The notes under the pieces are model-generated. The model was not told where the DNA came from and did no database searches. It saw nothing but the letters and a program-made list of their open reading frames with translations. Shown piece after piece: positions 1 through 64,000 of a DNA stretch of 64,000 bases. The DNA lies in the NCBI GenBank assembly GCA_963823665.1, contig CAWGMQ010000003.1, positions 1,434,388-1,498,387 on the forward strand, written 5' to 3'. The stretch's first letter is position 1; each line of letters opens with the position of its first letter. The translations under genes and the position numbers were made by a program. The DNA is from an uncultured Planctomycetota bacterium (GTDB taxonomy: Bacteria > Planctomycetota > Planctomycetia > Isosphaerales > Isosphaeraceae).

Positions 1-2307
1 GTCCGGTTGCTGGGCGGCCTCCGGTTTGCCGGCGGCGTCGAGCTTGTCGAGGTGATGCAACCGCTCCCAGGTTTTGACGTACCAGACGCCGCCGGGGAGC
101 TGGGCCCAGTGGAGGGCCTTCGACTCCGTCCGGAACTTCAACCGGCCGCCATTCTGAATCGACGACTCAACCATTCGTGCCACGGCGTAGCCGTGCGCAG
201 GGTCGGCATAATACAGGTTCTGGATCTCGGGATACTCGACCTTGATTGCCACCCAGCCCTTGGGCGTGCCGGGCTCGGCTGGGACGAGCTGGAGGTCCTG
301 GCGGTTGTCGAACGCGAATGGCCAGATCGTTCGGAGCCAGTCCGGGGGAAAGGTCGCTGAACTATCAAAGTGGACGTGGACCCGGACGTCCCTGGGCTTG
401 TCGGGCGCGGTGATAAACCGCGTGAGGTCATACCCCCGCGTACCGTCTTTCAAGTGAACATTCACGGACCGCTCAACTGGGAGCCACGCTGCCAGAGCAT
501 CGGCCGGGAGGTCGGCATCGGGCCGGGTGCGCAGGGCTGGCGGGATCTCGGGGCCGGAAGCGCCCTGGTGATCGGCGAAGAACGACCGCGGCGTGGGGGT
601 GGCGTGGATTCTCGAATCGTTGTGATCGCGGACGAAATTGGCCCATGCCTCGAGATATCCCTTGGCGGCGGCCCAGTAGGTCAGTTGCAGCCCGGCGTCC
701 CCGTCCTCGGCGACCCGGACGGACCGCGGAAGCCGCTCGATCACCCGCGCTGCGCCGTTCCAGGCCTCTTGAAGCGCTGGTGGGCTGGCGACTTTTTGTA
801 GCGTTTGCTCATCGACGATCGGTGATCCGGCCGGTACACCGAGGGCGTAGATGTCGGCCGGGCCGTCATCGACGTAGGTGATGGTCGTCGTCCGGAACTC
901 GCGTTTGTATTTCATTTGATAGCCGAGCTGGAGGATCTCGCGCCGCTGGATCGGGCGGCGTGTCTCAACGTCGTACCACGTCTGCTCGCTGAGTCTCAAC
1001 TTGCCGAGTGAGTCGAGCCGGGAGATGTCGATCCGGAGGCAGCGGCGGCCGAAGAGGTCGACGACCTGGGCATCGGACCTGAAGTTCCCTCCCTCGATCT
1101 TCCGCCCCTCCTCGGTCATCCGCGAGCGCAACTCGCGCGGGTCGAGCGGCTTGACCCCGGCGCGCTCGAGCGCGAAGTCGGCGTTTGGGCCGCCGTTGTC
1201 CTTGACACCGACGAGCTGTGACCGCCGGATGATCGGCCCGTTACCCGTATAGTTCAGCTCGCTCCCTGATGCCGGGTCGTGCACCCCGGCGTACTCATCG
1301 GACTTCCAGAGGCTGCGCCCGTCCTCGAGCCGAACCCACGACTCGGATCCGGCGTCGGACGTCAGGTGCGCCCACTTCGGGGACGCGGGCGCCTGGGCTT
1401 TCGCCGTCGCGACCGGAGGCGGCTTCGGGGCCTCGGGCTTGCGCTCCTGTCTCCCACCGATGGCCCCGGACGCGCTCAAGATGAGGCCGGTGCCCGCGAG
1501 AACCAAGAGTACGAGCGTGGCGACCTTGAGCTTGGACACGAGCATCATTCTCAGTACCTCCCCGGTCAGAGCGAAAGCCTTGGCGAGGCCCAGTCCCGGC
1601 GTTCCGCCCGCAAGGAAGAGGGTTGCAGTTTGCGCCGTGGCACGGATCAACCGCGCCGGCACGGTGGCCGACGCTACCTCCCGATTCAGGAGCACGGCTA
1701 GGGAGCCAACGGAGAGTGAGACGCCGGGCCGGACGAGCCGCTTGGACAGCATCGCTCTCGCCCTGGACAACCGGCTCGAGACGGTCCCGACCGGGCAGCC
1801 CAGTTGACTTGCCGCCTCCTGGTGAGTCTTGCCTTCGAGCTCACAGAGGACGACGGGGATGCGGTATTTCCTGGGCAGGCGGCTCAACTCCTGATCGAGG
1901 AGCGCGAGCAGGTCGTCCCGCTGCTCATCCGCCGCCGCTTTGGGCTCGGGCATCGCCACCACTTGCTGCTCTTTCGACCACCGCCGGAAAGCCATTGCCC
2001 TGGCCCGCACGGCTGTTTTGTGCGCCACCGCGAAAAGCCAGTTGGCGACCATCTCGCGGTGGGCGATCGAGGAGGCCTTGCGGGCGAGTACGAGGAAGGT
2101 GGCCTGAAACGCGTCCTCGGCGTCGTTGGGGTCGCGCAGCGTGCGCCGGCAGACTCCCCAGACCATCGGGCCGTGACGCACAACGAGGGCCTCGAACGCC
2201 GCCTCGTCGTGGCCGGCGGCGAAGCGCCCGAGGAGCTCGCCGTCGGCGAGCCCGCTGATCGAGCCGTCCCCGAAGATCGTCCGAAGATTCCGACTGAGTT
2301 CGTTCAT
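1..2307 (-). CDS. ECF-type sigma-70 factor (regions 2 and 4) continuing in-frame into a TM helix and a large C-terminal extracytoplasmic extension; 3' end beyond window
   Basis: Own minus-strand translation from ATG 2307-2305: ...FEALVVRHGPMVWGVCRRTLRDPNDAEDAFQATFLVLARKA (sigma region 2) and ...KYRIPVVLCELEGKTHQEAASQLGCPVGTVSSRLSRARAMLSKRL (region 4 HTH). This is followed without a stop by LRMMLVSKLKVATLVLLVLAGTGLILSA (TM) and >500 further aa to position 1. The ORF track lists no competing minus ORF across 431-1884, consistent with one open frame leaving the window. Confidence 0.55.
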   Translation of the reverse strand, partial: MNELSRNLRTIFGDGSISGLADGELLGRFAAGHDEAAFEALVVRHGPMVWGVCRRTLRDPNDAEDAFQATFLVLARKASSIAHREMVANWLFAVAHKTAVRARAMAFRRWSKEQQVVAMPEPKAAADEQRDDLLALLDQELSRLPRKYRIPVVLCELEGKTHQEAASQLGCPVGTVSSRLSRARAMLSKRLVRPGVSLSVGSLAVLLNREVASATVPARLIRATAQTATLFLAGGTPGLGLAKAFALTGEVLRMMLVSKLKVATLVLLVLAGTGLILSASGAIGGRQERKPEAPKPPPVATAKAQAPASPKWAHLTSDAGSESWVRLEDGRSLWKSDEYAGVHDPASGSELNYTGNGPIIRRSQLVGVKDNGGPNADFALERAGVKPLDPRELRSRMTEEGRKIEGGNFRSDAQVVDLFGRRCLRIDISRLDSLGKLRLSEQTWYDVETRRPIQRREILQLGYQMKYKREFRTTTITYVDDGPADIYALGVPAGSPIVDEQTLQKVASPPALQEAWNGAARVIERLPRSVRVAEDGDAGLQLTYWAAAKGYLEAWANFVRDHNDSRIHATPTPRSFFADHQGASGPEIPPALRTRPDADLPADALAAWLPVERSVNVHLKDGTRGYDLTRFITAPDKPRDVRVHVHFDSSATFPPDWLRTIWPFAFDNRQDLQLVPAEPGTPKGWVAIKVEYPEIQNLYYADPAHGYAVARMVESSIQNGGRLKFRTESKALHWAQLPGGVWYVKTWERLHHLDKLDAAGKPEAAQQPD

Positions 2308-2556
2308 CCGGTTTTTTCCCATGCCACGGTGCGGCTGATCCGTGTGATTGGCCTCTGACTATGAACTACCGTGGCGGGGGCGAATTCATCCACGATTTTT
2401 GGGATCGGGCGAGATTCCAGCTTCCGCGGACAGCCTGGGCTTTGCAATGCGGCTGCACCAGGTTCCGCGGGCTGGTTCGCTTAACCTGTCGAGAGCACGG
2501 CCTTTACGGTGCGGTGTCGGCGTCGCTCGGGGATGTCAGAGGGATGTCGAACCCAC

Positions 2557-3135
2557 CTACCGCGGAGCGTCGGACACTCGCCTTGTGCGTATTCGAATTG
2601 ACCAAAGGCCGTGGTTTTGCCCCGAACTTGCGAGCCGCGAATCAATGGATGCGGGGGACGGTGACAAAACGATGGGTGGCTGGAATCCCCTGCACGTTGA
2701 CGTCACCGTAAAGTGACACGTACACGTGGAAGCCCGTGCCGCGCGCTCGCGCACCCGCGCGAAGAGGGAGCGTGGCGAGCTGATCGAGATCACCGCGCCG
2801 TCGCTCTGGCGAAGCTGTGGATACAATTTGCCCCACGAGGTGACGAGGGTGGTGGGCAACACGTTGCCGCCGTTCGAGATCGCGATCACGCGGACCAGGG
2901 GATTCTGGTCGCCGGGCGTCGTGATCTCTCCGCGGGCGAAACGGAACGCGACAGGCGTGGGATCTCCGCGGCCGAGGACCGTGCCTTTCACGACCGCGAA
3001 CGCAGGCCCCTCGAGTTGTGATATTCCCGACGTCGCTGCCAGAACGACGCGTTCCTCGAGACATTCCACCTCGAGCCCCCGCCGCGGTTGTGATGGACGA
3101 AACCGGCGCGCGAGCGTTCTTTGAACGAGTCTCAT
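2557..3135 (-). CDS. hypothetical secreted protein with planctomycete-type N-terminal motif (RRxxxLEVECLEERVVLA); C-terminus probably affected by frameshift
   Basis: ORF track; N-terminal motif shared with the proteins starting at 11752 and 29957. Confidence 0.4.
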   Translation of the reverse strand: MRLVQRTLARRFRPSQPRRGLEVECLEERVVLAATSGISQLEGPAFAVVKGTVLGRGDPTPVAFRFARGEITTPGDQNPLVRVIAISNGGNVLPTTLVTSWGKLYPQLRQSDGAVISISSPRSLFARVRERAARASTCTCHFTVTSTCRGFQPPIVLSPSPASIDSRLASSGQNHGLWSIRIRTRRVSDAPR

Positions 3136-3511
3136 TGGGCACTCTTAGCGATAGTGGAGCGCGGCATTGACAACGTTGTCCGCATGCGGACATTCGATCT
3201 CCACGCCCGGTCGGACCAAGGCCCTGGTGGGTTGAGCGCGGACTGTTTCCATCGAAAGAAGTAGAACACGATTGTCAGACGCGCTAAAGATTTGTCGAGG
3301 TCTGAGCGCTACCTCAGGTTGAAGCACCTGACAGGTTCTTAGCTCATGGACGGTCAGACACGGCCGCGGCCATTGCCCAGGCGTTGGGCATCGGTGACAA
3401 TCGAGTTGATGACGCGCTCTCTCCTGGGTCGCGTTACTGTAGCGCCCCCGGGACGGCTGACGGGGTTTGGGCTTTCGAGATTCCCAGTCCTTTGTGGGAG
3501 TGACTCTCTGA

Positions 3512-3931
3512 ATGTGGCTGCTGCACGGAACGACGCTCGCGCGGGCGGAGAGCATTGTTCAGCAGGGCCCCGATGTCACGTTCGTTGAGCCGGCAGGGCG
3601 AGGCATCGCCGAGAACTTCTCGTTCACCGCCGAGGGCACGCCGTCTGCTGTTGGTGACTCCATGGCCTATGCCCGAGGCAAGGCGACCGCCTTCCCGAAC
3701 GAACTCGGCCCGGCGGTCCTCGCGGTCGATGTACCGGATGACGTGGTGCGGATGGCGGCGCTCGAACACCTGTCCCTCTACGCGGGCTTGATCGAGTATG
3801 ATAAAGGCGCGGACGTAGGGGAACTCGTCGCACTCTGCGGCGGGGTCGTCCAGTTCGACCCGGGGCCCGCGCTCGACAGCCTACTGGCGAGGTGGGGGTC
3901 TCTCGTCAAAGAGATCCGAGGTGTGCCGTGA
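3512..3931 (+). CDS. hypothetical protein
   Basis: ORF track; its stop overlaps the GTG start of the next ORF (GTGA). Confidence 0.4.
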   Translation: MWLLHGTTLARAESIVQQGPDVTFVEPAGRGIAENFSFTAEGTPSAVGDSMAYARGKATAFPNELGPAVLAVDVPDDVVRMAALEHLSLYAGLIEYDKGADVGELVALCGGVVQFDPGPALDSLLARWGSLVKEIRGVP

Positions 3932-4380
3932 TCATATCCCAAACGGCCGATGATCGCCTGCGACGTGCATTCGCGCCGACGCAAGGCGGCATCGTCGAGT
4001 TGACCGATCAGCTACTTGAGGCGTGGGTCGGCAGCGACGTGGAATTCAAGCGGGTCGGGAACCGGTGCGTTTGCAACTGGACCGTCAAAGGGGAGACAAA
4101 GGAGGCGGTGGCGCCTCTGCCGCCCGCCGCCTTCCGGACAATCCTGGCTCGCATCGCCGCCCTTTGTAATGAATACAGCCCAAACGCTGTCACCCCGTAC
4201 GGCGGAGAAGGACTGCTGACCGTCAAGGGACCCCCGCCAACGGTCGTTCGTGTGGCATTCGTCAATACTCCCAACGAGCAGCGATTGGAAGTGAGACGCA
4301 ACGCAGAGGGCAGCCACCGGCCGTCACTCCGTGGTGGGCCAGATGCTACGCTCAGCGCCGCGATCGAGCCGTTGCCGTGA
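3928..4380 (+). CDS. hypothetical protein, translationally coupled to upstream ORF
   Basis: ORF track 3892..4380; a GTG at ~3928 overlaps the upstream stop. Confidence 0.35.
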   Translation: MIISQTADDRLRRAFAPTQGGIVELTDQLLEAWVGSDVEFKRVGNRCVCNWTVKGETKEAVAPLPPAAFRTILARIAALCNEYSPNAVTPYGGEGLLTVKGPPPTVVRVAFVNTPNEQRLEVRRNAEGSHRPSLRGGPDATLSAAIEPLP

Positions 4381-4427
4381 TCTGTTGAGCCTGACTCACG
4401 CAAGCTGAGGCTAACCGGCACGAGATC

Positions 4428-5363
4428 ATGGATCAACTCGGCCGTCGTCAGGTCGCCATTAACGCGACAAGCCGGGACCAATGGGAGGCGTTTGCCGAGC
4501 ATCGGCGGTGCCTCACGGCCGCGCTCGCCCGCGACGCGACGGTGCGGCGATCGCGCCTCTGTGTCCTGGGGGCCGGCAACGCCAACGATCTGGATTTGGC
4601 GGCGTTGCTCTCCGTCCATCGTGAGGTGCACCTGGTGGACATCGACTCCGAGGCGCTCTGCAGCGGTGCGCAGCGGCAGGGAGTTGCGAATCACCCGCGA
4701 TTGCGGCTGCATGGCGGCGTGGACGTCACGGCGACGCTCGGAGTCCTCTCGGACCGGACGCCGTGCTCCGAGCTGGGGCCTGCGGATCTCGAGGCGATGG
4801 CCGCATGGCCCGCGTCCCGCACCGCGGTGGTCCTGCCCGGCGGGTTCGATCGGGTGGCGTCGACCTGCGTGTTAAGCCAGATCCTTGAGACGGCCGCGTA
4901 CTCGCTCGGCAAGGACCACCGCCAGCTCGCCGACGCCAGGGCTGCATTGCTGGCCGGGCACCTACGGCTGATGGCCCGCCTGGCCGCTCCCGGTGGCGAG
5001 GCCGTGCTCGTCGCCGAGGTCACCTCGTCCGAGATTCTCGCGGAGTTGCCGGGCCTGGCGAACGAGGAACTCGCCGGGCTTTTGACGGAACTGGGGCGTA
5101 AAGGCAACCATTTCCGCAGAGTGCATCCTCGGCAGTTAATCGCGGCCCTGCGCGGATCCGTCAATCGGGCCGCTCATCGCGGCCGCGGGCCCGCTCATGC
5201 CTTGGCGATGGCGGCTGCACGATCAGACATACCTCGTCGGCGCGATCGGCTTCCGACTCGCGCGGGTGATTCGGGCGGTCCTTCGATCCCAGTATCCAGC
5301 AGGATTTCCACTGCCAATGAGGCGGGGAGGCTCGCTGTTACGGGGGACGGCGAAGTTCGCTGA
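4428..5363 (+). CDS. putative class I SAM-dependent methyltransferase-like protein
   Basis: VLGAGNANDLD (motif I-like), VHLVDIDSEAL (motif II-like), VASTCVLSQI (motif IV-like); the C-terminal ~80 aa look like read-through. Confidence 0.35.
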   Translation: MDQLGRRQVAINATSRDQWEAFAEHRRCLTAALARDATVRRSRLCVLGAGNANDLDLAALLSVHREVHLVDIDSEALCSGAQRQGVANHPRLRLHGGVDVTATLGVLSDRTPCSELGPADLEAMAAWPASRTAVVLPGGFDRVASTCVLSQILETAAYSLGKDHRQLADARAALLAGHLRLMARLAAPGGEAVLVAEVTSSEILAELPGLANEELAGLLTELGRKGNHFRRVHPRQLIAALRGSVNRAAHRGRGPAHALAMAAARSDIPRRRDRLPTRAGDSGGPSIPVSSRISTANEAGRLAVTGDGEVR

Positions 5364-5505
5364 TTGACAGGCCGACTTTGGCCAGTCAACATCGATGCGT
5401 TTTCGTGAGAGGATCACAACGCTACAACGATCTGCGCGACCAAATCCGCCCCGAGATGTTGATTCATGGTAGGCTGTATTTTGACCGGCCGATCCCGGCT
5501 CCCGA

Positions 5506-6171
5506 ATGATCGGCGGGACTTTGTTGGATGATCTCAAGTGCGGCAAGAAGAGGAATATCATGGTGAAGTCGGCGTCTGCTGCCTTTGTCTTGTTGCTCCT
5601 CGGGGCCCACGGGGTCGGTGAGTTCAGCCGGCGCCTGGCCGAGCCGCTGAGCATGTTTCGTGACGGCGAGCAGGCGTGGCTAGGCTACGTGCTGTTTGCG
5701 ACGCTGCTGCTGGTCAGCATTTGGTATACGCGTGATGTGATCCGGGCAGGGGAAGAGGAAGAGGCGGTGATAGCCGGGCTGGCCGCCTCGCTGCTATTCA
5801 TCGTGGCCGTGACGCCGTCGTTAGAGGGTTTCCACATCTTGAGTTCCTTCCTCCTGATGCTGCTCTTGTTCGGGCATTACTGGCGGTTGCTCCGCGACTC
5901 GGGAAGCCCCTGGATCATCTTCCATGTGTTGGTGCCGTTCGCCTTGGTGTTGCTGAGCGGATGCCATAGCTACGGCTTGTGGCAGAAGTGCCTGATCCTC
6001 TATCTCGTAGCGATCGCCAACCTCCGCCACCATCGACTCTGTCGAATGAGTGAAGGCGAGCCGGTGTCGGAGTCCAACTCTGAGTGGTTCGGCGGTGGTG
6101 GAGTGAATAGGCGGCGAACGGTGTATCGGCTGGAAGCGGGGCAAGAGTGGGCGCGCTCGAAAACCCGGTAA
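5506..6171 (+). CDS. hypothetical multi-pass membrane protein
   Basis: 4-5 hydrophobic helices (FVLLLLGAHGV, VLFATLLLVSIWY, LAASLLFIVAV, FLLMLLLFGHYW, VLVPFALVLLSG); alternative start MVKSASA at 5560. Confidence 0.4.
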   Translation: MIGGTLLDDLKCGKKRNIMVKSASAAFVLLLLGAHGVGEFSRRLAEPLSMFRDGEQAWLGYVLFATLLLVSIWYTRDVIRAGEEEEAVIAGLAASLLFIVAVTPSLEGFHILSSFLLMLLLFGHYWRLLRDSGSPWIIFHVLVPFALVLLSGCHSYGLWQKCLILYLVAIANLRHHRLCRMSEGEPVSESNSEWFGGGGVNRRRTVYRLEAGQEWARSKTR

Positions 6172-6229
6172 GGCGGTGCCGAAGAGGTCGCTGCAATTGA
6201 TCGGGCGACCACTTCGGCTGCACGTGCGA

Positions 6230-6466
6230 TCAAGCGCGAGCGGGCCGCCCGGCAACTGAGCGTGGCGTTTCGGCTGCAAACGGTGACTGATGCTGAAGGC
6301 CCAGGGAATAGGGCAAGACGCTGATGGAGGCGCCGCTATCGACCAATCCGACTCCCGGCAGCGAACGCGACTGATGCCGAGGGACGATGGGAAGATCCGG
6401 CATCAGATCCAGCCCTCCGGAGGCCGGGTTCCTGTCGCAGTAGGGAAACTGTTCGACAATGCTCAA
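6230..6466 (-). pseudogene. fragment resembling the N-terminal half of a retropepsin-like (clan AA) aspartic protease
   Basis: LPGVGLVDSGASISVLPYSLGLQ contains the D-S/T-G-A catalytic motif; no in-frame continuation was found. Confidence 0.2.
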
Positions 6467-6675
6467 GAGCCGGTCCCTTCCTCCTTGAGGACCTTGGCCA
6501 GTTGGGCCGCGGCATTGCGGGCGTACTCTGGTGTGTAGGTTGGAAAGACATGACCTTCCGAAAACGGCACCGACTGTTCCTCTTTGGCCCGGTCGTCGAG
6601 CAGCATCTGCGCGATCTGGAATTTCTCGTTGCGCGAGCGCGCGCGAACCGCACGGATGATCTCAGCGGTCGACAT
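6463..6675 (-). CDS. small hypothetical protein (71 aa)
   Basis: ATG at 6675-6673 preceded by a strong RBS (AAGGAAG); MSTAEIIRAVRARSRNEKFQIAQMLLDD... Confidence 0.35.
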   Translation of the reverse strand: MSTAEIIRAVRARSRNEKFQIAQMLLDDRAKEEQSVPFSEGHVFPTYTPEYARNAAAQLAKVLKEEGTGS

Positions 6676-7086
6676 GGGTGCTTCCTTTGCTCCGCATCGC
6701 GCGATGGGACATGATCTTGCCATAGGTCGGAAAGAACCAGCGTGTCCGCGTTTCTCAGTATACTCTGCAAACTTCTTCAGCCTTCAGAGATTTCAGTGAG
6801 GAGCGTGAGGGGATTGGAGACACCGGCTGTCGAGACGTCGCCGCGGCAGTCCGATGACGTGGCCCCAATTCGTTCGTGTGGAGGAGCGGTACGATCTTCC
6901 CCGCGCCGGGGTGGTTCGCGGCTTGGCGGGTGGCGCGGTGAAGTTATGAGATGACGAGCCGGGTGGCTCTTTGGCGGGCAAGTCTGGGTCTGTCGGAGCC
7001 CCATGGGAGCGATCCGCTGGAGCGACCCGGCCGATTTCATCTACTACACATTGCTGCTTGGACGAAATACTAACCGCGTCCCAGTT

Positions 7087-7791
7087 TCACTTCCCGGCTC
7101 GCCGGCGCCGCCGTTTCCAGCAAGCCCGGCCCGCGGCGCCCAGTCCCAGCGCCGAGAACATCATCCAGAACGACGATGGCTCGGGGACGGCACTGGCCGA
7201 GATGAGAACCTGTCCGATTTCGACCATGCCCGCGCCGCTGGGCACGTTGGTGAAATACTGGGTGTTGGCGTTGGAATCGGTCCATATCGTGTTTTGGGCA
7301 CCTTCCAGAGCGTAGATGCCGAACAGTCCGGACGCGTTCGACGAAGCCAGGAAATCCATCTGGAGCAGATTGGCCCCAGGCGAGCCCGGAACCGGCACAC
7401 CGAGCGAGGCACTGGGATTCAAGAAATCAAACGCGCTCAACGAGCTACCGCTGTTGGTATTGATGGCCGTGATGCCAAGGCCGTTACTACCGAAGACGTA
7501 GTTTGTGGGGTTGGTGGGGAACGTCATCCCGGCCCCCGGGTCCTGAAACGTCAGGGTGCCGCTGGCGCCGGTTTCCGGGGCAATCGCCAGTACAAATTGC
7601 CAGGCGGCCATGATGTCGTTGGGAAAGTTGTTGCTCACGACGTTAACCAGCATCGGCCCGGACGTCGTGCCGGCGGACATGTCCAGCGGCGAGCCCGGCG
7701 AGTTGCTCGTACCCAGAGTCAGGTCGGCCCGGCTGGTGCCGCCGCCGAGCAGACCGAGAAAGACGATCGAAGGGAAAAAGAGTTTCTTCAT
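7087..7791 (-). CDS. PEP-CTERM sorting-domain secreted protein
   Basis: N-terminal signal peptide MKKLFFPSIVFLGLLGGGTSRA; C-terminal VPEPSSFWMMFSALGLGAAGRACWKRRRRRAGK (VPEP, TM helix, Arg-rich tail). Confidence 0.75.
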   Translation of the reverse strand: MKKLFFPSIVFLGLLGGGTSRADLTLGTSNSPGSPLDMSAGTTSGPMLVNVVSNNFPNDIMAAWQFVLAIAPETGASGTLTFQDPGAGMTFPTNPTNYVFGSNGLGITAINTNSGSSLSAFDFLNPSASLGVPVPGSPGANLLQMDFLASSNASGLFGIYALEGAQNTIWTDSNANTQYFTNVPSGAGMVEIGQVLISASAVPEPSSFWMMFSALGLGAAGRACWKRRRRRAGK

Positions 7792-7949
7792 ACGCGAGCC
7801 TTGCCCATGGGTTTGAGTCGAAGAAGAACATCGAACTTGCTCGAAGCGCCAACTGTCGGCGCATCGGGTTTGTACTTGACGACGAGAGGCCTGGCTTGTG
7901 GTCCTGCTTGCCGGGGTTCCCTGGGTATCGATTGCCGCGAGAACGTTCG

Positions 7950-8365
7950 CTCTACGCTACGCCGCTGCCGACTTGAATCGCCCGCGCGATGGTGGGCGTG
8001 GGCAACACGCCGATCGCTTCGTCGCTGGCGGCCTCAAACAAGGCGTCAACCAATGCTCCAGTCGGCGGCAGAATCGTCGTGGCCTCCGACGGTGGCACCG
8101 TCTGCGCGGATATTACTTTAGCCACGTCCGCGGCCGAGGGCAAGCGGCGCACGCCGGTCGCCAGGGTTTCGGCCATGAGGTCGGTGGGGGACGTGGTCGG
8201 ATCGAGATCGGAGAGCCCCAGCGTGTGGCCCAGCTCGTGCATCACGACCGTCAGCAAATCTTCATGCCCGGCGGCGACCATGGAGGGACCGGCCAGGAAG
8301 TCCCCCGGTGCCACGGGGTCTCCGGACGAGGTGCCGATCGACCAGCCGTAGCCGGCAGCATTCGC
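7950..8365. repeat. copy A of a ~415-bp duplicated segment (3' coding end of the giant gene)
   Basis: Near-identical to 14360..14775 (gctacgccgctgccgacttgaatcgcccgcgcgatggtgggcgt...); both translate to PGDFLAGPSMVAAGHEDLLTVVMHELGHTLGLSDLDPTTSPTDLMAETLATG... Confidence 0.85.
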
Positions 8366-11300
8366 GGAGAGATCCATGATGCTGCCGCCGATGGCGGTGC
8401 CGCCCAGGTAGCCGGCTGGAAGATTGGTGATCTGGACGGTGACGCCGCGCAGTTTGGCGACGTCCTGTTCGGGGAGTCCGGCGGCGGCCCAGTCATCGAT
8501 GGCGGCCGTGAGCACCGGGTCCAGCTCTTGCGGGGTGAGGGCCGAGGCGGCGCCGGGGCCTTCCCCGCCGGCGGCCAACTGCGGCGGCAGCGCCGGCAGC
8601 ACGGTGCCGATTTGCGGCCGGTAGAGCGTGAAGTCGGCCATGGTCACCGCGCCGTCGCCGTTCATGTCGTCGAACATGTTGTAGGTATTCGCCGGGGTCT
8701 CGTGCCGGAGGATCAGGACACCGTCGGTTGTATTGACCACGCCGTCGTCATTCACGTCGCCGGGCAGGACGTCGAGTTGCCCCGTGAAGGTGATGATCTG
8801 GGAGCTGCTGATCGTGATCGTCACAAGGTCTGGGCCCGCGATGGCTTTGTCGAACGTGATGAGGATGCTGGACGTCCCCGACCCGGAGATGCTAACCGGG
8901 CCGTAGTTGCCGCCGGTGATGCCTGTGACGCTGACATCGGCGGGAGTCAGCGTGGCGGCCTGGGCGAGAACAATCGCGATCCGGTTGATGTTGAACCAGG
9001 GCAGGTCGGTGGTGCGCCCGGCCGGAAGCAGCAGGCCGCCACCGGCGGTATAGAGCGGGGCGGTCTGCGAGCCCCAGTCGACCGAGACCCCGGAGACGGC
9101 GATCGTCGCTCCGGTCACGGTCAGGGTGTCAGCCGGGCTCGTGACGTTGCCGAGCGACGCGCTGATATTCGACGTGCCGATTCCCACCCCGGTGGCCAGG
9201 CCCTGGCTGCCGGCGGTGTTCGAGATGGTCGCGACCGAGGTCGTGGCCGACGCCCAGGTCACCGTGCTGGTCAGGTTCCCGGTCGAGTTGTCCGAATACA
9301 TGCCGGTGGCCGTGAACTGCTGGGTTTCACCCTTGGGAACCGTGGGGCTGGCCGGTGTGACGGCGATTGACTCCAGGACGGCGGCACGGGCGTTGAGCGT
9401 CGTCGAGCCGGTGATGCCGTCATACTTGGCGGTGATCAAGGAGGTACCGGTCGCCGCGACCGCGGTGGCCAGGCCGCCGGTGGAGATGGTGGCGACCGAG
9501 GTCGTGGCCGACGCCCAGGTCACCGTGCCGGTCAGGTTCCCGGTCGAGTTGTCCGAATAGGTGCCGGTGGCCGTAAACTGCTGGGTTTCACCCTTGGGAA
9601 CCATGGGGCTGGCCGGTGTGACGGCGATCGACTCCAGGACGGCGGGGCTGGCGTTGAGCGTCGTCGAGCCTGTGATGCCGTCATACTTGGCGGTGATCAA
9701 GGAGGTGCCAGTCGCCGCGACCGCGGTGGCCAGGCCGCCGGTGGAGATGGTGGCGACCGAGGTCGTGGCCGACGCCCAGGTCACCGTGCCGGTCAGGTTC
9801 CCGGTCGAGTTGTCCGAATAGGTGCCGGTGGCCGTAAACTGCTGGGTTTCACCCTTGGGAACCATGGGGCTGGCCGGTGTGACGGCGATCGACTCCAGGA
9901 CGGCGGGGCTGGCGTTGAGCGTCGTCGAGCCTGTGATGCCGTCATACTTGGCGGTGATCAAGGAGGTGCCAGTCGCCGCGACCGCGGTGGCCAGGCCGCC
10001 GGTGGAGATGGTGGCGACCGAGGTCGTGGCCGACGCCCAGGTCACCAGGGTGGTGAGAGGCTCGGTCGAGTTGTCCGAATAGGTGCCGGTGGCCGTGAAC
10101 TGTTGGGTCAGACCCTTGGCGACACTCGGATCGGCGGGCGTCACCGCGATTGAGACCAGCGCGGGCGAGAACTGATAGGCGCCGAGATCCGGAAAATATG
10201 AACGCGTGATGCCGCGCTGATCGACGGTGATCCCGGTTCCGGCCTCTCCGGTTCTCGAGGGCCGCGGTGCTTTGCGTCTTCAGAGCGATCGTCTGTGTGT
10301 CCCCGCCGTTGCTGGCCAGCCCGCCCGCGAAATTCGGGTCGGTGCCCATAACCAGGTCACCGGGCGGCAAGCCGTTGGATCCCATGCCGTTGCCGTTGAG
10401 GGTGACGAGGTTATTGGTGCTGCCGGTCAAGGTGGGCGTGGTGGCGCCGGCGTTGGTGCTGGTGAAGAAGTCGGATACGGTCGTGGTCGCGTTCTGGCCG
10501 AGGATGCAGTTGATGAGCTGGGCCGCGGCGGTGCCGGTGCCGGTGTAGGGGCTGGTGTTGTTGCCGCCGTTGCTCTTGTCGCTCAAGACGTAGAGGTCGG
10601 TGCCGCCCTGGGCTGCGGTATTGCCGCTGAAGGTGACGAAGGTGGCGTCGACGCTGCCGTTGCGGGCGAAGACGGCGCCGCCGAGGCCTTCTCCGTCGCC
10701 GCTGCCGCCGCTGGGACCGCCGTAGGCGAAGTTGGCGGTAAAGGTGTCGTTGGTGAGGGTGATCGCGCCTTGGTTGCTGAAGATGCCCCCACCCATGCCG
10801 GCGCCGCCGCCGCCGCCGCCGCCGAAGCCGCCGGCGCCGGCGCTGGCGGCGCCGCCGCCGCCGCCGAAGCCGGCGCCGCCGGCGGCGTGCCGCGAGCTGG
10901 CGGCGCCGCCGCCGCCGCCGAAGCCGCCGGCGCCGCCGCCGCCAAAGCCGCCGCCGCCGCCGCCGCCGCCGAAGCCGCCGCCGCCGCCGTCATTGCGGAG
11001 GCCGCCGCCGCCGCCGCCGCCGAAGCCGCCGGCGCCGCCGGCGCCGTTGGCGCCGCCGCCGGCGCCGCCGTGGACTCCGCCCCCAGATTGGTCGTTTAAG
11101 GGCGCGTTGGCCCCGAGGCCGCCGCCGCCGCCGTCGTCGCCGTCGTCGCGGCCCAGCCCGCCCTGGGCCTCGTTGTTGGCGAAGGTGCACCCCTCAGCCG
11201 TGAAACTGCCGCCGTTATCAAAGACCGCGCCCCCCAACCCAGCCCCGCCGCCGCCGCCGCCGCGCCCGCCCCGCCGAGCGCATCGCCATCTTGCAGCGTC

Positions 11301-11752
11301 AGGTTTTCCAGGGTCAGCGAGCTGTCGCTGGCCACGGTGAACAGGCGCACCGAGCCGCCGCCGTCGATGACCAGCCCCGGTGCCCCGGAGCCGTCGATGG
11401 TGATGTTGGTGCCGTTGCCGCTGACGAAGTACGCCGTCGGGCCATACTCGGCGGCAGCCGAGTTGGCCTCGCTGCTGGAGGTGAACATGATCGTGGAATT
11501 GGCGGGAATGCTGAAGGTGATCACGGCCGGCTGGGTGCCGGCGATGGCCTTGCCAATTTCGTAGCCGAGACTGCCGCTCGTGGTTGCTGAGGGACTGGTG
11601 TTGGTCACCATGTAGCTGAGCAAGCAGCGCTCTTCCAGCCGCTCCAGAAAGCGCTGGGCGGTGCGACGCCCGCGGCGCACGGGCGGCTTGCTCGGGCCTG
11701 GCGAGGAGCGGAACAGCGTTTTGAGCGTGGTCAGGGGCGTGCGGCGCGGCAT
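7952..11752 (-). CDS. giant secreted multidomain protein split over 3 frames by apparent frameshifts (~11230-11290 and ~10260-10280)
   Basis: N-term MPRRTPLTTL...RRGRRTAQRFLERLEERCLLS (planctomycete motif). Pmp-like GGAVF/FxxN repeats around poly-Gly tracts: LGGAVFDNGGSFTAEGCTFANNEA, GGAVFARNGSVDATFVTFSGNTA. Five ~87-aa Ig-like repeats (ESIAVTPASPMVPKGETQQFTATGTYSDNST...) and dockerin-like DVNDDGVVNTTD / DMNGDGAVTMAD. C-terminal HELGHTLGLSD zinc-binding motif. Confidence 0.6.
9300..10082. repeat. three tandem 261-bp units (two identical, one near-identical) encoding 87-aa Ig-like domains inside the giant gene
   Basis: Plus-strand ORFs 9561..9821 and 9822..10082 give identical 86-aa translations and 9300..9560 is near-identical; more diverged copies flank on both sides (~9039-9299 and 10083-10150). 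Confidence 0.85.
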
Positions 11753-11854
11753 GATTCATCTCCGGTGTGTTCTGTTCTCGGATTCGCACGACGATCGAGG
11801 CGGTGAATACTCCAGGTCAAGTCAGGGCCGCGCCACGGTGGCACGGCGGTCCCG

Positions 11855-14148
11855 TCACTCCACGGGCAAAGCGGCGAACAGGGCGGCCAGTGGTTCTTCG
11901 TAGTGCTTCCAGCGCGCCAGCGACTTGCGATAGAGCGGCTGGCGGACCTGCGTCACGCTGGCCGTGCGTACCGCCCGGGCTGTTTCATGGAACCGCGCGC
12001 AGGCCGGCTCCCACTCGAGGCCGCACGCCGCGAGCAACCGCGGGGCCTCGGACTGGAAGTCGTCGACGAGCTTTTCGTAAGCCACTTCGTGCACGCGCAC
12101 CGGCAACACGCTTTGCCAGTGCTGCCAGAGCCGCCGGTAATCGCGGCAGCGGCCGGCAAGCTGCTCCCGATCGTCGGCCCAGCGAATGCTGCGGAAGTTG
12201 GTCATCCAGCACGAGACCGCCACGTCGCGCAGGTCGCGGCGCACGTGGACGAACGTCGCCCGCGGAAACAGGAGCGCGAGCAGGCCCAGATAGAGGTAAT
12301 TGTCCGGCATCTTGTCCACGACCCGGTCCGGCCGGGCGCGATCGCCTGGAGAGTTTGGTCCAGTCCCTGGCGGTGCCGCCCGGAGAGCTCGCGCACGGCC
12401 GCCGCGTCCAGAGCCTCCAGGCAGGGGAGCATCTCGTCGGGCCGGCCCAGCAATTCGGGGATGGACACGAACAGCCTGCCCGCGAGAGCCAGCTCGCCCG
12501 CGCCGTGAACCCGCGAATGACTGGCCAGCACCTGCTCGACCAGGGTCGTGCCGGAGCGCGGCATGCCGAAGACGAAGACCGGCAGGCGCGTGTCGTCGCC
12601 TGCCCTGGCCAGACGGTCGAAGAGCTGCGGCGTGAAACCGGCGATGATCCGATCGACGAGCGCCGTGTGCACGGCGGGGTCATACTTTTTGCCGGCCCTG
12701 CGCCTCTGTTCCAGCGCGATGGCGTTGGCCTCTTCGAGGCAGCCGGCGGCCGCGGCATAGTCGCCGCGGGCGTCCAGCACCTGGGCCAGGCCAAAGAGCA
12801 ACTGGCCGCGTGCCGGCGAACGGGGGGGCAGGGGTGGCGGGACGGTCTGGCGATCTGTGGTAGGGGCGCCGAGCTGCGCCCGGATCGCTTCCAGGTCGGT
12901 TTCGGGCAACTTGCCGCGCAAGAGCATGGCCAACCGAGACAGCGGCAAGGGCGCCCGGGGATGAAGCGTCTGGGCGTGGCGATAGCGAGCCTCGGCCGCT
13001 GCCATTTCGCCGAGCTCTTCGTGGAGGCCGCCCTGGTTCAGGTGCGCGGCCACGTAACGCTCGTCCAGCTCGAGGGCCCGGCGATAAGAGGCGGCGGCCT
13101 CGGCGAACCGCCCCTCCTGCTGCAGTGCAAGGCCCAGGTGGTTGTGCGCCATGGCGAGCGTGGGATTGAGTTCGACCACGCGCTGCCAGCAAGCCAGGGC
13201 GGCCGCGTGGTCTTCGCCAGCGTCATGGGCGTTGGCCAGGTATTGCCGGATCGCGCCATCGTGCGGGGCCAGCTCGACCGCGTGGCGAAAGCAGGCAAAG
13301 GCGGCGGCGTGGTCGCCCTCGAGGAACAGGGCCAGACCGCGGTTGGCATCGATCTGGGCCACCTCAGAGGGAGGCCGCGATGCCTGGCTAGCCAGCCGCA
13401 GGGCCACTTCGTAGGCAGCCCGCGCCTCGCTGAAGCGCTCCAGGGCACGGTAGGCGTTGCCGAGATTGTTGTGGGCGGCCGGCAGGTCGCCCTGGAGCGT
13501 GACGGCTTCCGCGCAATGCGTGAGGCCTTCCTCGGCTTCGCCCTCTTCGACCAGCAGTTGGCCCAGGTTGCTGCGTGCCACCGCCAGCTTGGGATCGAGA
13601 TCGACCGCCAGGCGGTAAGCCTCGAGGGCTTCGCCCAAAGAGCCCAGCTCGCGGAGGGACGTACCGAGGTTGTTCCTGGCCAGGGCGAAATCGGGCCGCA
13701 TCTCCAGGGCGGCGCGGAACTCGGCCACGGCTTCGGCAAACCGCCCTGCGCGCGTGCAGCGCGAGGCCCTTGTTGTTGGCTGCCTCGGGGTAGTCCGGTC
13801 GAAGCCGCAGGGCGGTCCGGCAGCAGTCGATGGCCTCCTGGTGCTGGCCCAGGGCGCGGTGAACCTCGGCCAGGTTGGCGTGGTAAGCGGCGGTCTCGGG
13901 CTCGAGAACCACGGCGCGGGCGATCAGCTCGACCGCCCTGGCAGAATATCCGTTCTGGTGGTGCAGGACGCCGAAGAGATGCAGGGCACCGGCGTGGTCG
14001 GGCTGCCTGGTAAGCACGGTGTGATAGCAACGGGCCGCGTCGGCGAAACGACCCGCCTGGTGCAACTGCCAGGCGGTGGCAAGCTCGGAATCGGCTGGCT
14101 GTGTGACAAGGTGCAGGGGAAATCTCCCATTTGCAGGGGACTGGGTCA
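11855..14148 (-). CDS. TPR-repeat protein with C-terminal sulfotransferase domain (apparent frameshifts ~13760-13790 and ~12300)
   Basis: N-terminal TPRs (AWQLHQAGRFADAARCYHTVLTRQPDHAGALHLFGVLHHQNG...). P-loop-like PVFVFGMPRSGTTLVEQVLASH (sulfotransferase 5'-PSB motif) and the C-terminal sulfotransferase segment in ORF 11855..12319. Confidence 0.6.
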
Positions 14149-14289
14149 TGTGGCCCGGGTCGAGCCGGCAACATCCGGCGAGCCCCCAGAGCGACGGCGC
14201 TAGACCTGGTGCCGTCGCCCTCCGGGCGCCGGCCGCAGCCAATCGAGGCGGTGACAAACTTGTGAACGGTGCCCCGAACGGGAAGCAAT

Positions 14290-14775
14290 TCCGGCGACTT
14301 CTTGCCCGGCCGATTTTTTGTTCCGAAGAAATACTAGCTGCGTCCCGGTTTCGGTTTCCGCTCTAGCGCTACGCCGCTGCCGACTTGAATCGCCCGCGCG
14401 ATGGTGGGCGTAGGCCACACGCCGATCGCTTCCTCGCTGGCGGCCTCAAACAAGGCGTCAACCAATGCGCCTCTCGTCGGGAGAATCGTCGTGGCGGCCG
14501 GCGGTGGCACGGCCAGCGCGGCTATTACTTTAGCCACGTCCGCGGCCGAGGGCAAGCGGCGCGCGCCGGTCGCCAGGGTTTCGGCCATGAGGTCGGTGGG
14601 GGACGTGGTCGGATCGAGATCGGAGAGCCCCAGCGTGTGGCCCAGCTCGTGCATCACGACCGTCAGCAAATCTTCATGCCCGGCGGCGACCATGGAGGGA
14701 CCGGCCAGGAAGTCCCCCGGTGCCACGGGGTCTCCGGACGAGGTGCCGATCGACCAGCCGTAGCCGGCGGCATTC
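14290..14775. repeat. copy B: a ~60-bp 3'-flank motif fused directly to the ~415-bp duplicated coding segment
   Basis: 14360..14775 matches 7950..8365; 14298..14358 matches the 3' flank of the PEP-CTERM gene (7028..7097, gaaatacta..cgtccc.gtttc...ccg.ctc). Confidence 0.75.
14334..14726 (-). pseudogene. orphan C-terminal metzincin-like domain fragment, a partial duplicate of the giant gene's 3' end
   Basis: 130-aa translation almost identical to the last 125 aa of the 7952..10144 ORF; no upstream domains. Confidence 0.5.
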
Positions 14776-14954
14776 GCGGAATCCCTTTGGGTACGGGCCA
14801 GCCCGGTTTCTTACTACAGAACAGGTGAAGCCTCGGGTCCCTGCGAGCGGTCCTTCGCAAGTTTTGCCGGAGCGGTGAACAGATATAATAGCCATATCGT
14901 ATAGATAGACGTACTGAACGAGGTAAGCGTGATGCCAGCCAGAGGAGCGCAGTC

Positions 14955-15056
14955 ATGCTAACCGTGACCCACCTTTGCTACTTCGCGACAGTCGCCACAA
15001 TCGGCATCCTGCTCATCGTGATCGGACAGGCGAAAGCCAATGCAGGCGTGAAGTGA
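14955..15056 (+). CDS. 33-aa hydrophobic small ORF (candidate small membrane peptide or type I toxin-like)
   Basis: ATG 14955 preceded by AGGAGCG 8 nt upstream and a TATAAT at ~14878; MLTVTHLCYFATVATIGILLIVIGQAKANAGVK; not in the ORF track (below 60 aa). Confidence 0.3.
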   Translation: MLTVTHLCYFATVATIGILLIVIGQAKANAGVK

Positions 15057-15106
15057 ATCTGGCCACCGCCGGCCGCGGCCTCTTGCACAAGGGGCTTGCG
15101 GCGGGT

Positions 15107-15322
15107 CTAGTTTCTGCCTGGCGAGTCCTCGAGCAGCGACTCCATTCTCGACAAGATGCTCTCAAAAGCCCACTCCTCGGCCCGTTCATCCATCTGCCCG
15201 ACGATCTTTCCCCGGATCTCGCGCAAGCGGACTCGCTCTCGGTATAACGAGTCGGCCACTTCGAGGACTTCGGGGTCGGCGAGCTGCTTTGCCGTGATCT
15301 TCTCGTACAATAAGTCGTTCAA
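15107..15322 (-). CDS. small hypothetical protein
   Basis: ORF track only. Confidence 0.25.
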   Translation of the reverse strand: MNDLLYEKITAKQLADPEVLEVADSLYRERVRLREIRGKIVGQMDERAEEWAFESILSRMESLLEDSPGRN

Positions 15323-15522
15323 ACTCCTGTCGCAAGGTTGAGCGGTCGAGCTGTGAGCCGCGCAACAAATGCTTATGCAAAACGCGCGGCTGAAATCGTC
15401 CGAACCAATTGAGTCATTTGGACGTTCACCGATTGACGGTCCGACATTGGCCCGTCATTGTGAATACGTTTTCGTGAGAGAGCCACAAGGTCGGCGGCGG
15501 CGGTCTCAACTGAAGGTAGGGT

Positions 15523-15960
15523 GTGCTGATTTTGGGCGATCGGAGGTTTATCGAGGCTGCTTTCGAGTCCGAAGCAGAACTCGAACAGGTTGTCATCGCT
15601 AATTCCGAATACCTTTTCGGCCCGGCCTCCCTCTATTTTCCGAAAGCGCTTATCCGCACCAAAGATGGATTTGGGACCATCCCCGATGGGTTCGTGATCG
15701 ACCTGGCCGCACGGCGATGGTTCGTGGTTGAAGCAGAGTTGGGCAAGCACAGCGTCTGGAGCCACATCGCACCCCAAGTCGCCAAACAGCTCATCGCTGC
15801 CATGAACCCTGCCTCGCGACAGCTTCTCATCGATTTAATCGTCGACAAGGTCCGAGAAGACCCGACCGCGATGGAGAAGTTCACCGATGAAGGGGATGTC
15901 AGACACCCCCTTCTGAAGAGGCCGTGGTCTTGCTCGGTCAATCGTCACTTACCGTCTTGA
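15523..15960 (+). CDS. putative PD-(D/E)xK nuclease-fold protein, DUF4263/Shedu-like
   Basis: FESEAELEQVVIANSEYLFG...IPDGFVIDLAARRWFVVEAELGKH resembles the D...(E/D)xK core and N-terminal ELE motif of DUF4263; the 3' end may be frameshifted. Confidence 0.35.
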   Translation: MLILGDRRFIEAAFESEAELEQVVIANSEYLFGPASLYFPKALIRTKDGFGTIPDGFVIDLAARRWFVVEAELGKHSVWSHIAPQVAKQLIAAMNPASRQLLIDLIVDKVREDPTAMEKFTDEGDVRHPLLKRPWSCSVNRHLPS

Positions 15961-16312
15961 TAGGATCGAGGCGGAGTTCTCGCAGCTCCGAGGGCGCCAG
16001 CGATCCGTCAGACTGCCGTTCCAGAGGATGGAAGAGTTTGATTCGGGCCGCCGTGATCTTGATGGGCGAGCGCAATCCGGATGCGCTCAATTCCATCTTG
16101 GCGTCCGTCGCGATAAGGCGATCCACGACGCAGTCGTAGTCGACCTCGTGAGCGCGAATCGTCCACTGGTCACGTTGGCCAGGGGGTTTCGTCTGATCTT
16201 CACGCACGACGACGTTGCCTTTGAAGCGAATCGTCATCGGCCAGTCGCTATCTACTTGCAGCGTTTGAGCGTCGCGGTCGCTCGCCGGCCGTCCGACATA
16301 TCCCGTGCTCAC
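15938..16312 (-). CDS. hypothetical protein (weak OstA/LptA-like beta-jellyroll resemblance)
   Basis: MTIRFKGNVVVREDQ...WTIRAHEVDYD. Confidence 0.2.
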   Translation of the reverse strand: MSTGYVGRPASDRDAQTLQVDSDWPMTIRFKGNVVVREDQTKPPGQRDQWTIRAHEVDYDCVVDRLIATDAKMELSASGLRSPIKITAARIKLFHPLERQSDGSLAPSELRELRLDPIKTVSDD

Positions 16313-16598
16313 ACCGCCCCGCGTCGGTGACTGGAATCCGCTGGAATCCCCATACCGGAGAGCTTCCCGATTCAGTGCCTGGGCGTCGTCGTCTGATTAT
16401 TAGCGATGTCCCGGGAATCCATCCGGGTCTTGAATTGCCGCGCGAGCTCGGATGAAATAACAACCTGGGGCCGACTCGGTCTGGAGATGGGATCCGGCGC
16501 TGTGGCCAGCCGGCGTCAGTGAAATCTTGAGCCAATCATGCTTCTTGTGGACCGACCGGCTCGACCGCGACACCCGTGATACAGGAATTCTCCCGGTG

Positions 16599-18221
16599 AT
16601 GAGATGTTCAATCGGCATGCCGTGCGCCGGGGCCCTGTTCATCCTGTTGTCGCTCCTGGCCCTCGGGCGAGGCTTGGCCGCCGAACCCGATTCCCGGTTC
16701 ACGGCATTCTTCGAGGCCGCCGATCGCGCCGCCCGTCAGACGGCCATCGCGGCCATCCTCGCAGCGGCTCCCGACCCGATGGACGTCGAACGGGCGCTCC
16801 AGCAAGGACGGAGCTATCCGGCCGACACCAAGAAGGGATGGCAGGTGTTCACGCACAGGGGCTCAGATGGCGAGGCTCGGCCGTACCACGTCTACGTGCC
16901 CAAGGGTTATGACCCAGGCCGGAAGCATCCGGCGATCGTGTCGTTGCACGGGGGCGTCGGCCGCGCCAATCTCCTCCCGGAAAACATGGTAAACCAGATC
17001 CGCGCCGAACTTGAGAAGGATGCGGACAAGTATGGCTGGATCATCATCCTTCCGCTGGGCCAGCGCGGCGCGAGCTGGTTCGATCGGGTGGGTATGACCA
17101 ACATCCTGGCTCAACTCGCGGCCGCCAAGCGGCATTACAACATCGACGAGGACCGGGTTATCCTCGGCGGCTTCTCCGACGGCGCCAGCGGTGCCCTTGT
17201 CATGGGCCTTTATGATCCCACGCCGTGGGCAGGCTTCTTCGCACTGTCCGGCAGCATTGTCGTCGCCGGCATGGCGCCCGACGACGCTTTCCCTGCTAAC
17301 CTCGCGAACCGGCCGGTCCACGCGGCGAACGGGGGAGTCGATCCGCTCTACCCTTCGGTCCTTCAGAAGATGTTCATTGACCAGCTCAAAGAGCAGGGTG
17401 TCCGGATCACCTGGACCGACTACCCAGCGTCGGGGCACGATGGCAGCTACATGGACCAGGAAGACCCGAAGGTCGTGAAGTTCGTGTTCAAGACAGTGCG
17501 CGCCCGAGCCCCCAGACACCTGGTCTGGGAAACTTCCAGCGCAAAGGTCGGCCGCTGCGACTGGGTGCGAGTCGAAGAGGTTCGGGACGTCGGCAACAAC
17601 CGGGGGCCCGAGCCCTCCAACCTGATCTTGACCGGACCAGCTCAGTTTGCCATTGCCCCCGACATGGCCTTCGCTGGCCCGGGGGTGCGTGTCCGACAAG
17701 TCCCGCCGGGGACGCTGTCGCAGACCTCCGGTCTCGAGCCGGGCGATGTCGTGACCCGTCTCCACGGCGTCGAGATCAAAACGGTGGTTGATTTCCAGAA
17801 GGTTGGCATCACCCAGATCTTCGCCATGAAGAAAGGCGACACGATCGACGGCGAGTACCGTCGCGGCGACGCGATCCGATCGTTTCGCGTCGAAGTTCCG
17901 GAACTGCCCCGTGTGCCGATCTTCAAGCGGAGCGGGCTTGCCGGCCGGCTCGAGGTCAACGCCAAGGGCAACCGCATTGAGGTGACGGCCCGCGGGGTTG
18001 CCCGCTACACCCTGTTGATTCGCCGTGAGCTGTTCGACCTCGACCAGCCCATCCAGGTCGTCACGAACGGCGCCGTTAGCTTTCACGCTCGGGTGAAACC
18101 CGACGTGGGCTTCCTGCTCGAACAGGCCGCGGAGGATGACGACCGCTCGGCAATCTCCTGCGCCCGGATCGAGGTCAAAGTGCCCGCCGGGGCGGCTCCG
18201 GCTTCCGGGCATCGGCAGTAG
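16599..18221 (+). CDS. secreted alpha/beta-hydrolase (esterase / PHB-depolymerase family) with C-terminal PDZ-like region
   Basis: Signal peptide MRCSIGMPCAGALFILLSLLALGRGLAAEP; YHVYVPKGYDPGRKHPAIVSLHGG; nucleophile elbow GFSDG; C-terminal GDVVTRLHGVEIKTVVDFQ PDZ-like segment. Confidence 0.65.
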   Translation: MRCSIGMPCAGALFILLSLLALGRGLAAEPDSRFTAFFEAADRAARQTAIAAILAAAPDPMDVERALQQGRSYPADTKKGWQVFTHRGSDGEARPYHVYVPKGYDPGRKHPAIVSLHGGVGRANLLPENMVNQIRAELEKDADKYGWIIILPLGQRGASWFDRVGMTNILAQLAAAKRHYNIDEDRVILGGFSDGASGALVMGLYDPTPWAGFFALSGSIVVAGMAPDDAFPANLANRPVHAANGGVDPLYPSVLQKMFIDQLKEQGVRITWTDYPASGHDGSYMDQEDPKVVKFVFKTVRARAPRHLVWETSSAKVGRCDWVRVEEVRDVGNNRGPEPSNLILTGPAQFAIAPDMAFAGPGVRVRQVPPGTLSQTSGLEPGDVVTRLHGVEIKTVVDFQKVGITQIFAMKKGDTIDGEYRRGDAIRSFRVEVPELPRVPIFKRSGLAGRLEVNAKGNRIEVTARGVARYTLLIRRELFDLDQPIQVVTNGAVSFHARVKPDVGFLLEQAAEDDDRSAISCARIEVKVPAGAAPASGHRQ

Positions 18222-18254
18222 TGGATAAGCGCACCTCCGCGCGAGATTCAATCA

Positions 18255-18743
18255 ATGGAATACAAAGGCTACACGGGCATTCCCTTCATCGACGAAGAAT
18301 CGGAGTCTCTCTATGGGCACGTGATCGGACTTCGCGACGTCATCACTTTCCACGGCGACAACTTCGCCGAGTTGACGCAGTCATTTCGCGATTCAGTCGA
18401 CGACTACCTGGACTTTTGCAAGTCGCTCGGCCGGTCCCCGGAAAAGCCGTTCTCTGGTCGGTTTCTACTGCGGATTCCCCCGGAGCTCCATCGCGCGCTG
18501 TCAATCGCTGCCGAGTCAAAGGGAATGAATCTGAACTCGCTGATTCTGGAGAAACTTCAATCGTTCCGAAATGAATTCGGGTACTCCAAATTATCGGAGA
18601 GATCCGAGCAATTGGAAGCGGATCAACCCCGGCGCCGGAAGCGAAGGATTTTGCCCGTCGGATCGCTGGATCGATCGTCCGAGCTCGCTGGGAAGTCAAA
18701 GGCTCGTAAGAAGAGCACAAAGGACCGCGCCGGCGAGCGATGA
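18255..18743 (+). CDS. hicB: HicB-family antitoxin (type II TA), no HicA partner detected
   Basis: MEYKGYTGIPFIDEESESLYGHVIGLRDVITFHGDNFAELTQSFRDSVDDYLDFCKSLGRSPEKPFSGRFLLRIPPELHRAL matches HicB with C-terminal RHH; the C-terminal tail after ~aa 110 is of uncertain extent. Confidence 0.65.
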   Translation: MEYKGYTGIPFIDEESESLYGHVIGLRDVITFHGDNFAELTQSFRDSVDDYLDFCKSLGRSPEKPFSGRFLLRIPPELHRALSIAAESKGMNLNSLILEKLQSFRNEFGYSKLSERSEQLEADQPRRRKRRILPVGSLDRSSELAGKSKARKKSTKDRAGER

Positions 18744-18903
18744 CACAACCGAGACACCATCGGTAAGCCCGAATTCAATGCAGGTTCTCAGCGAGGCGCG
18801 AGAGGAGGTGATTCCTCGGCACGATCAAAGCCAGACTGCGCGTCGCCTCTCTTCGAGGGCGGGATTTCCACCCGGAAAGGGCGTCGCTCGCGCCTCTTGC
18901 ATA

Positions 18904-18923
18904 TTTATGACGGTCGTCATAAA
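18904..18923. promoter_or_regulatory. perfect palindrome TTATGACG-gt-CGTCATAA ~55 bp upstream of the blaI-like start; candidate BlaI operator
   Basis: 8-bp arms with 2-nt spacer read directly from the sequence (18905-18922); BlaI/MecI/CopY repressors bind dyads upstream of their own operon. Confidence 0.4.
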
Positions 18924-18976
18924 ATCGGGTGATTCACTACAAAGGTCATAACGAGAAGGCTCGGAGGCGAGGGGTT

Positions 18977-19384
18977 ATGGGAGCGCGGCGGCGGACTCCG
19001 CGGCTGAGTGCGGGGGAGATGGAGATCATGGCGATGCTCTGGGAGCATGGGGAGCTGACGCTCTCGTCGGCCCATCAGGCTCTGGGTCGACCGATCGGAT
19101 ATACGACCGTGCAGACGCGGCTGAACCGCCTGGTCGAGAAGAGAGTCGTCACCCGGTCGACCGGGCGCCCTGCACAATATGCCGCGGCGGTGAGCGCGCT
19201 CGACGTCGGTACCCGGCACCTGGATCTGCTCCTGGAGCGGATCAGGGGGTTCAAGATCGTTCCACTGGTAGCCCACCTGGTTCGGGATCGCCGGCTAACC
19301 GCCGAGGAAATTCGCGAGCTGAAGCGATTGATCGGTCAAGCGGAGGCGTCGAACCAGGGCCGGGGCAGGGAGAGGAAAACGTGA
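18977..19384 (+). CDS. BlaI/MecI/CopY-family transcriptional repressor
   Basis: LSAGEMEIMAMLWEHGELTLSSAHQALGRPIGYTTVQTRLNRLVEKRVVTR winged helix; ATG 18977 with GGAGG RBS. Confidence 0.8.
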   Translation: MGARRRTPRLSAGEMEIMAMLWEHGELTLSSAHQALGRPIGYTTVQTRLNRLVEKRVVTRSTGRPAQYAAAVSALDVGTRHLDLLLERIRGFKIVPLVAHLVRDRRLTAEEIRELKRLIGQAEASNQGRGRERKT

Positions 19385-19413
19385 ACGTATATACAGATGA
19401 TATGCTTTAGAGC

Positions 19414-20804
19414 ATGCTGCGCACGACCGGGGTGCTTGCAGTCTCCGTCCTGGTTGCTCGAGCGTTGCTCGGCCGGCGGCGCCCGGTGGCGCCCTCGCTG
19501 TGGCGCATCGCCTGCGTTCTGTCGCTCCTTCAGGGCGTACTGATCGTGCGGTTCTCCGTGCCGCTGCCGTGGGCCGGGCACGTGATGTCGTCCGCCGTGC
19601 CCGCGCCAACGTCGTTCACGAACGCCGAACGCGTGGTCCCGCCCGATCCGGCGCCTCCAACCGCTTCGTTGTCCGAGCGCGGCAACGGGACGGGACGAGC
19701 ATCGAACGCGGCTTCGCCGGCGAGGGGTGCAGGGCAAGAGCCATGAGTCGATCGAGCTGGAGTGACCTGGCGCGAGTTCGTCGTGGCCGGATGGCTCGCC
19801 GGCATCGTGGGGCTGGTGGCCACACTGCTCATCGGGTACGTTCGATTCGCATTGGGTCTGCGGACGAGACCGCCCGACGAGGGGGCGTGGTCCGACGAGT
19901 GGTCAGCATTGCTTTTGGAGCGAGGCATCCGCCAGCCGATTCCGCTCCGGGTCACTGACCTACAGGGACCGATGCTTTGCCGGCTACCCGCCGGATATCG
20001 ATTGATTGTGCCGGCGCGGCTATGGAGAAGTCTCAACGCCGCTGAGCGCCGGGCGATCCTTTTGCATGAGCTGGCACACTACACACGGGGCGATCTGTGG
20101 AAGTCGCTGGCGATCCGCGCTCTTGCGCTGCCGCACTGGTTCAACCCGTTCGCCTGGTGGGCGGTACGTACCTTCGACGAGTGCGGTGAATGGGCCTGCG
20201 ACGACGACGCCACGGGTGTCGAGCCGAGCGCGGCCACCACTTATGCCCGAGCGTTGTTCCAGCTCGCGGAGACGGGCGACCGACGGCGATCGTTCGGATT
20301 CTCAGCGCGTGGCTCGTCGCTGGCGGCGCGGGTGCGGCGGCTGATGCAACCGAGACGCGCTTCCGAACCGATCCGTACTCGATTGATTGTCATGGGTCTA
20401 TTGATCGCTCTGGCGACGGCTCAAGTGCTCCGCCCCGAGTTGGCGGCCGCGCCATTGGCTCGCCCGACCTCAGCGACTCGATCCATCTCTGGGAAATTGC
20501 CACGGGCAAAGACCTTCGGCAGTTCCCGGGCGAGCCGGCCGAAAAGCGGGGAGATATCCGCATCGTCAACGCGCTGTCGTTCACTGCGGACGGACGTATT
20601 TTGATTTCCGGCGAGGAGAACGGCTCGATCGTGATCTATGATGCTTCGAACGCGGCGGTGCGGGCGACTCTGCGCGGGCACAAGAATAGTGTGCGTGCCG
20701 TATGTGTCTCGACGAACGGCAAACGGCTGGTGTCGGCGAGCACGGATCTGACGGCGCTCGTTTGGGACCTGGCGGGGGTGATCGAGGGGCGCTGGGGCAA
20801 TTGA
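19414..20804 (+). CDS. BlaR1-like M56 metallopeptidase fused to C-terminal WD40 repeats; interrupted by an in-frame TGA (19744-19746) and a frameshift (~20400-20470)
   Basis: TM-rich N-term (19414..19746), LLHELAHYTRGDLW HExxH motif (19762..20604), WD40 repeats (RATLRGHKNSVRAVCVSTNGKRLVSASTDLTALVWDL) in 20190..20804. Confidence 0.6.
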
Positions 20805-21152
20805 TGCCTCAACGATGTTTCGTGGGCTTGCTTTCAAATCGAGCAAGAGATCGACACGCTTCCGCCGGTGCCGACCGGCTATTTGCCGGTGACTCAACGA
20901 GGCTGGGGCATCGAGGCGATTCAACTTCCCACGCTACAGCGGAAAATCGTTCGGCCGGCAGCGCCGGAGAACAGCCATGACTGGGCCTTGGCCCATGCCG
21001 AGAGTGGCCCCGATTCCACGGGGCGAATCGCCTACGTCGAAGACCATTTCTTTGTCGAGCACGAAACGGACTGGCGGCACCTTTTACGGACGATCCGGCG
21101 CCGGTGAGCTCATCGCGCACGGGCACTCGTGCGGTTCAACCGCGAGCGCGCC

Positions 21153-21203
21153 GCAGAGCGGCACGGCGCACGTTCCGACGCGGGAGCGTCGGAACGAGGG
21201 GGA
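21153..21203. repeat. copy 1 of a ~50-bp palindromic repeat (core GTTCCGACGC-GGGA-GCGTCGGAAC, 10-bp stem)
   Basis: gagcggcacggcgcacgttccgacgcgggagcgtcggaacgaggggg read directly. Confidence 0.6.
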
Positions 21204-21469
21204 GCCGCGGCTTGGGCATCACGCGAGGATCGCTGCCGGGCCTGGATCGCTGCGGACGGGATCGACCCTGTGGATTGTGAGGATTCATCGGGCTGCGGCT
21301 TTCACAGAAACTTAGAAGGCTTTAGCAAACGCGGAGTTTTGGACGACGTTCTTAATAAGGCGACGCAGGCAAGCTTGATAAGGGCTGACGAGGCTGAGCT
21401 TTCCTGGGCTGTTCGGTGTTGAAAAGAGCTGTTTTCTCAGCGAAATGAAGTGAACGGGAGAGAATCATC

Positions 21470-23137
21470 ATGGTGAGCGAAGCCAAGATTGCGGCGAACC
21501 GCAGGAACGCCACAAAAAGCTGCGGGCCCAAAACCGAAGCCGGTAAGAAAATCGCCCGATTCAATGCACTCACGCATGGAATGACAGCTGAAATTGCGAT
21601 GTTGCCGGAGGAGGATGCGGCGGTTTATGAATCGCGCCGGAGGGACTGGTTCGAGCAGTACAAGCCGCGGAATGGTGTGGAAGCGGCCAAGGTTGAACGG
21701 AGTTTTTACTTGTGGTGGCAACTCGGGCGGATCGGACGTGCACAGTCGGCGCAGCTCTGTGAGAAATCCCGGACGGCGGAGAGTGAACGGCTGGCGAGTG
21801 AAGCCAGAGAGACGATCGAGCTGTCGATCAAGCTCTTTCTGCCGACCCCGGAGGCTCGCTGGGGGACTGCGGAGAATTCGACGCGCGACCGAGGTTTTGA
21901 GCATCCCGCACTGATCGAGAGCCGGCTGGAAGAACTGGAGGACGGCTGCCGGTGGCTTCACGCGCAGTGGAAGGAGGAAGCCGCGATTCTGGACGCAGGC
22001 AAAGCTTGGGGGGCGATCGAGTGTTTCAAGGCGATCAGGCTGATGGGAATGCATGTCCTCTCGGCTATCGATCTCAACGAGGTGGCCGATTTCCTGCGGC
22101 CGTGCGTGGCACTGGCCGGAAAGGGAATCGGGCTGGCGAGGGAAACATGGACGCTGCTTGCTCCGCCCGATGCCGAGCGAGGTTGGGAGGTCGTGCGCGG
22201 GCAGTTGGAACCATGTGACGCGCTGCCCATGTGCGCGGAAGAAGCGAGGGAATGGTTACGCGAGACAGTCGAAACGCAGATCGGGCGGCTGGCCGAGAAA
22301 ATCGAGGAGCACGAAAGCGTCGCCGAGGTCCTCGGGACACTGGCGCGTGACCTGCATGCTTTCGACTGGAGCCCTCTCGCCGAGCGGACGCGACGGTACG
22401 AGCGGGCCTGTCAACGAACCGTCGACCGAATCGATCGCGAGCTCGAAACACGGCCTTGGCTGTCGTCTGAGCAATTCGTGCCGGCATCGACTTTGAACCG
22501 GAGGCTCACCCCGAGCTTGGTGCAATCCATGCGTGCGAGGTTAATGGCGGGTGATGCGATCGGCGCAGCCGACGACGAGGACGAAGAAGAAGTTGGGCGG
22601 CAACGAAACGAAGCCAACGGGGACGACGGAGTTGAATCGACGATGAACTTCGTCGATGACGGGCGGACGCATGTTTGCGAAGCCGAGGGCGACACCCCTG
22701 GCAGGCACGAATTAACGATGAATTATGGCGATACGGCCGCTCGACGAAACGAAGCCAACGGGCATGAGCGGTCGGGAGAAGCGCCGCGACGAAACGAAGC
22801 CAACGGGGACGACGAAGCGTCGCCCTTGATGCGACGAAACGAACCCAACGGGAGGGAGGACGGTTCAGTCGCAACGATTGACGGGTTTGAGAGGTCGAAG
22901 GTCGCCGACGGCTCGCGCGGCGATGGTACCTCGTCCGAAGAAACAAGTGACGAAACACCGCAACAATCGACTGACCTCGCGTGTGAGACCCAGGCTGGGG
23001 CGGTCGAGAGGCGCCAGGTGGGCTCGGCGACGGTGACACGATTCAGCCTGGCTGCGGGTGTGAAGGGAAGCAGGGCCGATTCGCGCCGTGAGCGGCGTGC
23101 GCGGCGGCGGCGGGAAATGCGGCAGCGAAACCGCTGA
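21470..23137 (+). CDS. hypothetical hydrophilic protein (555 aa) with C-terminal degenerate tandem repeats (RRNEANGDD...)
   Basis: ORF track; DNA repeat cgacgaaacgaagccaacgg occurs 4 times at ~22600-22850; AT-rich upstream region; no TM or signal peptide. Confidence 0.5.
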   Translation: MVSEAKIAANRRNATKSCGPKTEAGKKIARFNALTHGMTAEIAMLPEEDAAVYESRRRDWFEQYKPRNGVEAAKVERSFYLWWQLGRIGRAQSAQLCEKSRTAESERLASEARETIELSIKLFLPTPEARWGTAENSTRDRGFEHPALIESRLEELEDGCRWLHAQWKEEAAILDAGKAWGAIECFKAIRLMGMHVLSAIDLNEVADFLRPCVALAGKGIGLARETWTLLAPPDAERGWEVVRGQLEPCDALPMCAEEAREWLRETVETQIGRLAEKIEEHESVAEVLGTLARDLHAFDWSPLAERTRRYERACQRTVDRIDRELETRPWLSSEQFVPASTLNRRLTPSLVQSMRARLMAGDAIGAADDEDEEEVGRQRNEANGDDGVESTMNFVDDGRTHVCEAEGDTPGRHELTMNYGDTAARRNEANGHERSGEAPRRNEANGDDEASPLMRRNEPNGREDGSVATIDGFERSKVADGSRGDGTSSEETSDETPQQSTDLACETQAGAVERRQVGSATVTRFSLAAGVKGSRADSRRERRARRRREMRQRNR

Positions 23138-23186
23138 TGATGCGAACCGGAATCAATAACATCCGAAGTTCGACGGTTTGGACGCC

Positions 23187-23237
23187 ACGGAGCGGCACGG
23201 GGGCCGTTCGGACGCGGGAGCGTCGGAACGAGGAGTC
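23187..23237. repeat. copy 2 of the palindromic repeat
   Basis: gagcggcacgggggccgttcggacgcgggagcgtcggaacgaggag. Confidence 0.6.
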
Positions 23238-23282
23238 GGCGCGCGCTGTGGAGTTTGTCGGGAAATCAACCGTTTGCACGCG

Positions 23283-23333
23283 GCGGAGCGGCACCGGAGA
23301 CCGTTCCGACGCGGGAGCGTCGGAACGAGGGGG
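23283..23333. repeat. copy 3 of the palindromic repeat
   Basis: gagcggcaccggagaccgttccgacgcgggagcgtcggaacgaggggg. Confidence 0.6.
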
Positions 23334-23712
23334 GGTGGCTCTTTATTGCTGTATCAGTTCCATTCAGTCCCATTTCTCGAATGGCCAAAAAGACATGTCT
23401 GGAGAAGCTCGCGTGAGAGCACAAGCCGAACCTGGATTCGGGAATGCCTCGGGGCAATTCGATCCGTGCGTGGGCGCGGGGAAATCGTCAGGCTAAAGCC
23501 TGACCTACCTCGAGCAGACGAGTGCGGGGGTTGGGGCTTCGCGAACGGCTCCGATTATTAGGGGAAGGTTGCGGGACAAACCAGCGGCTTTGGCGGGCGT
23601 CTTGGTGCATACTTGAATTTGAGATTGACGTCTGCGGGGGTTGTTGCGCGCTTCCCGGCCGGGCTGACCCGGCGAGGGGGAGTTGATCTCGCCGGGATTG
23701 AGGTGCGGCCAG

Positions 23713-26700
23713 ATGGCGGATTCGAGTCCCAGCAAATGGCGGAGGGTCAGGACCCCCACCGTTCTGCAAATGGAGGCGGCGGAGTGCGGAGCCGCTGCGC
23801 TGGGGATCGTCCTGGAGTTTTACGGCCGGTATATCCCCCTCGACGTGCTGCGCGACGATTGCGGCGTCTCGCGCGACGGCAGCAACGCGTTTTACATCAA
23901 AGAGGCGGCCAAGAGATACGGTCTGGAAGTCAAAGCGGGGCGGAAATCGGCCGAGGGGATACGATCCTGGCGGCCTCCGATCATTGCGTTCTGGCAGTGG
24001 AACCACTTCCTTGTGGTCGAGGGATTCGGGCATGGAAAGGTCTACGTGAACGATCCCGCCAGCGGCCGGCGGACGATGGGGTTCGAGGAGTTCCGGGAGG
24101 GATATTCGGGGATCGCGTTCACGTTCGAGCCTGGACCGCAGTTCGTCAAGCAAGGACGACGTCCGAGCATATTCCGCGGTCTGGCCAGACGACTGGCGAG
24201 CTCGCGGGTGGCGATTGTTTTCGTCGTGCTGGCCGGGCTGGCGCTCGTGATTCCCAACCTGGTGACGGCGGCTTTTCAGCGAGTGTTCATGGACGAGATC
24301 CTCATTCAGGGGCATCACAACTGGCTGAGGCCGCTGCTTGTGGCCATGGCACTGACGGCCATCCTGCGGGTTGCGGCGGCCGCGCTCCAGCAGTTGTACC
24401 TGACGCGGTTCGAGGTGAAGCTTTTGCTCGAAGAGTCGCTCAAGTTCCTGGGACACGTGCTGCGGTTACCGCTGGTCTTCTTTCAACGGCGATATACGGG
24501 CGATCTGGTGGCGCGCGTTTCGAGCACGGCACGCGTGGCCGCGCTGCTCTCGGGCGAGCTGGCGACGACGGCCGTCAGTTTGCTGACGCTGGTGGCTTAT
24601 GTCGCGGTGATGCTGCCTTATGAGCCGCTGCTGGCGATTGTGGGGCTCTTGATCAGCAGCTTGAATCTTGTTGCGCTCAAGATGTTCAGCCGCTGGAGGA
24701 GCGACCAGAACCGGGTGATCGAGCAGATACGCGGCAAGCTGCTGGCGGGGATCATGGGGGCGATCCAGATCGTCGAGAGCATCAAGGCGACCGGATCCGA
24801 GTCGGAAATGCTGGTGCGCTGGACGGGCGACCAGGCGCGAATGATCAACGCGGAACAAGTCCTTGGGGTTTACGACACGCTGCTGTTCGTGATTCCGCCG
24901 CTCCTGGCGAGCCTGACGACGATCGTGGTGCTGGGCCTGGGCGGCCACCAGGTCATGGCCGGCGGCCTGGGCATTGGCGTGCTGCTGGCGCTTCAGGCGC
25001 TGCTGGCGGGGTTCAATCAGCCATTCCTGGATCTGGCCCGACTGGGAGCCGACGTGCAGGAGCTGCGGGCCGATCTCGATCGGATCGACGACGTGCGGAA
25101 CCGGCCGATCGACCCGGTGTATGCACTGGCGGGGCAGATCACGGCGGTCTCCGGGGCAAGCGAGGCGGCGCGGGCGGCCGCGGCGCGGCACCGGCTCTCA
25201 GGGCACATCGAGTTTCGCAACGTCACGTTCGGGTACAACCGGACGGTCGAGGAGCCATTGATCCACGATTTCTCATTTGTTGCTATTCCTGGCCAGCGGA
25301 TTGCGCTTGTGGGCTCTTCGGGCAGCGGCAAATCGACGATCGGCCGGCTGGCGATGGGGCTGTATCAACCATGGAGCGGCGAGATTCTCTACGATGGCCA
25401 TCGGCTCGCGGAGATTCCTCGCGAGGTGTTCGTGAACTCGGTGCTGCTGGTTGACTCGGAGATTTGCCTGTTCGAGGGGACGGTGCGCGACAACCTGACG
25501 CTCTGGGATGATTTTGTTCCGATGGCGCGGCTGACGCAGGCGGGGGTGGAGGCGGCGATTCACCGCGATCTGCTTCAGCGGCGGGGCGGTTATGGCGCGG
25601 CTGTCAGCGAGGCGGGACGGAACTTTTCGGGCGGGCAGCGGCAGCGTCTTCAAATCGCGCGGGCGATTGTGCGGGAACCGAGCCTGCTCGTGCTGGACGA
25701 GGCCACGAGCGCGCTTGATCCGCGAACCGAGCGAATCGTCGACGACAACCTCCGCAGGCGAGGCTGCACCTGCTTGATCATCGCCCACCGGCTGACGACG
25801 ATCCGGGACTGCGACGAGATCATCGTCTTGAATGCAGGGCGAGTGGTGCAGCGCGGCACGCACGATGAGCTGATCGCGGATAGCGCGGGTGAGTATGCGC
25901 GGCTGCTTGCTTTTCAGGTGCTACCGGGGGTGCGGCACGGACGGTTTTCGTGGAGAAGGAGTCGAGCGGCCCAGACGATCGTTCCGGTGGAGAGCCGAAT
26001 CGAGATCGCCGGGAACTCGGCGGGGGGCCATGTGGAGCCGGTCGCGGTGCCCAGGGTGGTGGCGGGTGGAGAGCAGACGGATTCGCCGCGGTTCATCGTG
26101 GAGGAGCTGCTGCCCTACAGCCAGCCGGAGAGCACGGCGGCGAATCGTCCGCTTTCGCTTGACGATCCCGAAGCGGTCTGGTGGGTCTCATCCGGCGGGG
26201 TCGACGTGTTTTTCACACAGTTTGAGCCGGGTGCGCCGGAAGGGAACAGGCGGCATTTGTGCCGGGTGGAGGAAGGGGGCTCGATCTTCGCGATCAGCGG
26301 GGTTCGCGGCCGGTTGGGGAGTGGGCTGGTGGCCGTCGGGGCGGGGCCGGCTCAGCTTCTCAAGTTCGCCCGGGGTGATTTGATCCGCCTGAGCTTCGAG
26401 GAGGGGCTTTCCGAGCAAGTTGCGGTTCTGGTCGACGATTGGCTGCTGCGAGTCGGCCGCGCACTGGGGCGACTCGCGGGAATCGAAGGTTATCGCGAGC
26501 TTGAGTGGGACACTTGCACGGACCTCGATCGGGAGGTGCGGTTCGGTGTGCGCCAGGGAGTGGGCTGGGTGCGGCAGCTTAGCGGGAGCTCGTGGTTTCT
26601 GGATGAGGTTCCGGTTCCGGTGTCGGAGCTGGAGGCGAGGTTTCCCTTGAGCGAGAACCTCTGGCTCAAGACGACGAGCGAGGGCAGGGTTACTGCGTGC

Positions 26701-29031
26701 GACACGGCGACGATGATTCGCAGCAGCGATCCCTGGGCGGGCCTGGACGAGTTTCACCGGACGATGCTCGACTACATTTCCGGATTCGAGGACGAGCAAT
26801 CGCGCACGGGGTGGACCGAGTTCCGGCGATCGATGGAGCATGAGAACGCGCTCGTCGAATCGGTGACGACGGAGCTGGCGGCGGTGGCGACCGATTCGGC
26901 GATCTCGCCGATTGATCCCGGCGGAGACGCGCTCGTGACGGCGTGCCGCACGGTGGGCCAGGCGCTGGGGATCGAGGTTCGCGCGACCCGGACTGGTGGC
27001 CCGGATGGAACAGGGCCGTCGAGCGACCCGCTGGGAGACCTGGCGCGCGCCTCGGGTTTTCACGTGCGGCCGGTGACGCTTCCACCGGACTGGTGGCGCC
27101 AGGGCGGAAGCGAGCCGCTCCTGGGCCGAATGGCGGATTCCGGTGGTGTGCCGGTCGCGCTTGTCCCGGCGAAGGGCCGCGTGCCATGGGCCAAGCCTGT
27201 CTACAATCTATACGACCACGAGGGCCGGAGGCGGCCCGTCGACCTGCGGCTGGCGGAGAAGCTGGATTCGCGAGCGTGGGCCATTTACCGCACGCTGCCG
27301 GATGAGCCGCAGCGGAAGCTCGACCTGTTTCGGTTCAGCTTGAGTCTGCCGGGACTGGCGCGCGAGCTCTGGATGGTGATCTTGATGGCGCTCGTGGCGG
27401 CGATCCTGGGGTTGTCGATCCCGATCGCGGCGGGAATCCTGGTGGACCAGGTCATTCCGGAGGCCGATCGCGAGGGCCTGGCGGTGATGTGCGTTTTCCT
27501 GGTCGTCCTGGCCTTCTCGGCTGCGGCGTGCCGCGTGATTCAGGGGCTGATGGTGCTGCGCGTGGAAGGGAGGGTGTCGTCGACGATCATCCCGGCCGTC
27601 TGGGACCGATTGCTGCGGCTGCCGACGGGTTTCTTCGCAAGGTTCAGCTCCGGTGATCTGGCGTTTCGCGCGATGGAATTCAGCAAGGTTTTCAAGAAGG
27701 TGTCCGGGGCGACGGTCACCACCTTGATGATGGGTTTGTTCGCCTTGTTCAATCTGGGCCTGCTTTTCTTCTATAGCTGGAGGATGGCGCTGTGCACCAC
27801 GTTCCTGGTGGGCTTGATGCTCGCGGTGACGGGCTTTCTGCTGGCGGGTCTCTTGCGGTACGGGAATTCGATCCACCGGATCGACGGCGTGATCTCGGGG
27901 CTATTGCTGGAGCTGCTGGGTGGAATTGTCACGCTGCGAACGGCGGGTGCGGAACGGCGTGCGTTTTCCCGGTGGGCCAGCCGATATACGGAGCGTCTGG
28001 TGCTCTCGATCCAAGGGAGACGGATTGCGAACCGGTTGCATCAATGGCTGGCGGTCTATCCGATTCTCACAGCGATGTTCGTGTATGTGGGAGCGCTATA
28101 CCTGGACACGGGGTTGTTGAAAACAGGGAGTTTCCTGGCGTTTTCGATCGCGTTTGCGAACTTGATGGCTGCGATCCTGGCGGTGGGATATAGCTCGATG
28201 GGGCTGCTCGATCTGCTGCCGACGTTCGAGCGGCTCAGGCCGATACTGGAGGAGCGCCCGGAGTTTGCAGCGGCGGTGATCGAGCCGGTGCGGCTGTACG
28301 GGGCGATCTCACTCAACCACATCTCATTTCGCTATCCGGGCCAGGACCAGGGGACGAAGGTGCTGGACGACGTGAGCCTTCAGGTCCGGCCGGGTGAATT
28401 CGTGGCGATTGTCGGGCCATCGGGGGCGGGAAAATCGACCTTGATGCGGCTGTTGCTCGGGTTCGAGACGCCAGATGCCGGGTCGGTGACCTATGACGGC
28501 CGAGAGCTGACGACGCTCGACTTGCGGGACGTGCGGCGTCAGATCGGCGTGGTCTTGCAGCAAGCCCAGCTTCTACCCACGGACATCGTGGGCAACATCA
28601 TCGGGTTTGCGCCGCTGCTCAACATCGACGACGCGTGGGAGGCCGCGCGGCTGGCGGGCCTGGAGGAAGACATCCGGCGGATGCCAATGGGGATGCATAC
28701 CCTGGTCGGGGAAGGCGGAGGAAACCTGTCGAGCGGTCAGCGGCAGCGCTTGCTGATTGCGCGGGCGATCGTGCGGCGGCCGAGGATTCTACTGCTCGAC
28801 GAAGCGACCAGCGCACTCGATAACGCCACGCAGGCTATTGTGAGCGACAGCCTGACGAACCAGCTTCGGGGCATCACGCGGGTGGTGATCGCGCACCGGC
28901 TCGACGTGGTCGTGAAGGCCGATCGCATCTACGTGCTGAAGGACAGCCGGATCGTTCAATCCGGGCCGTATCACCAACTGCTGGAGGAGTCAGGACCGTT
29001 CCGAGAGCTGGCGCGGCGGCAGATGCTGTGA
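23713..29031 (+). CDS. single-chain NHLM/NHLP-type bacteriocin export ABC transporter: C39 peptidase, TMD1-NBD1, ~400-aa accessory middle domain, TMD2-NBD2
   Basis: C39: QMEAAECGAAALGIVLEFYG...WNHFLVVEGF. NBD1: GSSGSGKST, FSGGQRQRLQIARAIV, LLVLDEATSALD, IIAHRL. NBD2: GPSGAGKST, LSSGQRQRLLIARAIV, ILLLDEATSALD, VIAHRL. Two 6-helix TMDs; one uninterrupted 1,772-aa frame. Confidence 0.85.
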   Translation: MADSSPSKWRRVRTPTVLQMEAAECGAAALGIVLEFYGRYIPLDVLRDDCGVSRDGSNAFYIKEAAKRYGLEVKAGRKSAEGIRSWRPPIIAFWQWNHFLVVEGFGHGKVYVNDPASGRRTMGFEEFREGYSGIAFTFEPGPQFVKQGRRPSIFRGLARRLASSRVAIVFVVLAGLALVIPNLVTAAFQRVFMDEILIQGHHNWLRPLLVAMALTAILRVAAAALQQLYLTRFEVKLLLEESLKFLGHVLRLPLVFFQRRYTGDLVARVSSTARVAALLSGELATTAVSLLTLVAYVAVMLPYEPLLAIVGLLISSLNLVALKMFSRWRSDQNRVIEQIRGKLLAGIMGAIQIVESIKATGSESEMLVRWTGDQARMINAEQVLGVYDTLLFVIPPLLASLTTIVVLGLGGHQVMAGGLGIGVLLALQALLAGFNQPFLDLARLGADVQELRADLDRIDDVRNRPIDPVYALAGQITAVSGASEAARAAAARHRLSGHIEFRNVTFGYNRTVEEPLIHDFSFVAIPGQRIALVGSSGSGKSTIGRLAMGLYQPWSGEILYDGHRLAEIPREVFVNSVLLVDSEICLFEGTVRDNLTLWDDFVPMARLTQAGVEAAIHRDLLQRRGGYGAAVSEAGRNFSGGQRQRLQIARAIVREPSLLVLDEATSALDPRTERIVDDNLRRRGCTCLIIAHRLTTIRDCDEIIVLNAGRVVQRGTHDELIADSAGEYARLLAFQVLPGVRHGRFSWRRSRAAQTIVPVESRIEIAGNSAGGHVEPVAVPRVVAGGEQTDSPRFIVEELLPYSQPESTAANRPLSLDDPEAVWWVSSGGVDVFFTQFEPGAPEGNRRHLCRVEEGGSIFAISGVRGRLGSGLVAVGAGPAQLLKFARGDLIRLSFEEGLSEQVAVLVDDWLLRVGRALGRLAGIEGYRELEWDTCTDLDREVRFGVRQGVGWVRQLSGSSWFLDEVPVPVSELEARFPLSENLWLKTTSEGRVTACDTATMIRSSDPWAGLDEFHRTMLDYISGFEDEQSRTGWTEFRRSMEHENALVESVTTELAAVATDSAISPIDPGGDALVTACRTVGQALGIEVRATRTGGPDGTGPSSDPLGDLARASGFHVRPVTLPPDWWRQGGSEPLLGRMADSGGVPVALVPAKGRVPWAKPVYNLYDHEGRRRPVDLRLAEKLDSRAWAIYRTLPDEPQRKLDLFRFSLSLPGLARELWMVILMALVAAILGLSIPIAAGILVDQVIPEADREGLAVMCVFLVVLAFSAAACRVIQGLMVLRVEGRVSSTIIPAVWDRLLRLPTGFFARFSSGDLAFRAMEFSKVFKKVSGATVTTLMMGLFALFNLGLLFFYSWRMALCTTFLVGLMLAVTGFLLAGLLRYGNSIHRIDGVISGLLLELLGGIVTLRTAGAERRAFSRWASRYTERLVLSIQGRRIANRLHQWLAVYPILTAMFVYVGALYLDTGLLKTGSFLAFSIAFANLMAAILAVGYSSMGLLDLLPTFERLRPILEERPEFAAAVIEPVRLYGAISLNHISFRYPGQDQGTKVLDDVSLQVRPGEFVAIVGPSGAGKSTLMRLLLGFETPDAGSVTYDGRELTTLDLRDVRRQIGVVLQQAQLLPTDIVGNIIGFAPLLNIDDAWEAARLAGLEEDIRRMPMGMHTLVGEGGGNLSSGQRQRLLIARAIVRRPRILLLDEATSALDNATQAIVSDSLTNQLRGITRVVIAHRLDVVVKADRIYVLKDSRIVQSGPYHQLLEESGPFRELARRQML

Positions 29032-29045
29032 TGGTTCAAATCGGA

Positions 29046-29957
29046 TCAATGATGATGCTTCTTGGGAACGACTTTGATGAAGAACGGCCTGCTGAGCTTG
29101 CTCAAATGACCGACATCATCGACGGCCTGGATCCGGAATTCGTGGACGCCGACGGTCTGGGGCACGACGATCTGGACCGTGTAGTCGTTGTCCTTCTTGA
29201 CCCTTTCGGCGCCGACGACTTCGCCGTCGGGCGTGACCACGCGGATGAAGGTGTGGAAATGGTAGGTGCCGACCACTCTCGGGCGAGCGAGCGGAGTCTT
29301 CATGTGGTTGACGCCGGCCATGAGTCCGTTGTTCTTCTTGATGCGTGGAACGATCGGCGGCGGCATGGGCCGGCCGATGCCCAGTGCGGTTTGAAGCGTG
29401 AGCGAATAATCGTTGGTGGCCAGGTTCACCGGCATGATGCTGGCGGTATCGACCTGAGAGGTCAGGGTGAACAGGGCCGACTGCAGCCCGTTGATCGAGT
29501 CTTGGGGCGTCTTGGCCGAATGGAGCACCGCGCCGAAGGAGTAATTGAGGCGTTTGATGTCGGACGCCGAGAGCGACTGGTGCGAGACGACGTGGCGAAG
29601 CTGGTAGTTGTAGTTATTGATCGCTTCGGAGGGGGGCTTAGAGATCGAATCGAGCATCGCATAGAGGGAATTCTGGATCTGCTGTATCTCGGCTTTGGGG
29701 AGAAAGCGCGGACTTTCGTTGATCTTGCCGAGATAGTAAGGCAGGCGCTCGATTCGCAGCGCTTTCTGTTCGTAGGTGATGGGGATGTTGAGGTTCGAGT
29801 TGATCTGTGCTCCGAAGATGTTCGTCAGGTTAAAGGTTTGGAGCGCGCGGTCTTCCAGAGATTCATGAGACGGCCTAAACCGGCGGCGGTCCATCGCGCG
29901 GATCTCCTTGAGAGGCGGCATGCTCAGTCCGGCAGACGCGCTGCCCGAGGCGAGCAT
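29046..29957 (-). CDS. hypothetical secreted protein with planctomycete N-terminal motif (MDRRRFRPSHESLEDRALQT); probable start at 29894
   Basis: ORF track; motif. Confidence 0.45.
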   Translation of the reverse strand: MLASGSASAGLSMPPLKEIRAMDRRRFRPSHESLEDRALQTFNLTNIFGAQINSNLNIPITYEQKALRIERLPYYLGKINESPRFLPKAEIQQIQNSLYAMLDSISKPPSEAINNYNYQLRHVVSHQSLSASDIKRLNYSFGAVLHSAKTPQDSINGLQSALFTLTSQVDTASIMPVNLATNDYSLTLQTALGIGRPMPPPIVPRIKKNNGLMAGVNHMKTPLARPRVVGTYHFHTFIRVVTPDGEVVGAERVKKDNDYTVQIVVPQTVGVHEFRIQAVDDVGHLSKLSRPFFIKVVPKKHHH

Positions 29958-30220
29958 AAAGGCGAAGAGCGAAGGCTGCCGCAGGGCACTGCGGCCGAGC
30001 GAGAGGAGCAGGGGGATCCTCCCGGCCGGATTCAGCGTGGATCAGGTCGAGAGAGCGACGAGCACCGAGCGAATGCCCGAACAGAAATGCGATTGAGTCC
30101 CGTCCGTGGGAACGGGGTGTTTTTAGCAGAATCGGACAGGGCTGGCTAGACGGGTTTGGGGCCAGAGAAACCGGGCAAAGGACCAACATCTTTTGTAAGA
30201 CTTTCATTCGAGGCGTGTAT

Positions 30221-30775
30221 TCAGTGAGATTCCATTGCCATGCGGAGGTAGGACCTGGGCTCGACGACCGTCAAGCCGAGCTCGGCGGCCAGCGCGAGTA
30301 CGGCGGATTGGGCGGCGGGGAGGTGGGCCACCGATGGCGCGAGCGTTTCGATTTCCGCGAAGTCGCCCAAGCCCTCAGCCTGGTCGAGCGCGACTTCGAG
30401 GGCATGGCCTGCTCTGCTGAGCAGATACGATGTGCGCGTCTTGCGAATCGTGGCGACCGGGCGGAACCCGAGGAGCTTGAGCAACTCGAGCAACTGGGCG
30501 GCGGCCTGCGGGCCATCGGCAAAGCGAATCTCGATCTCTTCGCGTGTCTTGGTGGGGCCCGGCCGGCGCGGACCTTTATAGGTGATTCTATTCTCGTCGC
30601 CGATCGTGCGAATTCGAAACGCCTCGTTGGTCGCGGCGAAGTCGCGCGAGGGGTGGTTCAAGTAGAGATCGACTTGATGGATCGTTGCGGTTCGCGATGC
30701 TCCGAGCGCAGTCAGCCTCTGCTCGAGCACGCTGTGATCAACCGAGCGGTACTTTACTTCCACCTCGTATCCCAT
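30221..30775 (-). CDS. CYTH-domain protein (CyaB-like class IV adenylyl cyclase / triphosphatase fold)
   Basis: MGYEVEVKYRSVDHSVLEQRLTALGA...NEAFRIRTIGDENRITYKG...EEIEIRF matches the CYTH EXEXK N-terminal signature and the beta-barrel pattern. Confidence 0.65.
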   Translation of the reverse strand: MGYEVEVKYRSVDHSVLEQRLTALGASRTATIHQVDLYLNHPSRDFAATNEAFRIRTIGDENRITYKGPRRPGPTKTREEIEIRFADGPQAAAQLLELLKLLGFRPVATIRKTRTSYLLSRAGHALEVALDQAEGLGDFAEIETLAPSVAHLPAAQSAVLALAAELGLTVVEPRSYLRMAMESH

Positions 30776-31108
30776 GGACCTCACGTTAGACAGACCGATC
30801 GAGCGGGTCAACGGGGCGACTACCGCGACTGCTTCGATCGGAATGAGCGTGCATGCAAGTGGGCGTGTTTTCGGTGCAAATCGGGTGTTCGGAGGAGCCT
30901 GGACGGTGATGTGCATGGAAACTGGGCGATGAAGGGGTCGATTTCGGTGAATATTCGTTGTATGGGACGAATAACCGACTGCTTCGGGGGGCTGGAACGA
31001 ACCCCTGGGCGCCCGACTGGTCGGGCAAGCTGCGATGGGGCTGAAACTCACACCGGGTTGTTCCGTTCAGAGCAGCCGCATTGCGTTCGTTCCGGCAGGA
31101 GTTTTCCC

Positions 31109-33429
31109 GTGGTCGCGCCATTGGTCGGGGGGCATGTGGCATCTTGGCTGTTGGGTACGAGTTTGACCGCACAGGGGGCGGTTTTTGCCGCGGTGGGGGA
31201 CCTACCTGCGGGAGTTTTCTGGATTGTCGGTCTGGTCTTGTGCGCGATCGCAGCCTGGGAGATCGCAGGCTTGCGGTACATCGCGAACAACCGAGTTGGT
31301 GTGGTGGAGAAGCTGTGGTCCGGGAAGGGTTCCGTGCCCGAAGGTGGGATTATCGCACTGAACGGGGAGGCGGGGTTTCAGGCGGAGCTGTTGCGTGGTG
31401 GATTGCACTTCGGCTACTGGCGATGGCAGTTTCGGATCCACAAGATGCCGCTGGTCTCGATACCGCAGGGCAAGATCGGGTATGTGTATGCCCGCGACGG
31501 CGAGGCGCTCATGCCGAGCCAGACGCTGGGCCAGGTGATAGCTTGCAACAACTTTCAGGATGCTCGCGGATTCTTGGGCGGCGCGCTGAACAGCCCGGAC
31601 CACGAGCCATTGCGAGGGCAGCGTGGCCGGCAGCGGTCCATCCTGCGAGAAGGCGTTTATGCGATCAACGTCGCGCTCTTCACGGTGATTTCCGAAGATA
31701 TGGTTTATCGGCTGGAAGCCGGGGGCGCGAAGGAGTTGAAGGCGCTCGTGCAGTGGCAGAATGACCTGAGCGAAGTGGACGGATTTGATCCGGTCATCAT
31801 TGGCGGCCCGATCGAGGCGCCGGACCCGCTCAATCCCGAGAAGAAGACGATCGTCGACAGCCTGGGTATCGTGACGGTGCACGACGGACCCTCGCTGCCG
31901 CCGGGTGAGATCATCGCGCCGGCTGTGGGTTGCGACCGCAACGACAAGGACTTCCATAACAACTTCCAGGATCCGGAGTCGTTTCTCCGCGCGGGGGGAC
32001 GGCGGGGCTTGCAGTATGTTCCGCTGACCGACGGCACGTACTTCATCAACCGCTGGTTCGCATCGATCGAGTCAATTCCCAAGATGATTGTGCCGATCGG
32101 ATACGTCGGCGTGGTGGTGAGCTACTACGGCCGCAGCGGAAATGACGTATCGGGGCAGGCGTTCCGCCACGGCGAGCGCGTCGCGGAAGGGGAACGTGGC
32201 GTGCAGGAGAAGCCGCTCGGGCCGGGGAAGTATGCCTTCAACACGTATGCGGGCAACATCGTGCTGGTGCCGACAACGAACTTCGTGCTCCACTGGGTGA
32301 CTGGACGGACCGAGTCGCATCGCTACGACGAAAGTCTGCGTTCGATCGAGATGGTCACCAAAGACGCTTACGAGCCGAGCCTGCCGCTTTCGGTGGTCGT
32401 CCACATCGATTATCAGAAGGCGCCGAACGTCATTCAGCGGTTCGGAGACGTCAAGAAGCTGATCACGCAGACGCTGGACCCGATGCTCAGCGCGTATTTC
32501 CGGGACGTGGCCCACAAGCGGACGATGCTCGAGCTGTTGCAAAACCGCGACTCGATCCAGCATGAGGCCAGCGGCGAGCTGGGGCGGAAGTTCGGCAACT
32601 TTGACATCGAGTGCGTGGACGTCTTGATCGGCAAACCGGATACGGAACAGGCTGGAGGTAAGATCGAAACGCTTCTCGAACAGTTGCGATTGCGACAGCT
32701 TTCGCTCGAGCAAGTCGAGACTTACACGAAGCAGGTCGCGGCTGCCCAGACTTTGCGCACACTCAACGAGGCGCAGGCGAAGGCCCAGATGCAAACGCAG
32801 CTCTCAAACTCGTTGGTGCAGATCAAGATTGCGGAGAATGAGGCCGAGGCCCAGCTCGCCCGGGCGCGAAGCAGGCCGAGCAAGTTGTGGTGACCGCCGA
32901 GGCCGAGAGCGAGCAGCGGATTCTGGCCGGGCGCGGCGAGGGTGCGAGAATCTTGCAGGAGGGTTTCTCCGAGGCGTCGGTGTTGCTTCGGAAGATCCAG
33001 TCGTTTTCCGACCCGCGTCTTTATGCATTGTCGATCGTGGCGCAAGGGCTCTCGAAGTGCAACCAGCCGCTTGTGCCGGAGCGAGTGTTCATATCGGGCG
33101 GCGGCGGTGCGACCGGCGGCCCGAGCGACGGAACCACGAACGTCGGGGCGCTTGCGGGCAACGGCGTGTTCGGGCTCTTGCTCAACATGCTGGTCGCGGA
33201 GAAATCCGGGTTCCAGCTCGTCGATCAGCCGGGCGGCGCGGACTTGCGGGAGTTCACCGAAACGGTCGCCAAGCAGGCGATGGACGCGATCAAGAAGGCG
33301 GTGGAGACGAGCCAGACCGCGGCCCCGCACCGGGGCAACGGATCAACGGGCTCGCCGGCGGCCAAGACCCCTCAAGCACCGGTCTTGACGGTGGCGCGGG
33401 AGACCACTCCTCCGAAGCCGACAACATGA
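31109..33429 (+). CDS. flotillin-like SPFH/band-7 membrane protein (apparent frameshift ~32880)
   Basis: N-terminal TM (VFWIVGLVLCAIAAWEIAGL), SPFH core, coiled-coil LEQLRLRQLSLEQVETYTKQVAAAQTLRTLNEAQAKAQ; C-terminal part continues in ORF 32887..33429. Confidence 0.6.
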
Positions 33430-33483
33430 AGTACAGAGCAAACCGCGTCGGGGGGGCGTTGAGCCCCCCCGGACGCTCACATT

Positions 33484-34062
33484 TCACCGAGGGAGATGCG
33501 GGTACGGCACGGGAACCGGGAAGGGAATGGGACTGGGCGCGAGAAAGTCTCGGTTGCCGCCGGGTGATCGAATCGAGCCCGGAGCGCGGTTGGCGGTGGT
33601 GCTCGTGCTTCCGCCGCCCAATCCGAAGAACGGCGTGAAATCGGACCTGCGTCCTGGGCGGTAATCAATGCCGGCGAAACTCGCGGCGACGGTCAGCTCG
33701 CGATCGATGACCGACCCCACCTTGAGCATGTCGGTCTCGCCTTTCTCACGCGTCAGGTCGACATCTCGCACGACGACGTAGTGTCCGGGGTATTTCGCCT
33801 GCACGTCCTTCGCCCACTCATCGACCTTCGCGGTGTATTCTCCCTTCCGAACGTCGTAGATCTGGTACTTGAAGGTGCCGAGCGAGTCATTCTTGCGATA
33901 CCAAACGGCGACTTTGAAATCGGCGTGCTGCGCGACGCGCTGGCCGGCTGGACGCGAGCCGGACCGAGCCGCGGCTTCGCCGGGGCCCGCTAATCCCTCC
34001 GTTGTGCCAGGAACTATGCAGAATGCCAAGAACACCAATGTGTGCAACTGTTTACTCAACAT
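33484..34062 (-). CDS. hypothetical secreted protein
   Basis: Signal peptide MLSKQLHTLVFLAFCIVPG; ORF track. Confidence 0.4.
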   Translation of the reverse strand: MLSKQLHTLVFLAFCIVPGTTEGLAGPGEAAARSGSRPAGQRVAQHADFKVAVWYRKNDSLGTFKYQIYDVRKGEYTAKVDEWAKDVQAKYPGHYVVVRDVDLTREKGETDMLKVGSVIDRELTVAASFAGIDYRPGRRSDFTPFFGLGGGSTSTTANRAPGSIRSPGGNRDFLAPSPIPFPVPVPYPHLPR

Positions 34063-34289
34063 CGTTACCTCCTCCGGCCTTGGTGGCCTGGGACCTTCAG
34101 ACCATTATACGCGGTCCGGGTGCCGACAACCTTTCTTTGCATGTGGCAAGCAAACGTCGATCGGTCGGTCCATTGACTTCACGGCTGGTTCGCAGTCTGA
34201 TGAACGCAGTGCGGCGGGTGCCGCAAGTTCCGGGGACGCGGGGAATCCTGGTGCGATTTGACGTTGAGCGCAGAAAGCGAGGATTGGCC

Positions 34290-35638
34290 ATGTCGCAGGG
34301 CATCAATCGCCGGCTGTTTTCCAAGAGCGCTCTCACGGCTGCGGCTGCGGCGAGTGCTGCACCTGAGCGGGTGCTCTTGGCGAACGATCAGGTTCGGCTG
34401 GGGTTCATCGGCGTGGGTAATCGCGGGTGCCAGCTCTTGCGTGGATTCCTGCCGCATGCGGATGCGAAGATCGTTGTCGTCTGCGACGTGTACGAGCCGT
34501 ATTTGAGCGGTCACTACGACCGGCTGGACCCGCGGTTTGCGGGGCTGGGCAAGCGTATCGCACAGATGCCGAAACTGCCCGAGGACGTGGCACGCGTGAA
34601 AGACTTCCGCGCGGTGCTGGACCGGAAAGACGTGGATGCCGTTGTGATTGCCACGCCGGATCACTGGCATGCGATCCAGGCGATCGCGGCTTGCAAAGCC
34701 GGCAAGGACGTTTATGTCGAGAAGCCGCTCTCGATGACGATCATGGAAGGCCGGGCGATGGTCGAGGCGGCCAGGCGGAACGACCGCGTTGTACAAGTTG
34801 GCACGCATCGGCGGTCCTCACGGATGTATGCACGGCTTGCCGAGCTGGTGCGGTCGGGGGCGATCGGCAAGGTGACGGTGGCGCGTGCATCGTTTTGCAG
34901 CAACATGGCGACTGCGGGAATCGGCCATGCCCCGAATCGGAGCCGCCCGAGGGTCTGGATTGGGACGCTTGGCTGGGGCCCCGGCCGATGCGGGCGTTCC
35001 AGGCGACGATCATGCCGTACAAGTTCCGCTGGTGGCAGCTCTATTCGTCGCAGATTGCCAACTGGGGGGTGCATTATTTCGACGCAATCCGCTGGCTGAC
35101 GGGTGAGCTGGCGCCCGAGTCGGTCTCGGCGCACGGCGGGAGGTTTGCAGTCAAGGACGATCGAACGATTCCGGACACGGCAGAAGTGATTTTTGAGCAC
35201 TCGTCACGCATGCTCACCCTTTTCAGTCATCACGAGGCCAACGGGCAGCCGATGCTGGGCCGCCGTGCGGAGATCGAGCTGCAGGGAACGATCGGCACGC
35301 TTTACGTGGGGGGCGACCGCTACGAGGTCGTTCCGGAGCGTGGGGGTGCGTTTCAGGACCCGGCGCCGAAGCGGAAAGAAGAGATCGTCAAAGCGAGCGA
35401 CGGCGACCTCGATCAGCAGGCAGCCCGGGATTTTCTCGACTGCGTCAAGAGCCGGAAACGTCCCAATGCGGATGTTGAAGAGGGGCATCGCTCGACGACG
35501 TTCGCCCATCTGGCGAACATCGCTCTGGCTGTGCGACAGCGTCTGGAGTGGGACGCGCAGGCGGAGCGATTCACCAACAGCGAGCAGGCCAATCAACTGC
35601 TGCAATACGAATATCGCAAGCCGTGGAGCCTGGCGTGA
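34290..35638 (+). CDS. Gfo/Idh/MocA-family oxidoreductase with Tat signal (apparent frameshift ~34930)
   Basis: MSQGINRRLFSKSALTAAAAASA (twin-Arg); Rossmann LGFIGVGNRGCQ; EKPLSMTIMEGRAMVEAARRNDRVVQVGTHRR; C-terminal part in ORF 34427..35638. Confidence 0.7.
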
Positions 35639-35652
35639 GCCGGAGCGTGGCC

Positions 35653-38600
35653 ATGCATCTGGTCGGAATTCCGGTGTTCCTGGCGGGCCTCGGACTTGCT
35701 GTGTTCGATGGGGGTACGACGCTCAAGGATCAGCTCGCTCGCGAAGGTGCGGCCGTGCTGGCCAAGGCGGCCATGTCCAGTGGCGACGCGCGCCGTGGTG
35801 CGATCGCGTTTTATCAGCCCCAACTCATGTGCGTGACGTGTCATCGCGAGGGAGAGACCGGTGAAGGGCTGGGCCCGGACCTTGCGGCGGTGGGCAAGAC
35901 CGCAGCGGGTGTGCTTGTTGTCGAAGCCATTCTGGAGCCCTCGAAGACGATTCGCAAAGGGTATGAGACTGTGACCGTGGTGACGAAGGATGGAAAGACG
36001 CTCTCCGGGCGGCTGCTGGAAGAGCGTCCGGAGGCGATCGTGCTGCGCGAGTCTGCGTCGCAAGGCAAGTCGATCACGATCGCGCGGGCGGATATTGACG
36101 AGCGGCGCGACAAGGGCCCATCGCTCATGCCCGAGGGTCTGGTGAATCAGCTTGGCTCGCGGCAGCAATTCCTCGACCTCGTGCGCTATTTGATGGAGAT
36201 CGCCGATCGCGGGCCGGCACGCGCGCTGGAATTGCGGCCCGCTTCCGGGACGATCGGCATTGCACCATTGCCCGGCTATGAGGCTGATCTGGACCATGCC
36301 GGGATCATCGCCGATCTGGGTGCCCGTAGCTTCGGGCGCGGCCGTCGAATTTACGAGCGCGTCTGCGCGAACTGTCACGGCACCAAGGATCGCCCCGGCT
36401 CGTTGCCCTCGTCACTCCGTTTCGCGTCGGGTGTGTTCAAGAATGGGTCTGATCCGTATCGGATGTATCAGACGCTGACGCTGGGCTTGGGCCAGATGGC
36501 GCCGCAGACCTGGATGGTGCCAATGCAGAAGTATGATGTGATCCACTACATCCGCGAAGAGTACTTGAAAGCCACGAATTCCACACAATATTCGCGGATT
36601 GATCGTGGCTATCTGGACCGATTGCCGAAGGGAAGAACGCGAGGCCCGGCGCCGGCGGCCATGGATCCGTGGATCGCAATGGATTACGGTCCGAGCTTGA
36701 TGGCGACGGTGGAAGCCGGTGACGACGGCACAAACATCGCGTACAAGGGAATCGCGGTGCGGCTCGATCCTGGGCCGGGCGGGGTCTCGCGCGGGCGGGC
36801 CTGGTCGCTTTTCGAGCATGACACACTGCGGCTCGCGGCTACGTGGACGGGCGAGGGTTTCATCGATTGGGAAGGCATCAACTTCAACGGGAAGCACCAG
36901 GTGCACCCACGAGTTGTGGGGCTGGTCCGGGTTGCGAATCCGTCCGGCCCCGGCTGGGGGAACCCGGAGACCGGCGGCTTCGATGACCCTCGACCCAGGG
37001 GCCGGGACGGCCGCCCATTTGGCCCGCTGCCGCGGCGCTGGGGACACTACAGAGGCTTGTATCAAAGTGGCGGGAAGACGATTCTGTCCTACACGGTCGG
37101 CACGACGGCGGTGCTCGAGACCCCGGGTCTGGAGGACTTCGGACCGACGCCGGTCTTCACTCGGTCGTTCGAGATCGGGCCTCGCGAGCGTGATCTGGTG
37201 TTGCAGGTCGCGCATCTGCCGGGTGCGCCGGCCTCCTTGCGCATCGTGAAGACGGACGCTTCGGGCGAGGCCGTTTTATTCGGCGCCTTACTGGCGCCGG
37301 CCCGGGTGCAGCACCGACAGTGGCCATCAACTCAGTGCACACCGGCAATGACGCGAAGTCATCCGGGAGCGGGGGTGTCCGGGCGATCCAGCGCCAGTAC
37401 GCGACATCCGGGGCCGCGGAAATCGTCGCTGCCGGCCTGTCGAGTGCAGCGGTCGGATTCACGTGGAACACTGCGGAGCACGGGAATCTCCGGCTGACTG
37501 TTCCCAAGGGTCCAGAGGCCATCCGTTTCACGCTCTGGATCTGCGGGGCCTCGACGGAGGCGGAAGCGCTCGCAGCAGCCAACTCGATCAGACGCGGGGA
37601 ACCAGCCCCGGTGCTTTCCACACTCACCCACGGCGGTGCTTCCTTGTGGGGAACGGTTCTCTCCACGCAAGCAGAAGTCGGCCGTGATGACGGCCCGTTC
37701 GCGGTTGACGTGCTGACCCAGCCCGACCGTAATCCCTGGCTATGCCAGATGCGCTCGACCGGCCTCGACTTCCTACCGAGTGGCAACAAGGCTGTGCTCT
37801 GCACGTGGGACGGCGACGTGTGGGAGGTTCAAGGAATCGACGACCGGTCCGGGAAACTGTCCTGGAGGCGGATTGCGTCGGGGCTGTTCCAACCGCTTGG
37901 GATCAAGGTGGTGCGGGGCCAGATCCACGTCTTATGCCGCGATCAGATTGTGATTCTGCACGACTATAACGGCGACGGTGAAACCGACTTTTATGAAAAC
38001 TTCAACAGCGATCATCAAGTCACCGAGCACTTCCATGAATTTGCAATGGGCTTGCAGACCGATGCGGCAGGGAACTTCTATTACGCCAAAGCGGCCCGCC
38101 ACGGTCTACAGGCCGTGGTTCCGCACCATGGTACGCTGCTTCGAGTCAGTCGCGACGGGGGCCGGACCGACATCCTCGCGACCGGCTTTCGCGCGCCGAA
38201 CGGCGTGTGCGTGAACCCGGACGGTACATTCTTTGTGACGGATCAGGAAGGCTTCTGGCTACCCAAGAACCGGATCAACTGGGTGAAACCGGGAAGCTTC
38301 CACGGCAATATGTGGGGATATCATGGCGTGACTGACTCGTCTGATTCGGCGATGGAGCCGCCAGTATGCTGGATCACCAACAGTTTCGACCGCTCGCCGG
38401 GAGAGGTCGTCCGGGTCGAGGGGAACGGCTGGGGCCTGCTCGAGGGAAGTCTGCTCAACTTGTCTTACGGATACGGCAAGATCTTTGTTGTGTTGTGCGA
38501 ACGCCTGGGCGATAAGATGCAAGGCGGGATGGCGACTCTGCCGATTCCGCAGTTCCCAACCGGCGTCATGCGCGGGCGATTCCATCCGGGCGACCACCAG

Positions 38601-39062
38601 TTATACACGTGCGGCATGTACGCCTGGGCCGGCAATCAGACGCAGCCTGGTGGTTTCTATCGAGTGCGTTACACGGGGAAGCCGCTTGTTGTTCCAATCG
38701 ACCTGACGGCGCGACGCGACGGAATAGCGATTTCATTTACCGGTTCGCTCGATCCCTTAACGGCTGGCGACCCGAGCAACTACTCGGTTCGGGTCTGGGG
38801 GCTGAAGCGATCGGAGAACTACGGCTCGGAGCACATTGACGAGCGGTCGCTGGCGATCCGCGCGGCCAAAGTTTCCGCGGATGGGCGAACTGTGAAGCTT
38901 GTGATCGCGGACCTGGCGCCGACGTGGTGCATGGCAATCACTTATGCGATCCGGGGCGCTCAAGGGTCGGAAGTCACCGGGGAGATTCACAACACGATCC
39001 ACCAGTTGCCTGCGGCGGCCGGTGCTGGGTCTGAAAAGAACGCGAGTCGGCACGCAAAATGA
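35653..39062 (+). CDS. cytochrome c (two CxxCH) membrane-bound dehydrogenase-like beta-propeller protein, Pirellula/Verrucomicrobium type (apparent frameshift ~37320-37500)
   Basis: N-terminal TM; heme motifs CVTCH and CANCH; C-terminal propeller-like region (FYYAKAARHG, RAPNGVCVNPDGTFFVTDQEG); two overlapping ORFs, 35548..37497 and 37320..39062. Confidence 0.65.
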
Positions 39063-39073
39063 TCAAGCAATCG

Positions 39074-41175
39074 TCAGGGAATATTCTCCCAACCTTCGAC
39101 ACCGATCTTCGGCTCGTTGCAAGTGCCGTTCTCGCAAATGTAGGTTGTCGTCTGCCCTTCGCGGAGCGGTCGATTCGCGAGCAAGGCGACTTTGCCCGCG
39201 AGGAGCGCGGATTGTCCCGGCGTTGCCGGGGCGACGACCTTGCGCGGGCGGAATTTGCTGGAAATCGTGTCGAGGACCTTGCGCGTTACCGCGGAGTCAG
39301 ACCCTGCGATCACGGCAAATTCGGTCACTGTGCCCAGCAGGAAATCGAGCGCGATCAGGCTCTGTCCACAGGCGGCGGGCTCGCGCTCGAGGACGGATTG
39401 AATGGCCTCGAGCGCTTCTTTGCCGGCCCGGGTGAGGTCGGCTCGACCGGTCAAGGCGCCCAGGCGCAGGAGCGCGGTCGCGGCCAGGCCGCTGCCGGAG
39501 GGAGTTGCGTTGTCGTGGATCTCTTTCTGGCGTGCGATCGAGCGCCTCGTGGCGACGGCCGGTGAAGAAGAAGCCCCCCTGCTCCGTATCGCTGAATTCG
39601 TCGATCATGATTGCAGAGAGGTCCAGGGCGGATTCCAGCCAGCGCGGGTCGCCGGTCGATTCGTAGAGTCGAGTCAGACCGTCGATCAGGCTCGCGTAGT
39701 CGTCGAGATAGGCATCGAGCTTGGCCTGACCGTCCTTGAACGTGTGCAGCAACCGACCGTCGCTCTGCCTCATCCGGTCCAGGATGAAAGCAGCGGCCCG
39801 GCCGGCGGCTTCGATGTATCGTTCATCCGAGAGTACACGGCCTCCTTCCGCCAGCGCGGCGATCATCAAGCCATTCCAGGAGACCAGGACCTTGGTGTCC
39901 ATGGCGGGCGGCACGCGTTTCTCGCGCACGTCCAGGAGGAGAGCCCGCGAACTTGCGAGCTCGGCTACGAGCGCGCCGCATTCGCGGCCGAGCAGTTTGG
40001 CCGCCTGTTCGACCGGCTTGGTCAAGTTGAGGATGCTATGATCCTCCCAGTTGCCTTGCTCATTGATATCGTATACATAACAGAATGTCTTGGCTCGTTC
40101 AGGGCCGAGCGCTTCGGTGACTTCAGGAAGCGACCAGACGTAGTATTTGCCTTCGACACCTTCGCTATCAGCATCCTCGGTCGAATGGAATGCGCCATGG
40201 GTGCCGGTCATCCGGCCGAGAACGTAGTTCAACGTTTCGCGGGCGACCTGACGGAACGAGGGATCACCGGTCGCCTGCAACGCTTCCAGGAAGGTCGAGC
40301 TCAACAGGGCGTTATCGTAGAGCATTTTTTCGAAGTGCGGCACGAGCCACCTCTCGTCGGTGGAGTAGCGCGCGAAGCCGCCGCCCAGGTGATCGTAGAT
40401 TCCTCCTTGTGCCATTTTCCGGAGCGTGTGACGCACGACGTGCAACGCCTGGTCATCGCCGGTTCGAGAGTGATGCCGCAGCAGTACGCGAAGATCCATG
40501 GGATGCGGAAACTTCGGGGCCCGGCCAAAGCCCCCGTGAATGGGGTCGAAGTTTCGCATCAGGGTTCGCGCCGCCTGGTCGAGCAGCTTGAAGTCGAGCG
40601 ACCCGGCGCCCTTGCTCATCGACCCGAACGCACGCAGTTGCTCGGTCATCGCGTGTGCCGATTCGACGATCTCTTCGTGCCGTTCTTCCCAGGCGCGGTG
40701 GACGCTCAGGAGCACGCGCGCGAAGCCAGCCATGCCGCGCGAGTCGGTGGGAGGGAAGTACGTGCCACCGAAGAACGGCTTGCACTCTGGAGTCAGGAAC
40801 ACCGACATCGGCCAGCCGCCGTGTCCGGTCATGGCCATGACGGCCGACATGTAGATCTGATCGAGGTCGGGTCGTTCTTCGCGGTCGACCTTGATGTTGA
40901 CGAAGTGCTCGTTCATCAAGGCAGCGATCTCGGGGTTCTCGAAGCTCTCGTGCTCCATCACATGGCACCAGTGACATGCTGAATAACCAATCGACAGGAA
41001 TATCGGCTTGTTTTCGGATCGAGCTTTCTCGAGAGCTTCCGAAGCCCAGGGATACCAGTCGACGGGGTTGGTCGCATGCTGGAGCAGATAAGGGCTGGTT
41101 TCGCGCGCGAGGCGATTCAGTCCGGACTTCGAGGCAGACGCAGAGCTGGAGGGAGATGAATTCACAGATTGGCTT
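39074..41175 (-). CDS. YyaL-like thioredoxin-domain protein (DUF255 plus six-hairpin glycosidase-like domain); apparent frameshift ~39460-39560
   Basis: [24 protein letters not shown]...[44 protein letters not shown]; C-terminal end in ORF 39074..39454. Confidence 0.7.
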
Positions 41176-41254
41176 TCTTCGGCAAGATAGGCCGAGAATA
41201 GGTGAAGAGCAACATGTGTGTGTATCAGTCGGAAAACGTGGCCGGCATTGCTTA

Positions 41255-42962
41255 TCAACGGGTCGAGCCAGCTCCGGCCTTGCCGAAGAGGGCCTGGCGC
41301 ATGCCAAGCTCCGGGCGTCCGGCGTTCTCGTTCCAGTAGCGGAAACCCGCCTTCCAATCCCAGATGGCCCAGCCGATTCCGGCATGCTCGGCAGCTTCAC
41401 GGAATGCCTGGTAGTAGTGAGCACGCGAGGCATTATCGGCCGTGGTGAAGCAGCCGAATTCGCCGACGTGAACCGGACGTCCGTAGTATTCCGACCATTG
41501 CCGGGCTTGGTCGATGGACCCCGCGAAAGCCCGACGGCTGCTGGGATTGCTTGCCTTCGGCTCGTTGTTATAGCTCTTCAACCAGTTGATCACTTTCGGG
41601 CTCAGTTTCAGCGATGGATCGGGCACCAGGGGATGCAGCGGCGGCCCAGGAAAAAGGATGCCCGTCACTTTTGTGTCGGGGCCGGACCATGTGGCACCCT
41701 GGTGAGTGAAGAAAAAAGGCTCATAATTGTGCACGCTTACGATCAAGTTCTCGTCGTCGTCCGGCAGCCGCAGGTCAGGCAGCTCGCCGATGCTGTTCCA
41801 GCGGCCAGGCCCGAGGAAGATTGTTCGCGATGGGTTCGTCTTACGGATGATCTTGATCGTATGCGCGAATATGGGATTCACCACCTCCGTGGTCGCCGCA
41901 TCCTTGGGCTCATTCAAGAGCTCGAACGAGAGCCAATCGGGCGATTTGCCGTAGTGCGCCGCGAGCTGAGCCCATATTGCCTCGAACTTCGCGGTCAGGG
42001 CGTGGGGGTCGCTGGTAAAGTCATCGAAGTGGTGAATGTTGATCAAAACGCCGAGCTTCTCGCGCAAGCCGGCGTCGACGAGCTCATCAACGCGCGCAAA
42101 GAACTCGGGCTTGATGCGGAATTCCGGTGCGGGGCCCGTGTAGTGATGCCAGGCGATGGGGATGCGGACGTGGTCGAATCCCTCGTTCTTGATCAGGCGA
42201 AGATCCGTGGCGCTATAGTGCCCGCCCCAGTCCTGGCCCGGCGGAGCTTCGAGACTATTGGCGAGGTTGGCGCCGCGGAGGAATCGCTTGGCGGCTTGGT
42301 GCGCCGGGGACGATCGTCCTTCGATCCGCCGCATGTCGCGGAAACCGGCCGGCCTCACTGCGCGAGAAAAGGCTGATGGTGACGGGGCGCCCGCCTTCGA
42401 CGTCAACCTGTGTGAAGAGAGTCTGGTTGTGCCAGCTTCGTGCATAGTGCGAACCGGCAACTGCCGGAGCATCGTTTGTTTGACGAGCGATGGTGCCACC
42501 GCCGCTCTGCCACGGGGCCGACGGGCTACCGGTTCGCGACTCGAATCCACCGCCCGAGAGCTTGGCGCCGTCTGCTTTAACCTCGTCCCAAAGTACTTCC
42601 TCGCGGTAGATCGATCCCCTGGCGGCTTCCTCCCACGGGCCCATCAAGGTCAACGTGACGGTGCCCGAACGACTGGGAGTGAACTCAATCGCCAGGGATC
42701 GCCAGCCGACGTGGGTCACCGCGAAGCTGATCGTGTAGCCCCGAGTCTGTTCCGCTGCGGGAACCCAGTTCATGCGCGAGATCGTTCCGTCTCCCGAGAC
42801 CACGCGACCGTTTTCAAGGGATCCGGTGCCCGCGTCGCCCGTCAGGTCGAATCGCGCGGTCGCGGCCATCTTGGCGGGCAGATCCTGCGCCTGAGCCGCA
42901 GCCGTCACCATCGCGCAAACCAGCGCGACCGAGGCTTTGATTGTCGCGATTCGAGTGTCCAT
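41255..42962 (-). CDS. secreted glycoside hydrolase family 5 (cellulase-like) with N-terminal accessory domain (apparent frameshift ~42380-42550)
   Basis: Signal [25 protein letters not shown]; GH5 core: [31 protein letters not shown] (catalytic NEP), VHVGEFG (nucleophile). Confidence 0.65.
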
Positions 42963-43194
42963 GATTGAACTTCTTGTGAATCGAAGGTAAGCCGCTCGAC
43001 GAAGGCGAACGATGACCTCAGTTTCACAACACGCTGCCGCAGAAGCAAGAGATCAGGCCAAGCCGATGATGAAGCCAGGCATCGCTGCTATAATCAAGAG
43101 GAGGGCGATCGTGCAATTCGGGCGTTCGTCGCGGTGAGTACACGCTGCTTGAGCGAGCATCTGTCCTGCGACTCGCAGAAGGAGATCTAAAGAC

Positions 43195-44349
43195 ATGGTT
43201 CTTCGCACTTCTCGTCGGCGATTTGTCGAACGGACGGCGCAGACGCTCGGGGTTCTGGCGTTCATGGGCCGCGGGCGGGCCAGGCCTCAAACTGTGTCCG
43301 ATCGGAGCAAGACTGCAGCGGGCGCTACCTCGGCCACGGAGTTGATCGAACACGGAGTTGCTTTTCTTCGGCCACGCCAGGATGCCAAAGGTGGGTGGTC
43401 GACCCAGCGCGAGCCTGGAGTAACGGCGCTCGTCGTGACGGCGCTCTTGAGGTCGGGGCAGGTTGCACCCGGCGATACGGCCGTAACCAAAGCGTTGGCC
43501 TATCTCGAGAGATTCATTGGGCCAAAGGGTGGATTGTCGGAGGCACCCCACGCCAACTACTCGACGTCGATCGCGCTCATCGCGTTCCAGCAAGCCAACG
43601 TGAACGGCCGGTACGACCGCATCATCAAGGCCGGACAGAAGTTCCTGACGACCATGCAGTGGGACGAGAGCGAGGGCAAGTCGCGAGAGAACGCATTCTA
43701 CGGAGGCGCGGGCTACGGCGGGTCGAACAGCCGGCCCGACCTTTCGAACACGGCGTTCTTGATCGAATCACTTCGGGATACCGGATTGCCGGCTGACGAT
43801 CCCAGCTTGAAGAAAGCGTTAATCTTCGTTTCCCGCTGCCAGAACTTGAAAAGCGAATTCAACGACCAGGAATGGGCCGGCAAGGTCAACGACGGGGGGT
43901 TCATCTATACCGCCGCAAACGGCGGCGAGACCATGGCAGGCAAGGAGGGTGATGGCGGCCTGAGGTCGTATGCCAGCATGACTTATGCCGGCCTCAAAAG
44001 CATGATCTATGCCGGTCTAGGCCGCGATGATCCGCGCGTCAAGGCTGCCCTTACTTACGTCAAGCGGCATTACACGCTGGACGAGAACCCGGGTCTCGGT
44101 CAGCAGGGGCTTTATTACTTCTACCACACCTTCGGCAAGACGATGTTCGTCCTGGGTGACCCAACGCTCATCGACTCCGCCGGCAACACTCATGACTGGC
44201 GCGCCGAGCTTGTCGCCGCCCTGGCGAAGCGGCAGCAACGCGAGGGCGGGTGGGTCAACCCTGCGGACCGTTTCATGGAAGGAGACCCTAACCTGGTGAC
44301 TGCCTACGCGCTTCTGGCCTTGGCCTACACACGGGCCAAGGCGAAATGA
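43195..44349 (+). CDS. prenyltransferase / squalene-oxidase-repeat (terpenoid cyclase-like) protein with Tat signal
   Basis: MVLRTSRRRFVERTAQTLGVLAF; repeated QxxxGxW-like units (QDAKGGWS, QREGGWVN, KVNDGGFIYTA). Confidence 0.6.
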   Translation: MVLRTSRRRFVERTAQTLGVLAFMGRGRARPQTVSDRSKTAAGATSATELIEHGVAFLRPRQDAKGGWSTQREPGVTALVVTALLRSGQVAPGDTAVTKALAYLERFIGPKGGLSEAPHANYSTSIALIAFQQANVNGRYDRIIKAGQKFLTTMQWDESEGKSRENAFYGGAGYGGSNSRPDLSNTAFLIESLRDTGLPADDPSLKKALIFVSRCQNLKSEFNDQEWAGKVNDGGFIYTAANGGETMAGKEGDGGLRSYASMTYAGLKSMIYAGLGRDDPRVKAALTYVKRHYTLDENPGLGQQGLYYFYHTFGKTMFVLGDPTLIDSAGNTHDWRAELVAALAKRQQREGGWVNPADRFMEGDPNLVTAYALLALAYTRAKAK

Positions 44350-44402
44350 AAAGCGGCAGGCGAGAGCCGCGTGTGCACCCGACACCGTAATGCGAGTGAT
44401 TG

Positions 44403-44831
44403 CTAGTTACTCAACTCGCGTTCAAGGCGAAACCTCATCTGGCCGAGTTCGTCGCCGGCGTAGTCGCTATGCGGCCATGGCCAGTTCACGGCGTCCTCGT
44501 TGAAGCGTGGAATGAGATGCCAGTGACAGTGGTCGATTGTCTGCCCGGCCACTTCACCGTTGTTCACGACGACGTTAAGGCCATGAGCACCGGTGGCAGC
44601 AACGACTGCCCGAGCGAGTCGCGGCAAGAGCGTGCACACGCTGCCGGCGAGTGAGTCGGGAAGGTCTGCCAGCTTGGCGTAGTGCGCCTTCGGGACCAGC
44701 AGGGTGTGACCTCGATTGACCGGGTTGATGTCGAGAAATGCGACCGAGTCATCCGTCTCGATTACCCGGGCCGACGGAATCTCACCACGGACGATCTTGC
44801 AGAAGATGCAATGAGGGTCATGTGGTATCAC
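44403..44831 (-). CDS. HIT-family (histidine triad) hydrolase
   Basis: CIFCKIVRGEIPSARVIETDDSVAFLDINPVNRGHTLLVPK...HCHWHLIP (HxHxHxx motif); start assumed at GTG 44831. Confidence 0.6.
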   Translation of the reverse strand: MIPHDPHCIFCKIVRGEIPSARVIETDDSVAFLDINPVNRGHTLLVPKAHYAKLADLPDSLAGSVCTLLPRLARAVVAATGAHGLNVVVNNGEVAGQTIDHCHWHLIPRFNEDAVNWPWPHSDYAGDELGQMRFRLERELSN

Positions 44832-44974
44832 GAGTTCGCGTTCCACCCCTTCGGTATCGAACCGAGCAGTCTGTGAGGCCGCCGTGAAGCGCCCGCACCA
44901 TCGATTCACCCCGGCGAGCAAGCGGTGGTCGACACCGCACCTTCGACGCGAACATCGTGCGTGGGCGATCTGCG

Positions 44975-45382
44975 TCAGTTCGCGACGACAGCCGGTTTGG
45001 TCGGCGCCTTGATGGCTTCGTCTGCACCTAACAGTGCGATGACCGCCATCGGAGCCGCGTCTCCTTGACGAACCTTGGCCAGCTTGTAGATGCGAGTGTA
45101 TCCTCCGGATCTTTCTTTGTAACGAGGACCAATTTCGTGGAACAACATGTATGCCACGTTCTTGCTCGTCAGCACGGCAGAACACCGGCGGAAGTGATCT
45201 AGATTCCAACCGTCTTTAGCCAAAGTGATCAGCTTCTCGGCAAACGGCTGCACTTCCTTGGCCTTCGCGAGTGTCGTCCGGATCTTACCGTGTTCGATCA
45301 AGGCGGTCGCCAAGTTGCGCAGGAGCATCCGGCGATGAGAGGGTGACCGTTTGAATTTACGGCCGGCTTTCTGGTGACGCAT
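44975..45382 (-). CDS. rplQ: 50S ribosomal protein L17
   Basis: MRHQKAGRKFKRSPSHRRMLLRNLATALIEHGKIRTT. Confidence 0.9.
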   Translation of the reverse strand: MRHQKAGRKFKRSPSHRRMLLRNLATALIEHGKIRTTLAKAKEVQPFAEKLITLAKDGWNLDHFRRCSAVLTSKNVAYMLFHEIGPRYKERSGGYTRIYKLAKVRQGDAAPMAVIALLGADEAIKAPTKPAVVAN

Positions 45383-45480
45383 TGGAGACGATGGTCCGTT
45401 GTTAGTCGTGACTGGGGACGGGTGCAAGGGAGTCTTATGCGGCGCCCGTTGGACTGTGTTCGCACGGGACGCCTTCTCGC

Positions 45481-46485
45481 TCACCCGCCGACCTTCATTG
45501 GGACGTTCATTCCGAGATCCAGACCGATTTCGTGCAGTTTGGCGCGGACTTCCTTCAAGGTTGTCTCGCCGAAGTTCCGTACATTCAGAAGCTGGTCCTC
45601 ACTCCGCGTCACCAGATGGCGAACGGTGGTGATCCCTTCGCTTTCCAGGCAATTGGTCGCGCGCACCGAAAGCTCGAGCTCGGCCAAGCTCATGTCGAGC
45701 TTCCGCTCGAGCTCGGCATCCACCGGCATGTGCTGTGACCCATCCCCGGAAAGGGCCTCGGACGGCAAACCTGGCCCGGGCTCGTTGTACTGCACGAACG
45801 GGTTCAAGTGTTTCCGGAGAATCTTCGCAGCCTCGACCAGCGCCATCTCGGGCCCGAGCACGCCCGTCGTCCAGATTCGGAGAATCAGCTTGTCATAGTT
45901 TGTCCTCTGGCCGACTCGCGTGTTCTCCACGTGGTATTCGACTCGATGAACAGGGCTGAAACTCGCGTCGATCGGAATGACCCCGATCTCGACGTCATCG
46001 GTGTGGCCCTCCGCGGCGGTCCGATAGCCTCGACCGTTCTCGACAGTCATCTCCAGGTGAAATGGCACGTCTGCCGTGAGCGAGCAGAGGATATGGTCGG
46101 GATTGATGATCTCGACCGATTCGTCATGAAGAATGTCGGCGGCGGTCACCACGCCCTGGCGATCGCGGTCGATTCGAATCGTGCGCACCGATTCAGAGTG
46201 GTTCTTCACGACCAGCAGCTTGACGTTGAGCACCAGGTCGGTGATGTCGTCGACCATACCCGGAATCGACGAGAACTCGTGATGAACACCGTGAATCTTG
46301 ATTTTCGTGATCGCGCTGCCTTCGAGACTCGACAGCAAGATCCGGCGCAAGCTGTTGCCGACGGTATGGCCGAAGCCACGCTCGAATGGCTCCACGTGGA
46401 ACTCGCCGAATGTGTCGGTCAACGATTCGCGGTTGCAGATCACCCGGCTGGGCAGTTCGAGGCCACGCCAACGGATACGCATCAA
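45481..46485 (-). CDS. rpoA: DNA-directed RNA polymerase alpha subunit
   Basis: [34 protein letters not shown]...; C-terminal domain with [14 protein letters not shown]. Confidence 0.95.
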
Positions 46486-46523
46486 AGGTCTCCCCCATCC
46501 AAAACTCGCGGATAGAGCCCGCG

Positions 46524-47153
46524 TCAGCGGCTCAACAACTCGATGATCAACTGGGGCGTCACCGGCAACCCGACATCTTGCGCGACGGGCATGCGGCTGA
46601 TGCGGCCCTCGGGCGGATCGGTGCTAACCCGATCCATCCAGTCAGGGATTGGGGGCCCGCCTCCGGTGGCGACGTTTTCCTGCACGATCTTGCGGGAATG
46701 CTCCCGATTTTTCACCTGGATCTCGTCTCCAGGGCGAACAAGGTAGCTCGGAATGTCGAGCTTCCGTCCGTTGACCATGATATGTCCGTGCGTGATGAGC
46801 TGCCGCGATTGAGGGCGGCTCACCGCAAAACCGAGCCGTGTGACCACATTGTCCAGCCGCCGCTCCAGGAGCGACATGAGCGCGTCGCCCGTATTCCCCG
46901 GCCGCCGCGTCGCTTCCTCGTAATATTTGCGGAACTGGCGTTCGAAGATTCCGTAGTAACGTTTCACTTTTTGCTTTTCGCGCAGCCGGATCGCATATTC
47001 GCTCGCCTTGCTGCGACGAAACTGATGCATGCCCGGCACGCCTTCTCGACGATCCACGGCACACTTGGGTGTATCGCACCGAGACCCTTTCAAGAACAGC
47101 TTGGCGCCTTCGCGGCGACACAATCGACAGACCGGCCCGATATTACGTCCCAT
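46524..47153 (-). CDS. rpsD: 30S ribosomal protein S4
   Basis: [31 protein letters not shown]. Confidence 0.95.
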
Positions 47154-47266
47154 GGCGAATTCAGAACCCTTGAACGTGTGGAACTTTGAGGATCACTTGT
47201 AATCGATCGATCCGAACAAACCGACGTCGCCTTGCTCCATCACCGTGGCCGACCCGAAGTCGCCGG

Positions 47267-47683
47267 CTACACCCGACGCTTCTTGGGCGGACGACAGCCG
47301 TTGTGGGGCAGCGGCGTGACGTCTTCGATGGCCTTGATCAGCAATCCCGACGACTGGATCGCCGTGATCGCACTCTCCCGACCGGACCCCGGCCCCTTGA
47401 CCTTGACCTCGACCTCCTTGACGCCGTACTTCGTTGCCGCCGCCGCCGCCGTCTCCGCCGCCCGCTGCGCGGCGAACGGAGTGCTCTTGCGACTTCCCTT
47501 GAACCCAACCGTTCCCGACGAAGCCCAGCACAAGGCATCGCCGTTGGGGTCGGTAATCGTAACTGTCGTGTTGTTGAAGGTCGCCTTGATGTGCACGACC
47601 GCTCGGCTCACGTTGCGCCGCGTCTTCCGCTTCTTCGCCTTGGCCACTTTTCCGTTGCTCCTCGTGTCTCCGGTTCCGCTCAA
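47267..47683 (-). CDS. rpsK: 30S ribosomal protein S11
   Basis: [46 protein letters not shown]. Confidence 0.9.
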
Positions 47684-47897
47684 TTCATTTCATTGCTGTA
47701 AATCCCGCCGAGAATTCTCGAAAAGGCCGGGCGATGTAACGGGCCGACGAAGCTTTTCAAGCCTCGCCTCGACCGAGAGAGCCCGGGCGACCCAATCGTG
47801 CCCGTCGAGGCGAAACCGCGGTGACGGCCGGCAGAAATCCGTTTTTACTCTGATGCCCCACCGCACCGACCCCGACACGCGATGGACATCAACTGTC

Positions 47898-48281
47898 TTA
47901 ACGCAGTTCCTTGACACCCTTCTTGCCCGCAACAGTTTTCCGCGGACCTTTGCGGGTTCGGGCATTTGTCCGCGTGCGCTGACCACGGACCGGCAAACCC
48001 TTGCGATGCCGAAGACCGCGATAGCAGCCAATGTCACGCAACCGTGTAATGCTCTGCTGGATCTTCCGCCGAAGCTGGCCTTCAACCGTGAAGTCGTTGT
48101 CCAGCAGCGACGCCAGCTTCGCTAGTTCATCCTCGGTCAGGTCGCGAGCCTTCTTGTCCGGGTCAACCCCGGTACGCTGGCACAAGACCCCGGCCAAGTA
48201 CGGGCCAATTCCGTAAATGTACTGCAACGAGTAATAGGTGTGCTTGTCGTTGGGGATGTCGACGCCGAGAATACGAGGCAT
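47898..48281 (-). CDS. rpsM: 30S ribosomal protein S13
   Basis: [26 protein letters not shown]. Confidence 0.95.
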
Positions 48282-48353
48282 CCGTACGATCTCCGAAGGT
48301 TCATTTCCGGTTGGTTTGGGAACGGCCGGGGATGGCGAGCCGGCATCGGCCGG

Positions 48354-48467
48354 TCAGCCCTGCCGTTGCTTGTGGCGAGGGTTCGTGCAGATCACGTACA
48401 CCTTTCCCGCACGGCGCACAATCTTGCAGTTCTCACAGATACGCTTCACGCTCGATCGAACTTTCAT
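48354..48467 (-). CDS. rpmJ: 50S ribosomal protein L36
   Basis: Own translation: [37 protein letters not shown]; below the ORF-track size cutoff. Confidence 0.85.
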
Positions 48468-48664
48468 ATCTTGTCAAACACATCGAACGGCCAGCATCGT
48501 GGCCATTTCGATCTCCAGAACGATTTCGGTGAGCCCAGGGCCGAATTTAGTAACTATACGCACGCGGACGCCAATCCGCAAGAGTGGAGGGCAAGAGATC
48601 GGGTTTCTGGTCGCATGTACACAAACTGCAGTTCGCTTTCGCGCTTCGCCTGATTCCGTGGCTG

Positions 48665-49540
48665 TCAATCTTCTAGATAAGTCAGTACACGAGGTCCGTC
48701 TGGCGTCATGGCCACCGTGTGCTCGAAGTGAGCGCTGAATCGGCGATCCTTGGTCTCGACCGTCCAACCGTCGGATAAAGTCCGAACTTCCTTCGTGCCC
48801 AGCGCGACCATCGGCTCAATCGCCAGAACGATTCCCGGCTCGAGCTTGATGTCATGCTGCCGCAGCGCGGCACTCGCGAAATTCGGGACCTGTGGATCCT
48901 CGTGCATCGTCTGCCCGATTCCGTGCCCGACGAACTTCTCGACTACATACATTCCCTGGCTCTTGACGAAGCGTTCCATGAGGCTCGCCACCTCCAGCCA
49001 CGTGGTGCAGCGGCCCATCGCGCGAATCGCCAGGTTCAAGGTCTCCGACGTGACGTCAAGAAGCCTCTGCACCTCCGGTCGCACCGGTCCGATCGGCAGG
49101 GTCACCGCGGCGTCGCCACACCAGCCGTTGATCCGGCAACCCGTATCGATCGAAAGAATGTCACCCTCCCGCAACGGCCGGCGATTCGGGATGCCGTGCA
49201 CAACTTGTTCGTTCACGCTGGCACATATCACGGCCGGAAAGGGAGGCTTTCCCTTGGTTGAGCAGGGATAACCTAGGAAAAGCGGCGTGGCCTGATGTTC
49301 GCGAAAGATCACCGCGACGGCTTCGTCCATGGCCGCAGTGCACGCCCCGGGAACTGCCATCCGCCGCACCTGGTCGAGCGCCTTGGCGACAACCCGGCCC
49401 GCCTCACGCATCATGTCGATCTCGCGCGGCGTCTTGAGCTTGATTACCGGCGGTGAATCGGCGCGCCTGACGCCCGCGCCACCCGGCTTCGGCCGGCGCA
49501 AGCCCGACAAGATAGAAGGCAGCGAAGGCCGGCTGACCAT
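48665..49540 (-). CDS. map: type I methionine aminopeptidase (start uncertain; ORF open to 49618)
   Basis: IKLKTPREIDMMREAGRVVAKAL...FLGYPC...HGIP...DILSIDTG...HGIGQTMHEDPQVPNF...EPMVALG. Confidence 0.85.
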   Translation of the reverse strand: MVSRPSLPSILSGLRRPKPGGAGVRRADSPPVIKLKTPREIDMMREAGRVVAKALDQVRRMAVPGACTAAMDEAVAVIFREHQATPLFLGYPCSTKGKPPFPAVICASVNEQVVHGIPNRRPLREGDILSIDTGCRINGWCGDAAVTLPIGPVRPEVQRLLDVTSETLNLAIRAMGRCTTWLEVASLMERFVKSQGMYVVEKFVGHGIGQTMHEDPQVPNFASAALRQHDIKLEPGIVLAIEPMVALGTKEVRTLSDGWTVETKDRRFSAHFEHTVAMTPDGPRVLTYLED

Positions 49541-49661
49541 GCTTCGGTGGGATGACACGTCGGGGGTCCTTTTTCTTCCAGATGATGTCTCGCGCACGAG
49601 CTCCAGCTTCCCTACCAATATACGCCATTGACGCTCAGGTGCGCACTCCCTGCATCCCGAT

Positions 49662-51044
49662 TCACTTCCGGGTCACGAGCCCTGAATAACTTCGCACAAC
49701 GAGGTGGCCGTCGATCTTTTGCACAAGGTCCAGACAGACGCTGATGACAATCAGCAGTCCCGTGCCGCCCAGGAACGATGCGACCGTCCAGTCGACCTGC
49801 AGCGCCGATTGCACGAGAGACGGAATCACGGCGACAAGAGCCAGGAATGCCGCTCCAACATACGTGATCCGCAGCATCACTTTTTCGAGATAGTCGGCTG
49901 TTCGCCGACCCGGCCGGTACCCCGGGATGAAGCTGCCCAGATCCTTGAGGTTCTCGGCCATATCTTTGGGGTTGAATGTGATCGCCGTCCAGAAATAACA
50001 GAAGAAATAGATCAGGATCACGTAGCAGACCGTGTAGATATAGCTCTGGCGCTGAAAGGCGTAGGACAAGTCGCGGAAAATCCCGGCGAAGACCGATCCA
50101 ACCGTCCAGCTCTCGTTCTGCAGATTACTCGTCGCCTTCTCCAGACTGGTGAAGACGAAGGATGGGAAAATCAAGAGGCTGGAAGCAAAGATGATCGGCA
50201 TCACCCCCGCCTGATTGACCTTCAGCGGCAGGAACTGCTTGGTGCCGCCGTAAACCCGCCGGCCGCGCACGTGCTTCGCCGACTGCGTCGGAATGCGCCG
50301 CTGGCTCTCTGTGATCGCAATCACACCGACCACCACCGCTATGAATAGCCCGATTAACATCAAAATCGTCGTGATCCCATATTTGCCCGGCTCGGCGTTC
50401 AATTTCGAGGTCGAGTTGTACCAAAGGCCGTTCGGTCCGGTGATCGCAACCGGCAGACGGGCCAGAATGCCCGCCATGATCAAGAGGCTGATCCCGTTGC
50501 CAATCCCGTATTCGTCAATTTGCTCACCAATCCACATCAGGAAAATCGTCCCGGCCGTCATGATGCAAACACACACGAACCCGTTCCAAAATGTGTGATA
50601 TCGCTGCAACACCACGTTCATCTGTGGGCTCATCATATACTGCACCCAGAAGGCACTTTGAATTGCACAGAGAACCACTGTCGCGTAGCGTGTGTATTCG
50701 TTGATTCGCTTCCGCCCGCTTTCGCCCTCCTTCATCATCGCTTCCAGCGATGGAACAACGCTGGCCAGAAGCTGAAAGATGATCGAGGCCGAAATATACG
50801 GCATGATCCCCAGGCCGAAGATCGTGCTCATGCCGATCGATGTGCCGCCGAACATCGCAACCGTGCCGAAAAGCTTGCCGGCCGTGTGACCGCTCTGCTG
50901 CTCCTCCCAGTTTTTCAACTGCGCTTGATTGACGATCGGCAACGGGACGTAGAAGCCGATCCGGTAGATCGCCAGGAGCAGGCAAGTGAACAGAATCTTG
51001 CGCCTGAGCTCAGGTACCTTGAAGATGGTGATGAGCTTATCCAC
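49662..51044 (-). CDS. secY: preprotein translocase SecY (GTG start)
   Basis: 10 TM helices; FGLGIMPYISASIIFQLL; RRIPTQSAKHVRGRRVYGG. Confidence 0.95.
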   Translation of the reverse strand: MDKLITIFKVPELRRKILFTCLLLAIYRIGFYVPLPIVNQAQLKNWEEQQSGHTAGKLFGTVAMFGGTSIGMSTIFGLGIMPYISASIIFQLLASVVPSLEAMMKEGESGRKRINEYTRYATVVLCAIQSAFWVQYMMSPQMNVVLQRYHTFWNGFVCVCIMTAGTIFLMWIGEQIDEYGIGNGISLLIMAGILARLPVAITGPNGLWYNSTSKLNAEPGKYGITTILMLIGLFIAVVVGVIAITESQRRIPTQSAKHVRGRRVYGGTKQFLPLKVNQAGVMPIIFASSLLIFPSFVFTSLEKATSNLQNESWTVGSVFAGIFRDLSYAFQRQSYIYTVCYVILIYFFCYFWTAITFNPKDMAENLKDLGSFIPGYRPGRRTADYLEKVMLRITYVGAAFLALVAVIPSLVQSALQVDWTVASFLGGTGLLIVISVCLDLVQKIDGHLVVRSYSGLVTRK

Positions 51045-51150
51045 GTGCGATCCCCTCCTCGACTACGACCGCGTCCTGGCATCGTGCGCAAGCCCGTTCG
51101 GTGCCCGCCTCGCCCGGGTTGCACGCCGGGCAATTCCACATCTCTCGCAT
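51037..51150 (-). CDS. 37-aa putative zinc-ribbon protein (CPAC...CARC) between rplO and secY, overlapping the secY start by 8 nt
   Basis: Own translation: MREMWNCPACNPGEAGTERACARCQDAVVVEEGIARG; operon position and overlap suggest translational coupling. Confidence 0.3.
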   Translation of the reverse strand: MREMWNCPACNPGEAGTERACARCQDAVVVEEGIARG

Positions 51151-51191
51151 AGAATAGGACGGCCTGTGCACGCCAATCGCTCCTTAGCGGC

Positions 51192-51701
51192 TCAATCGCC
51201 CTCGGGCGATGAGTTCTCTCCTGGACGACCCGAGAACTCATGCGGACGATAGGGCACGACGACTGCCTTCCCGCCGGCTGCGGCAATCTTGGACGTGGCC
51301 GACTCGCTGAACTTGGTCGCGTGCACTTCCAGCGGCTTGGAAAGTACGCCGGTCGCCAGGATCTTGATGCCGTCGTGCTCCTGGCCCTTGACCAACCCAC
51401 AGGCGCGCAGGGCCTTTTCGTCCACGACCGAGCCGGCGGGGAACCGATCCTCGAGAGCCGATAGATTCACCACCACGTAGCTCTTCTTGAACGCGCCGTT
51501 GAAGAACCCGCGCTTGGGCACGCGCCGGGCCAGCGGCATCTGCCCTCCTTCGAAGATCGGGCTGATCTTGAACCCCTGGCGCGACGAGTGCCCCTTGTGG
51601 CCCTTGCCGGAGGTCTTGCCGTGCCCGGAGCCGACTCCTCGGCCGATGCGCTTTCGCTTCTTGCGCTTGTGAATACCTTTGTGTACGTCGTGAAGTTGCA
51701 T
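51192..51701 (-). CDS. rplO: 50S ribosomal protein L15 (ATGA overlap with rpsE stop)
   Basis: KRIGRGVGSGHGKTSGKGHKGHSSR. Confidence 0.9.
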   Translation of the reverse strand: MQLHDVHKGIHKRKKRKRIGRGVGSGHGKTSGKGHKGHSSRQGFKISPIFEGGQMPLARRVPKRGFFNGAFKKSYVVVNLSALEDRFPAGSVVDEKALRACGLVKGQEHDGIKILATGVLSKPLEVHATKFSESATSKIAAAGGKAVVVPYRPHEFSGRPGENSSPEGD

Positions 51702-52210
51702 CAGAGGGGCACTCCTCGCAAGCGAGCGATTTCATCTTTGGTTCGAAGCTGGAGCAACGCGTCCAGTGCCGCCTTGACCAGGTTGAGCTTGTTATTCGAG
51801 CCGAAGCTCTTCGTCAAGATGTCCTTGACCCCGGCAGACTCGACCACGGCTCGAACCGCTCCACCGGCGATCACACCCGTGCCAGGGCTCGCCGGCATCA
51901 GCAATACCTTCGCGGCACCATATTTCCCGACCACAGCGTGAGGAATCGTCGAGCCCCTGAGATTCACCCGGTGCATCTGCTTGTGCGCATCCTTGACGCC
52001 TTTTTCGACCGCAGGCGGCACCTCGTTGGCCTTGCCATAGCCCCAGCCGACCTGGCCGCGGCCGTTGCCGACAACGACCAGAGCGTTGAAACTGAACCGC
52101 CGGCCTCCCTTCACGACCGCCGCGCAGCGCCGGATCGACACCACGCTCTCGTTCCACTCACCGCGGTCGCGATCACGATCGCGGTCACGCTCACGTCCCT
52201 CGCTCGCCAC
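51701..52210 (-). CDS. rpsE: 30S ribosomal protein S5 with N-terminal (RD)5 low-complexity tract
   Basis: [49 protein letters not shown]. Confidence 0.9.
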
Positions 52211-52252
52211 GGACGAACTCCCCCAGACAATCGTCTTTTGAAGTAATGGTCG

Positions 52253-52666
52253 TTAGAACAACAGCCCAGCCTCGCGGGCAGCCTGGGCCAGCGCCGCGAC
52301 TCGCCCATGATACTTGTAGCTTCGGCGGTCGAAGCAAACCTTGTCAATACCGGCCTTTTTGGCCCGCTCGGCAACCGCGCGGCCCACGGCCGTCGCCGCA
52401 GCCTTGTTGCCGCCATACTTGATCTGGCCGCGCAATTCCGAGTCCATACTGCTCGCCGAGACAATAACCGCACCCGATTCGTCATTCACCATCTGCGCGT
52501 AAATGTGCTTCGAGCTGCGAAATACCGCAAGGCGTGGCCGCTGGGCCGTTCCGGAAAGCCGGTTCCGAACGCGCAGTTGCCGCCTCTTCCGGCGAGTCTG
52601 AACAAGACGTTGCTGATTCGCAATATTCACGACACGGTCCTCGTCTCTTCGGTCTTCATGCTTCAC
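52253..52666 (-). CDS. rplR: 50S ribosomal protein L18
   Basis: [29 protein letters not shown]...[19 protein letters not shown]. Confidence 0.9.
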
Positions 52667-52675
52667 ACCGGAAGG

Positions 52676-53227
52676 TTACTTCGAGCCGAACGCCTTGCCG
52701 GCCTTGCGGCGGACAAACTCCCCTTCGTACCGGATGCCTTTGCCCTTGTATGGCTCGGGCGGGCGCACCTTGCGGACCACGGCCGCGAACTGACCGACCG
52801 CCTGCTTGTCGGCGCCGCTGATCGTCACGTGCGTCGGATCGACCACTTGCACGTTGACTCCCGCGGGCGCCTCGAGCACAACCTGGTTCGCATACCCGAC
52901 CTGCAGGGCGATCGTATTTGCCTTTTTGAGTTGCGCCTGGTATCCCACACCCACAATCTCGAGCTTCTTCGTATAACCCGTCGTGACTCCCTGCACCATG
53001 TTGGCAACCAGGCTGCGAGTGAGCCCGTGCAGCGACCGATTGATTCGCTCATCATCGTGGCGCGTGCACACGATCTGGCCTGCGGCCTTGTCGAAGGCAA
53101 CGTCGATCTCGCCCCGATGAGTGAAGCTGAGCTTGCCCTTGGGACCCTCGACCTCGATCGTCCGCTCGGCGATCGAAACCTTCACAGAAGGCGGCACGGG
53201 TACCGGCTTGCGTCCAATCCGCGACAT
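52676..53227 (-). CDS. rplF: 50S ribosomal protein L6
   Basis: MSRIGRKPVPVPPSVKVSIAERTIEVEGPKGKLSF. Confidence 0.95.
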   Translation of the reverse strand: MSRIGRKPVPVPPSVKVSIAERTIEVEGPKGKLSFTHRGEIDVAFDKAAGQIVCTRHDDERINRSLHGLTRSLVANMVQGVTTGYTKKLEIVGVGYQAQLKKANTIALQVGYANQVVLEAPAGVNVQVVDPTHVTISGADKQAVGQFAAVVRKVRPPEPYKGKGIRYEGEFVRRKAGKAFGSK

Positions 53228-53301
53228 CGTTCTGTCTTCCTTCTATCCGCTTGAGTGTGAATCTCTTTTCCAGGGCTGACCGCCGCCGCCTCCAGTCGCG
53301 G

Positions 53302-53697
53302 TCAATGAATCATCGCGAGCACCTCGCCGCCCACCTTTTCGGTTCGGGCGCGGCGGTCGGAGAGCACACCTCGTGGCGTGGAGAGTATCTGGATCCCCAT
53401 TCCCCCCAGGATCGGCTTGAGCTCTTTATAGCCCATGTAAACTCGCCGCCCGGGCTTGCTCACCCGGTCGATCCGGTTGATCAAACGCTCGCCGTTGGGC
53501 CCGTATTTCATCTGCAGACGCAGCGTCCGGCAGGGAATCGTCTCGATTTCCTCGAAGTCCCAGATATAGCCCTCGTCCTTCAGGACCTGCGCGATGCCGC
53601 GCCGCATGTTCGAAGCGGGCATCTCCAGCACGGTCCGCTCGATCCGGACTGCGTTTCGAATACGGGTGAGCATATCGGCGATCGGGTCGGTCATCAT
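53302..53697 (-). CDS. rpsH: 30S ribosomal protein S8
   Basis: MMTDPIADMLTRIRNAVRIERTVLEMPASNMRRGIAQVLKDEGYI. Confidence 0.95.
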   Translation of the reverse strand: MMTDPIADMLTRIRNAVRIERTVLEMPASNMRRGIAQVLKDEGYIWDFEEIETIPCRTLRLQMKYGPNGERLINRIDRVSKPGRRVYMGYKELKPILGGMGIQILSTPRGVLSDRRARTEKVGGEVLAMIH

Positions 53698-53840
53698 GGC
53701 AAAGGAGCCTTCTTGAACCGTTGCGGGTTACGCGGCTGGCCGCGACTGGAACCGTGAACCAAGCACTTCCGTGAACGTGCGGCAGGCCATCCACCCGCCG
53801 CCTGAGAACAACATCCGCCGCTTCCACCAGGCAAGCCGGC

Positions 53841-54026
53841 TCACCAGCTCGCCTTCTTGACACCCGGAATCAGGCCGCGGAGCGCCAGGTTCCGGAAGCA
53901 GATCCGGCAGACGCCGAATTTGCGGTAAAAGCCACGGGGTCGCCCGCACAAGCGGCACCGGTTTCGATGCTGCACCGCAAACTTGCGCGGGGTTTCCGAT
54001 TTGATTTTCTGGGCCTTGGTCGACAT
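53841..54026 (-). CDS. rpsN: 30S ribosomal protein S14 type Z (zinc-binding, 61 aa)
   Basis: [61 protein letters not shown]. Confidence 0.9.
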
Positions 54027-54113
54027 AATCTGCTCTTCCTCAACCCTCAAAAAGAGCTTGGTCTTCGATCACTGGACTCTCTACTGCTCTCCGTACCGCA
54101 CCGTCTCGATCCA

Positions 54114-54722
54114 TCACGCCCGTTGAAACTGCCGGGCTCGCTCGAACAGAACACGCCGTCTGGTCACTTCCCCTTGGCCTGCGGCTGCCGGAACGGCAAG
54201 CCGAACTGGCTTTAACAGCTCGCGCGCCTGCTCGTCGTTCTGCGCGGTTGTCACGATCGTGATGTCCATTCCGTGGGTGTGCTGGATCTTGTCGGCGTCG
54301 ATCTCCGGGAAGACGACCTGCTCGGCAAGACCCAGGCTGAAATTGCCGTGCCCGTCGAAGCTGTTCGGGTTCACCCCGCGGAAGTCCCGGATTCGCGGCA
54401 GAGCAATCGAGATCAAGCGGTCGAGGAACTCGTACATCCGCCGGCCACGCAAGGTCACCTTGCAGCCGATGTCGTTTCCCTCGCGAAGCCGGAATCCCGA
54501 CACCGACACCTTGGCCTTGGTAATCACCGGCCTCTGGCCGCTGATCTTGGACAGGCTATCCACGGCCGACTCGAGCTGGGCCTTGTCCTGAGTCGCCTTG
54601 CCCACACCCATGTTGATGATGATCTTGGTCAGCTTCGGAATCGCCATCGGGTTCTGGTGATTGAACTTGGCGGCAACCGCCTTCGCGATGTCGTTCCGGT
54701 ACAAGTCAAGCAAGCGAGCCAT
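54114..54722 (-). CDS. rplE: 50S ribosomal protein L5
   Basis: MARLLDLYRNDIAKAVAAKFNHQNPMAIPKLTKIIINMGVG. Confidence 0.9.
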   Translation of the reverse strand: MARLLDLYRNDIAKAVAAKFNHQNPMAIPKLTKIIINMGVGKATQDKAQLESAVDSLSKISGQRPVITKAKVSVSGFRLREGNDIGCKVTLRGRRMYEFLDRLISIALPRIRDFRGVNPNSFDGHGNFSLGLAEQVVFPEIDADKIQHTHGMDITIVTTAQNDEQARELLKPVRLAVPAAAGQGEVTRRRVLFERARQFQRA

Positions 54723-54759
54723 TGCCGGGATCCTTCAATTCGATTCACTTCGGATGTCT

Positions 54760-55162
54760 TCAAGCCTTTTTGGGGGCGGCAGTCTTCGACGCAGCAGTCC
54801 GGTTCTTGGCGTGAGCCGCCTTGCGCGGGCCGATGTTGCCCAGGCTCGTCCCGCAGGTCTTGCAGTAGCGCTGTTTCTGCCCGTCGTCGGTGAACCGGCG
54901 GCCGTAACGAACGCCGCGGTTGCATTTTGTGCAGTAAAGCTTCACGTTGGAGACGTCGATCGGCATCTCCTTGGAGAGCCGCCCTCCCTGAGGATTCTTC
55001 TGGCTCGGCCTCAGGTGTTTGTAAACGCGGTTTACCCCTTCCACGACAATCTTGTTTCGATCGGGAATGACCCGCAGCACCTTGGCGATCCGGCCGCTCG
55101 GACGCCGTTCCCTTGTCGTCGCCGGTGATCACTTCCACCTGGTCGTCTTTTCGTATGTTCAT
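54760..55162 (-). CDS. rplX: 50S ribosomal protein L24 (single-base frameshift near 55095-55105, at gacaagggaacgg)
   Basis: N-term MNIRKDDQVEVITGDDKG in ORF 54629..55162; the rest (VLRVIPDRNKIVVEGVNRVYKHLRPSQ) in ORF 54760..55080. Confidence 0.8.
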
Positions 55163-55209
55163 GATCCGCTCGTCAATACGCTCTCTTGTTCAGGTGAGCC
55201 CCGGCCGCT

Positions 55210-55590
55210 TCAGACGACTTCCGCCGCCAGACTGATGATCTTCATGAACTGGCGTTCGCGCAGCTCGCGGGCAATCGCGCCGAAGATGCGCGTCCCGCGC
55301 GGGTTCTTCTCTGCGTCGATCAAGACGACCGCGTTGCGATCGAACTTGACGTACGACCCGTCGGTTCGCCGGGTCTGGTTCCGGGTGCGGACGATCACGC
55401 ACCGCACCACGTCTCCGGCCTTGACCTCGCCGCCGGAGCTGGCCTTCTTCACACTGGCGATGATCGTGTCACCCAATCCGGCGGCGCGCCGCTTGTATTT
55501 CGATGCGCTGCCGTACAGGACCTTGATGCACATCACTTCCTTGGCGCCGGTATTGTCGGCTACGTCGAGCCGCGTCTGCATCTGGATCAT
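55210..55590 (-). CDS. rplN: 50S ribosomal protein L14
   Basis: [28 protein letters not shown]. Confidence 0.9.
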
Positions 55591-55604
55591 GAGAATAACC
55601 TCTT

Positions 55605-55931
55605 TCAGGTTCGCGCGGCTTCGTCCTCGCCGGCCAGAGCTTGCTGGGCGCCGGCGCGAACGATTCGCACGATCCGCCACCGCTTGAGCTTCGACAACGG
55701 GCGTGTTTCCATGATCTCGACCACGTCTCCCTTGTGCGACGTGTTGGCCTCGTCATGCGCATGGCAGACGGTTCGGCGGCGCATCAGCTTGCCGTACTTC
55801 GGGTGCGGTACCAGCCGCTCGACGATGACCCGCCTGGTCTTGGTCATCTTGTCGGACGTCACGATACCGACTTCCCGCTTGCGCGGGCTGCGCGCCGCAA
55901 TCTTGCCGGTGGCTTTGGTCGCTTCTGTCAT
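55605..55931 (-). CDS. rpsQ: 30S ribosomal protein S17
   Basis: [41 protein letters not shown]. Confidence 0.9.
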
Positions 55932-56038
55932 CGGTTCATCTCACGCATCGGATTCCTCGTTGTTCTTGCTGACTCAAACCCTCGAGCAAAGCCCGCGGCC
56001 AGGGGGGAACAGTCGGCCGCATTCATTTTTCACACGAT

Positions 56039-56275
56039 TCACGCCTTCTTCGCACCGGTGGGCACGGCCGCCACCTTTTCCTGCTCGATCTGGCGCAGCC
56101 GCAGGATCGTCTTGATGCGGGCGATCTCTCGCTTCGCCTTGACAATCTCGCTCGGCGCTTCGAGCCGCTCGGTTTCGCTTTGCAGGCGCAGCCGAAACAG
56201 GTTGCTCTGCACGTCCTTGAGCGTCAGGTCGAGCTGTTCGCTCGTCTGCTCTCGAAGCTCGGCCGGTTTGGACAT
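56039..56275 (-). CDS. rpmC: 50S ribosomal protein L29
   Basis: LREQTSEQLDLTLKDVQSNLFRLRLQ. Confidence 0.9.
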   Translation of the reverse strand: MSKPAELREQTSEQLDLTLKDVQSNLFRLRLQSETERLEAPSEIVKAKREIARIKTILRLRQIEQEKVAAVPTGAKKA

Positions 56276-56287
56276 CGTTGGCGCTCC

Positions 56288-56695
56288 TCAGATCGGCCGC
56301 CGGTGCACGAACCGGCAGTTCACGGGCATTTTCTGCGCGACGCGAGCGAACATCGTGCGTGCCGCCTCCTCGCCCAGACCACTGACTTCATAAAGAATCG
56401 TCCCGGGCTTCACGACGGCCGCCCAGTATTCGATTTCACCTTTCCCTTTACCCATCCGCGTCTCGGCAGGAATTGCGGTCACGCTCTTCTGCGGGAAAAC
56501 CCGGATGTAGAGCTTGCCTCCCCCTTTGATTGCCTGGCTGGCCACGATACGCCCCGCCTCGATCGTCTGCGCACTGATCCGGCCGGGCTCCAGGCTCTGA
56601 ATCCCGTACTCACCGAACGACACATAGTTGCCGCGGGTCGCATTACCTTTTACGCGGCCTTTTTGGCTTTTTCGATACTTGACCCGCTTGGGCAT
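56288..56695 (-). CDS. rplP: 50S ribosomal protein L16
   Basis: MPKRVKYRKSQKGRVKGNATRGNYVSFGEYGIQ. Confidence 0.9.
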   Translation of the reverse strand: MPKRVKYRKSQKGRVKGNATRGNYVSFGEYGIQSLEPGRISAQTIEAGRIVASQAIKGGGKLYIRVFPQKSVTAIPAETRMGKGKGEIEYWAAVVKPGTILYEVSGLGEEAARTMFARVAQKMPVNCRFVHRRPI

Positions 56696-57344
56696 CAGGG
56701 GCATCGCCGGCCTCCATCTTCAAATAATCGCCTTGGTTGACCCATACTTTGATTCCGATATGACCTTGCGCGGTCTTGGCCTCCGTGAATCCGTAGTCGA
56801 TTCGCGCCCGCAAGGTCGAGAGCGGCACCGAGCCGGCCGCAGTGGCCTCCGTCCGCGACATCTCGGTTCCCCCCAGCCGTCCCGAGAGCTGGATCTTCAC
56901 CCCCTTGGCGCCGCCGTCCATCGTCTGCTCGATGGCCCGCTTCATCGTGCGCCGGAAGCTCGACCGCTTCTGGAGCTGCTCGGCAATGTCCTCGCTGATC
57001 AACTGCGCGTCGATCTCCGGACGTGCAACCTCCACGATCTTGATCTCGATCCGCCGCCCCGTCAGCTCCTGAAGGTCCTTCTGAAGGATCTCGACCTCCG
57101 CCCCCTTGCGGCCGATGATCACGCCCGGCCGCGCCGTCGAGAGGAGCACCGTCACCGCGTCACGCGTGCGCTCGATCTCGATCTTCGGGATGCCCGAAAA
57201 CCCATACTTCTTCTTGATGAACGCCCGGATCTTGAAGTCTTCGACCAGCAAGTCGGCGAACTCGTGCTTGGATGCGTACCAGCGGCTGCGCCAGTCCTCC
57301 ATGATTCCCACGCGGTAGCCGGTCGGTCGAACTTTTTGGCCCAT
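56643..57344 (-). CDS. rpsC: 30S ribosomal protein S3
   Basis: MGQKVRPTGYRVGIMEDWRSRWYASK. Confidence 0.95.
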   Translation of the reverse strand: MGQKVRPTGYRVGIMEDWRSRWYASKHEFADLLVEDFKIRAFIKKKYGFSGIPKIEIERTRDAVTVLLSTARPGVIIGRKGAEVEILQKDLQELTGRRIEIKIVEVARPEIDAQLISEDIAEQLQKRSSFRRTMKRAIEQTMDGGAKGVKIQLSGRLGGTEMSRTEATAAGSVPLSTLRARIDYGFTEAKTAQGHIGIKVWVNQGDYLKMEAGDAPDAQAGQVSKKPKRPRKR

Positions 57345-57460
57345 GATTTCCTCTTGATCGATTCCCGCTGTCGTTCCGATTCGAGCCGCCCTGCGTGAGC
57401 GATTTCACCCGCCCATCTTGCCGTGGAACCCGTTAACCACCCGCTAAAGCACCCGTGTGC

Positions 57461-57862
57461 CTAGCTCGCCGATTCGCCGGCCTCCGCTGGCACTCGCCCT
57501 CCCTCGGGAACCCATACCAGCCCATCGGCAAGCCCAACCTGGATGTGCGCCGTCCGCCGCCGGATCAGGTACGCCATGCCTCGAGCGCGGGGCATGAGTC
57601 GCTTGAACATCGGGCCTCCTTCGCCGCGGGCGTCGACGACGATCAGCGCGCCCACGTTGCGGATGCCCTTGTCCTCGGCGTTCGCCATGGCGCTTTTGAG
57701 CACCTGCTCGACCATCCGCGCCCCGCGATGCGGCATGTACTTGAGCAAGTCGAGCGCGTCGTCGGCGTAATGGCCCCGAATCAGGTCCAATAGCGGCCGG
57801 AGCTTCCGCACCGAGATCCGGGCGAATCGGTGCGTCGCGTGATGCTGGATTGCGTAACCCAT
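57461..57862 (-). CDS. rplV: 50S ribosomal protein L22
   Basis: MGYAIQHHATHRFARISVRKLRPLLDLIRG. Confidence 0.9.
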   Translation of the reverse strand: MGYAIQHHATHRFARISVRKLRPLLDLIRGHYADDALDLLKYMPHRGARMVEQVLKSAMANAEDKGIRNVGALIVVDARGEGGPMFKRLMPRARGMAYLIRRRTAHIQVGLADGLVWVPEGGRVPAEAGESAS

Positions 57863-57952
57863 GTCCGTTGTCTCTTGGCGTGCTCGAGAATCAGTTAGAA
57901 AGTTGCCCGCCTCACGTCCGCCTGGACTGATGGCTCTTTTTACTACGATCAC

Positions 57953-58261
57953 TCACTTCTTGCCCGGTGGTGGTCCGCTGCCGCCGGCGGGTGCCTTCGA
58001 TGCCTTGCCGCCGTGGCCGCGGAAGGTCCGCGTCGGCGCAAACTCGCCCAGCCGGTGCTCGACCATATCTTCAGTGACGTACAGCTTCACAAACTTTCGC
58101 CCGTCGTGGATCGCAAAGTGCTTTCCCACGAATTCCGGCACGATCATGCAGGCGCGCGCCCATGTCTTGATCGGCTCGCGACTGCCGGAAGCGTCGGCCT
58201 TCATCACCTTCTCGAGCAGCCGCTCGACAACGTACGGGCCTTTCTTCTGCGATCTTCCCAT
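57953..58261 (-). CDS. rpsS: 30S ribosomal protein S19
   Basis: [19 protein letters not shown]...[22 protein letters not shown]. Confidence 0.95.
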
Positions 58262-58347
58262 GCCGGTCTGGCTCCTCTTCTGTCGTGATCCCTATTCACC
58301 CGCTGAGCGAAAAGCAAATGGTCCAACCCGAGACTAACCCAGGCCAT

Positions 58348-59209
58348 TCAGACCTTGAGCTGCCCGTAACGCACGCTGCGGCGGCGGCGAATGATCGCCT
58401 TGTTCGACGGCTTGCGCCGGCGCCGGGTCTTGCCCCCCTTGGCCAGCACACCGGTGGGCGAGCACGGATGGCGGCCGCCCGAAGTCCGCCCTTCACCGCC
58501 ACCCATCGGGTGATCGACCGGGTTCATCGCAACGCCGCGGACGTGCGGCCGGCGGCCCTTCCAGCGCGATCGGCCGGCCTTGCCCAGGCGAACATTCATG
58601 TGGTCGGGGTTGCCGACCATGCCCATCGTGGCCCGGCAGGCAGCCGGGATTCGCCGGACCTCGCCCGACGGCAACGTGATCTGCGCCCAGTTGCCGTCGC
58701 GGGCCGTCAAGATCGCGCCCACGCCCGCCGAGCGGCACAGCTTGCCGCCGCCGCCGGGCTGCATTTCGATATTGTGGATCGTGCAGGCCGGTCGGGATCT
58801 TGGAAAGCGGCATGCAGTTGCCCACCTTGGGCTCGGCTTCCGGGCCGCTCGCGACGCTCATGCCGGCCGCCAGCCCGTCGGGGGCGAGAATGTACCGCTT
58901 TTGCCCATCCACGTACTGGATCAGCGCGATCCGGGCCGATCGATTCGGGTCGTATTCGATGTGGGTCACCGCGGCCGCCTGTCCGTCGCGATCGTTGCGC
59001 ACCCAGTCGATGATTCGATATTTACGCTTATGACCGCCGCCGCGATGTCGCGCGGTGATGAAACCCTGGTTGTTCCGGCCCCCCGTCTTCTGCAGCGGCT
59101 CGGTCAGGCTCTTCTCGGGCTTCTTGTTCTTGTCCGTCAGCTCGGCAAAGTCACTGACCGAGGAATTCCTGCGGCCCGCGCTCGTCGGTTTGTAGACTCG
59201 AATACCCAT
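58348..59209 (-). CDS. rplB: 50S ribosomal protein L2 (frameshift ~58760)
   Basis: N-term [18 protein letters not shown] in ORF 58493..59374; C-term [16 protein letters not shown] in ORF 58348..58764. Confidence 0.85.
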
Positions 59210-59310
59210 CGTGATCTTCCCTTGCCGTTCCGTTCGTGTGGCGTTCTGAAGGCGTTCGAGAACTCGCGAGCCAGCCGACTGCCTCGCGATCTCCTCGCTC
59301 CGATCTGATC

Positions 59311-59639
59311 TCAATAAAAGTCGATCCGGTATTCCTCGAACAGCGTGACGATGGCCTTCTTCCAGTGTCCGCATCCGGCCGACCTTGACCCGATAGCGAC
59401 GGCGGCTTGCCCCGGCGGTTCTGGGTGCGCACGCCCATCACCTTGACGTCGAAGAGCGTCTCGATCGCCGTCTTGATTTCCGTCTTCGTCGCCAGCGGAT
59501 TGACCTCGAACGTGTAGGCGTTGTCCCGCTCGGAGACGTGGGTCGCCTTCTCGGTGATCAGCGGTCGGACGATCACCTGGTATGGCTCCAGGACCGGCCC
59601 GGACCGTGTAGATTGCGGCGGTCGACGCAGGGTAACCAT
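59311..59639 (-). CDS. rplW: 50S ribosomal protein L23 (frameshift ~59400)
   Basis: [16 protein letters not shown]...[24 protein letters not shown] in one frame; ...[10 protein letters not shown]-term in another. Confidence 0.75.
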
Positions 59640-59719
59640 GGTGGATCAGCTCTCCGTATGAGGCGCCGCCGTTGCCGAAGAAACGCCCGGGCGCCGGCTT
59701 GCCTGCTGCTTCGCGCAGT

Positions 59720-60431
59720 TCCTTGAGCGTCTCGAGCGCCTCGCGAGTGAGCACAAGGTAGCGTTGCTTCAGGATGTCGTACGTGTTGAATTCGGTCACG
59801 GGGGCGACCATCACGCCGTCGATGTTTCGCGCACTGGCATGAATCACCAGGTCGTGGGCAGGCAGCCCGAACAGGATGGTGCGCCGATCGAGCGTCCGCC
59901 GCCTCGCCGCGGCCTTGGTTTCGCCGACCGACTCGACCTCGTCCTCCCCCAGGTCAGGCCGACTTGATGGCTCGAAGCATGCTGGCGACTTCCTTGGTCT
60001 GGGGCTTCGTCAGCTTCAGGCCGTCGAGCACGATGGCCTGACGGTCCTGAAACTTGGAAAGCAGTGCCATGCGAATGGCGGTGCGAACGGCCTTCTTGGG
60101 CATCGAGTAGCGATAGTCCCGGTTCCGCCGCGCGAAGGCGACGCCGCCGCCCTTCGCGTTTGTTGGTGCGCTTCGGGCCCACGCGGGCGTTGCCCGTTCC
60201 CTTCTGGCGGAAGAGCTTCTTGCCCGACCCGGCCACATCAGCTCGGCCGCGCGTGTTGACCGTGCCGACACGGCGCGCCGCCAGATGCATGAGGACCACT
60301 TCGTGCAAGAGCTGCTTGTTGATCGTGCCGCCGAAATCGGCCGGGTCGATCGTTTCCTCGCCGATCGGCTCACCGGTTGCGCTGTAAACGGGTACTGTCA
60401 ACATCGTTCGATCCATTTGCGGTTCGTTCAT
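59720..60431 (-). CDS. rplD: 50S ribosomal protein L4 (frameshifts ~60170 and ~59850-59960)
   Basis: GSGKKLFRQKGTGNAR (frame 1); GGGVAFARRNRDYRYSMPKKAVRTAIRMALLSK (frame 2); LNTYDILK-like C-term (frame 3). Confidence 0.8.
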
Positions 60432-60473
60432 GGGAGCACGGCAGTGACACTGGCCACGCGTGCTCGATTCGAT

Positions 60474-61118
60474 TCAGTCCGTGATTACACCTTGTTTGTC
60501 TGCCTGATCGTGAGATAGCCGCCGTTGGGGCCCGGGCACTGCCCCCTTGATCAGGAGCAGATTGTTGTCCTTGTCGACCCGGACGACCTCGAGGTTGCGC
60601 ACCGTCACCTGAGCGTTGCCCATATGCCCCGGTTTCCGGATGCCCTTCTGGGTTCGTGCCGGATCGGCGCTGGGACCCGACGAGCCCGGGTGCCGGTGCA
60701 TTCGCTTGACACCGTGGCTGGCCCGCAGCCCGCGGAACCCGTGCCGCTTCATCACGCCCGCAAAACCACGCCCCTTGCTGATGCCGGTCACGTCGACGCT
60801 CGAAATCGCGTTGAACAGATCGACCGTCAAGGTCTGCCCTTCGGCGATCTCGGTTGGCCCGTCCTGGCGCACTTCGCGGACAAATCGCTTCGGCTCGCCG
60901 CTCACCTTCCGTGCATGACCTCGCTCGGCCTGGTTGGCCTTCTTCCGTTTCTTGTCGTCAAACCCGAGCTGCCACGCGTGGTAACCGTCGCGGTCTTCGG
61001 TGCGAACCTGCAGCACCGTGCAAGGCCCGCATTCAAGGACCGTGACCGGCACGACCACACCGTTCTCTTGATAGATCTGGGTCATGCCGACTTTTCGCCC
61101 GAGCAACCCGACACGCAT
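60474..61118 (-). CDS. rplC: 50S ribosomal protein L3 (probable 3'-terminal frameshift ~60530)
   Basis: MRVGLLGRKVGMTQIYQENGVVVPVTVLECGPCTV. Confidence 0.85.
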   Translation of the reverse strand: MRVGLLGRKVGMTQIYQENGVVVPVTVLECGPCTVLQVRTEDRDGYHAWQLGFDDKKRKKANQAERGHARKVSGEPKRFVREVRQDGPTEIAEGQTLTVDLFNAISSVDVTGISKGRGFAGVMKRHGFRGLRASHGVKRMHRHPGSSGPSADPARTQKGIRKPGHMGNAQVTVRNLEVVRVDKDNNLLLIKGAVPGPQRRLSHDQADKQGVITD

Positions 61119-61413
61119 CGCCCCGACTCCCTCTGACTGACGAACGTTTGATTCCAGCGGCATGAACCGACGGTTCACCCGGCGGCGTTTTCGATGCCGT
61201 CATGCACCTGGCGTGTTTCGGTCAGGTTTCAACACAGATTGCCGCCAGGCATCACGGCAACCCGGGCATCAGAGCTATCGCACGGCGGCCGTTAAAGGTT
61301 ACGCCGATTGAGGCATCCGACGCGACCGGACTTCTCACGCACGACCGTTAAGGTCATGCGCGGTCCAGGAAACCGTCAAACCTGCCCCTCGGAGACCGAG
61401 GTCTTCACCTCGA

Positions 61414-61770
61414 TCACGTTCCCGCTGGGGAAGCCTTGATCTTGATGTCCACCCCCGCGGGGAGGCTTAGCTTGTTGAGCGCGTCGATCGTCTTGTTGGT
61501 CGGTTGAACGATGTCGATCAATCGCTTATGCGTCCGGATCTCGAACTGCTCCCGCGACTTCTTGTCGATGTGCGGGCTCCGGAGCACCGTGTAGCGTTCG
61601 ATGCGAGTCGGCAGCGGAATCGGCCCGTGGACAATCGCCTCCGTCCGCTTCGCGGTGTCGACGATGTCCTTGGCGGATTGATCGAGGATGGTATGGTCAT
61701 ACGCCTCCATCCTGATCCGGATCCGCTCGTTGCTGTTTCCCGCCACCGTGCTGTCATCCTTCCCGGTCAA
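61414..61770 (-). CDS. rpsJ: 30S ribosomal protein S10
   Basis: [73 protein letters not shown]. Confidence 0.9.
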
Positions 61771-61904
61771 ACCAAAATGATCAACGTATCAACGAGACCC
61801 TTCTCAAGCGGACCTCGCACTTCACGTAGGAAAGTAAAAGTGTAGCAAGCGATAATTGAGCAGTCAACGTAGTTCAATGAGGAATTTGTAATTGGATTGG
61901 AGGG

Positions 61905-64000
61905 CTACATCCCGGCGATGGCCTCCAGAAGACTCTCGGGTGCCGCCGCGTATTCAAGCGGCTCCATGGTATACCCCGCCCGCCCCTGGCTCAGGCTGCG
62001 AACGGCCGTCGAGTAGCCGAACATCTTCTCGAGCGGTGCCCGCGCATCGATCACCATCAGCCGTCCGCGGCTGCTGGTGCGCTCGATGAGTGCCCGCCGG
62101 CTCGACAGATCGGCCGTGATTCCGCCCAGATACTCTTCAGGAGTGACGACCTCCAGCCGCATGATCGGCTCGAGCAAGACCGACCCGGCCTCCTGCACGG
62201 CCCTTCCGCAGCGCATCCGACGCCGCAAACCGAAACGCCAGGTCGTTCGAATCGACGTCGTGAGTCGCGCCATCGACGAGCGTCACCTTGAGGTCAACCA
62301 GCGGATATCCGGTCCGCCCTCCCGACTTGGCTTCCTCGCGCAGTCCCATCTCGATCGACGGACAGAAACTCAGCCGGAATCACGCCTCCCTTGAGCTTGT
62401 TCATGAAGTGGAGCACCGGCGCTCCCTTGGGCTGCGTCTCCGGCTCGACGTCGATCGTGACCTTGGCATAAAGACCCGAGCCGCCCGTCTGGCGAATGCA
62501 AGACCCCTCCACCCGCCGCACCGCGCGTTTGATCGTTTCGCGGTAACTCACCCGCGGCCTGCCCACATGCACGTTCAGCTTGAAGTCGCGAGTCATCCGG
62601 TTCTTGAGGATCTCCAGATGCAGCTCGCCCATGCCCGAGATCAAGGTCTGCCCCGTCTCTTCATTCACCCGAAACGTGAATGTCGGGTCTTCGCGCGCGA
62701 GCGCCCCCAGCGTGTCGGCCAGCTTGCCCTTGTCGGCCGAGCTCACCGGCTCGATCGACATGCTCATGACCGTCTCGGGAAACTCGATTCGCTCGAGCAA
62801 GATCGGGATGCGCTCCGTCGCAGAGCGTGTCTCCGGTCACCGAGTCCTTGAGCCCGACAATCCCGGCGATATCCCCGGCAAGCGCCTCGGTGATCTGCTC
62901 GCGGTCATCGGCCCGGATGTGGTAAAGCCGCGAACAGTTCTCCTTCTTGTCCTTGCCGGGGTTATAAACGCGGCTGCCCGACTTGAGCCGGCCCGAGTAG
63001 ACCCGCACGAACGAAAGGTCCCCGTGGGCATCGCTCGTGATCTTGAAGACCAGCCCGCAGAACGGTTCGTCCGGGCTCGGCTTGCGCGTGATCTCGGTCC
63101 CTTTCTTCGGGATGATGGCCCATCACCGGCGGCTTGTCGAGCGGGCTCGGCAAGTACGCGGCCACCGCGTCCAGCAGCCGCTGCACGCCAACGTACCGCA
63201 GGCTCGAGCCGCACAGCACCGGGTGCGCCTGGCCCGTCAGCGTCACCCGCCGCAGTGCCGCGGTGATCGCGCTCGCCGGCAGGTCGGCCCCTTCGAGATG
63301 GGCCATGAACGCCTCGGTGAACACCTCGTCCTTGTCGGCCAGACTGTTGAGCATCTTCTCCCGCCACAGCTCGGCGCCCGGCAAGAGGTCCTCGGGAATT
63401 TCCGTCTCGGTGATCGTCGAGCCCATGTCTTCGGTCTTGTAGTAAAGCGCCTTCATCGCGATCAGGTCGATCAGCCCCTTGAACTCGCCCATCGTCCCTT
63501 CCGGCCCGGCCCCGATCGGGATCTGCACGGGAATCGGATGGCTGTCGACCAGACGTTCTTCGATCTCGTGGTACACTCGCTCGAACTCGCTGCCGATGCG
63601 GTCCATCTTGTTGATGAAGCAGATCCGCGGCACACGATACTTGGCCGCCTGCCGCCACACCGTTTCGCTCTGGGCCTCGACCCCCTCGACGGCGGAGAAA
63701 ACCACCACCGCGCCGTCCAGCACGCGCAGCGAACGCTCGACCTCGGCCGTGAAGTCCACGTGCCCGGGCGTATCGATGATGTTGATCAAGAGCGGACGCC
63801 CGTCGGCGTCTTTCCACGTGCACGTGATTGCCGCCGCGACAATCGTGATCCCTCGCTCGCGCTCCTCGTCGAGATAGTCGGTGGTGGTGTTCCCCTTGTC
63901 GACATCCCCCATCCGGTGGATCTCACCGGTGTAATAAAGGATGCGCTCGGTGGTCGTCGTCTTGCCCGCATCGATGTGCGCAATGATGCCGATATTGCGA
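61905..64000 (-). CDS. fusA: elongation factor G, 5' end beyond window, coding sequence split over at least 5 frames
   Basis: G-domain RNIGIIAHIDAGKTTTTERIL...DTPGHVDFT (62962..64000); domain II (62661..63008); domain IV (62294..62800); GYPLVDLKV...HDVDSNDLAFRFAA (62137..62349); domain V (61905..62273). Confidence 0.85.

Follow-up and report, generated by a model that had tools for sequence, protein, structure and literature searches.

Two adjacent genes lie on the minus strand of the window, that is, of the whole 64,000-nucleotide stretch of planctomycete DNA analysed here. Gene A encodes a conceptual multidomain protein and gene B, which starts 160 nt downstream of it, a small PEP-CTERM protein with a predicted cohesin fold. 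Terminator-like sites were absent between the two genes and occurred at chance level in 6800-12000, where no promoter-like sites were found. Scanning the entire window for Rfam families and tRNAs gave no hits. The features of the locus are the following.

7952-11752, minus strand: gene A, a conceptual 1,266-aa multidomain protein with two single-base frame breaks in the assembly (ORF list, three-frame translation and homologue P0001)
11615-11752, minus strand: N-terminal leader, Arg/Pro-rich and without a hydrophobic core, ending in LEERCLLS (11615-11638; from the sequence)
10160-11614, minus strand: parallel beta-helix-type passenger with GGAVF...FxxN repeats, of the choice-of-anchor Q / CSLREA family (NCBIfam NF041518)
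11244-11278, minus strand: frame break 1, one base missing in a GC-rich (GCG)n/G-run stretch coding for Gly/Ala (sequence and BLASTP against P0001)
10241-10256, minus strand: frame break 2, one extra base (sequence and alignment with P0001)
10227-11340, plus strand: spurious antisense ORFs, Ala-rich at 10227-11099 and Pro-rich at 10732-11340, opposite the Gly-coding tract (ORF list)
9116-10159, minus strand: four Ig-like Big_2 domains, each 87 aa long, at 9899-10159, 9638-9898, 9377-9637 and 9116-9376 (Pfam PF02368)
9450-10046, minus strand: exact period-261 stretch of 336 nt (9450-9785 equals 9711-10046), within the TRF array at 9222-10119
8774-9109, minus strand: X module of ~112 aa, always immediately upstream of the dockerin (conservation across loci)
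8624-8764, minus strand: dockerin with two DxNxDGxxxxxD calcium loops, 8723-8761 and 8633-8671 (Pfam Dockerin_1)
7955-8542, minus strand: putative C-terminal snapalysin-like metzincin domain, with HELGHTLGLSD at 8207-8239 and the Met-turn DLMAETL at 8162-8182
7087-7791, minus strand: gene B, 234 aa, with a Sec-type signal peptide (7726-7791), a predicted cohesin-fold beta-sandwich (~7198-7722) and a PEP-CTERM anchor (7108-7191)
14359-14780, minus strand: truncated gene A copy, 422 bp, 95.7% identical to the 3'-terminal ~139 codons of gene A

Reading frame and repeats of gene A

The minus strand of 7952-11752 contains no unbroken ORF, either in the ORF list or in three-frame translation, and is called as three pieces of 218, 615 and 730 aa. 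The coding signal follows frame A from 11752 to ~11279, moves to frame B from ~11243 to ~10257 and returns to frame A for 10240-7952; the stops in frame A are at 11096-11098 and 10280-10282. The product of ~1,266 aa is a conceptual translation only and requires two single-base repairs. A preliminary description had presented a secreted giant of ~1,260 aa; a large multidomain protein of extracellular type is indeed encoded here, but three frames had been silently spliced where no intact ORF exists. The homologue P0001 (1159 aa) is colinear with gene A without gaps through both break sites. At break 1, 50 nt correspond to 17 codons in P0001 and the repaired BLASTP alignment is ungapped; at break 2, 16 nt correspond to 5 codons, again in an ungapped alignment, with 73.9% identity. 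Frame-repaired gene A scored 40.8 bits with the NCBIfam model NF041518 (choice_anch_Q), whose cut-off is 25. The match covers model positions 1-57 of 58 at 10169-10340 and is contiguous only when break 2 is repaired.

The extent of frameshifting was assessed by Pfam on split ORFs, as GC3 and codon-usage frame plots were too noisy window-wide. EF-G was found in four ORFs, L4 in three and L2 in two, with L23 truncated, and these essential genes together carry at least seven breaks in ~5.6 kb. The adjoining TPR-sulfotransferase gene is split too, and the relatives come from long-contig MAGs with similar breaks, e.g., L004 and L006. Since frameshifts also disrupt EF-G, L2, L4 and L23 of this window, both breaks in gene A are, on sequence comparison, most likely errors in the consensus of an error-prone long-read metagenome assembly and not biology. 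Programmed frameshifting and phase variation were considered as well and rejected for both breaks, the essential genes of the window being broken alike. Break 2 has neither a long homopolymer nor a slippery site, and trinucleotide slippage at the (GCG)n of break 1 cannot alter the frame.

The Big_2 model (PF02368) matched gene A at 135 bits over four stretches. The preliminary description had counted five Ig-like domains, of which the fifth would have to be the X module. Units 1 and 2 are 88.9% identical and units 2 and 3 97.7% at the nucleotide level, the latter pair differing by two amino acids, and unit 4 is at ~69%. The TRF array at 9222-10119 has a 261-bp period, 3.4 copies and 95% matches, which confirms the near-perfect 261-bp tandem units reported previously but not their register. 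The intervals 9561-9821 and 9822-10082, said to be 100% identical in protein, differ at 9 nt and ~4 residues (NSTEPLTTL and NSTGNLTGT in the frame-0 translation); the exact 336-nt repeat is in another register. Several near-identical tandem Big_2 units are also present in L082, an intact homologue from a short-read assembly, and such arrays are therefore genuine in proteins of this class. In what we regard as the best explanation, the Big_2 stalk of gene A was recently expanded by tandem duplication of 261 bp.

Two other explanations of gene A concern the sequence itself. It could be a genuine pseudogene, in which two compensating real frameshifts leave fragments only, namely a 218-aa N-terminal and a 730-aa C-terminal piece, the latter from a GTG at 10144. 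The in-frame stops at 11096 and 10282 are there in the sequence as given, and the truncated 3'-end copy at 14359-14780 indicates that the locus has seen rearrangement and decay. Because indel errors are uneven over the window, some of whose long ORFs are intact (e.g., the 1,782-aa ORF at 23683-29031), this explanation keeps some probability. We consider it quite unlikely, since each of the three segments is stop-free in its own coding frame, one base added or removed restores the P0001 spacing at both sites, and the far more frequent breaks in EF-G, L2, L4 and L23 are explicable by assembly error only. Alternatively, the near-identical 261-bp units may be an artefact of an over- or under-collapsed repeat, such that the true number of Big_2 domains is not four. 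The assembly has a poor-quality consensus and an exact repeat of 336 nt could be mis-resolved; yet the array is only ~0.9 kb and easily within the span of long reads, its units are not all identical, and the L082 array argues against an artefact too. We give this second explanation little credence.

Domains of the gene A product

A classical signal peptide is lacking at the N-terminus of gene A. An LE-R-LLS motif at residues ~35-50 is also found in P0001, P0022, P0074, the protein at 3645-6110 of L002 and the L082 protein, and the planctomycete N-terminal motif noted previously is thereby upheld, with LEERCLLS at the same position in homologues. In the helix that follows, a tract at residues 161-330 (~10766-11278) consists of 54% Gly. 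Homologues of gene A are named choice-of-anchor Q or CSLREA. These proteins share with gene A the GG-rich repeats and the DQRG...GAY ending of the helix, whereas the CSLREA motif is degenerate in gene A (GSLGYEIGKA). No papers came up in a literature search for choice-of-anchor/CSLREA together with Planctomycetes.

The X module is kept in 55 of the 78 loci examined. It had no match in a Pfam scan, and its profile overlaps weakly with type II X-dockerin dyads (2b59_B, E 0.0056). The Dockerin_1 model (PF00404) matched residues 997-1043 at 32.8 bits, above its cut-off of 22.9, and both calcium loops are present, GDVNDDGVVNTTD (8723-8761) and DDMNGDGAVTMAD (8633-8671). A dockerin profile of 40 homologues matched solved dockerins, e.g., that of CelS (2mte, E 5e-9); P116-G123 and D129 are invariant in all 40 sequences of the alignment. 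The feature previously described as a dockerin-like pair is thus, by its sequence, a genuine dockerin. The closest relative in a scan of genome contigs was 65% identical. The domain combination, which had been called unusual, recurs: the X-dockerin(-metzincin) cassette is found at the C-terminus behind many different N-terminal passengers in Planctomycetota.

The C-terminal domain was examined by conservation and by structure prediction. Within HELGHTLGLSD, the H, G and H residues are invariant and E is present in 66 of 67 homologues; the third zinc-ligand position is D in 55/67. The Met-turn residue M123, found in 63/67, is 11 residues past D112, which is the spacing described for snapalysins (PMC3890501). 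The predicted structure has the fold of a metzincin catalytic domain, with snapalysin the closest. A sequence-only search against PDB sequences returned nothing significant and Pfam M7 did not match gene A, while Peptidase_M10 (PF00413) matched the motif region only, at 16.4 bits against a cut-off of 24. Some homologues carry PF00413 or the name "matrixin family". We predict that this domain is a putative small snapalysin-like zinc-metallopeptidase. The HExxHxxGxxD metzincin-like domain of the preliminary description is supported by these results. Asp as the third zinc ligand, also raised there, fits because snapalysin, the nearest predicted fold, is a metzincin family with HExxHxxGxxD, and Asp is the norm among the homologues. 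Snapalysin itself (MEROPS M7, the small neutral protease of Streptomyces, PDB 4hx3) is only 19% identical to the gene A domain and is a free small enzyme, whereas the latter is the C-terminal module of a 1,266-aa protein; a further difference is His as the third ligand in 7 of the 67 homologues.

Gene B and its linkage to X-dockerin genes

Gene B was absent from the preliminary description and is the most informative feature of the locus. Its PEP-CTERM segment (PF07589; VPEPSSFWMMFSALGLGAAGRACWKRRRRRAGK; 21.9 bits against 20.7) consists of a PEP motif, a hydrophobic helix and a basic tail. The part between signal peptide and anchor is predicted to fold into a nine-stranded jelly-roll beta-sandwich of cohesin topology. 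In Foldseek, the top match and many others were type II cohesin complexes; the similarity is cohesin-specific, a clear gap separating it from other beta-sandwiches. The Pfam Cohesin model (PF00963) did not match gene B or nine related neighbours at E<=5, and the gene B family profile found nothing among PDB sequences at E<=10. We propose on the basis of the predicted structure that gene B encodes a cryptic, cohesin-like protein. Structure-level searches may uncover cohesins that sequence models overlook.

The genomic association of the two genes was examined across loci. A gene B homologue is directly downstream in all six of the closest loci (L001-L006). More broadly, 26 of 55 loci have a PEP-CTERM ORF of ~210-300 aa right after the X-dockerin gene, and only 31 such ORFs exist in the 939 kb that these loci comprise; a PEP-CTERM neighbour is missing from about half of the X-dockerin loci. 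With the PEP-CTERM tail removed, the distant downstream proteins aligned to gene B with an hhalign probability of 94.9% (E 4.5e-8, 161 columns), and they are, at the level of profile comparison, remote homologues of gene B. Nearest-neighbour subfamilies of the X-dockerin and the downstream protein were concordant in 13/23 cases. A Mantel-type correlation between X-dockerin and neighbour divergence was weak (Spearman 0.15, reached by 98/2000 permutations). In the reverse direction, all four contigs fetched via gene B homologues have an X-dockerin gene immediately upstream, and in three of them start and stop codons overlap by 4 nt.

A proposed surface-display system

A dockerin plug on gene A beside a membrane-anchored cohesin-like socket on gene B suggests attachment in the style of the cellulosome. 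We propose, with a probability of roughly 0.6, that genes A and B form a two-gene surface-display cassette of a Gemmataceae-like planctomycete, in which the dockerin plugs into an exosortase-anchored cohesin, and that the frame breaks are assembly errors. The gene A product would be exported and consist, in order, of the LE-R-LLS leader, the Gly-rich beta-helix, a stalk of four Big_2 domains, the X-dockerin dyad and the snapalysin-like domain. The gene B product would be exported and then anchored in the cell envelope via the exosortase pathway, and the Ca2+-dependent dockerin of A would plug into its cohesin. The gene A product would consequently be attached to the cell surface by non-covalent binding, which would leave its adhesin-like helix and protease domain exposed. 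Such a scheme would parallel the anchoring of cellulosomes by type II X-dockerin and cohesin, with PEP-CTERM in place of SLH or sortase.

The placement of gene A on the cell surface could also be explained otherwise. The preliminary description had likened its repeats to those of Chlamydia Pmp proteins, and a Pmp-type autotransporter adhesin could account for the two GGA[ILV] and four FxxN motifs, the only such tetrapeptides in the predicted beta-helix. The resemblance is one of motifs only: Pfam Chlam_PMP (PF02415) did not match gene A at E<=1, the helix belongs instead to the choice_anch_Q family, and the C-terminus is X-dockerin-metzincin, with no autotransporter barrel in the Pfam scan at E<=1. 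These HMM results and C-terminal domains effectively refute a Pmp or autotransporter identity, and we rejected it. A more serious alternative is that A is an adhesin/protease that is freely secreted or otherwise attached, with its dockerin binding another partner or serving as a calcium module only, and that B is an unrelated PEP-CTERM beta-sandwich, adjacent through co-regulation or co-export. The absence of a cohesin signal at the sequence level would be expected in this case, as would the many X-dockerin genes without such a neighbour, and non-cellulosomal dockerins lacking a known partner are common, as Peer et al. reportedly found in 2009. Weighed against this are the cohesin-specific fold match of gene B and a linkage that is tight, bidirectional and subfamily-matched, with overlapping start and stop codons in several loci. 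We regard an unrelated gene B as unlikely and favor the two-gene cassette.

The cassette can be compared with two known or proposed systems. In the cellulosome of Clostridium thermocellum, the X-dockerin of CipA binds the cohesins of SdbA, OlpB or Orf2p. As in that type II system, a large extracellular protein carries an X module and dockerin dyad close to its C-terminus and the partner, here predicted, is a cohesin-fold module on a small surface-anchored protein; the Foldseek matches of gene B and the weak profile matches to X-dockerin dyads are in line with this likeness. Differences are the host, here one of the Gram-negative-type Planctomycetota, the anchor (PEP-CTERM/exosortase in place of SLH or sortase), the cargo (a beta-helix/Ig/metzincin protein rather than a scaffoldin or a carbohydrate-active enzyme), and a cohesin that is invisible to PF00963 and encoded, as predicted partner, by the adjacent gene. 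The "Planctosome" hypothesis for Nemodlikiaceae (Andrei et al. 2019, PMC6461901) proposed that non-cellulosomal cohesin/dockerin modules hold zinc peptidases at the cell surface. Both cases involve planctomycete dockerin and, here predicted, cohesin modules outside cellulosomes together with a zinc peptidase-type domain. Cohesins of the "Planctosome" model are detectable by Pfam, its anchor is a lamin-tail domain and its M12B/M14 peptidases are on dockerin proteins of their own (PMC6461901), whereas here a single cryptic cohesin with PEP-CTERM is the predicted anchor and the peptidase-like domain follows the dockerin in one fused protein.

The cassette may exemplify a widespread and undescribed display system in Planctomycetota, a generalization to which we give even odds. 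Small PEP-CTERM cryptic cohesins would be the cognate envelope sockets for upstream X-dockerin proteins, each genome would have many subfamily-matched pairs, and one and the same C-terminal plug would receive varied passengers, namely beta-helices, Ig arrays and metzincin-like domains. No papers on PEP-CTERM together with cohesin came up in literature searches, and the only match for cohesin, dockerin and exosortase concerns methanotrophic archaea. Planctomycetes encode very many large extracellular proteins, for which the pairing of X-dockerin and PEP-CTERM-cohesin would, if true, be a concrete mechanism of attachment. It would also extend cohesin-dockerin biology past cellulosomes and Gram-positive anchors to exosortase-sorted proteins and would explain what >500 protein clusters of a "hypothetical PEP-CTERM" family do.

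The indel-rich assembly makes ORF-based annotation of the window unreliable, including the pieces in which gene A is called and the antisense Pro/Ala-rich ORFs, which had been anticipated as spurious and are indeed present. The truncated copy of gene A is called as an ORF of 130 aa (14334-14726), to which P0128 is identical at 129 of 130 aligned residues; the single mismatch is probably the GTG start.

Reading frames of gene A

No single open reading frame (ORF) covers gene A, the target gene at 7952–11752 (−). ORF listing and translation instead returned three pieces in two minus-strand frames, A and B:

11096–11752 (−), ORF piece 1, 218 aa, frame A
9942–11789 (−), ORF piece 2, 615 aa, frame B
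7952–10144 (−), ORF piece 3, 730 aa from a GTG, frame A

The protein-like signal opens with the ATG at 11752 and stays in frame A until about 11279 (...LENLTLQDGDA). Frame B carries it between about 11243 (AGLGGAVFDNGGSFTAEGCTFANN...) and about 10257 (...KTQSTAAL), and frame A takes over again at 10240 (GTGITVDQRG...) until the stop at 7952. Frame A itself is interrupted by stops at 11096 and 10282. The gene is repaired by adding one base within 11244–11278 (junction 1), which sits in a GC-rich (GCG)n/G-run stretch, and removing one base within 10241–10256 (junction 2). Since the signal lies in three frame segments, the protein of ~1,260 aa in the preliminary description needs both one-base repairs; it stands as a repaired translation and falls as an intact ORF.

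The frame breaks are most likely assembly errors, and we consider it improbable that they mark a true pseudogene. P0001, the best database homologue (1,159 aa), is colinear with gene A through both junctions, where 50 nt of the window face 17 residues of P0001 at junction 1 and 16 nt face 5 residues at junction 2. By BLASTP and local alignment, the repaired protein aligns with P0001 without gaps over both junctions at 65–74% identity, and the NCBIfam choice_anch_Q model (positions 1–57 of 58) crosses junction 2 only once the frame is repaired. Relatives of the window are long-contig metagenome-assembled genomes that show similar breaks. The tail of P0001 looks out of frame, so its contig probably carries indel errors too. 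In P0001 a leaderless beta-helix module is tandemly duplicated (residues ~47–555 and ~559–1045) and followed by a single Big_2 domain.

The assembly carrying the window is error-prone. The gene directly upstream of gene A, encoding a TPR-Sulfotransfer_3 protein (11855–13728, −), is split by a frameshift near 12320, with profile positions 1–33 in one ORF and 106–216 in the next. The ribosomal-protein/EF-G operon at 51000–64000 (−) contains about 7 breaks in 5.6 kb (for example at 61905–63912). Essential genes are hit there: EF-G is spread over four ORFs with successive domains (GTP_EFTU, D2, III+IV and C), L4 is in three pieces, L2 is in two and L23 is truncated. These breaks indicate a consensus built from unpolished long reads or from mixed strains. 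ORF-based annotation of the window is unreliable throughout.

Domain organization of the gene A protein

Residues 1–46 of the repaired protein, which is 1,266 aa long, form an Arg/Pro-rich leader that lacks a hydrophobic core and ends in LEERCLLS. The LE-R-LLS motif occupies the same position in the database proteins P0001, P0022 and P0074, as it does in further large proteins of the homologous loci L002 and L082. Residues ~47–528 make up a beta-helix-type region; it contains three GG(A/G)(V/I)F...FxxN units as well as a tract of 54% Gly. The preliminary description had likened these repeats to Chlamydia Pmp; however, the Pmp model found no match in a Pfam scan of the repaired protein, and the region is matched by choice_anch_Q instead (NCBIfam, 40.8 bits; cut-off 25). 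Its relatives carry the names choice-of-anchor Q or CSLREA. The ORFs rich in Ala (290 and 136 aa) or in Pro (202 aa) at 10227–11340 (+) and 10583–10993 (−) are read from the strand facing the Gly-coding tract or in another frame of it, and are translation artefacts of its (GGC)n-rich sequence, as had been warned.

Four Big_2 domains follow the beta-helix in four stretches (Pfam, 135 bits) and lead into the X module:

9899–10159 (−), Big_2 unit 1 (Pfam)
9638–9898 (−), Big_2 unit 2 (Pfam)
9377–9637 (−), Big_2 unit 3 (Pfam)
9116–9376 (−), Big_2 unit 4 (Pfam), second half divergent
8774–9109 (−), X module, ~112 aa, no Pfam match, directly after the Big_2 array and before the dockerin

Nucleotide identity is 88.9% between units 1 and 2 and 97.7% between units 2 and 3, the latter with 2 amino-acid differences. 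The longest exact run of period 261 is 336 nt (9450–9785 identical to 9711–10046); the 261-bp units at 9561–9821 and 9822–10082, earlier taken to be identical, differ at 9 nt in that register. Several near-identical tandem Big_2 units also occur in the 1,088-aa homologue of L082, which is intact and from short reads; recent expansion of the stalk is therefore real and recurs within this protein class.

The dockerin scores 32.8 bits in Pfam against a cut-off of 22.9 and has two DxNxDGxxxxxD loops. A profile of 40 homologous X-dockerin modules matches solved dockerins at E 5e-9. The C-terminal domain (7955–8542) is barely visible to sequence models, with Peptidase_M10 at 16.4 bits (cut-off 24) and MMP-16 at E 0.29 in a phmmer search of the PDB. 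Its family numbers at least 144 proteins, a handful of them carrying a matrixin annotation. Across 67 aligned members H102, G105 and H106 never vary and 66 keep E103; the third-ligand position is occupied by Asp in 55 members and by His in 7, and a Met follows 11 residues later in 63. Snapalysin is the metzincin family that combines HExxHxxGxxD with a Met ~10 residues past the third ligand (PMC3890501). The conserved ligands, the Met spacing and the snapalysin pattern together support the earlier idea of Asp as third zinc ligand and argue against a HELGH segment that aligns to no metzincin fold. The domain is a putative snapalysin-like metzincin.

Gene B and its linkage to the X-dockerin gene

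Gene B (7087–7791, −) lies on the same strand, starting 160 nt downstream of gene A, and no terminator-like site was found between the two. Its 234-aa product, to which the database protein P0241 is 100% identical, has a Sec-type signal peptide, a PEP-CTERM tail and no other Pfam domain. Sequence models detected no cohesin signal in it. Its AlphaFold2 model (pLDDT 85.6) matches cohesins and essentially nothing else: cohesins account for 43 of 45 Foldseek matches at E ≤ 1e-3, headed by a type II cohesin-dockerin complex. Judged by this predicted structure, gene B probably encodes a cohesin-fold protein; a search for its family yields 534 cluster representatives (E ≤ 1e-3).

In each of the six closest loci the X-dockerin gene is directly followed by a gene B homologue. 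The N-terminal passengers of these X-dockerin proteins are entirely different: L001 has repeats of another type, and the 1,239-aa protein of L002 has an N-terminal region of its own. Among the 55 fetched loci containing the X module (939 kb scanned), 26 have a PEP-CTERM ORF of 210–300 aa immediately after the X-dockerin gene, and only 31 PEP-CTERM-like ORFs occur in the whole 939 kb. About half of the related X-dockerin loci lack such a neighbour. Even with their PEP-CTERM tails removed, the more distant neighbours are homologous to the gene B family (hhalign probability 94.9%, E 4.5e-8, 161 columns). In 13 of 23 cases a single locus supplied the nearest relative both of the X-dockerin module and of its neighbour, where chance would give ~1. 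Conversely, all four contigs fetched through gene B homologues have an X-dockerin gene immediately upstream, three of them with a 4-nt stop/start codon overlap. Several genomes, such as Umea_bin-02666 and MFD09671.bin.3.67, hold multiple pairs.

L001, L002, L079 and L082 share the C-terminal X-dockerin(-metzincin) cassette and the PEP-CTERM neighbour behind unrelated passengers (repeat arrays of a different type in L001 and L079, eight Big_2 domains in L082, the 1,239-aa region in L002), a pattern suggesting that shuffling brings modules to a constant "plug". A transposase-like ORF (6151–7395) lies just upstream in L002.

The best-supported reading is that genes A and B form a two-gene cassette. 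We propose that the cohesin of gene B, presumably anchored through PEP-CTERM, would act as an envelope socket into which the X-dockerin of the large, presumably exported gene A protein may plug, so that the beta-helix, the Ig stalk and the putatively proteolytic snapalysin-like domain would be displayed on the cell surface. Domains, folds, conservation and gene linkage are what was observed; binding, anchoring, export and proteolysis belong to the proposal. The cassette would work like the type II X-dockerin/cohesin anchoring of cellulosomes and is also similar to the hypothetical "planctosome" (PMC6461901), but differs in its PEP-CTERM anchor, cryptic cohesin, adjacent-gene pairing and cargo. 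Our literature search found no paper naming PEP-CTERM together with cohesin. The observations of the preliminary description were in part confirmed and its interpretation is in part supported; the gene A protein itself is of known kinds, and what is new and of chief interest is the paired PEP-CTERM cohesin within the cohesin-dockerin theme.

Other features of the window

The last ~139 codons of gene A (7948–8368) recur at 14359–14780 (−), upstream of the sulfotransferase gene, as a 422-bp direct copy with 95.7% identity. The copy extends 4 nt beyond the stop and is a truncated remnant, which suggests that the conserved C-terminal cassette was once a site of duplication or recombination. In public data it appears as the 130-aa protein P0128, matched by the ORF at 14334–14726 at 129 of 130 aligned residues; the single mismatch is probably the GTG start codon.

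The whole 64 kb yielded no Rfam family at gathering score and no tRNA, despite the ribosomal-protein operon. An intact 1,782-aa ORF at 23683–29031 (+), for which we found no link to gene A, combines an N-terminal Peptidase_C39 with two ABC_membrane and two ABC_tran domains and is a fused double bacteriocin-type exporter. Downstream of it lie a 373-aa ORF and then an 892-aa ORF with an SPFH/Band_7 domain.

What the first reader, a model, noticed from the sequence alone, without database searches (positions are those of the whole stretch)
21150..23335. Three copies of a ~50-bp hairpin repeat (10-bp perfect stem GTTCCGACGC/GCGTCGGAAC) bracket the hypothetical gene 21470-23137
The unit gagcggcac-N8-cGTTCCGACGCgggaGCGTCGGAACgagg occurs once ~270 bp upstream of the gene (21153-21203) and twice in tandem, ~95 bp apart, immediately downstream (23187-23237, 23283-23333). 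The copies differ by 1-3 substitutions, one in a stem position (C to G in copy 2). All three lie in AT-richer, apparently non-coding DNA. The arrangement of one repeat, a gene, then repeats resembles a cassette or REP/BIME-like extragenic palindrome family. It sits directly upstream of the fused bacteriocin exporter gene.
Basis: seen in the sequence. Interest (0 to 1): 0.55.

Follow-up and report, generated by a model that had tools for sequence, protein, structure and literature searches.

The report
REP-type hairpin repeats flanking a planctomycete gene
The three hairpins are real copies of a two-hairpin "REP" repeat, a small DNA parasite found in many bacterial phyla and copied by a dedicated transposase, and here they mark the ends of a 2.1-kb gene block that sits at different places in related genomes.

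Summary
Three same-strand copies of cGTTCCGACGC-GGGA-GCGTCGGAACgagg lie at 21171-21199, 23205-23233 and 23302-23330 (0.01 expected by chance). Each is preceded by a small GCCGC-nGA-GCGGC hairpin.

They are not gene-specific and not integron attC sites. The same core, with compensatory stem variants, NGGA loops and a 3' GAG tag, occurs in Ignavibacteria, Bacteroidota, Anaerolineae, Planctomycetota and Gammaproteobacteria. In five loci, inverted copies flank a REP-associated tyrosine transposase (RAYT; four score 92-101 bits on NCBIfam NF047646, cutoff 80; the fifth gene is degraded). So this is a planctomycete variant of a widespread, barely described bipartite REP family.

What is unusual locally is the arrangement. 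All copies are direct. The homology between the window and a relative (88.7% over 2106 nt) starts at the 5' edge of one unit and ends at the 3' end of another. This block lies next to tRNA-tuf in most relatives but next to a bacteriocin-type exporter here. That suggests movement mediated by the REP units, but does not prove it.

The bracketed gene belongs to a very large unannotated protein superfamily. No RAYT lies in the window.

Verdict: a new member of a known kind, of moderate interest.

The parts
21136..21203 (+). REP unit w1. It comprises a 5' extension (TCAACCG...), small hairpin h1 GCCGC-AGA-GCGGC (21150-21162), an 8-nt spacer, the 11-bp hairpin h2 cGTTCCGACGC-GGGA-GCGTCGGAACg (21171-21196), and the tail/tag GAGG.
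   Evidence: It is the left end of the block colinear with L019.
21204..21469 (+). Conserved non-coding leader of the bracketed gene. The core GGACGACrTTyTTAATAAGGC and GCTTGmTAA are invariant in six loci.
   Evidence: 73% mean column identity; long invariant runs.
21470..23137 (+). Bracketed gene of 555 aa. It has an N-terminal motif AANRRNAxKSxGPKTxxGK..NAxxHG, an all-alpha domain to about residue 330, a disordered tail with RRNEANG repeats, and an Arg-rich C-terminus. It has no Pfam, NCBIfam, PADLOC or PHROG family.
22601..22852 (+). Four intragenic copies of CGACGAAACGAAGCCAACGGG (the RRNEANG repeats). The 16-mer GAAACGAAGCCAACGG is invariant at the nucleotide level in all orthologs.
   Evidence: (D12).
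23164..23237 (+). REP unit w2. h1 is GCCAC-GGA-GCGGC (23184-23196, one mispair). h2 is at 23205-23230 with a C-to-G change that breaks one stem pair. It is the right end of the blocks colinear with L019 and L020.
23261..23333 (+). REP unit w3, in tandem 97 nt after w2. h2 at 23302-23327 is perfect and identical to w1 over 32 nt. The h1 region (23280-23292) is not self-complementary.
   Evidence: (D14).
23487..23504 (.). A second, unrelated palindromic repeat, GTCAGGCT-AA-AGCCTGAC. It also occurs near the orthologous genes in L016, L017, L019 and L021. It is not part of the REP unit.

Best explanation
The three units are copies of a bipartite REP (repetitive extragenic palindrome) element. Each has a small 5-bp hairpin, an 8-nt spacer, an 11-bp GC-rich hairpin with an NGGA loop, and an unpaired 3' GAG tag. 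The family is spread over several phyla. Its cognate enzyme is a RAYT, a single-copy HUH/Y1 transposase of the type with NHLH, WQ and YIHNNP motifs and about 178 aa. These motifs match Quentin et al.'s subclass 2.6, which equals Bertels' group 5.

By analogy with E. coli TnpA-REP and IS200/IS605 TnpA, the enzyme would recognise the hairpin and tag on one strand of single-stranded DNA and cut and rejoin there. That would explain why the core stays identical between genomes while neighbouring copies decay. This step is inferred.

The window's units are a lineage-specific variant: the inner stem is GACGC/GCGTC rather than the common CACGC/GCGTG, and h1 is GCCGC/GCGGC. They colonised the flanks of one gene in an ancestor of this planctomycete subclade and were inherited with it.

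The units are direct repeats at both ends of the gene, and the shared block ends exactly at them. I therefore infer that they also served as the breakpoints when the block was copied or moved from its ancestral place next to tRNA-tuf to the present place upstream of the exporter. The mechanism would be either RAYT cleavage at two same-strand hairpins or recombination between REP copies.

In the transcript, the downstream hairpins would form very stable 3' stem-loops that may stabilise or end the mRNA. This last point is untested.
For: (1) Family. A genome-collection scan with the 20-nt stem found 15 loci. Nine of them, from Ignavibacteria, Bacteroidota, Anaerolineae and Planctomycetota, share the c-stem-loop-stem-GA(G) context.

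(2) Abundance and covariation. Of 153 hits, 150 have both variable pairs complementary (CC/GG 122, CG/CG 26, GC/GC 2). Loops are AGGA, GGGA, TGGA or CGGA in 106 hits. Unit L021u carries an A-T to G-C double change.

(3) Bipartite structure. 49 of 148 unique hits have a perfect 5-bp hairpin 4-14 nt upstream, mostly 8-11 nt, against 5.3 in shuffles. Stems are GACGC (22), GCCGC (10, the window's type) and others.

(4) RAYT link. L013, L120, L103 and L147 (Salinivibrio kushneri plasmid NZ_CP114587.1) score 100.6, 101.4, 92.3 and 92.2 bits on NCBIfam NF047646, REP-associated tyrosine transposase (cutoff 80). Each, and a degraded fifth gene (L102), has family hairpins immediately flanking it with tags outward, on both sides except L102, where only the upstream copy is seen. 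All 9 inverted pairs in the metagenome loci have the same minus-then-plus arrangement. [quoted passage not shown]

(5) Constraint. The 32-nt core is identical between the window and L016, whose orthologous coding DNA is 65.6% identical. Sister copies in L016, L019 and L020 are decayed.

(6) Block. Window 21139-23234 aligns with L019 9663-11761 in one piece (88.7% over 2106 nt) that starts and ends at REP units. Window versus L020 ends at the same unit. The contexts differ: DUF4058 | block | tRNA-tuf in L016 and L019 (L021's short contig shows only the DUF4058 side); BlaR1-like | block | C39-ABC exporter in the window; PhyH downstream in L020; glycosyltransferases and FAA hydrolase in L017.
Against: No RAYT lies in the 64-kb window or in any planctomycete locus fetched, and the source genome could not be scanned. 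So cognate-enzyme presence and genome-wide copy number are unknown for this lineage.

The window has only three copies in 64 kb, all at one gene. That is far sparser and more clustered than classical REPs.

The copies are direct, not the inverted doublets (REPINs) thought to be the mobile form, although six direct pairs exist among the metagenome loci.

The tag is GAG/CTC, not the GTAG or CGTC of the described superfamilies (PMC3733652).

More distant orthologs of the gene (L018, L022) have no units, so the units are dispensable for the gene.

Relocation through the REP units is inferred from breakpoints only. No empty site was found: L148 has a different paralog at that position.
Confidence: 0.75

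Rival explanations
1. The hairpins are gene-specific cis-regulatory RNA structures. They would be 5' and 3' UTR hairpins of the 555-aa gene, for example binding sites for its own Arg-rich product or for a global RNA-binding protein that reads GGA in hairpin loops.
For: All copies are on the gene's sense strand. The 1-upstream plus 2-downstream layout recurs in L016, and a 2+1 layout in L019. The units travel with the gene to new loci. Loops are strand-specifically NGGA. The protein has basic termini.
Against: The same hairpin occurs next to unrelated genes in other phyla that lack any homolog of the gene. It also occurs elsewhere in L016 (3947) and L007. Orthologs in L018 and L022 have none. 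Orthologous copies are allowed to decay. In L019 the upstream units lie in a divergent intergenic region about 280 nt before the conserved leader. There is no Rfam match.
Confidence: 0.1
2. The block is an IS200/IS605-like or PATE-like transposable unit. The same-strand hairpins would be its left and right ends and the 555-aa gene its cargo or an unrecognised transposition protein.
For: Same-strand subterminal hairpins at both ends match IS200/IS605 architecture (PMC6006769). Homology breakpoints lie within about 10 nt of the units. The block occurs in at least four contexts. The gene family is very large, at 16,002 clusters, and patchy.
Confidence: 0.1
3. The units are integron attC sites and the gene is an integron cassette (a CALIN-type array).
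For: The superficial layout of gene followed by palindromic repeats fits, and there are two repeats in tandem downstream.
Against: The hairpins are perfect 11-bp stems with 4-nt loops. They are not 60-140-nt imperfect palindromes with R''/L''/L'/R' boxes and extrahelical bases. No GTTRRRY lies at the boundaries. A unit also sits 5' of a 270-nt conserved leader. No tyrosine recombinase turned up among the neighbouring ORFs scanned. The neighbours are ordinary chromosomal genes.
Confidence: 0.02
4. The hairpins are simply transcription terminators or insulators between the gene and the next operon, with no mobile-element origin.
For: Positions are 25-50 nt after stop codons (21107 and 23137). 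In relatives they stand between the gene and the tRNA-tuf promoter. The stems are very stable.
Against: No T/U tract follows any copy, and the consensus scan finds 0 terminators in 20800-23800. Termination does not explain a 20-nt stem sequence shared across phyla, the GAG tag, or the flanking of RAYT genes.
Confidence: 0.03

Closest known systems
REP / REPIN elements with their RAYT (TnpA-REP) transposases: E. coli REP/BIME with YafM, and Pseudomonas REPINs
   Same: Both are short GC-rich extragenic stem-loops with an unpaired tag next to the stem foot. Both have many dispersed copies. Inverted doublets exist in a fixed arrangement (9 of 9). A single RAYT gene is flanked by inverted copies, forming a REPtron. 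Perfect 'master' copies sit alongside decayed ones.
   Different: The tag is GAG on the 3' side (CTC on the other strand), not a 5' GTAG. The unit is bipartite, with two hairpins sharing a CGC-NGGA-GCG apex. Nearly the same 20-nt stem is shared across phyla, whereas classical REP families are genus-specific. In the window the copies are direct, few, and all beside one gene.
'Atypical secondary structures' flanking subclass 2.6 (Bertels group 5) RAYT genes (Quentin et al. 2018, PMC6006769; Bertels et al. 2017, PMC5581495)
   Same: The RAYTs found here next to the hairpins have the subclass 2.6 signatures NH[LIV]H, WQ and YIH[QN]NP and the median length of about 179 aa. That paper reports flanking structures with copies elsewhere in the genome. 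Bertels reports flanking 16-mers with about 31 replicon-wide occurrences.
   Different: Those papers do not give the sequence in searchable text and describe the subclass as mostly Bacteroidetes. Here the family is seen in Ignavibacteria, Anaerolineae, Planctomycetota and Gammaproteobacteria too. Assignment to 2.6 rests on motifs only, not on a phylogeny.
CGTC-tagged REP superfamily (Di Nocera et al. 2013, PMC3733652)
   Same: Both have 4-5-nt loops and T/A pairs near the stem foot. A tag variant CCTC is mentioned there. That superfamily occurs in Chlorobi and Bacteroidetes. Intragenic units are allowed.
   Different: CGTC REPs have 8-9-bp stems and a CCA tail and, per that paper, no associated transposase. 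Here the stem is 10-11 bp, the tail is GAG(G) and RAYT genes are flanked. The figures with the consensus sequences could not be read, so identity is untested.
IS200/IS605 ends and their non-autonomous derivatives (PATEs)
   Same: Both carry hairpins on the same strand at both ends of a segment. The enzyme class (HUH/Y1) acts on single-stranded DNA.
   Different: The block has no transposase inside, a variable number of end units, and the synteny of a host gene.

Membership tests
REP / REPIN-RAYT system | Short (about 20-40 nt) GC-rich palindrome that folds into a stable stem-loop | tested here: met
   An 11-bp perfect stem with a 4-nt loop in w1 and w3, and one mispair in w2.
REP / REPIN-RAYT system | Conserved unpaired tag at the stem foot (GTAG or CGTC in the described superfamilies) | tested here: inconclusive
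   A tag is present and conserved: GAG follows the stem in all three window copies, and GA(G) follows the stem in nine of the 15 unselected genome loci. The metagenome pattern specified GAG, so those hits cannot test it. But the tag is neither GTAG nor CGTC.
REP / REPIN-RAYT system | Cognate RAYT gene flanked by inverted copies of the repeat (REPtron) | tested here: met
   Met for the family in five loci from other organisms: L013, L120, L103, L102 (upstream copy only) and L147. NF047646 scores are 92-101 bits for the four intact genes. Not testable for the window's own genome; the window holds no RAYT.
REP / REPIN-RAYT system | Many dispersed, mostly extragenic copies within one genome | not testable with these tools
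   The source genome is not in the collections (one search did not return the window). The window has 3 copies in 64 kb, all at one locus. L016 has a fourth copy 6 kb away. Thiodictyon and Salinivibrio plasmids hold 1-7 places each.
REP / REPIN-RAYT system | Inverted doublets (REPINs/BIMEs) as the common arrangement | tested here: not met
   In the window all three copies are direct. In the family at large there are 9 inverted pairs, all minus-then-plus, and 6 direct pairs.
Integron attC / gene cassette | attC of 60-140 nt with R''-L''...L'-R' boxes (RYYYAAC...GTTRRRY) and extrahelical bases | tested here: not met
   The sequence shows perfect short hairpins with no such boxes at the boundaries.
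Integron attC / gene cassette | IntI tyrosine recombinase and attI nearby, or an array of promoterless cassettes each ending in attC | tested here: not met
   Pfam scans of 20 neighbouring ORFs (between about 4.4 and 39 kb of the window) show BlaI, BlaR1-M56/WD40, HicB, an ABC exporter, an SPFH protein and others, but no recombinase. The gene has its own 270-nt conserved leader and a unit on its 5' side.
IS200/IS605 family or PATE | Subterminal hairpins on the same strand at both ends | tested here: met
   w1 and w2/w3 are all on the + strand. Homology to L019 ends at the units.
IS200/IS605 family or PATE | Encodes TnpA (Y1) and/or TnpB, or is a short non-coding derivative present in several near-identical copies | tested here: not met
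   The 555-aa protein has no Pfam, NCBIfam or PHROG match. Copies in different genomes are 66-89% identical.
Intrinsic (Rho-independent) terminator | GC-rich hairpin directly followed by a T/U tract | tested here: not met
   No terminator-like site was found in 20800-23800. The tails are GAGGGGG, GAGGAGT and GAGGGGG.
Any curated RNA family (Rfam 15) | Match at or near the gathering score | tested here: not met
   No hit at gathering in the whole window. The best sub-threshold hit is 23 bits against a gathering score of 52.

The most novel reading that the evidence does not exclude
Two same-strand REP units can act as the ends of a translocatable unit that carries a host gene. The 2.1-kb block REP-leader-gene-REP would have been excised from its ancestral site beside tRNA-tuf and re-inserted upstream of the bacteriocin-type exporter. 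The mechanism would be RAYT cleavage at two hairpins or REP-REP recombination through a circle. At the new site it would have replaced a resident, only 27%-identical paralog (compare L148). REP/RAYT systems, regarded as domesticated and non-cargo-carrying, would then be able to shuffle members of a very large uncharacterised gene superfamily. The invariant in-frame 16-mer GAAACGAAGCCAACGG, which resembles the REP tail, could be a further nucleic-acid-level signal of the same system.
Probability: 0.2. Interest if true: 0.65.

Novelty: new member of a known kind. Interest (0 to 1): 0.38.

Why it matters
REP elements and their RAYT transposases have been studied almost only in Gammaproteobacteria. 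There each genus has its own REP sequence, and the mobile form is thought to be an inverted doublet.

This locus leads to a REP family with an almost invariant 20-nt stem, a second small hairpin and a GAG tag. The family is shared by at least five phyla or classes and is abundant in metagenomes, yet it has no searchable description. That makes it a candidate for testing how RAYTs recognise their substrates and whether such systems spread horizontally.

The local arrangement adds a testable idea: that REP units can delimit and move a host gene. On the practical side, recognising these units prevents false ORF calls. The hairpin reads as ...VPTRERRNE... and similar peptides, and it explains clustered breakpoints in planctomycete assemblies.

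Tried and rejected
- Rfam at gathering on the whole window and at E up to 10 on 20900-23700 gave nothing credible.
- There are no tRNA or tmRNA genes in the window, so no tRNA-linked integration here.
- Consensus promoter and terminator scans found none.
- attC/integron was rejected on architecture and on the absence of a recombinase.
- I tested the idea that the hairpin always accompanies the 555-aa gene. tblastn of the protein against the hairpin loci found it only in L014, and distant orthologs lack hairpins. Rejected.
- Context look-ups for the closest homologs P0001 and P0004 failed because they are not on record.
- I searched for an empty site through the exporter gene. L148 is syntenic from w23584 rightwards, but it carries a different paralog and a different left flank, so it is not a clean empty site.
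- Full-text searches for the stem sequences returned only unrelated primer hits.
- The window unit has no match in PLSDB plasmids.
- Six of the 15 genome-collection hits were set aside as other things that share the stem. Hydrogenovibrio and Piscirickettsiaceae carry tta...taacgggctgcggat flanks, and the Streptomyces, Geodermatophilaceae and Acidimicrobiaceae hits are single hairpins.
Full report
**1. Observation**

GTTCCGACGC-GGGA-GCGTCGGAAC occurs at 21172-21195 and 23303-23326 without mismatch. It occurs at 23206-23229 with a single C-to-G change in the 5' arm. All three are on the + strand. Shuffles of the window give 0.01 such hits.

- A C...G pair closes the stem, so it is 11 bp. GAGG follows every copy.
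- The repeated unit is longer than stated. About 35 nt upstream are also conserved: TCAAC..GCCGC-nGA-GCGGC-AC, then 8 nt.
- The large hairpin dominates the fold of either strand, as RNA or DNA. The 76-nt units 1 and 3 have z-scores between -2.2 and -6.6 across both strands. Mutated copy 2 folds less well.
GC is 0.67-0.72 there, and only the gene's leader is AT-richer.

**2. The hairpin is not private to this locus or to this gene**

A scan of one genome per species with the stem and a free loop returned 15 loci.

- Six are other things that share the stem by chance or belong to another repeat.
- Nine share the full context c-stem-loop-stem-GA(G), with NGGA-type loops in most. They come from Ignavibacteria, a Bacteroidota MAG, Anaerolineae and two Planctomycetota MAGs.
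- The same loci contain variants with compensated inner stems, such as GTTCCCACGG-AGGA-CCGTGGGAAC-GAG.

- Of 153 hits, 150 have both free pairs complementary.
- The dominant form is GTTCCCACGC-NGGA-GCGTGGGAAC-GAG (122 hits).
- The window's inner stem GACGC/GCGTC is rare, with 2 hits.

One third of the unique hits (49 of 148) have a perfect 5-bp hairpin 4-14 nt upstream, mostly 8-11 nt. Shuffles give 5.3. The stems are GACGC, GCCGC (the window's type), CACGC, AACGC, GGCGC and others. So the two-hairpin architecture of the window's unit is a property of the family, and the small hairpin also co-varies. The family also occurs on Thiodictyon and Salinivibrio megaplasmids.

**3. Link to a transposase**

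In locus L013 (an Ignavibacteriaceae MAG), two family hairpins in inverted orientation lie 30 nt before and 14 nt after a 180-aa gene. That gene scores 100.6 bits on NCBIfam NF047646, 'REP-associated tyrosine transposase' (cutoff 80).

- Homologs of this protein occur in four further loci that were brought in only by the hairpin: L120 (101.4 bits), L103 (92.3), L102 (a degraded gene), and the Salinivibrio kushneri plasmid gene annotated 'transposase' (92.2).
- Each gene has family hairpins immediately flanking it with the tags pointing outward, on both sides except in L102, where only the upstream copy is seen.
- A second Ignavibacteriaceae MAG (L015) has the same neighbours as L013, but its two hairpins are only 70 nt apart with no RAYT between them.
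- All nine inverted pairs among the metagenome loci have the same minus-then-plus arrangement. Six direct pairs also exist.
- The RAYTs carry NHLH, WQ and YIH(N/Q)NP and are about 178 aa. These are the signatures tabulated for subclass 2.6 (Bertels' group 5). [quoted passage not shown]
- Bertels et al. report moderately abundant flanking 16-mers for group 5 (PMC5581495).

On this evidence the hairpin is a REP element of a RAYT system. The kind is known. The sequence family itself has no description I could find in searchable text.

**4. The locus and its relatives**

The bracketed ORF (21470-23137, 555 aa) has no Pfam, NCBIfam, PHROG or PADLOC family.

- The word-indexed search found 19 homologs.
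- An exhaustive HMMER search with residues 1-360 found 16,002 cluster representatives at E up to 1e-3, and 1,929 at 1e-10.
- It is therefore a member of a very large, unannotated superfamily marked by the N-terminal motif ANRRNAxKSxGPxTxxGK..NAxxHG. That motif is present in 117 of 149 top representatives.

In most relatives the ortholog sits between a DUF4058 gene and the tRNA-Thr/Tyr/Gly/Thr-tuf-rpmG-secE-nusG cluster: L016, L018, L019, L022 and L023. L021's short contig shows only the DUF4058 side. This site is shared by orthologs only 40-42% identical, so it is the ancestral one. The window (BlaI and BlaR1-M56/WD40 upstream, C39-ABC exporter downstream), L017 and L020 have other neighbours.

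REP units accompany the gene only in the subclade nearest the window:

| Locus | Units upstream | Units downstream |
|---|---|---|
| Window | 1 | 2 |
| L016 | 1, degenerate | 2, 97 nt apart as in the window; a fourth copy lies 6 kb away |
| L019 | 2 | 1, degenerate |
| L020 | 0 | 1, degenerate |
| L021 | 1, with an A-T to G-C compensated pair | contig ends |
| L018, L022 | 0 | 0 |

The 32-nt core is identical between the window and L016, although their orthologous coding DNA is 65.6% identical. Sister copies at orthologous positions have decayed. Perfect masters alongside decaying copies is what a REP population maintained by an enzyme looks like. It is not what a strictly required cis-regulatory element looks like.

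**5. The block**

The window and L019 align in a single colinear piece: w21139-23234 with L019 9663-11761, 88.7% over 2106 nt.

- The piece begins at the 5' edge of unit w1 and ends at the GGAACGAGG of unit w2. Outside it the two loci are unrelated.
- The window and L020 align from the leader to the same end of w2.
- In L017 the homology stops just after the stop codon. A remnant of a unit is cut inside the loop of the small hairpin.
- A genome with an 82%-identical exporter locus (L148) is syntenic with the window only from w23584 rightwards. In the corresponding position it carries a different member of the same superfamily, 27% identical, without REP units.

The simplest reading is that a REP-leader-gene-REP block was copied or moved from the tuf site, with the REP units as breakpoints. 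Two mechanisms fit. One is cleavage by a Y1 enzyme at two same-strand hairpins, as at IS200/IS605 ends. The other is excision and re-integration by recombination between REP copies. This is inference from breakpoints. No circle, target duplication or clean empty site was seen.

**6. Alternatives**

- An integron cassette is excluded by architecture and by the absence of a recombinase.
- A classical terminator is excluded by the lack of a T tract.
- A gene-specific RNA element is unlikely given the distribution in section 2 and the dispensability in section 4. A secondary role of the 3' hairpins in mRNA stability or insulation from the tRNA-tuf promoter remains possible and untested.
- An autonomous or IS-like element is unlikely, because the gene behaves as a syntenic host gene in the deeper orthologs and has no transposase signature.

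**7. Left unexplained**

The RRNEANG repeats in the disordered tail are encoded by a 16-mer, GAAACGAAGCCAACGG. It is invariant at the nucleotide level in about 40 copies across all orthologs, including those 40% identical in protein, while the flanking codons vary.

- Related (R/Q)NE(A/P)(N/T) motifs occur in 42 of 149 distant family representatives.
- The 16-mer resembles the REP tail (GGAACGAGG).
- Whether this reflects a nucleic-acid-level signal is open.

**8. Verdict**

The finding is real and is a REP-type repeat. It is a planctomycete variant of a widespread bipartite family tied to RAYT transposases, so a new member of a known kind. The direct-repeat bracketing of a gene, and the exact coincidence of homology breakpoints with the units, give it some extra interest as a possible REP-bounded translocatable block.

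Noticed in passing
window 22601-22852 (also L016, L017, L018, L019, L020, L021, L022/L023): The 16-mer GAAACGAAGCCAACGG, which encodes RNEANG in the gene's disordered tail, is invariant at synonymous positions in about 40 copies. This holds across orthologs down to 40% protein identity, often with a 45- or 66-nt period. That suggests a DNA- or RNA-level constraint inside a coding region.
   Followed up: partly
window 21470-23137: The bracketed hypothetical protein belongs to a very large superfamily with no Pfam or NCBIfam model. It has 16,002 50%-identity cluster representatives at E up to 1e-3. The family is marked by the N-terminal motif ANRRNAxKSxGPxTxxGK..NAxxHG and often by C-terminal (R/Q)NE(A/P)(N/T) repeats.
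   Followed up: partly
window 21204-21469: A 270-nt leader upstream of the gene has long invariant runs, such as GGACGACrTTyTTAATAAGGC and GCTTGmTAA, in six loci whose proteins are as little as 55% identical to the window's. It could be a promoter or a structured 5' UTR. The consensus sigma-70 scan found nothing.
   Followed up: partly
window 23487-23504; L016 8622-8687; L017 8972-9016; L019 4589-4633 and 8562-8584; L021 146-196: A second, unrelated palindromic repeat, GTCAGGCT-AA-AGCCTGAC with conserved flanks, recurs near the orthologous genes in several genomes. It is probably another REP-like family of this lineage.
   Followed up: no
L148 7614-9612: L148 comes from a genome whose exporter locus is 82% identical to the window's. 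There, the position upstream of the exporter holds a different member of the same superfamily, 27% identical and split by a frameshift. This looks like paralog replacement at a fixed site.
   Followed up: partly
L013 2002-2636 versus L015 4968-5061: Two Ignavibacteriaceae MAGs share a locus upstream of an Fpg-like glycosylase gene. One has a RAYT between two inverted REPs. The other has the same two REPs only 70 nt apart with no RAYT. This is a natural presence/absence pair for a REPtron.
   Followed up: partly
window 19762-21107: The BlaR1-type M56 peptidase/WD40 gene upstream of the first REP unit is spread over three overlapping reading frames (19762-20604, 20190-20804, 20868-21107). Either there are frameshift errors in the assembly or it is a decaying gene. 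A BlaI-type repressor lies at 18929-19384 and a HicB antitoxin at 18255-18743.
   Followed up: no
window 23683-29031: The 1782-aa ORF contains two ABC_membrane and two ABC_tran stretches plus one C39 peptidase domain. An internal repeat (25603-25719 versus 28705-28821) is 73% identical. It appears to be two NHLP-type bacteriocin exporter subunits fused into one frame. In L148 the region is called as several genes.
   Followed up: no
L001, L003, L010 (Piscirickettsiaceae MAG, Hydrogenovibrio sp.): These gammaproteobacterial loci use the same 10-bp stem GTTCCGACGC/GCGTCGGAAC in a different repeat family. It has TTA...TAA extensions, TTGY loops and a conserved 3' flank, taacgggctgcggat. This looks like convergence on, or distant kinship with, the REP family described here.
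   Followed up: no
window 7955-8254 versus 14367-14666; 9222-10164; 10640-11280: Other repeats lie in the window. There is a 300-nt segment duplicated 6.4 kb apart at 95% identity. There are four 261-nt tandem repeats inside a Big_2/dockerin protein gene. There is also a long GCC/GGC-rich low-complexity tract on the minus-strand ORF 9942-11789.
   Followed up: no
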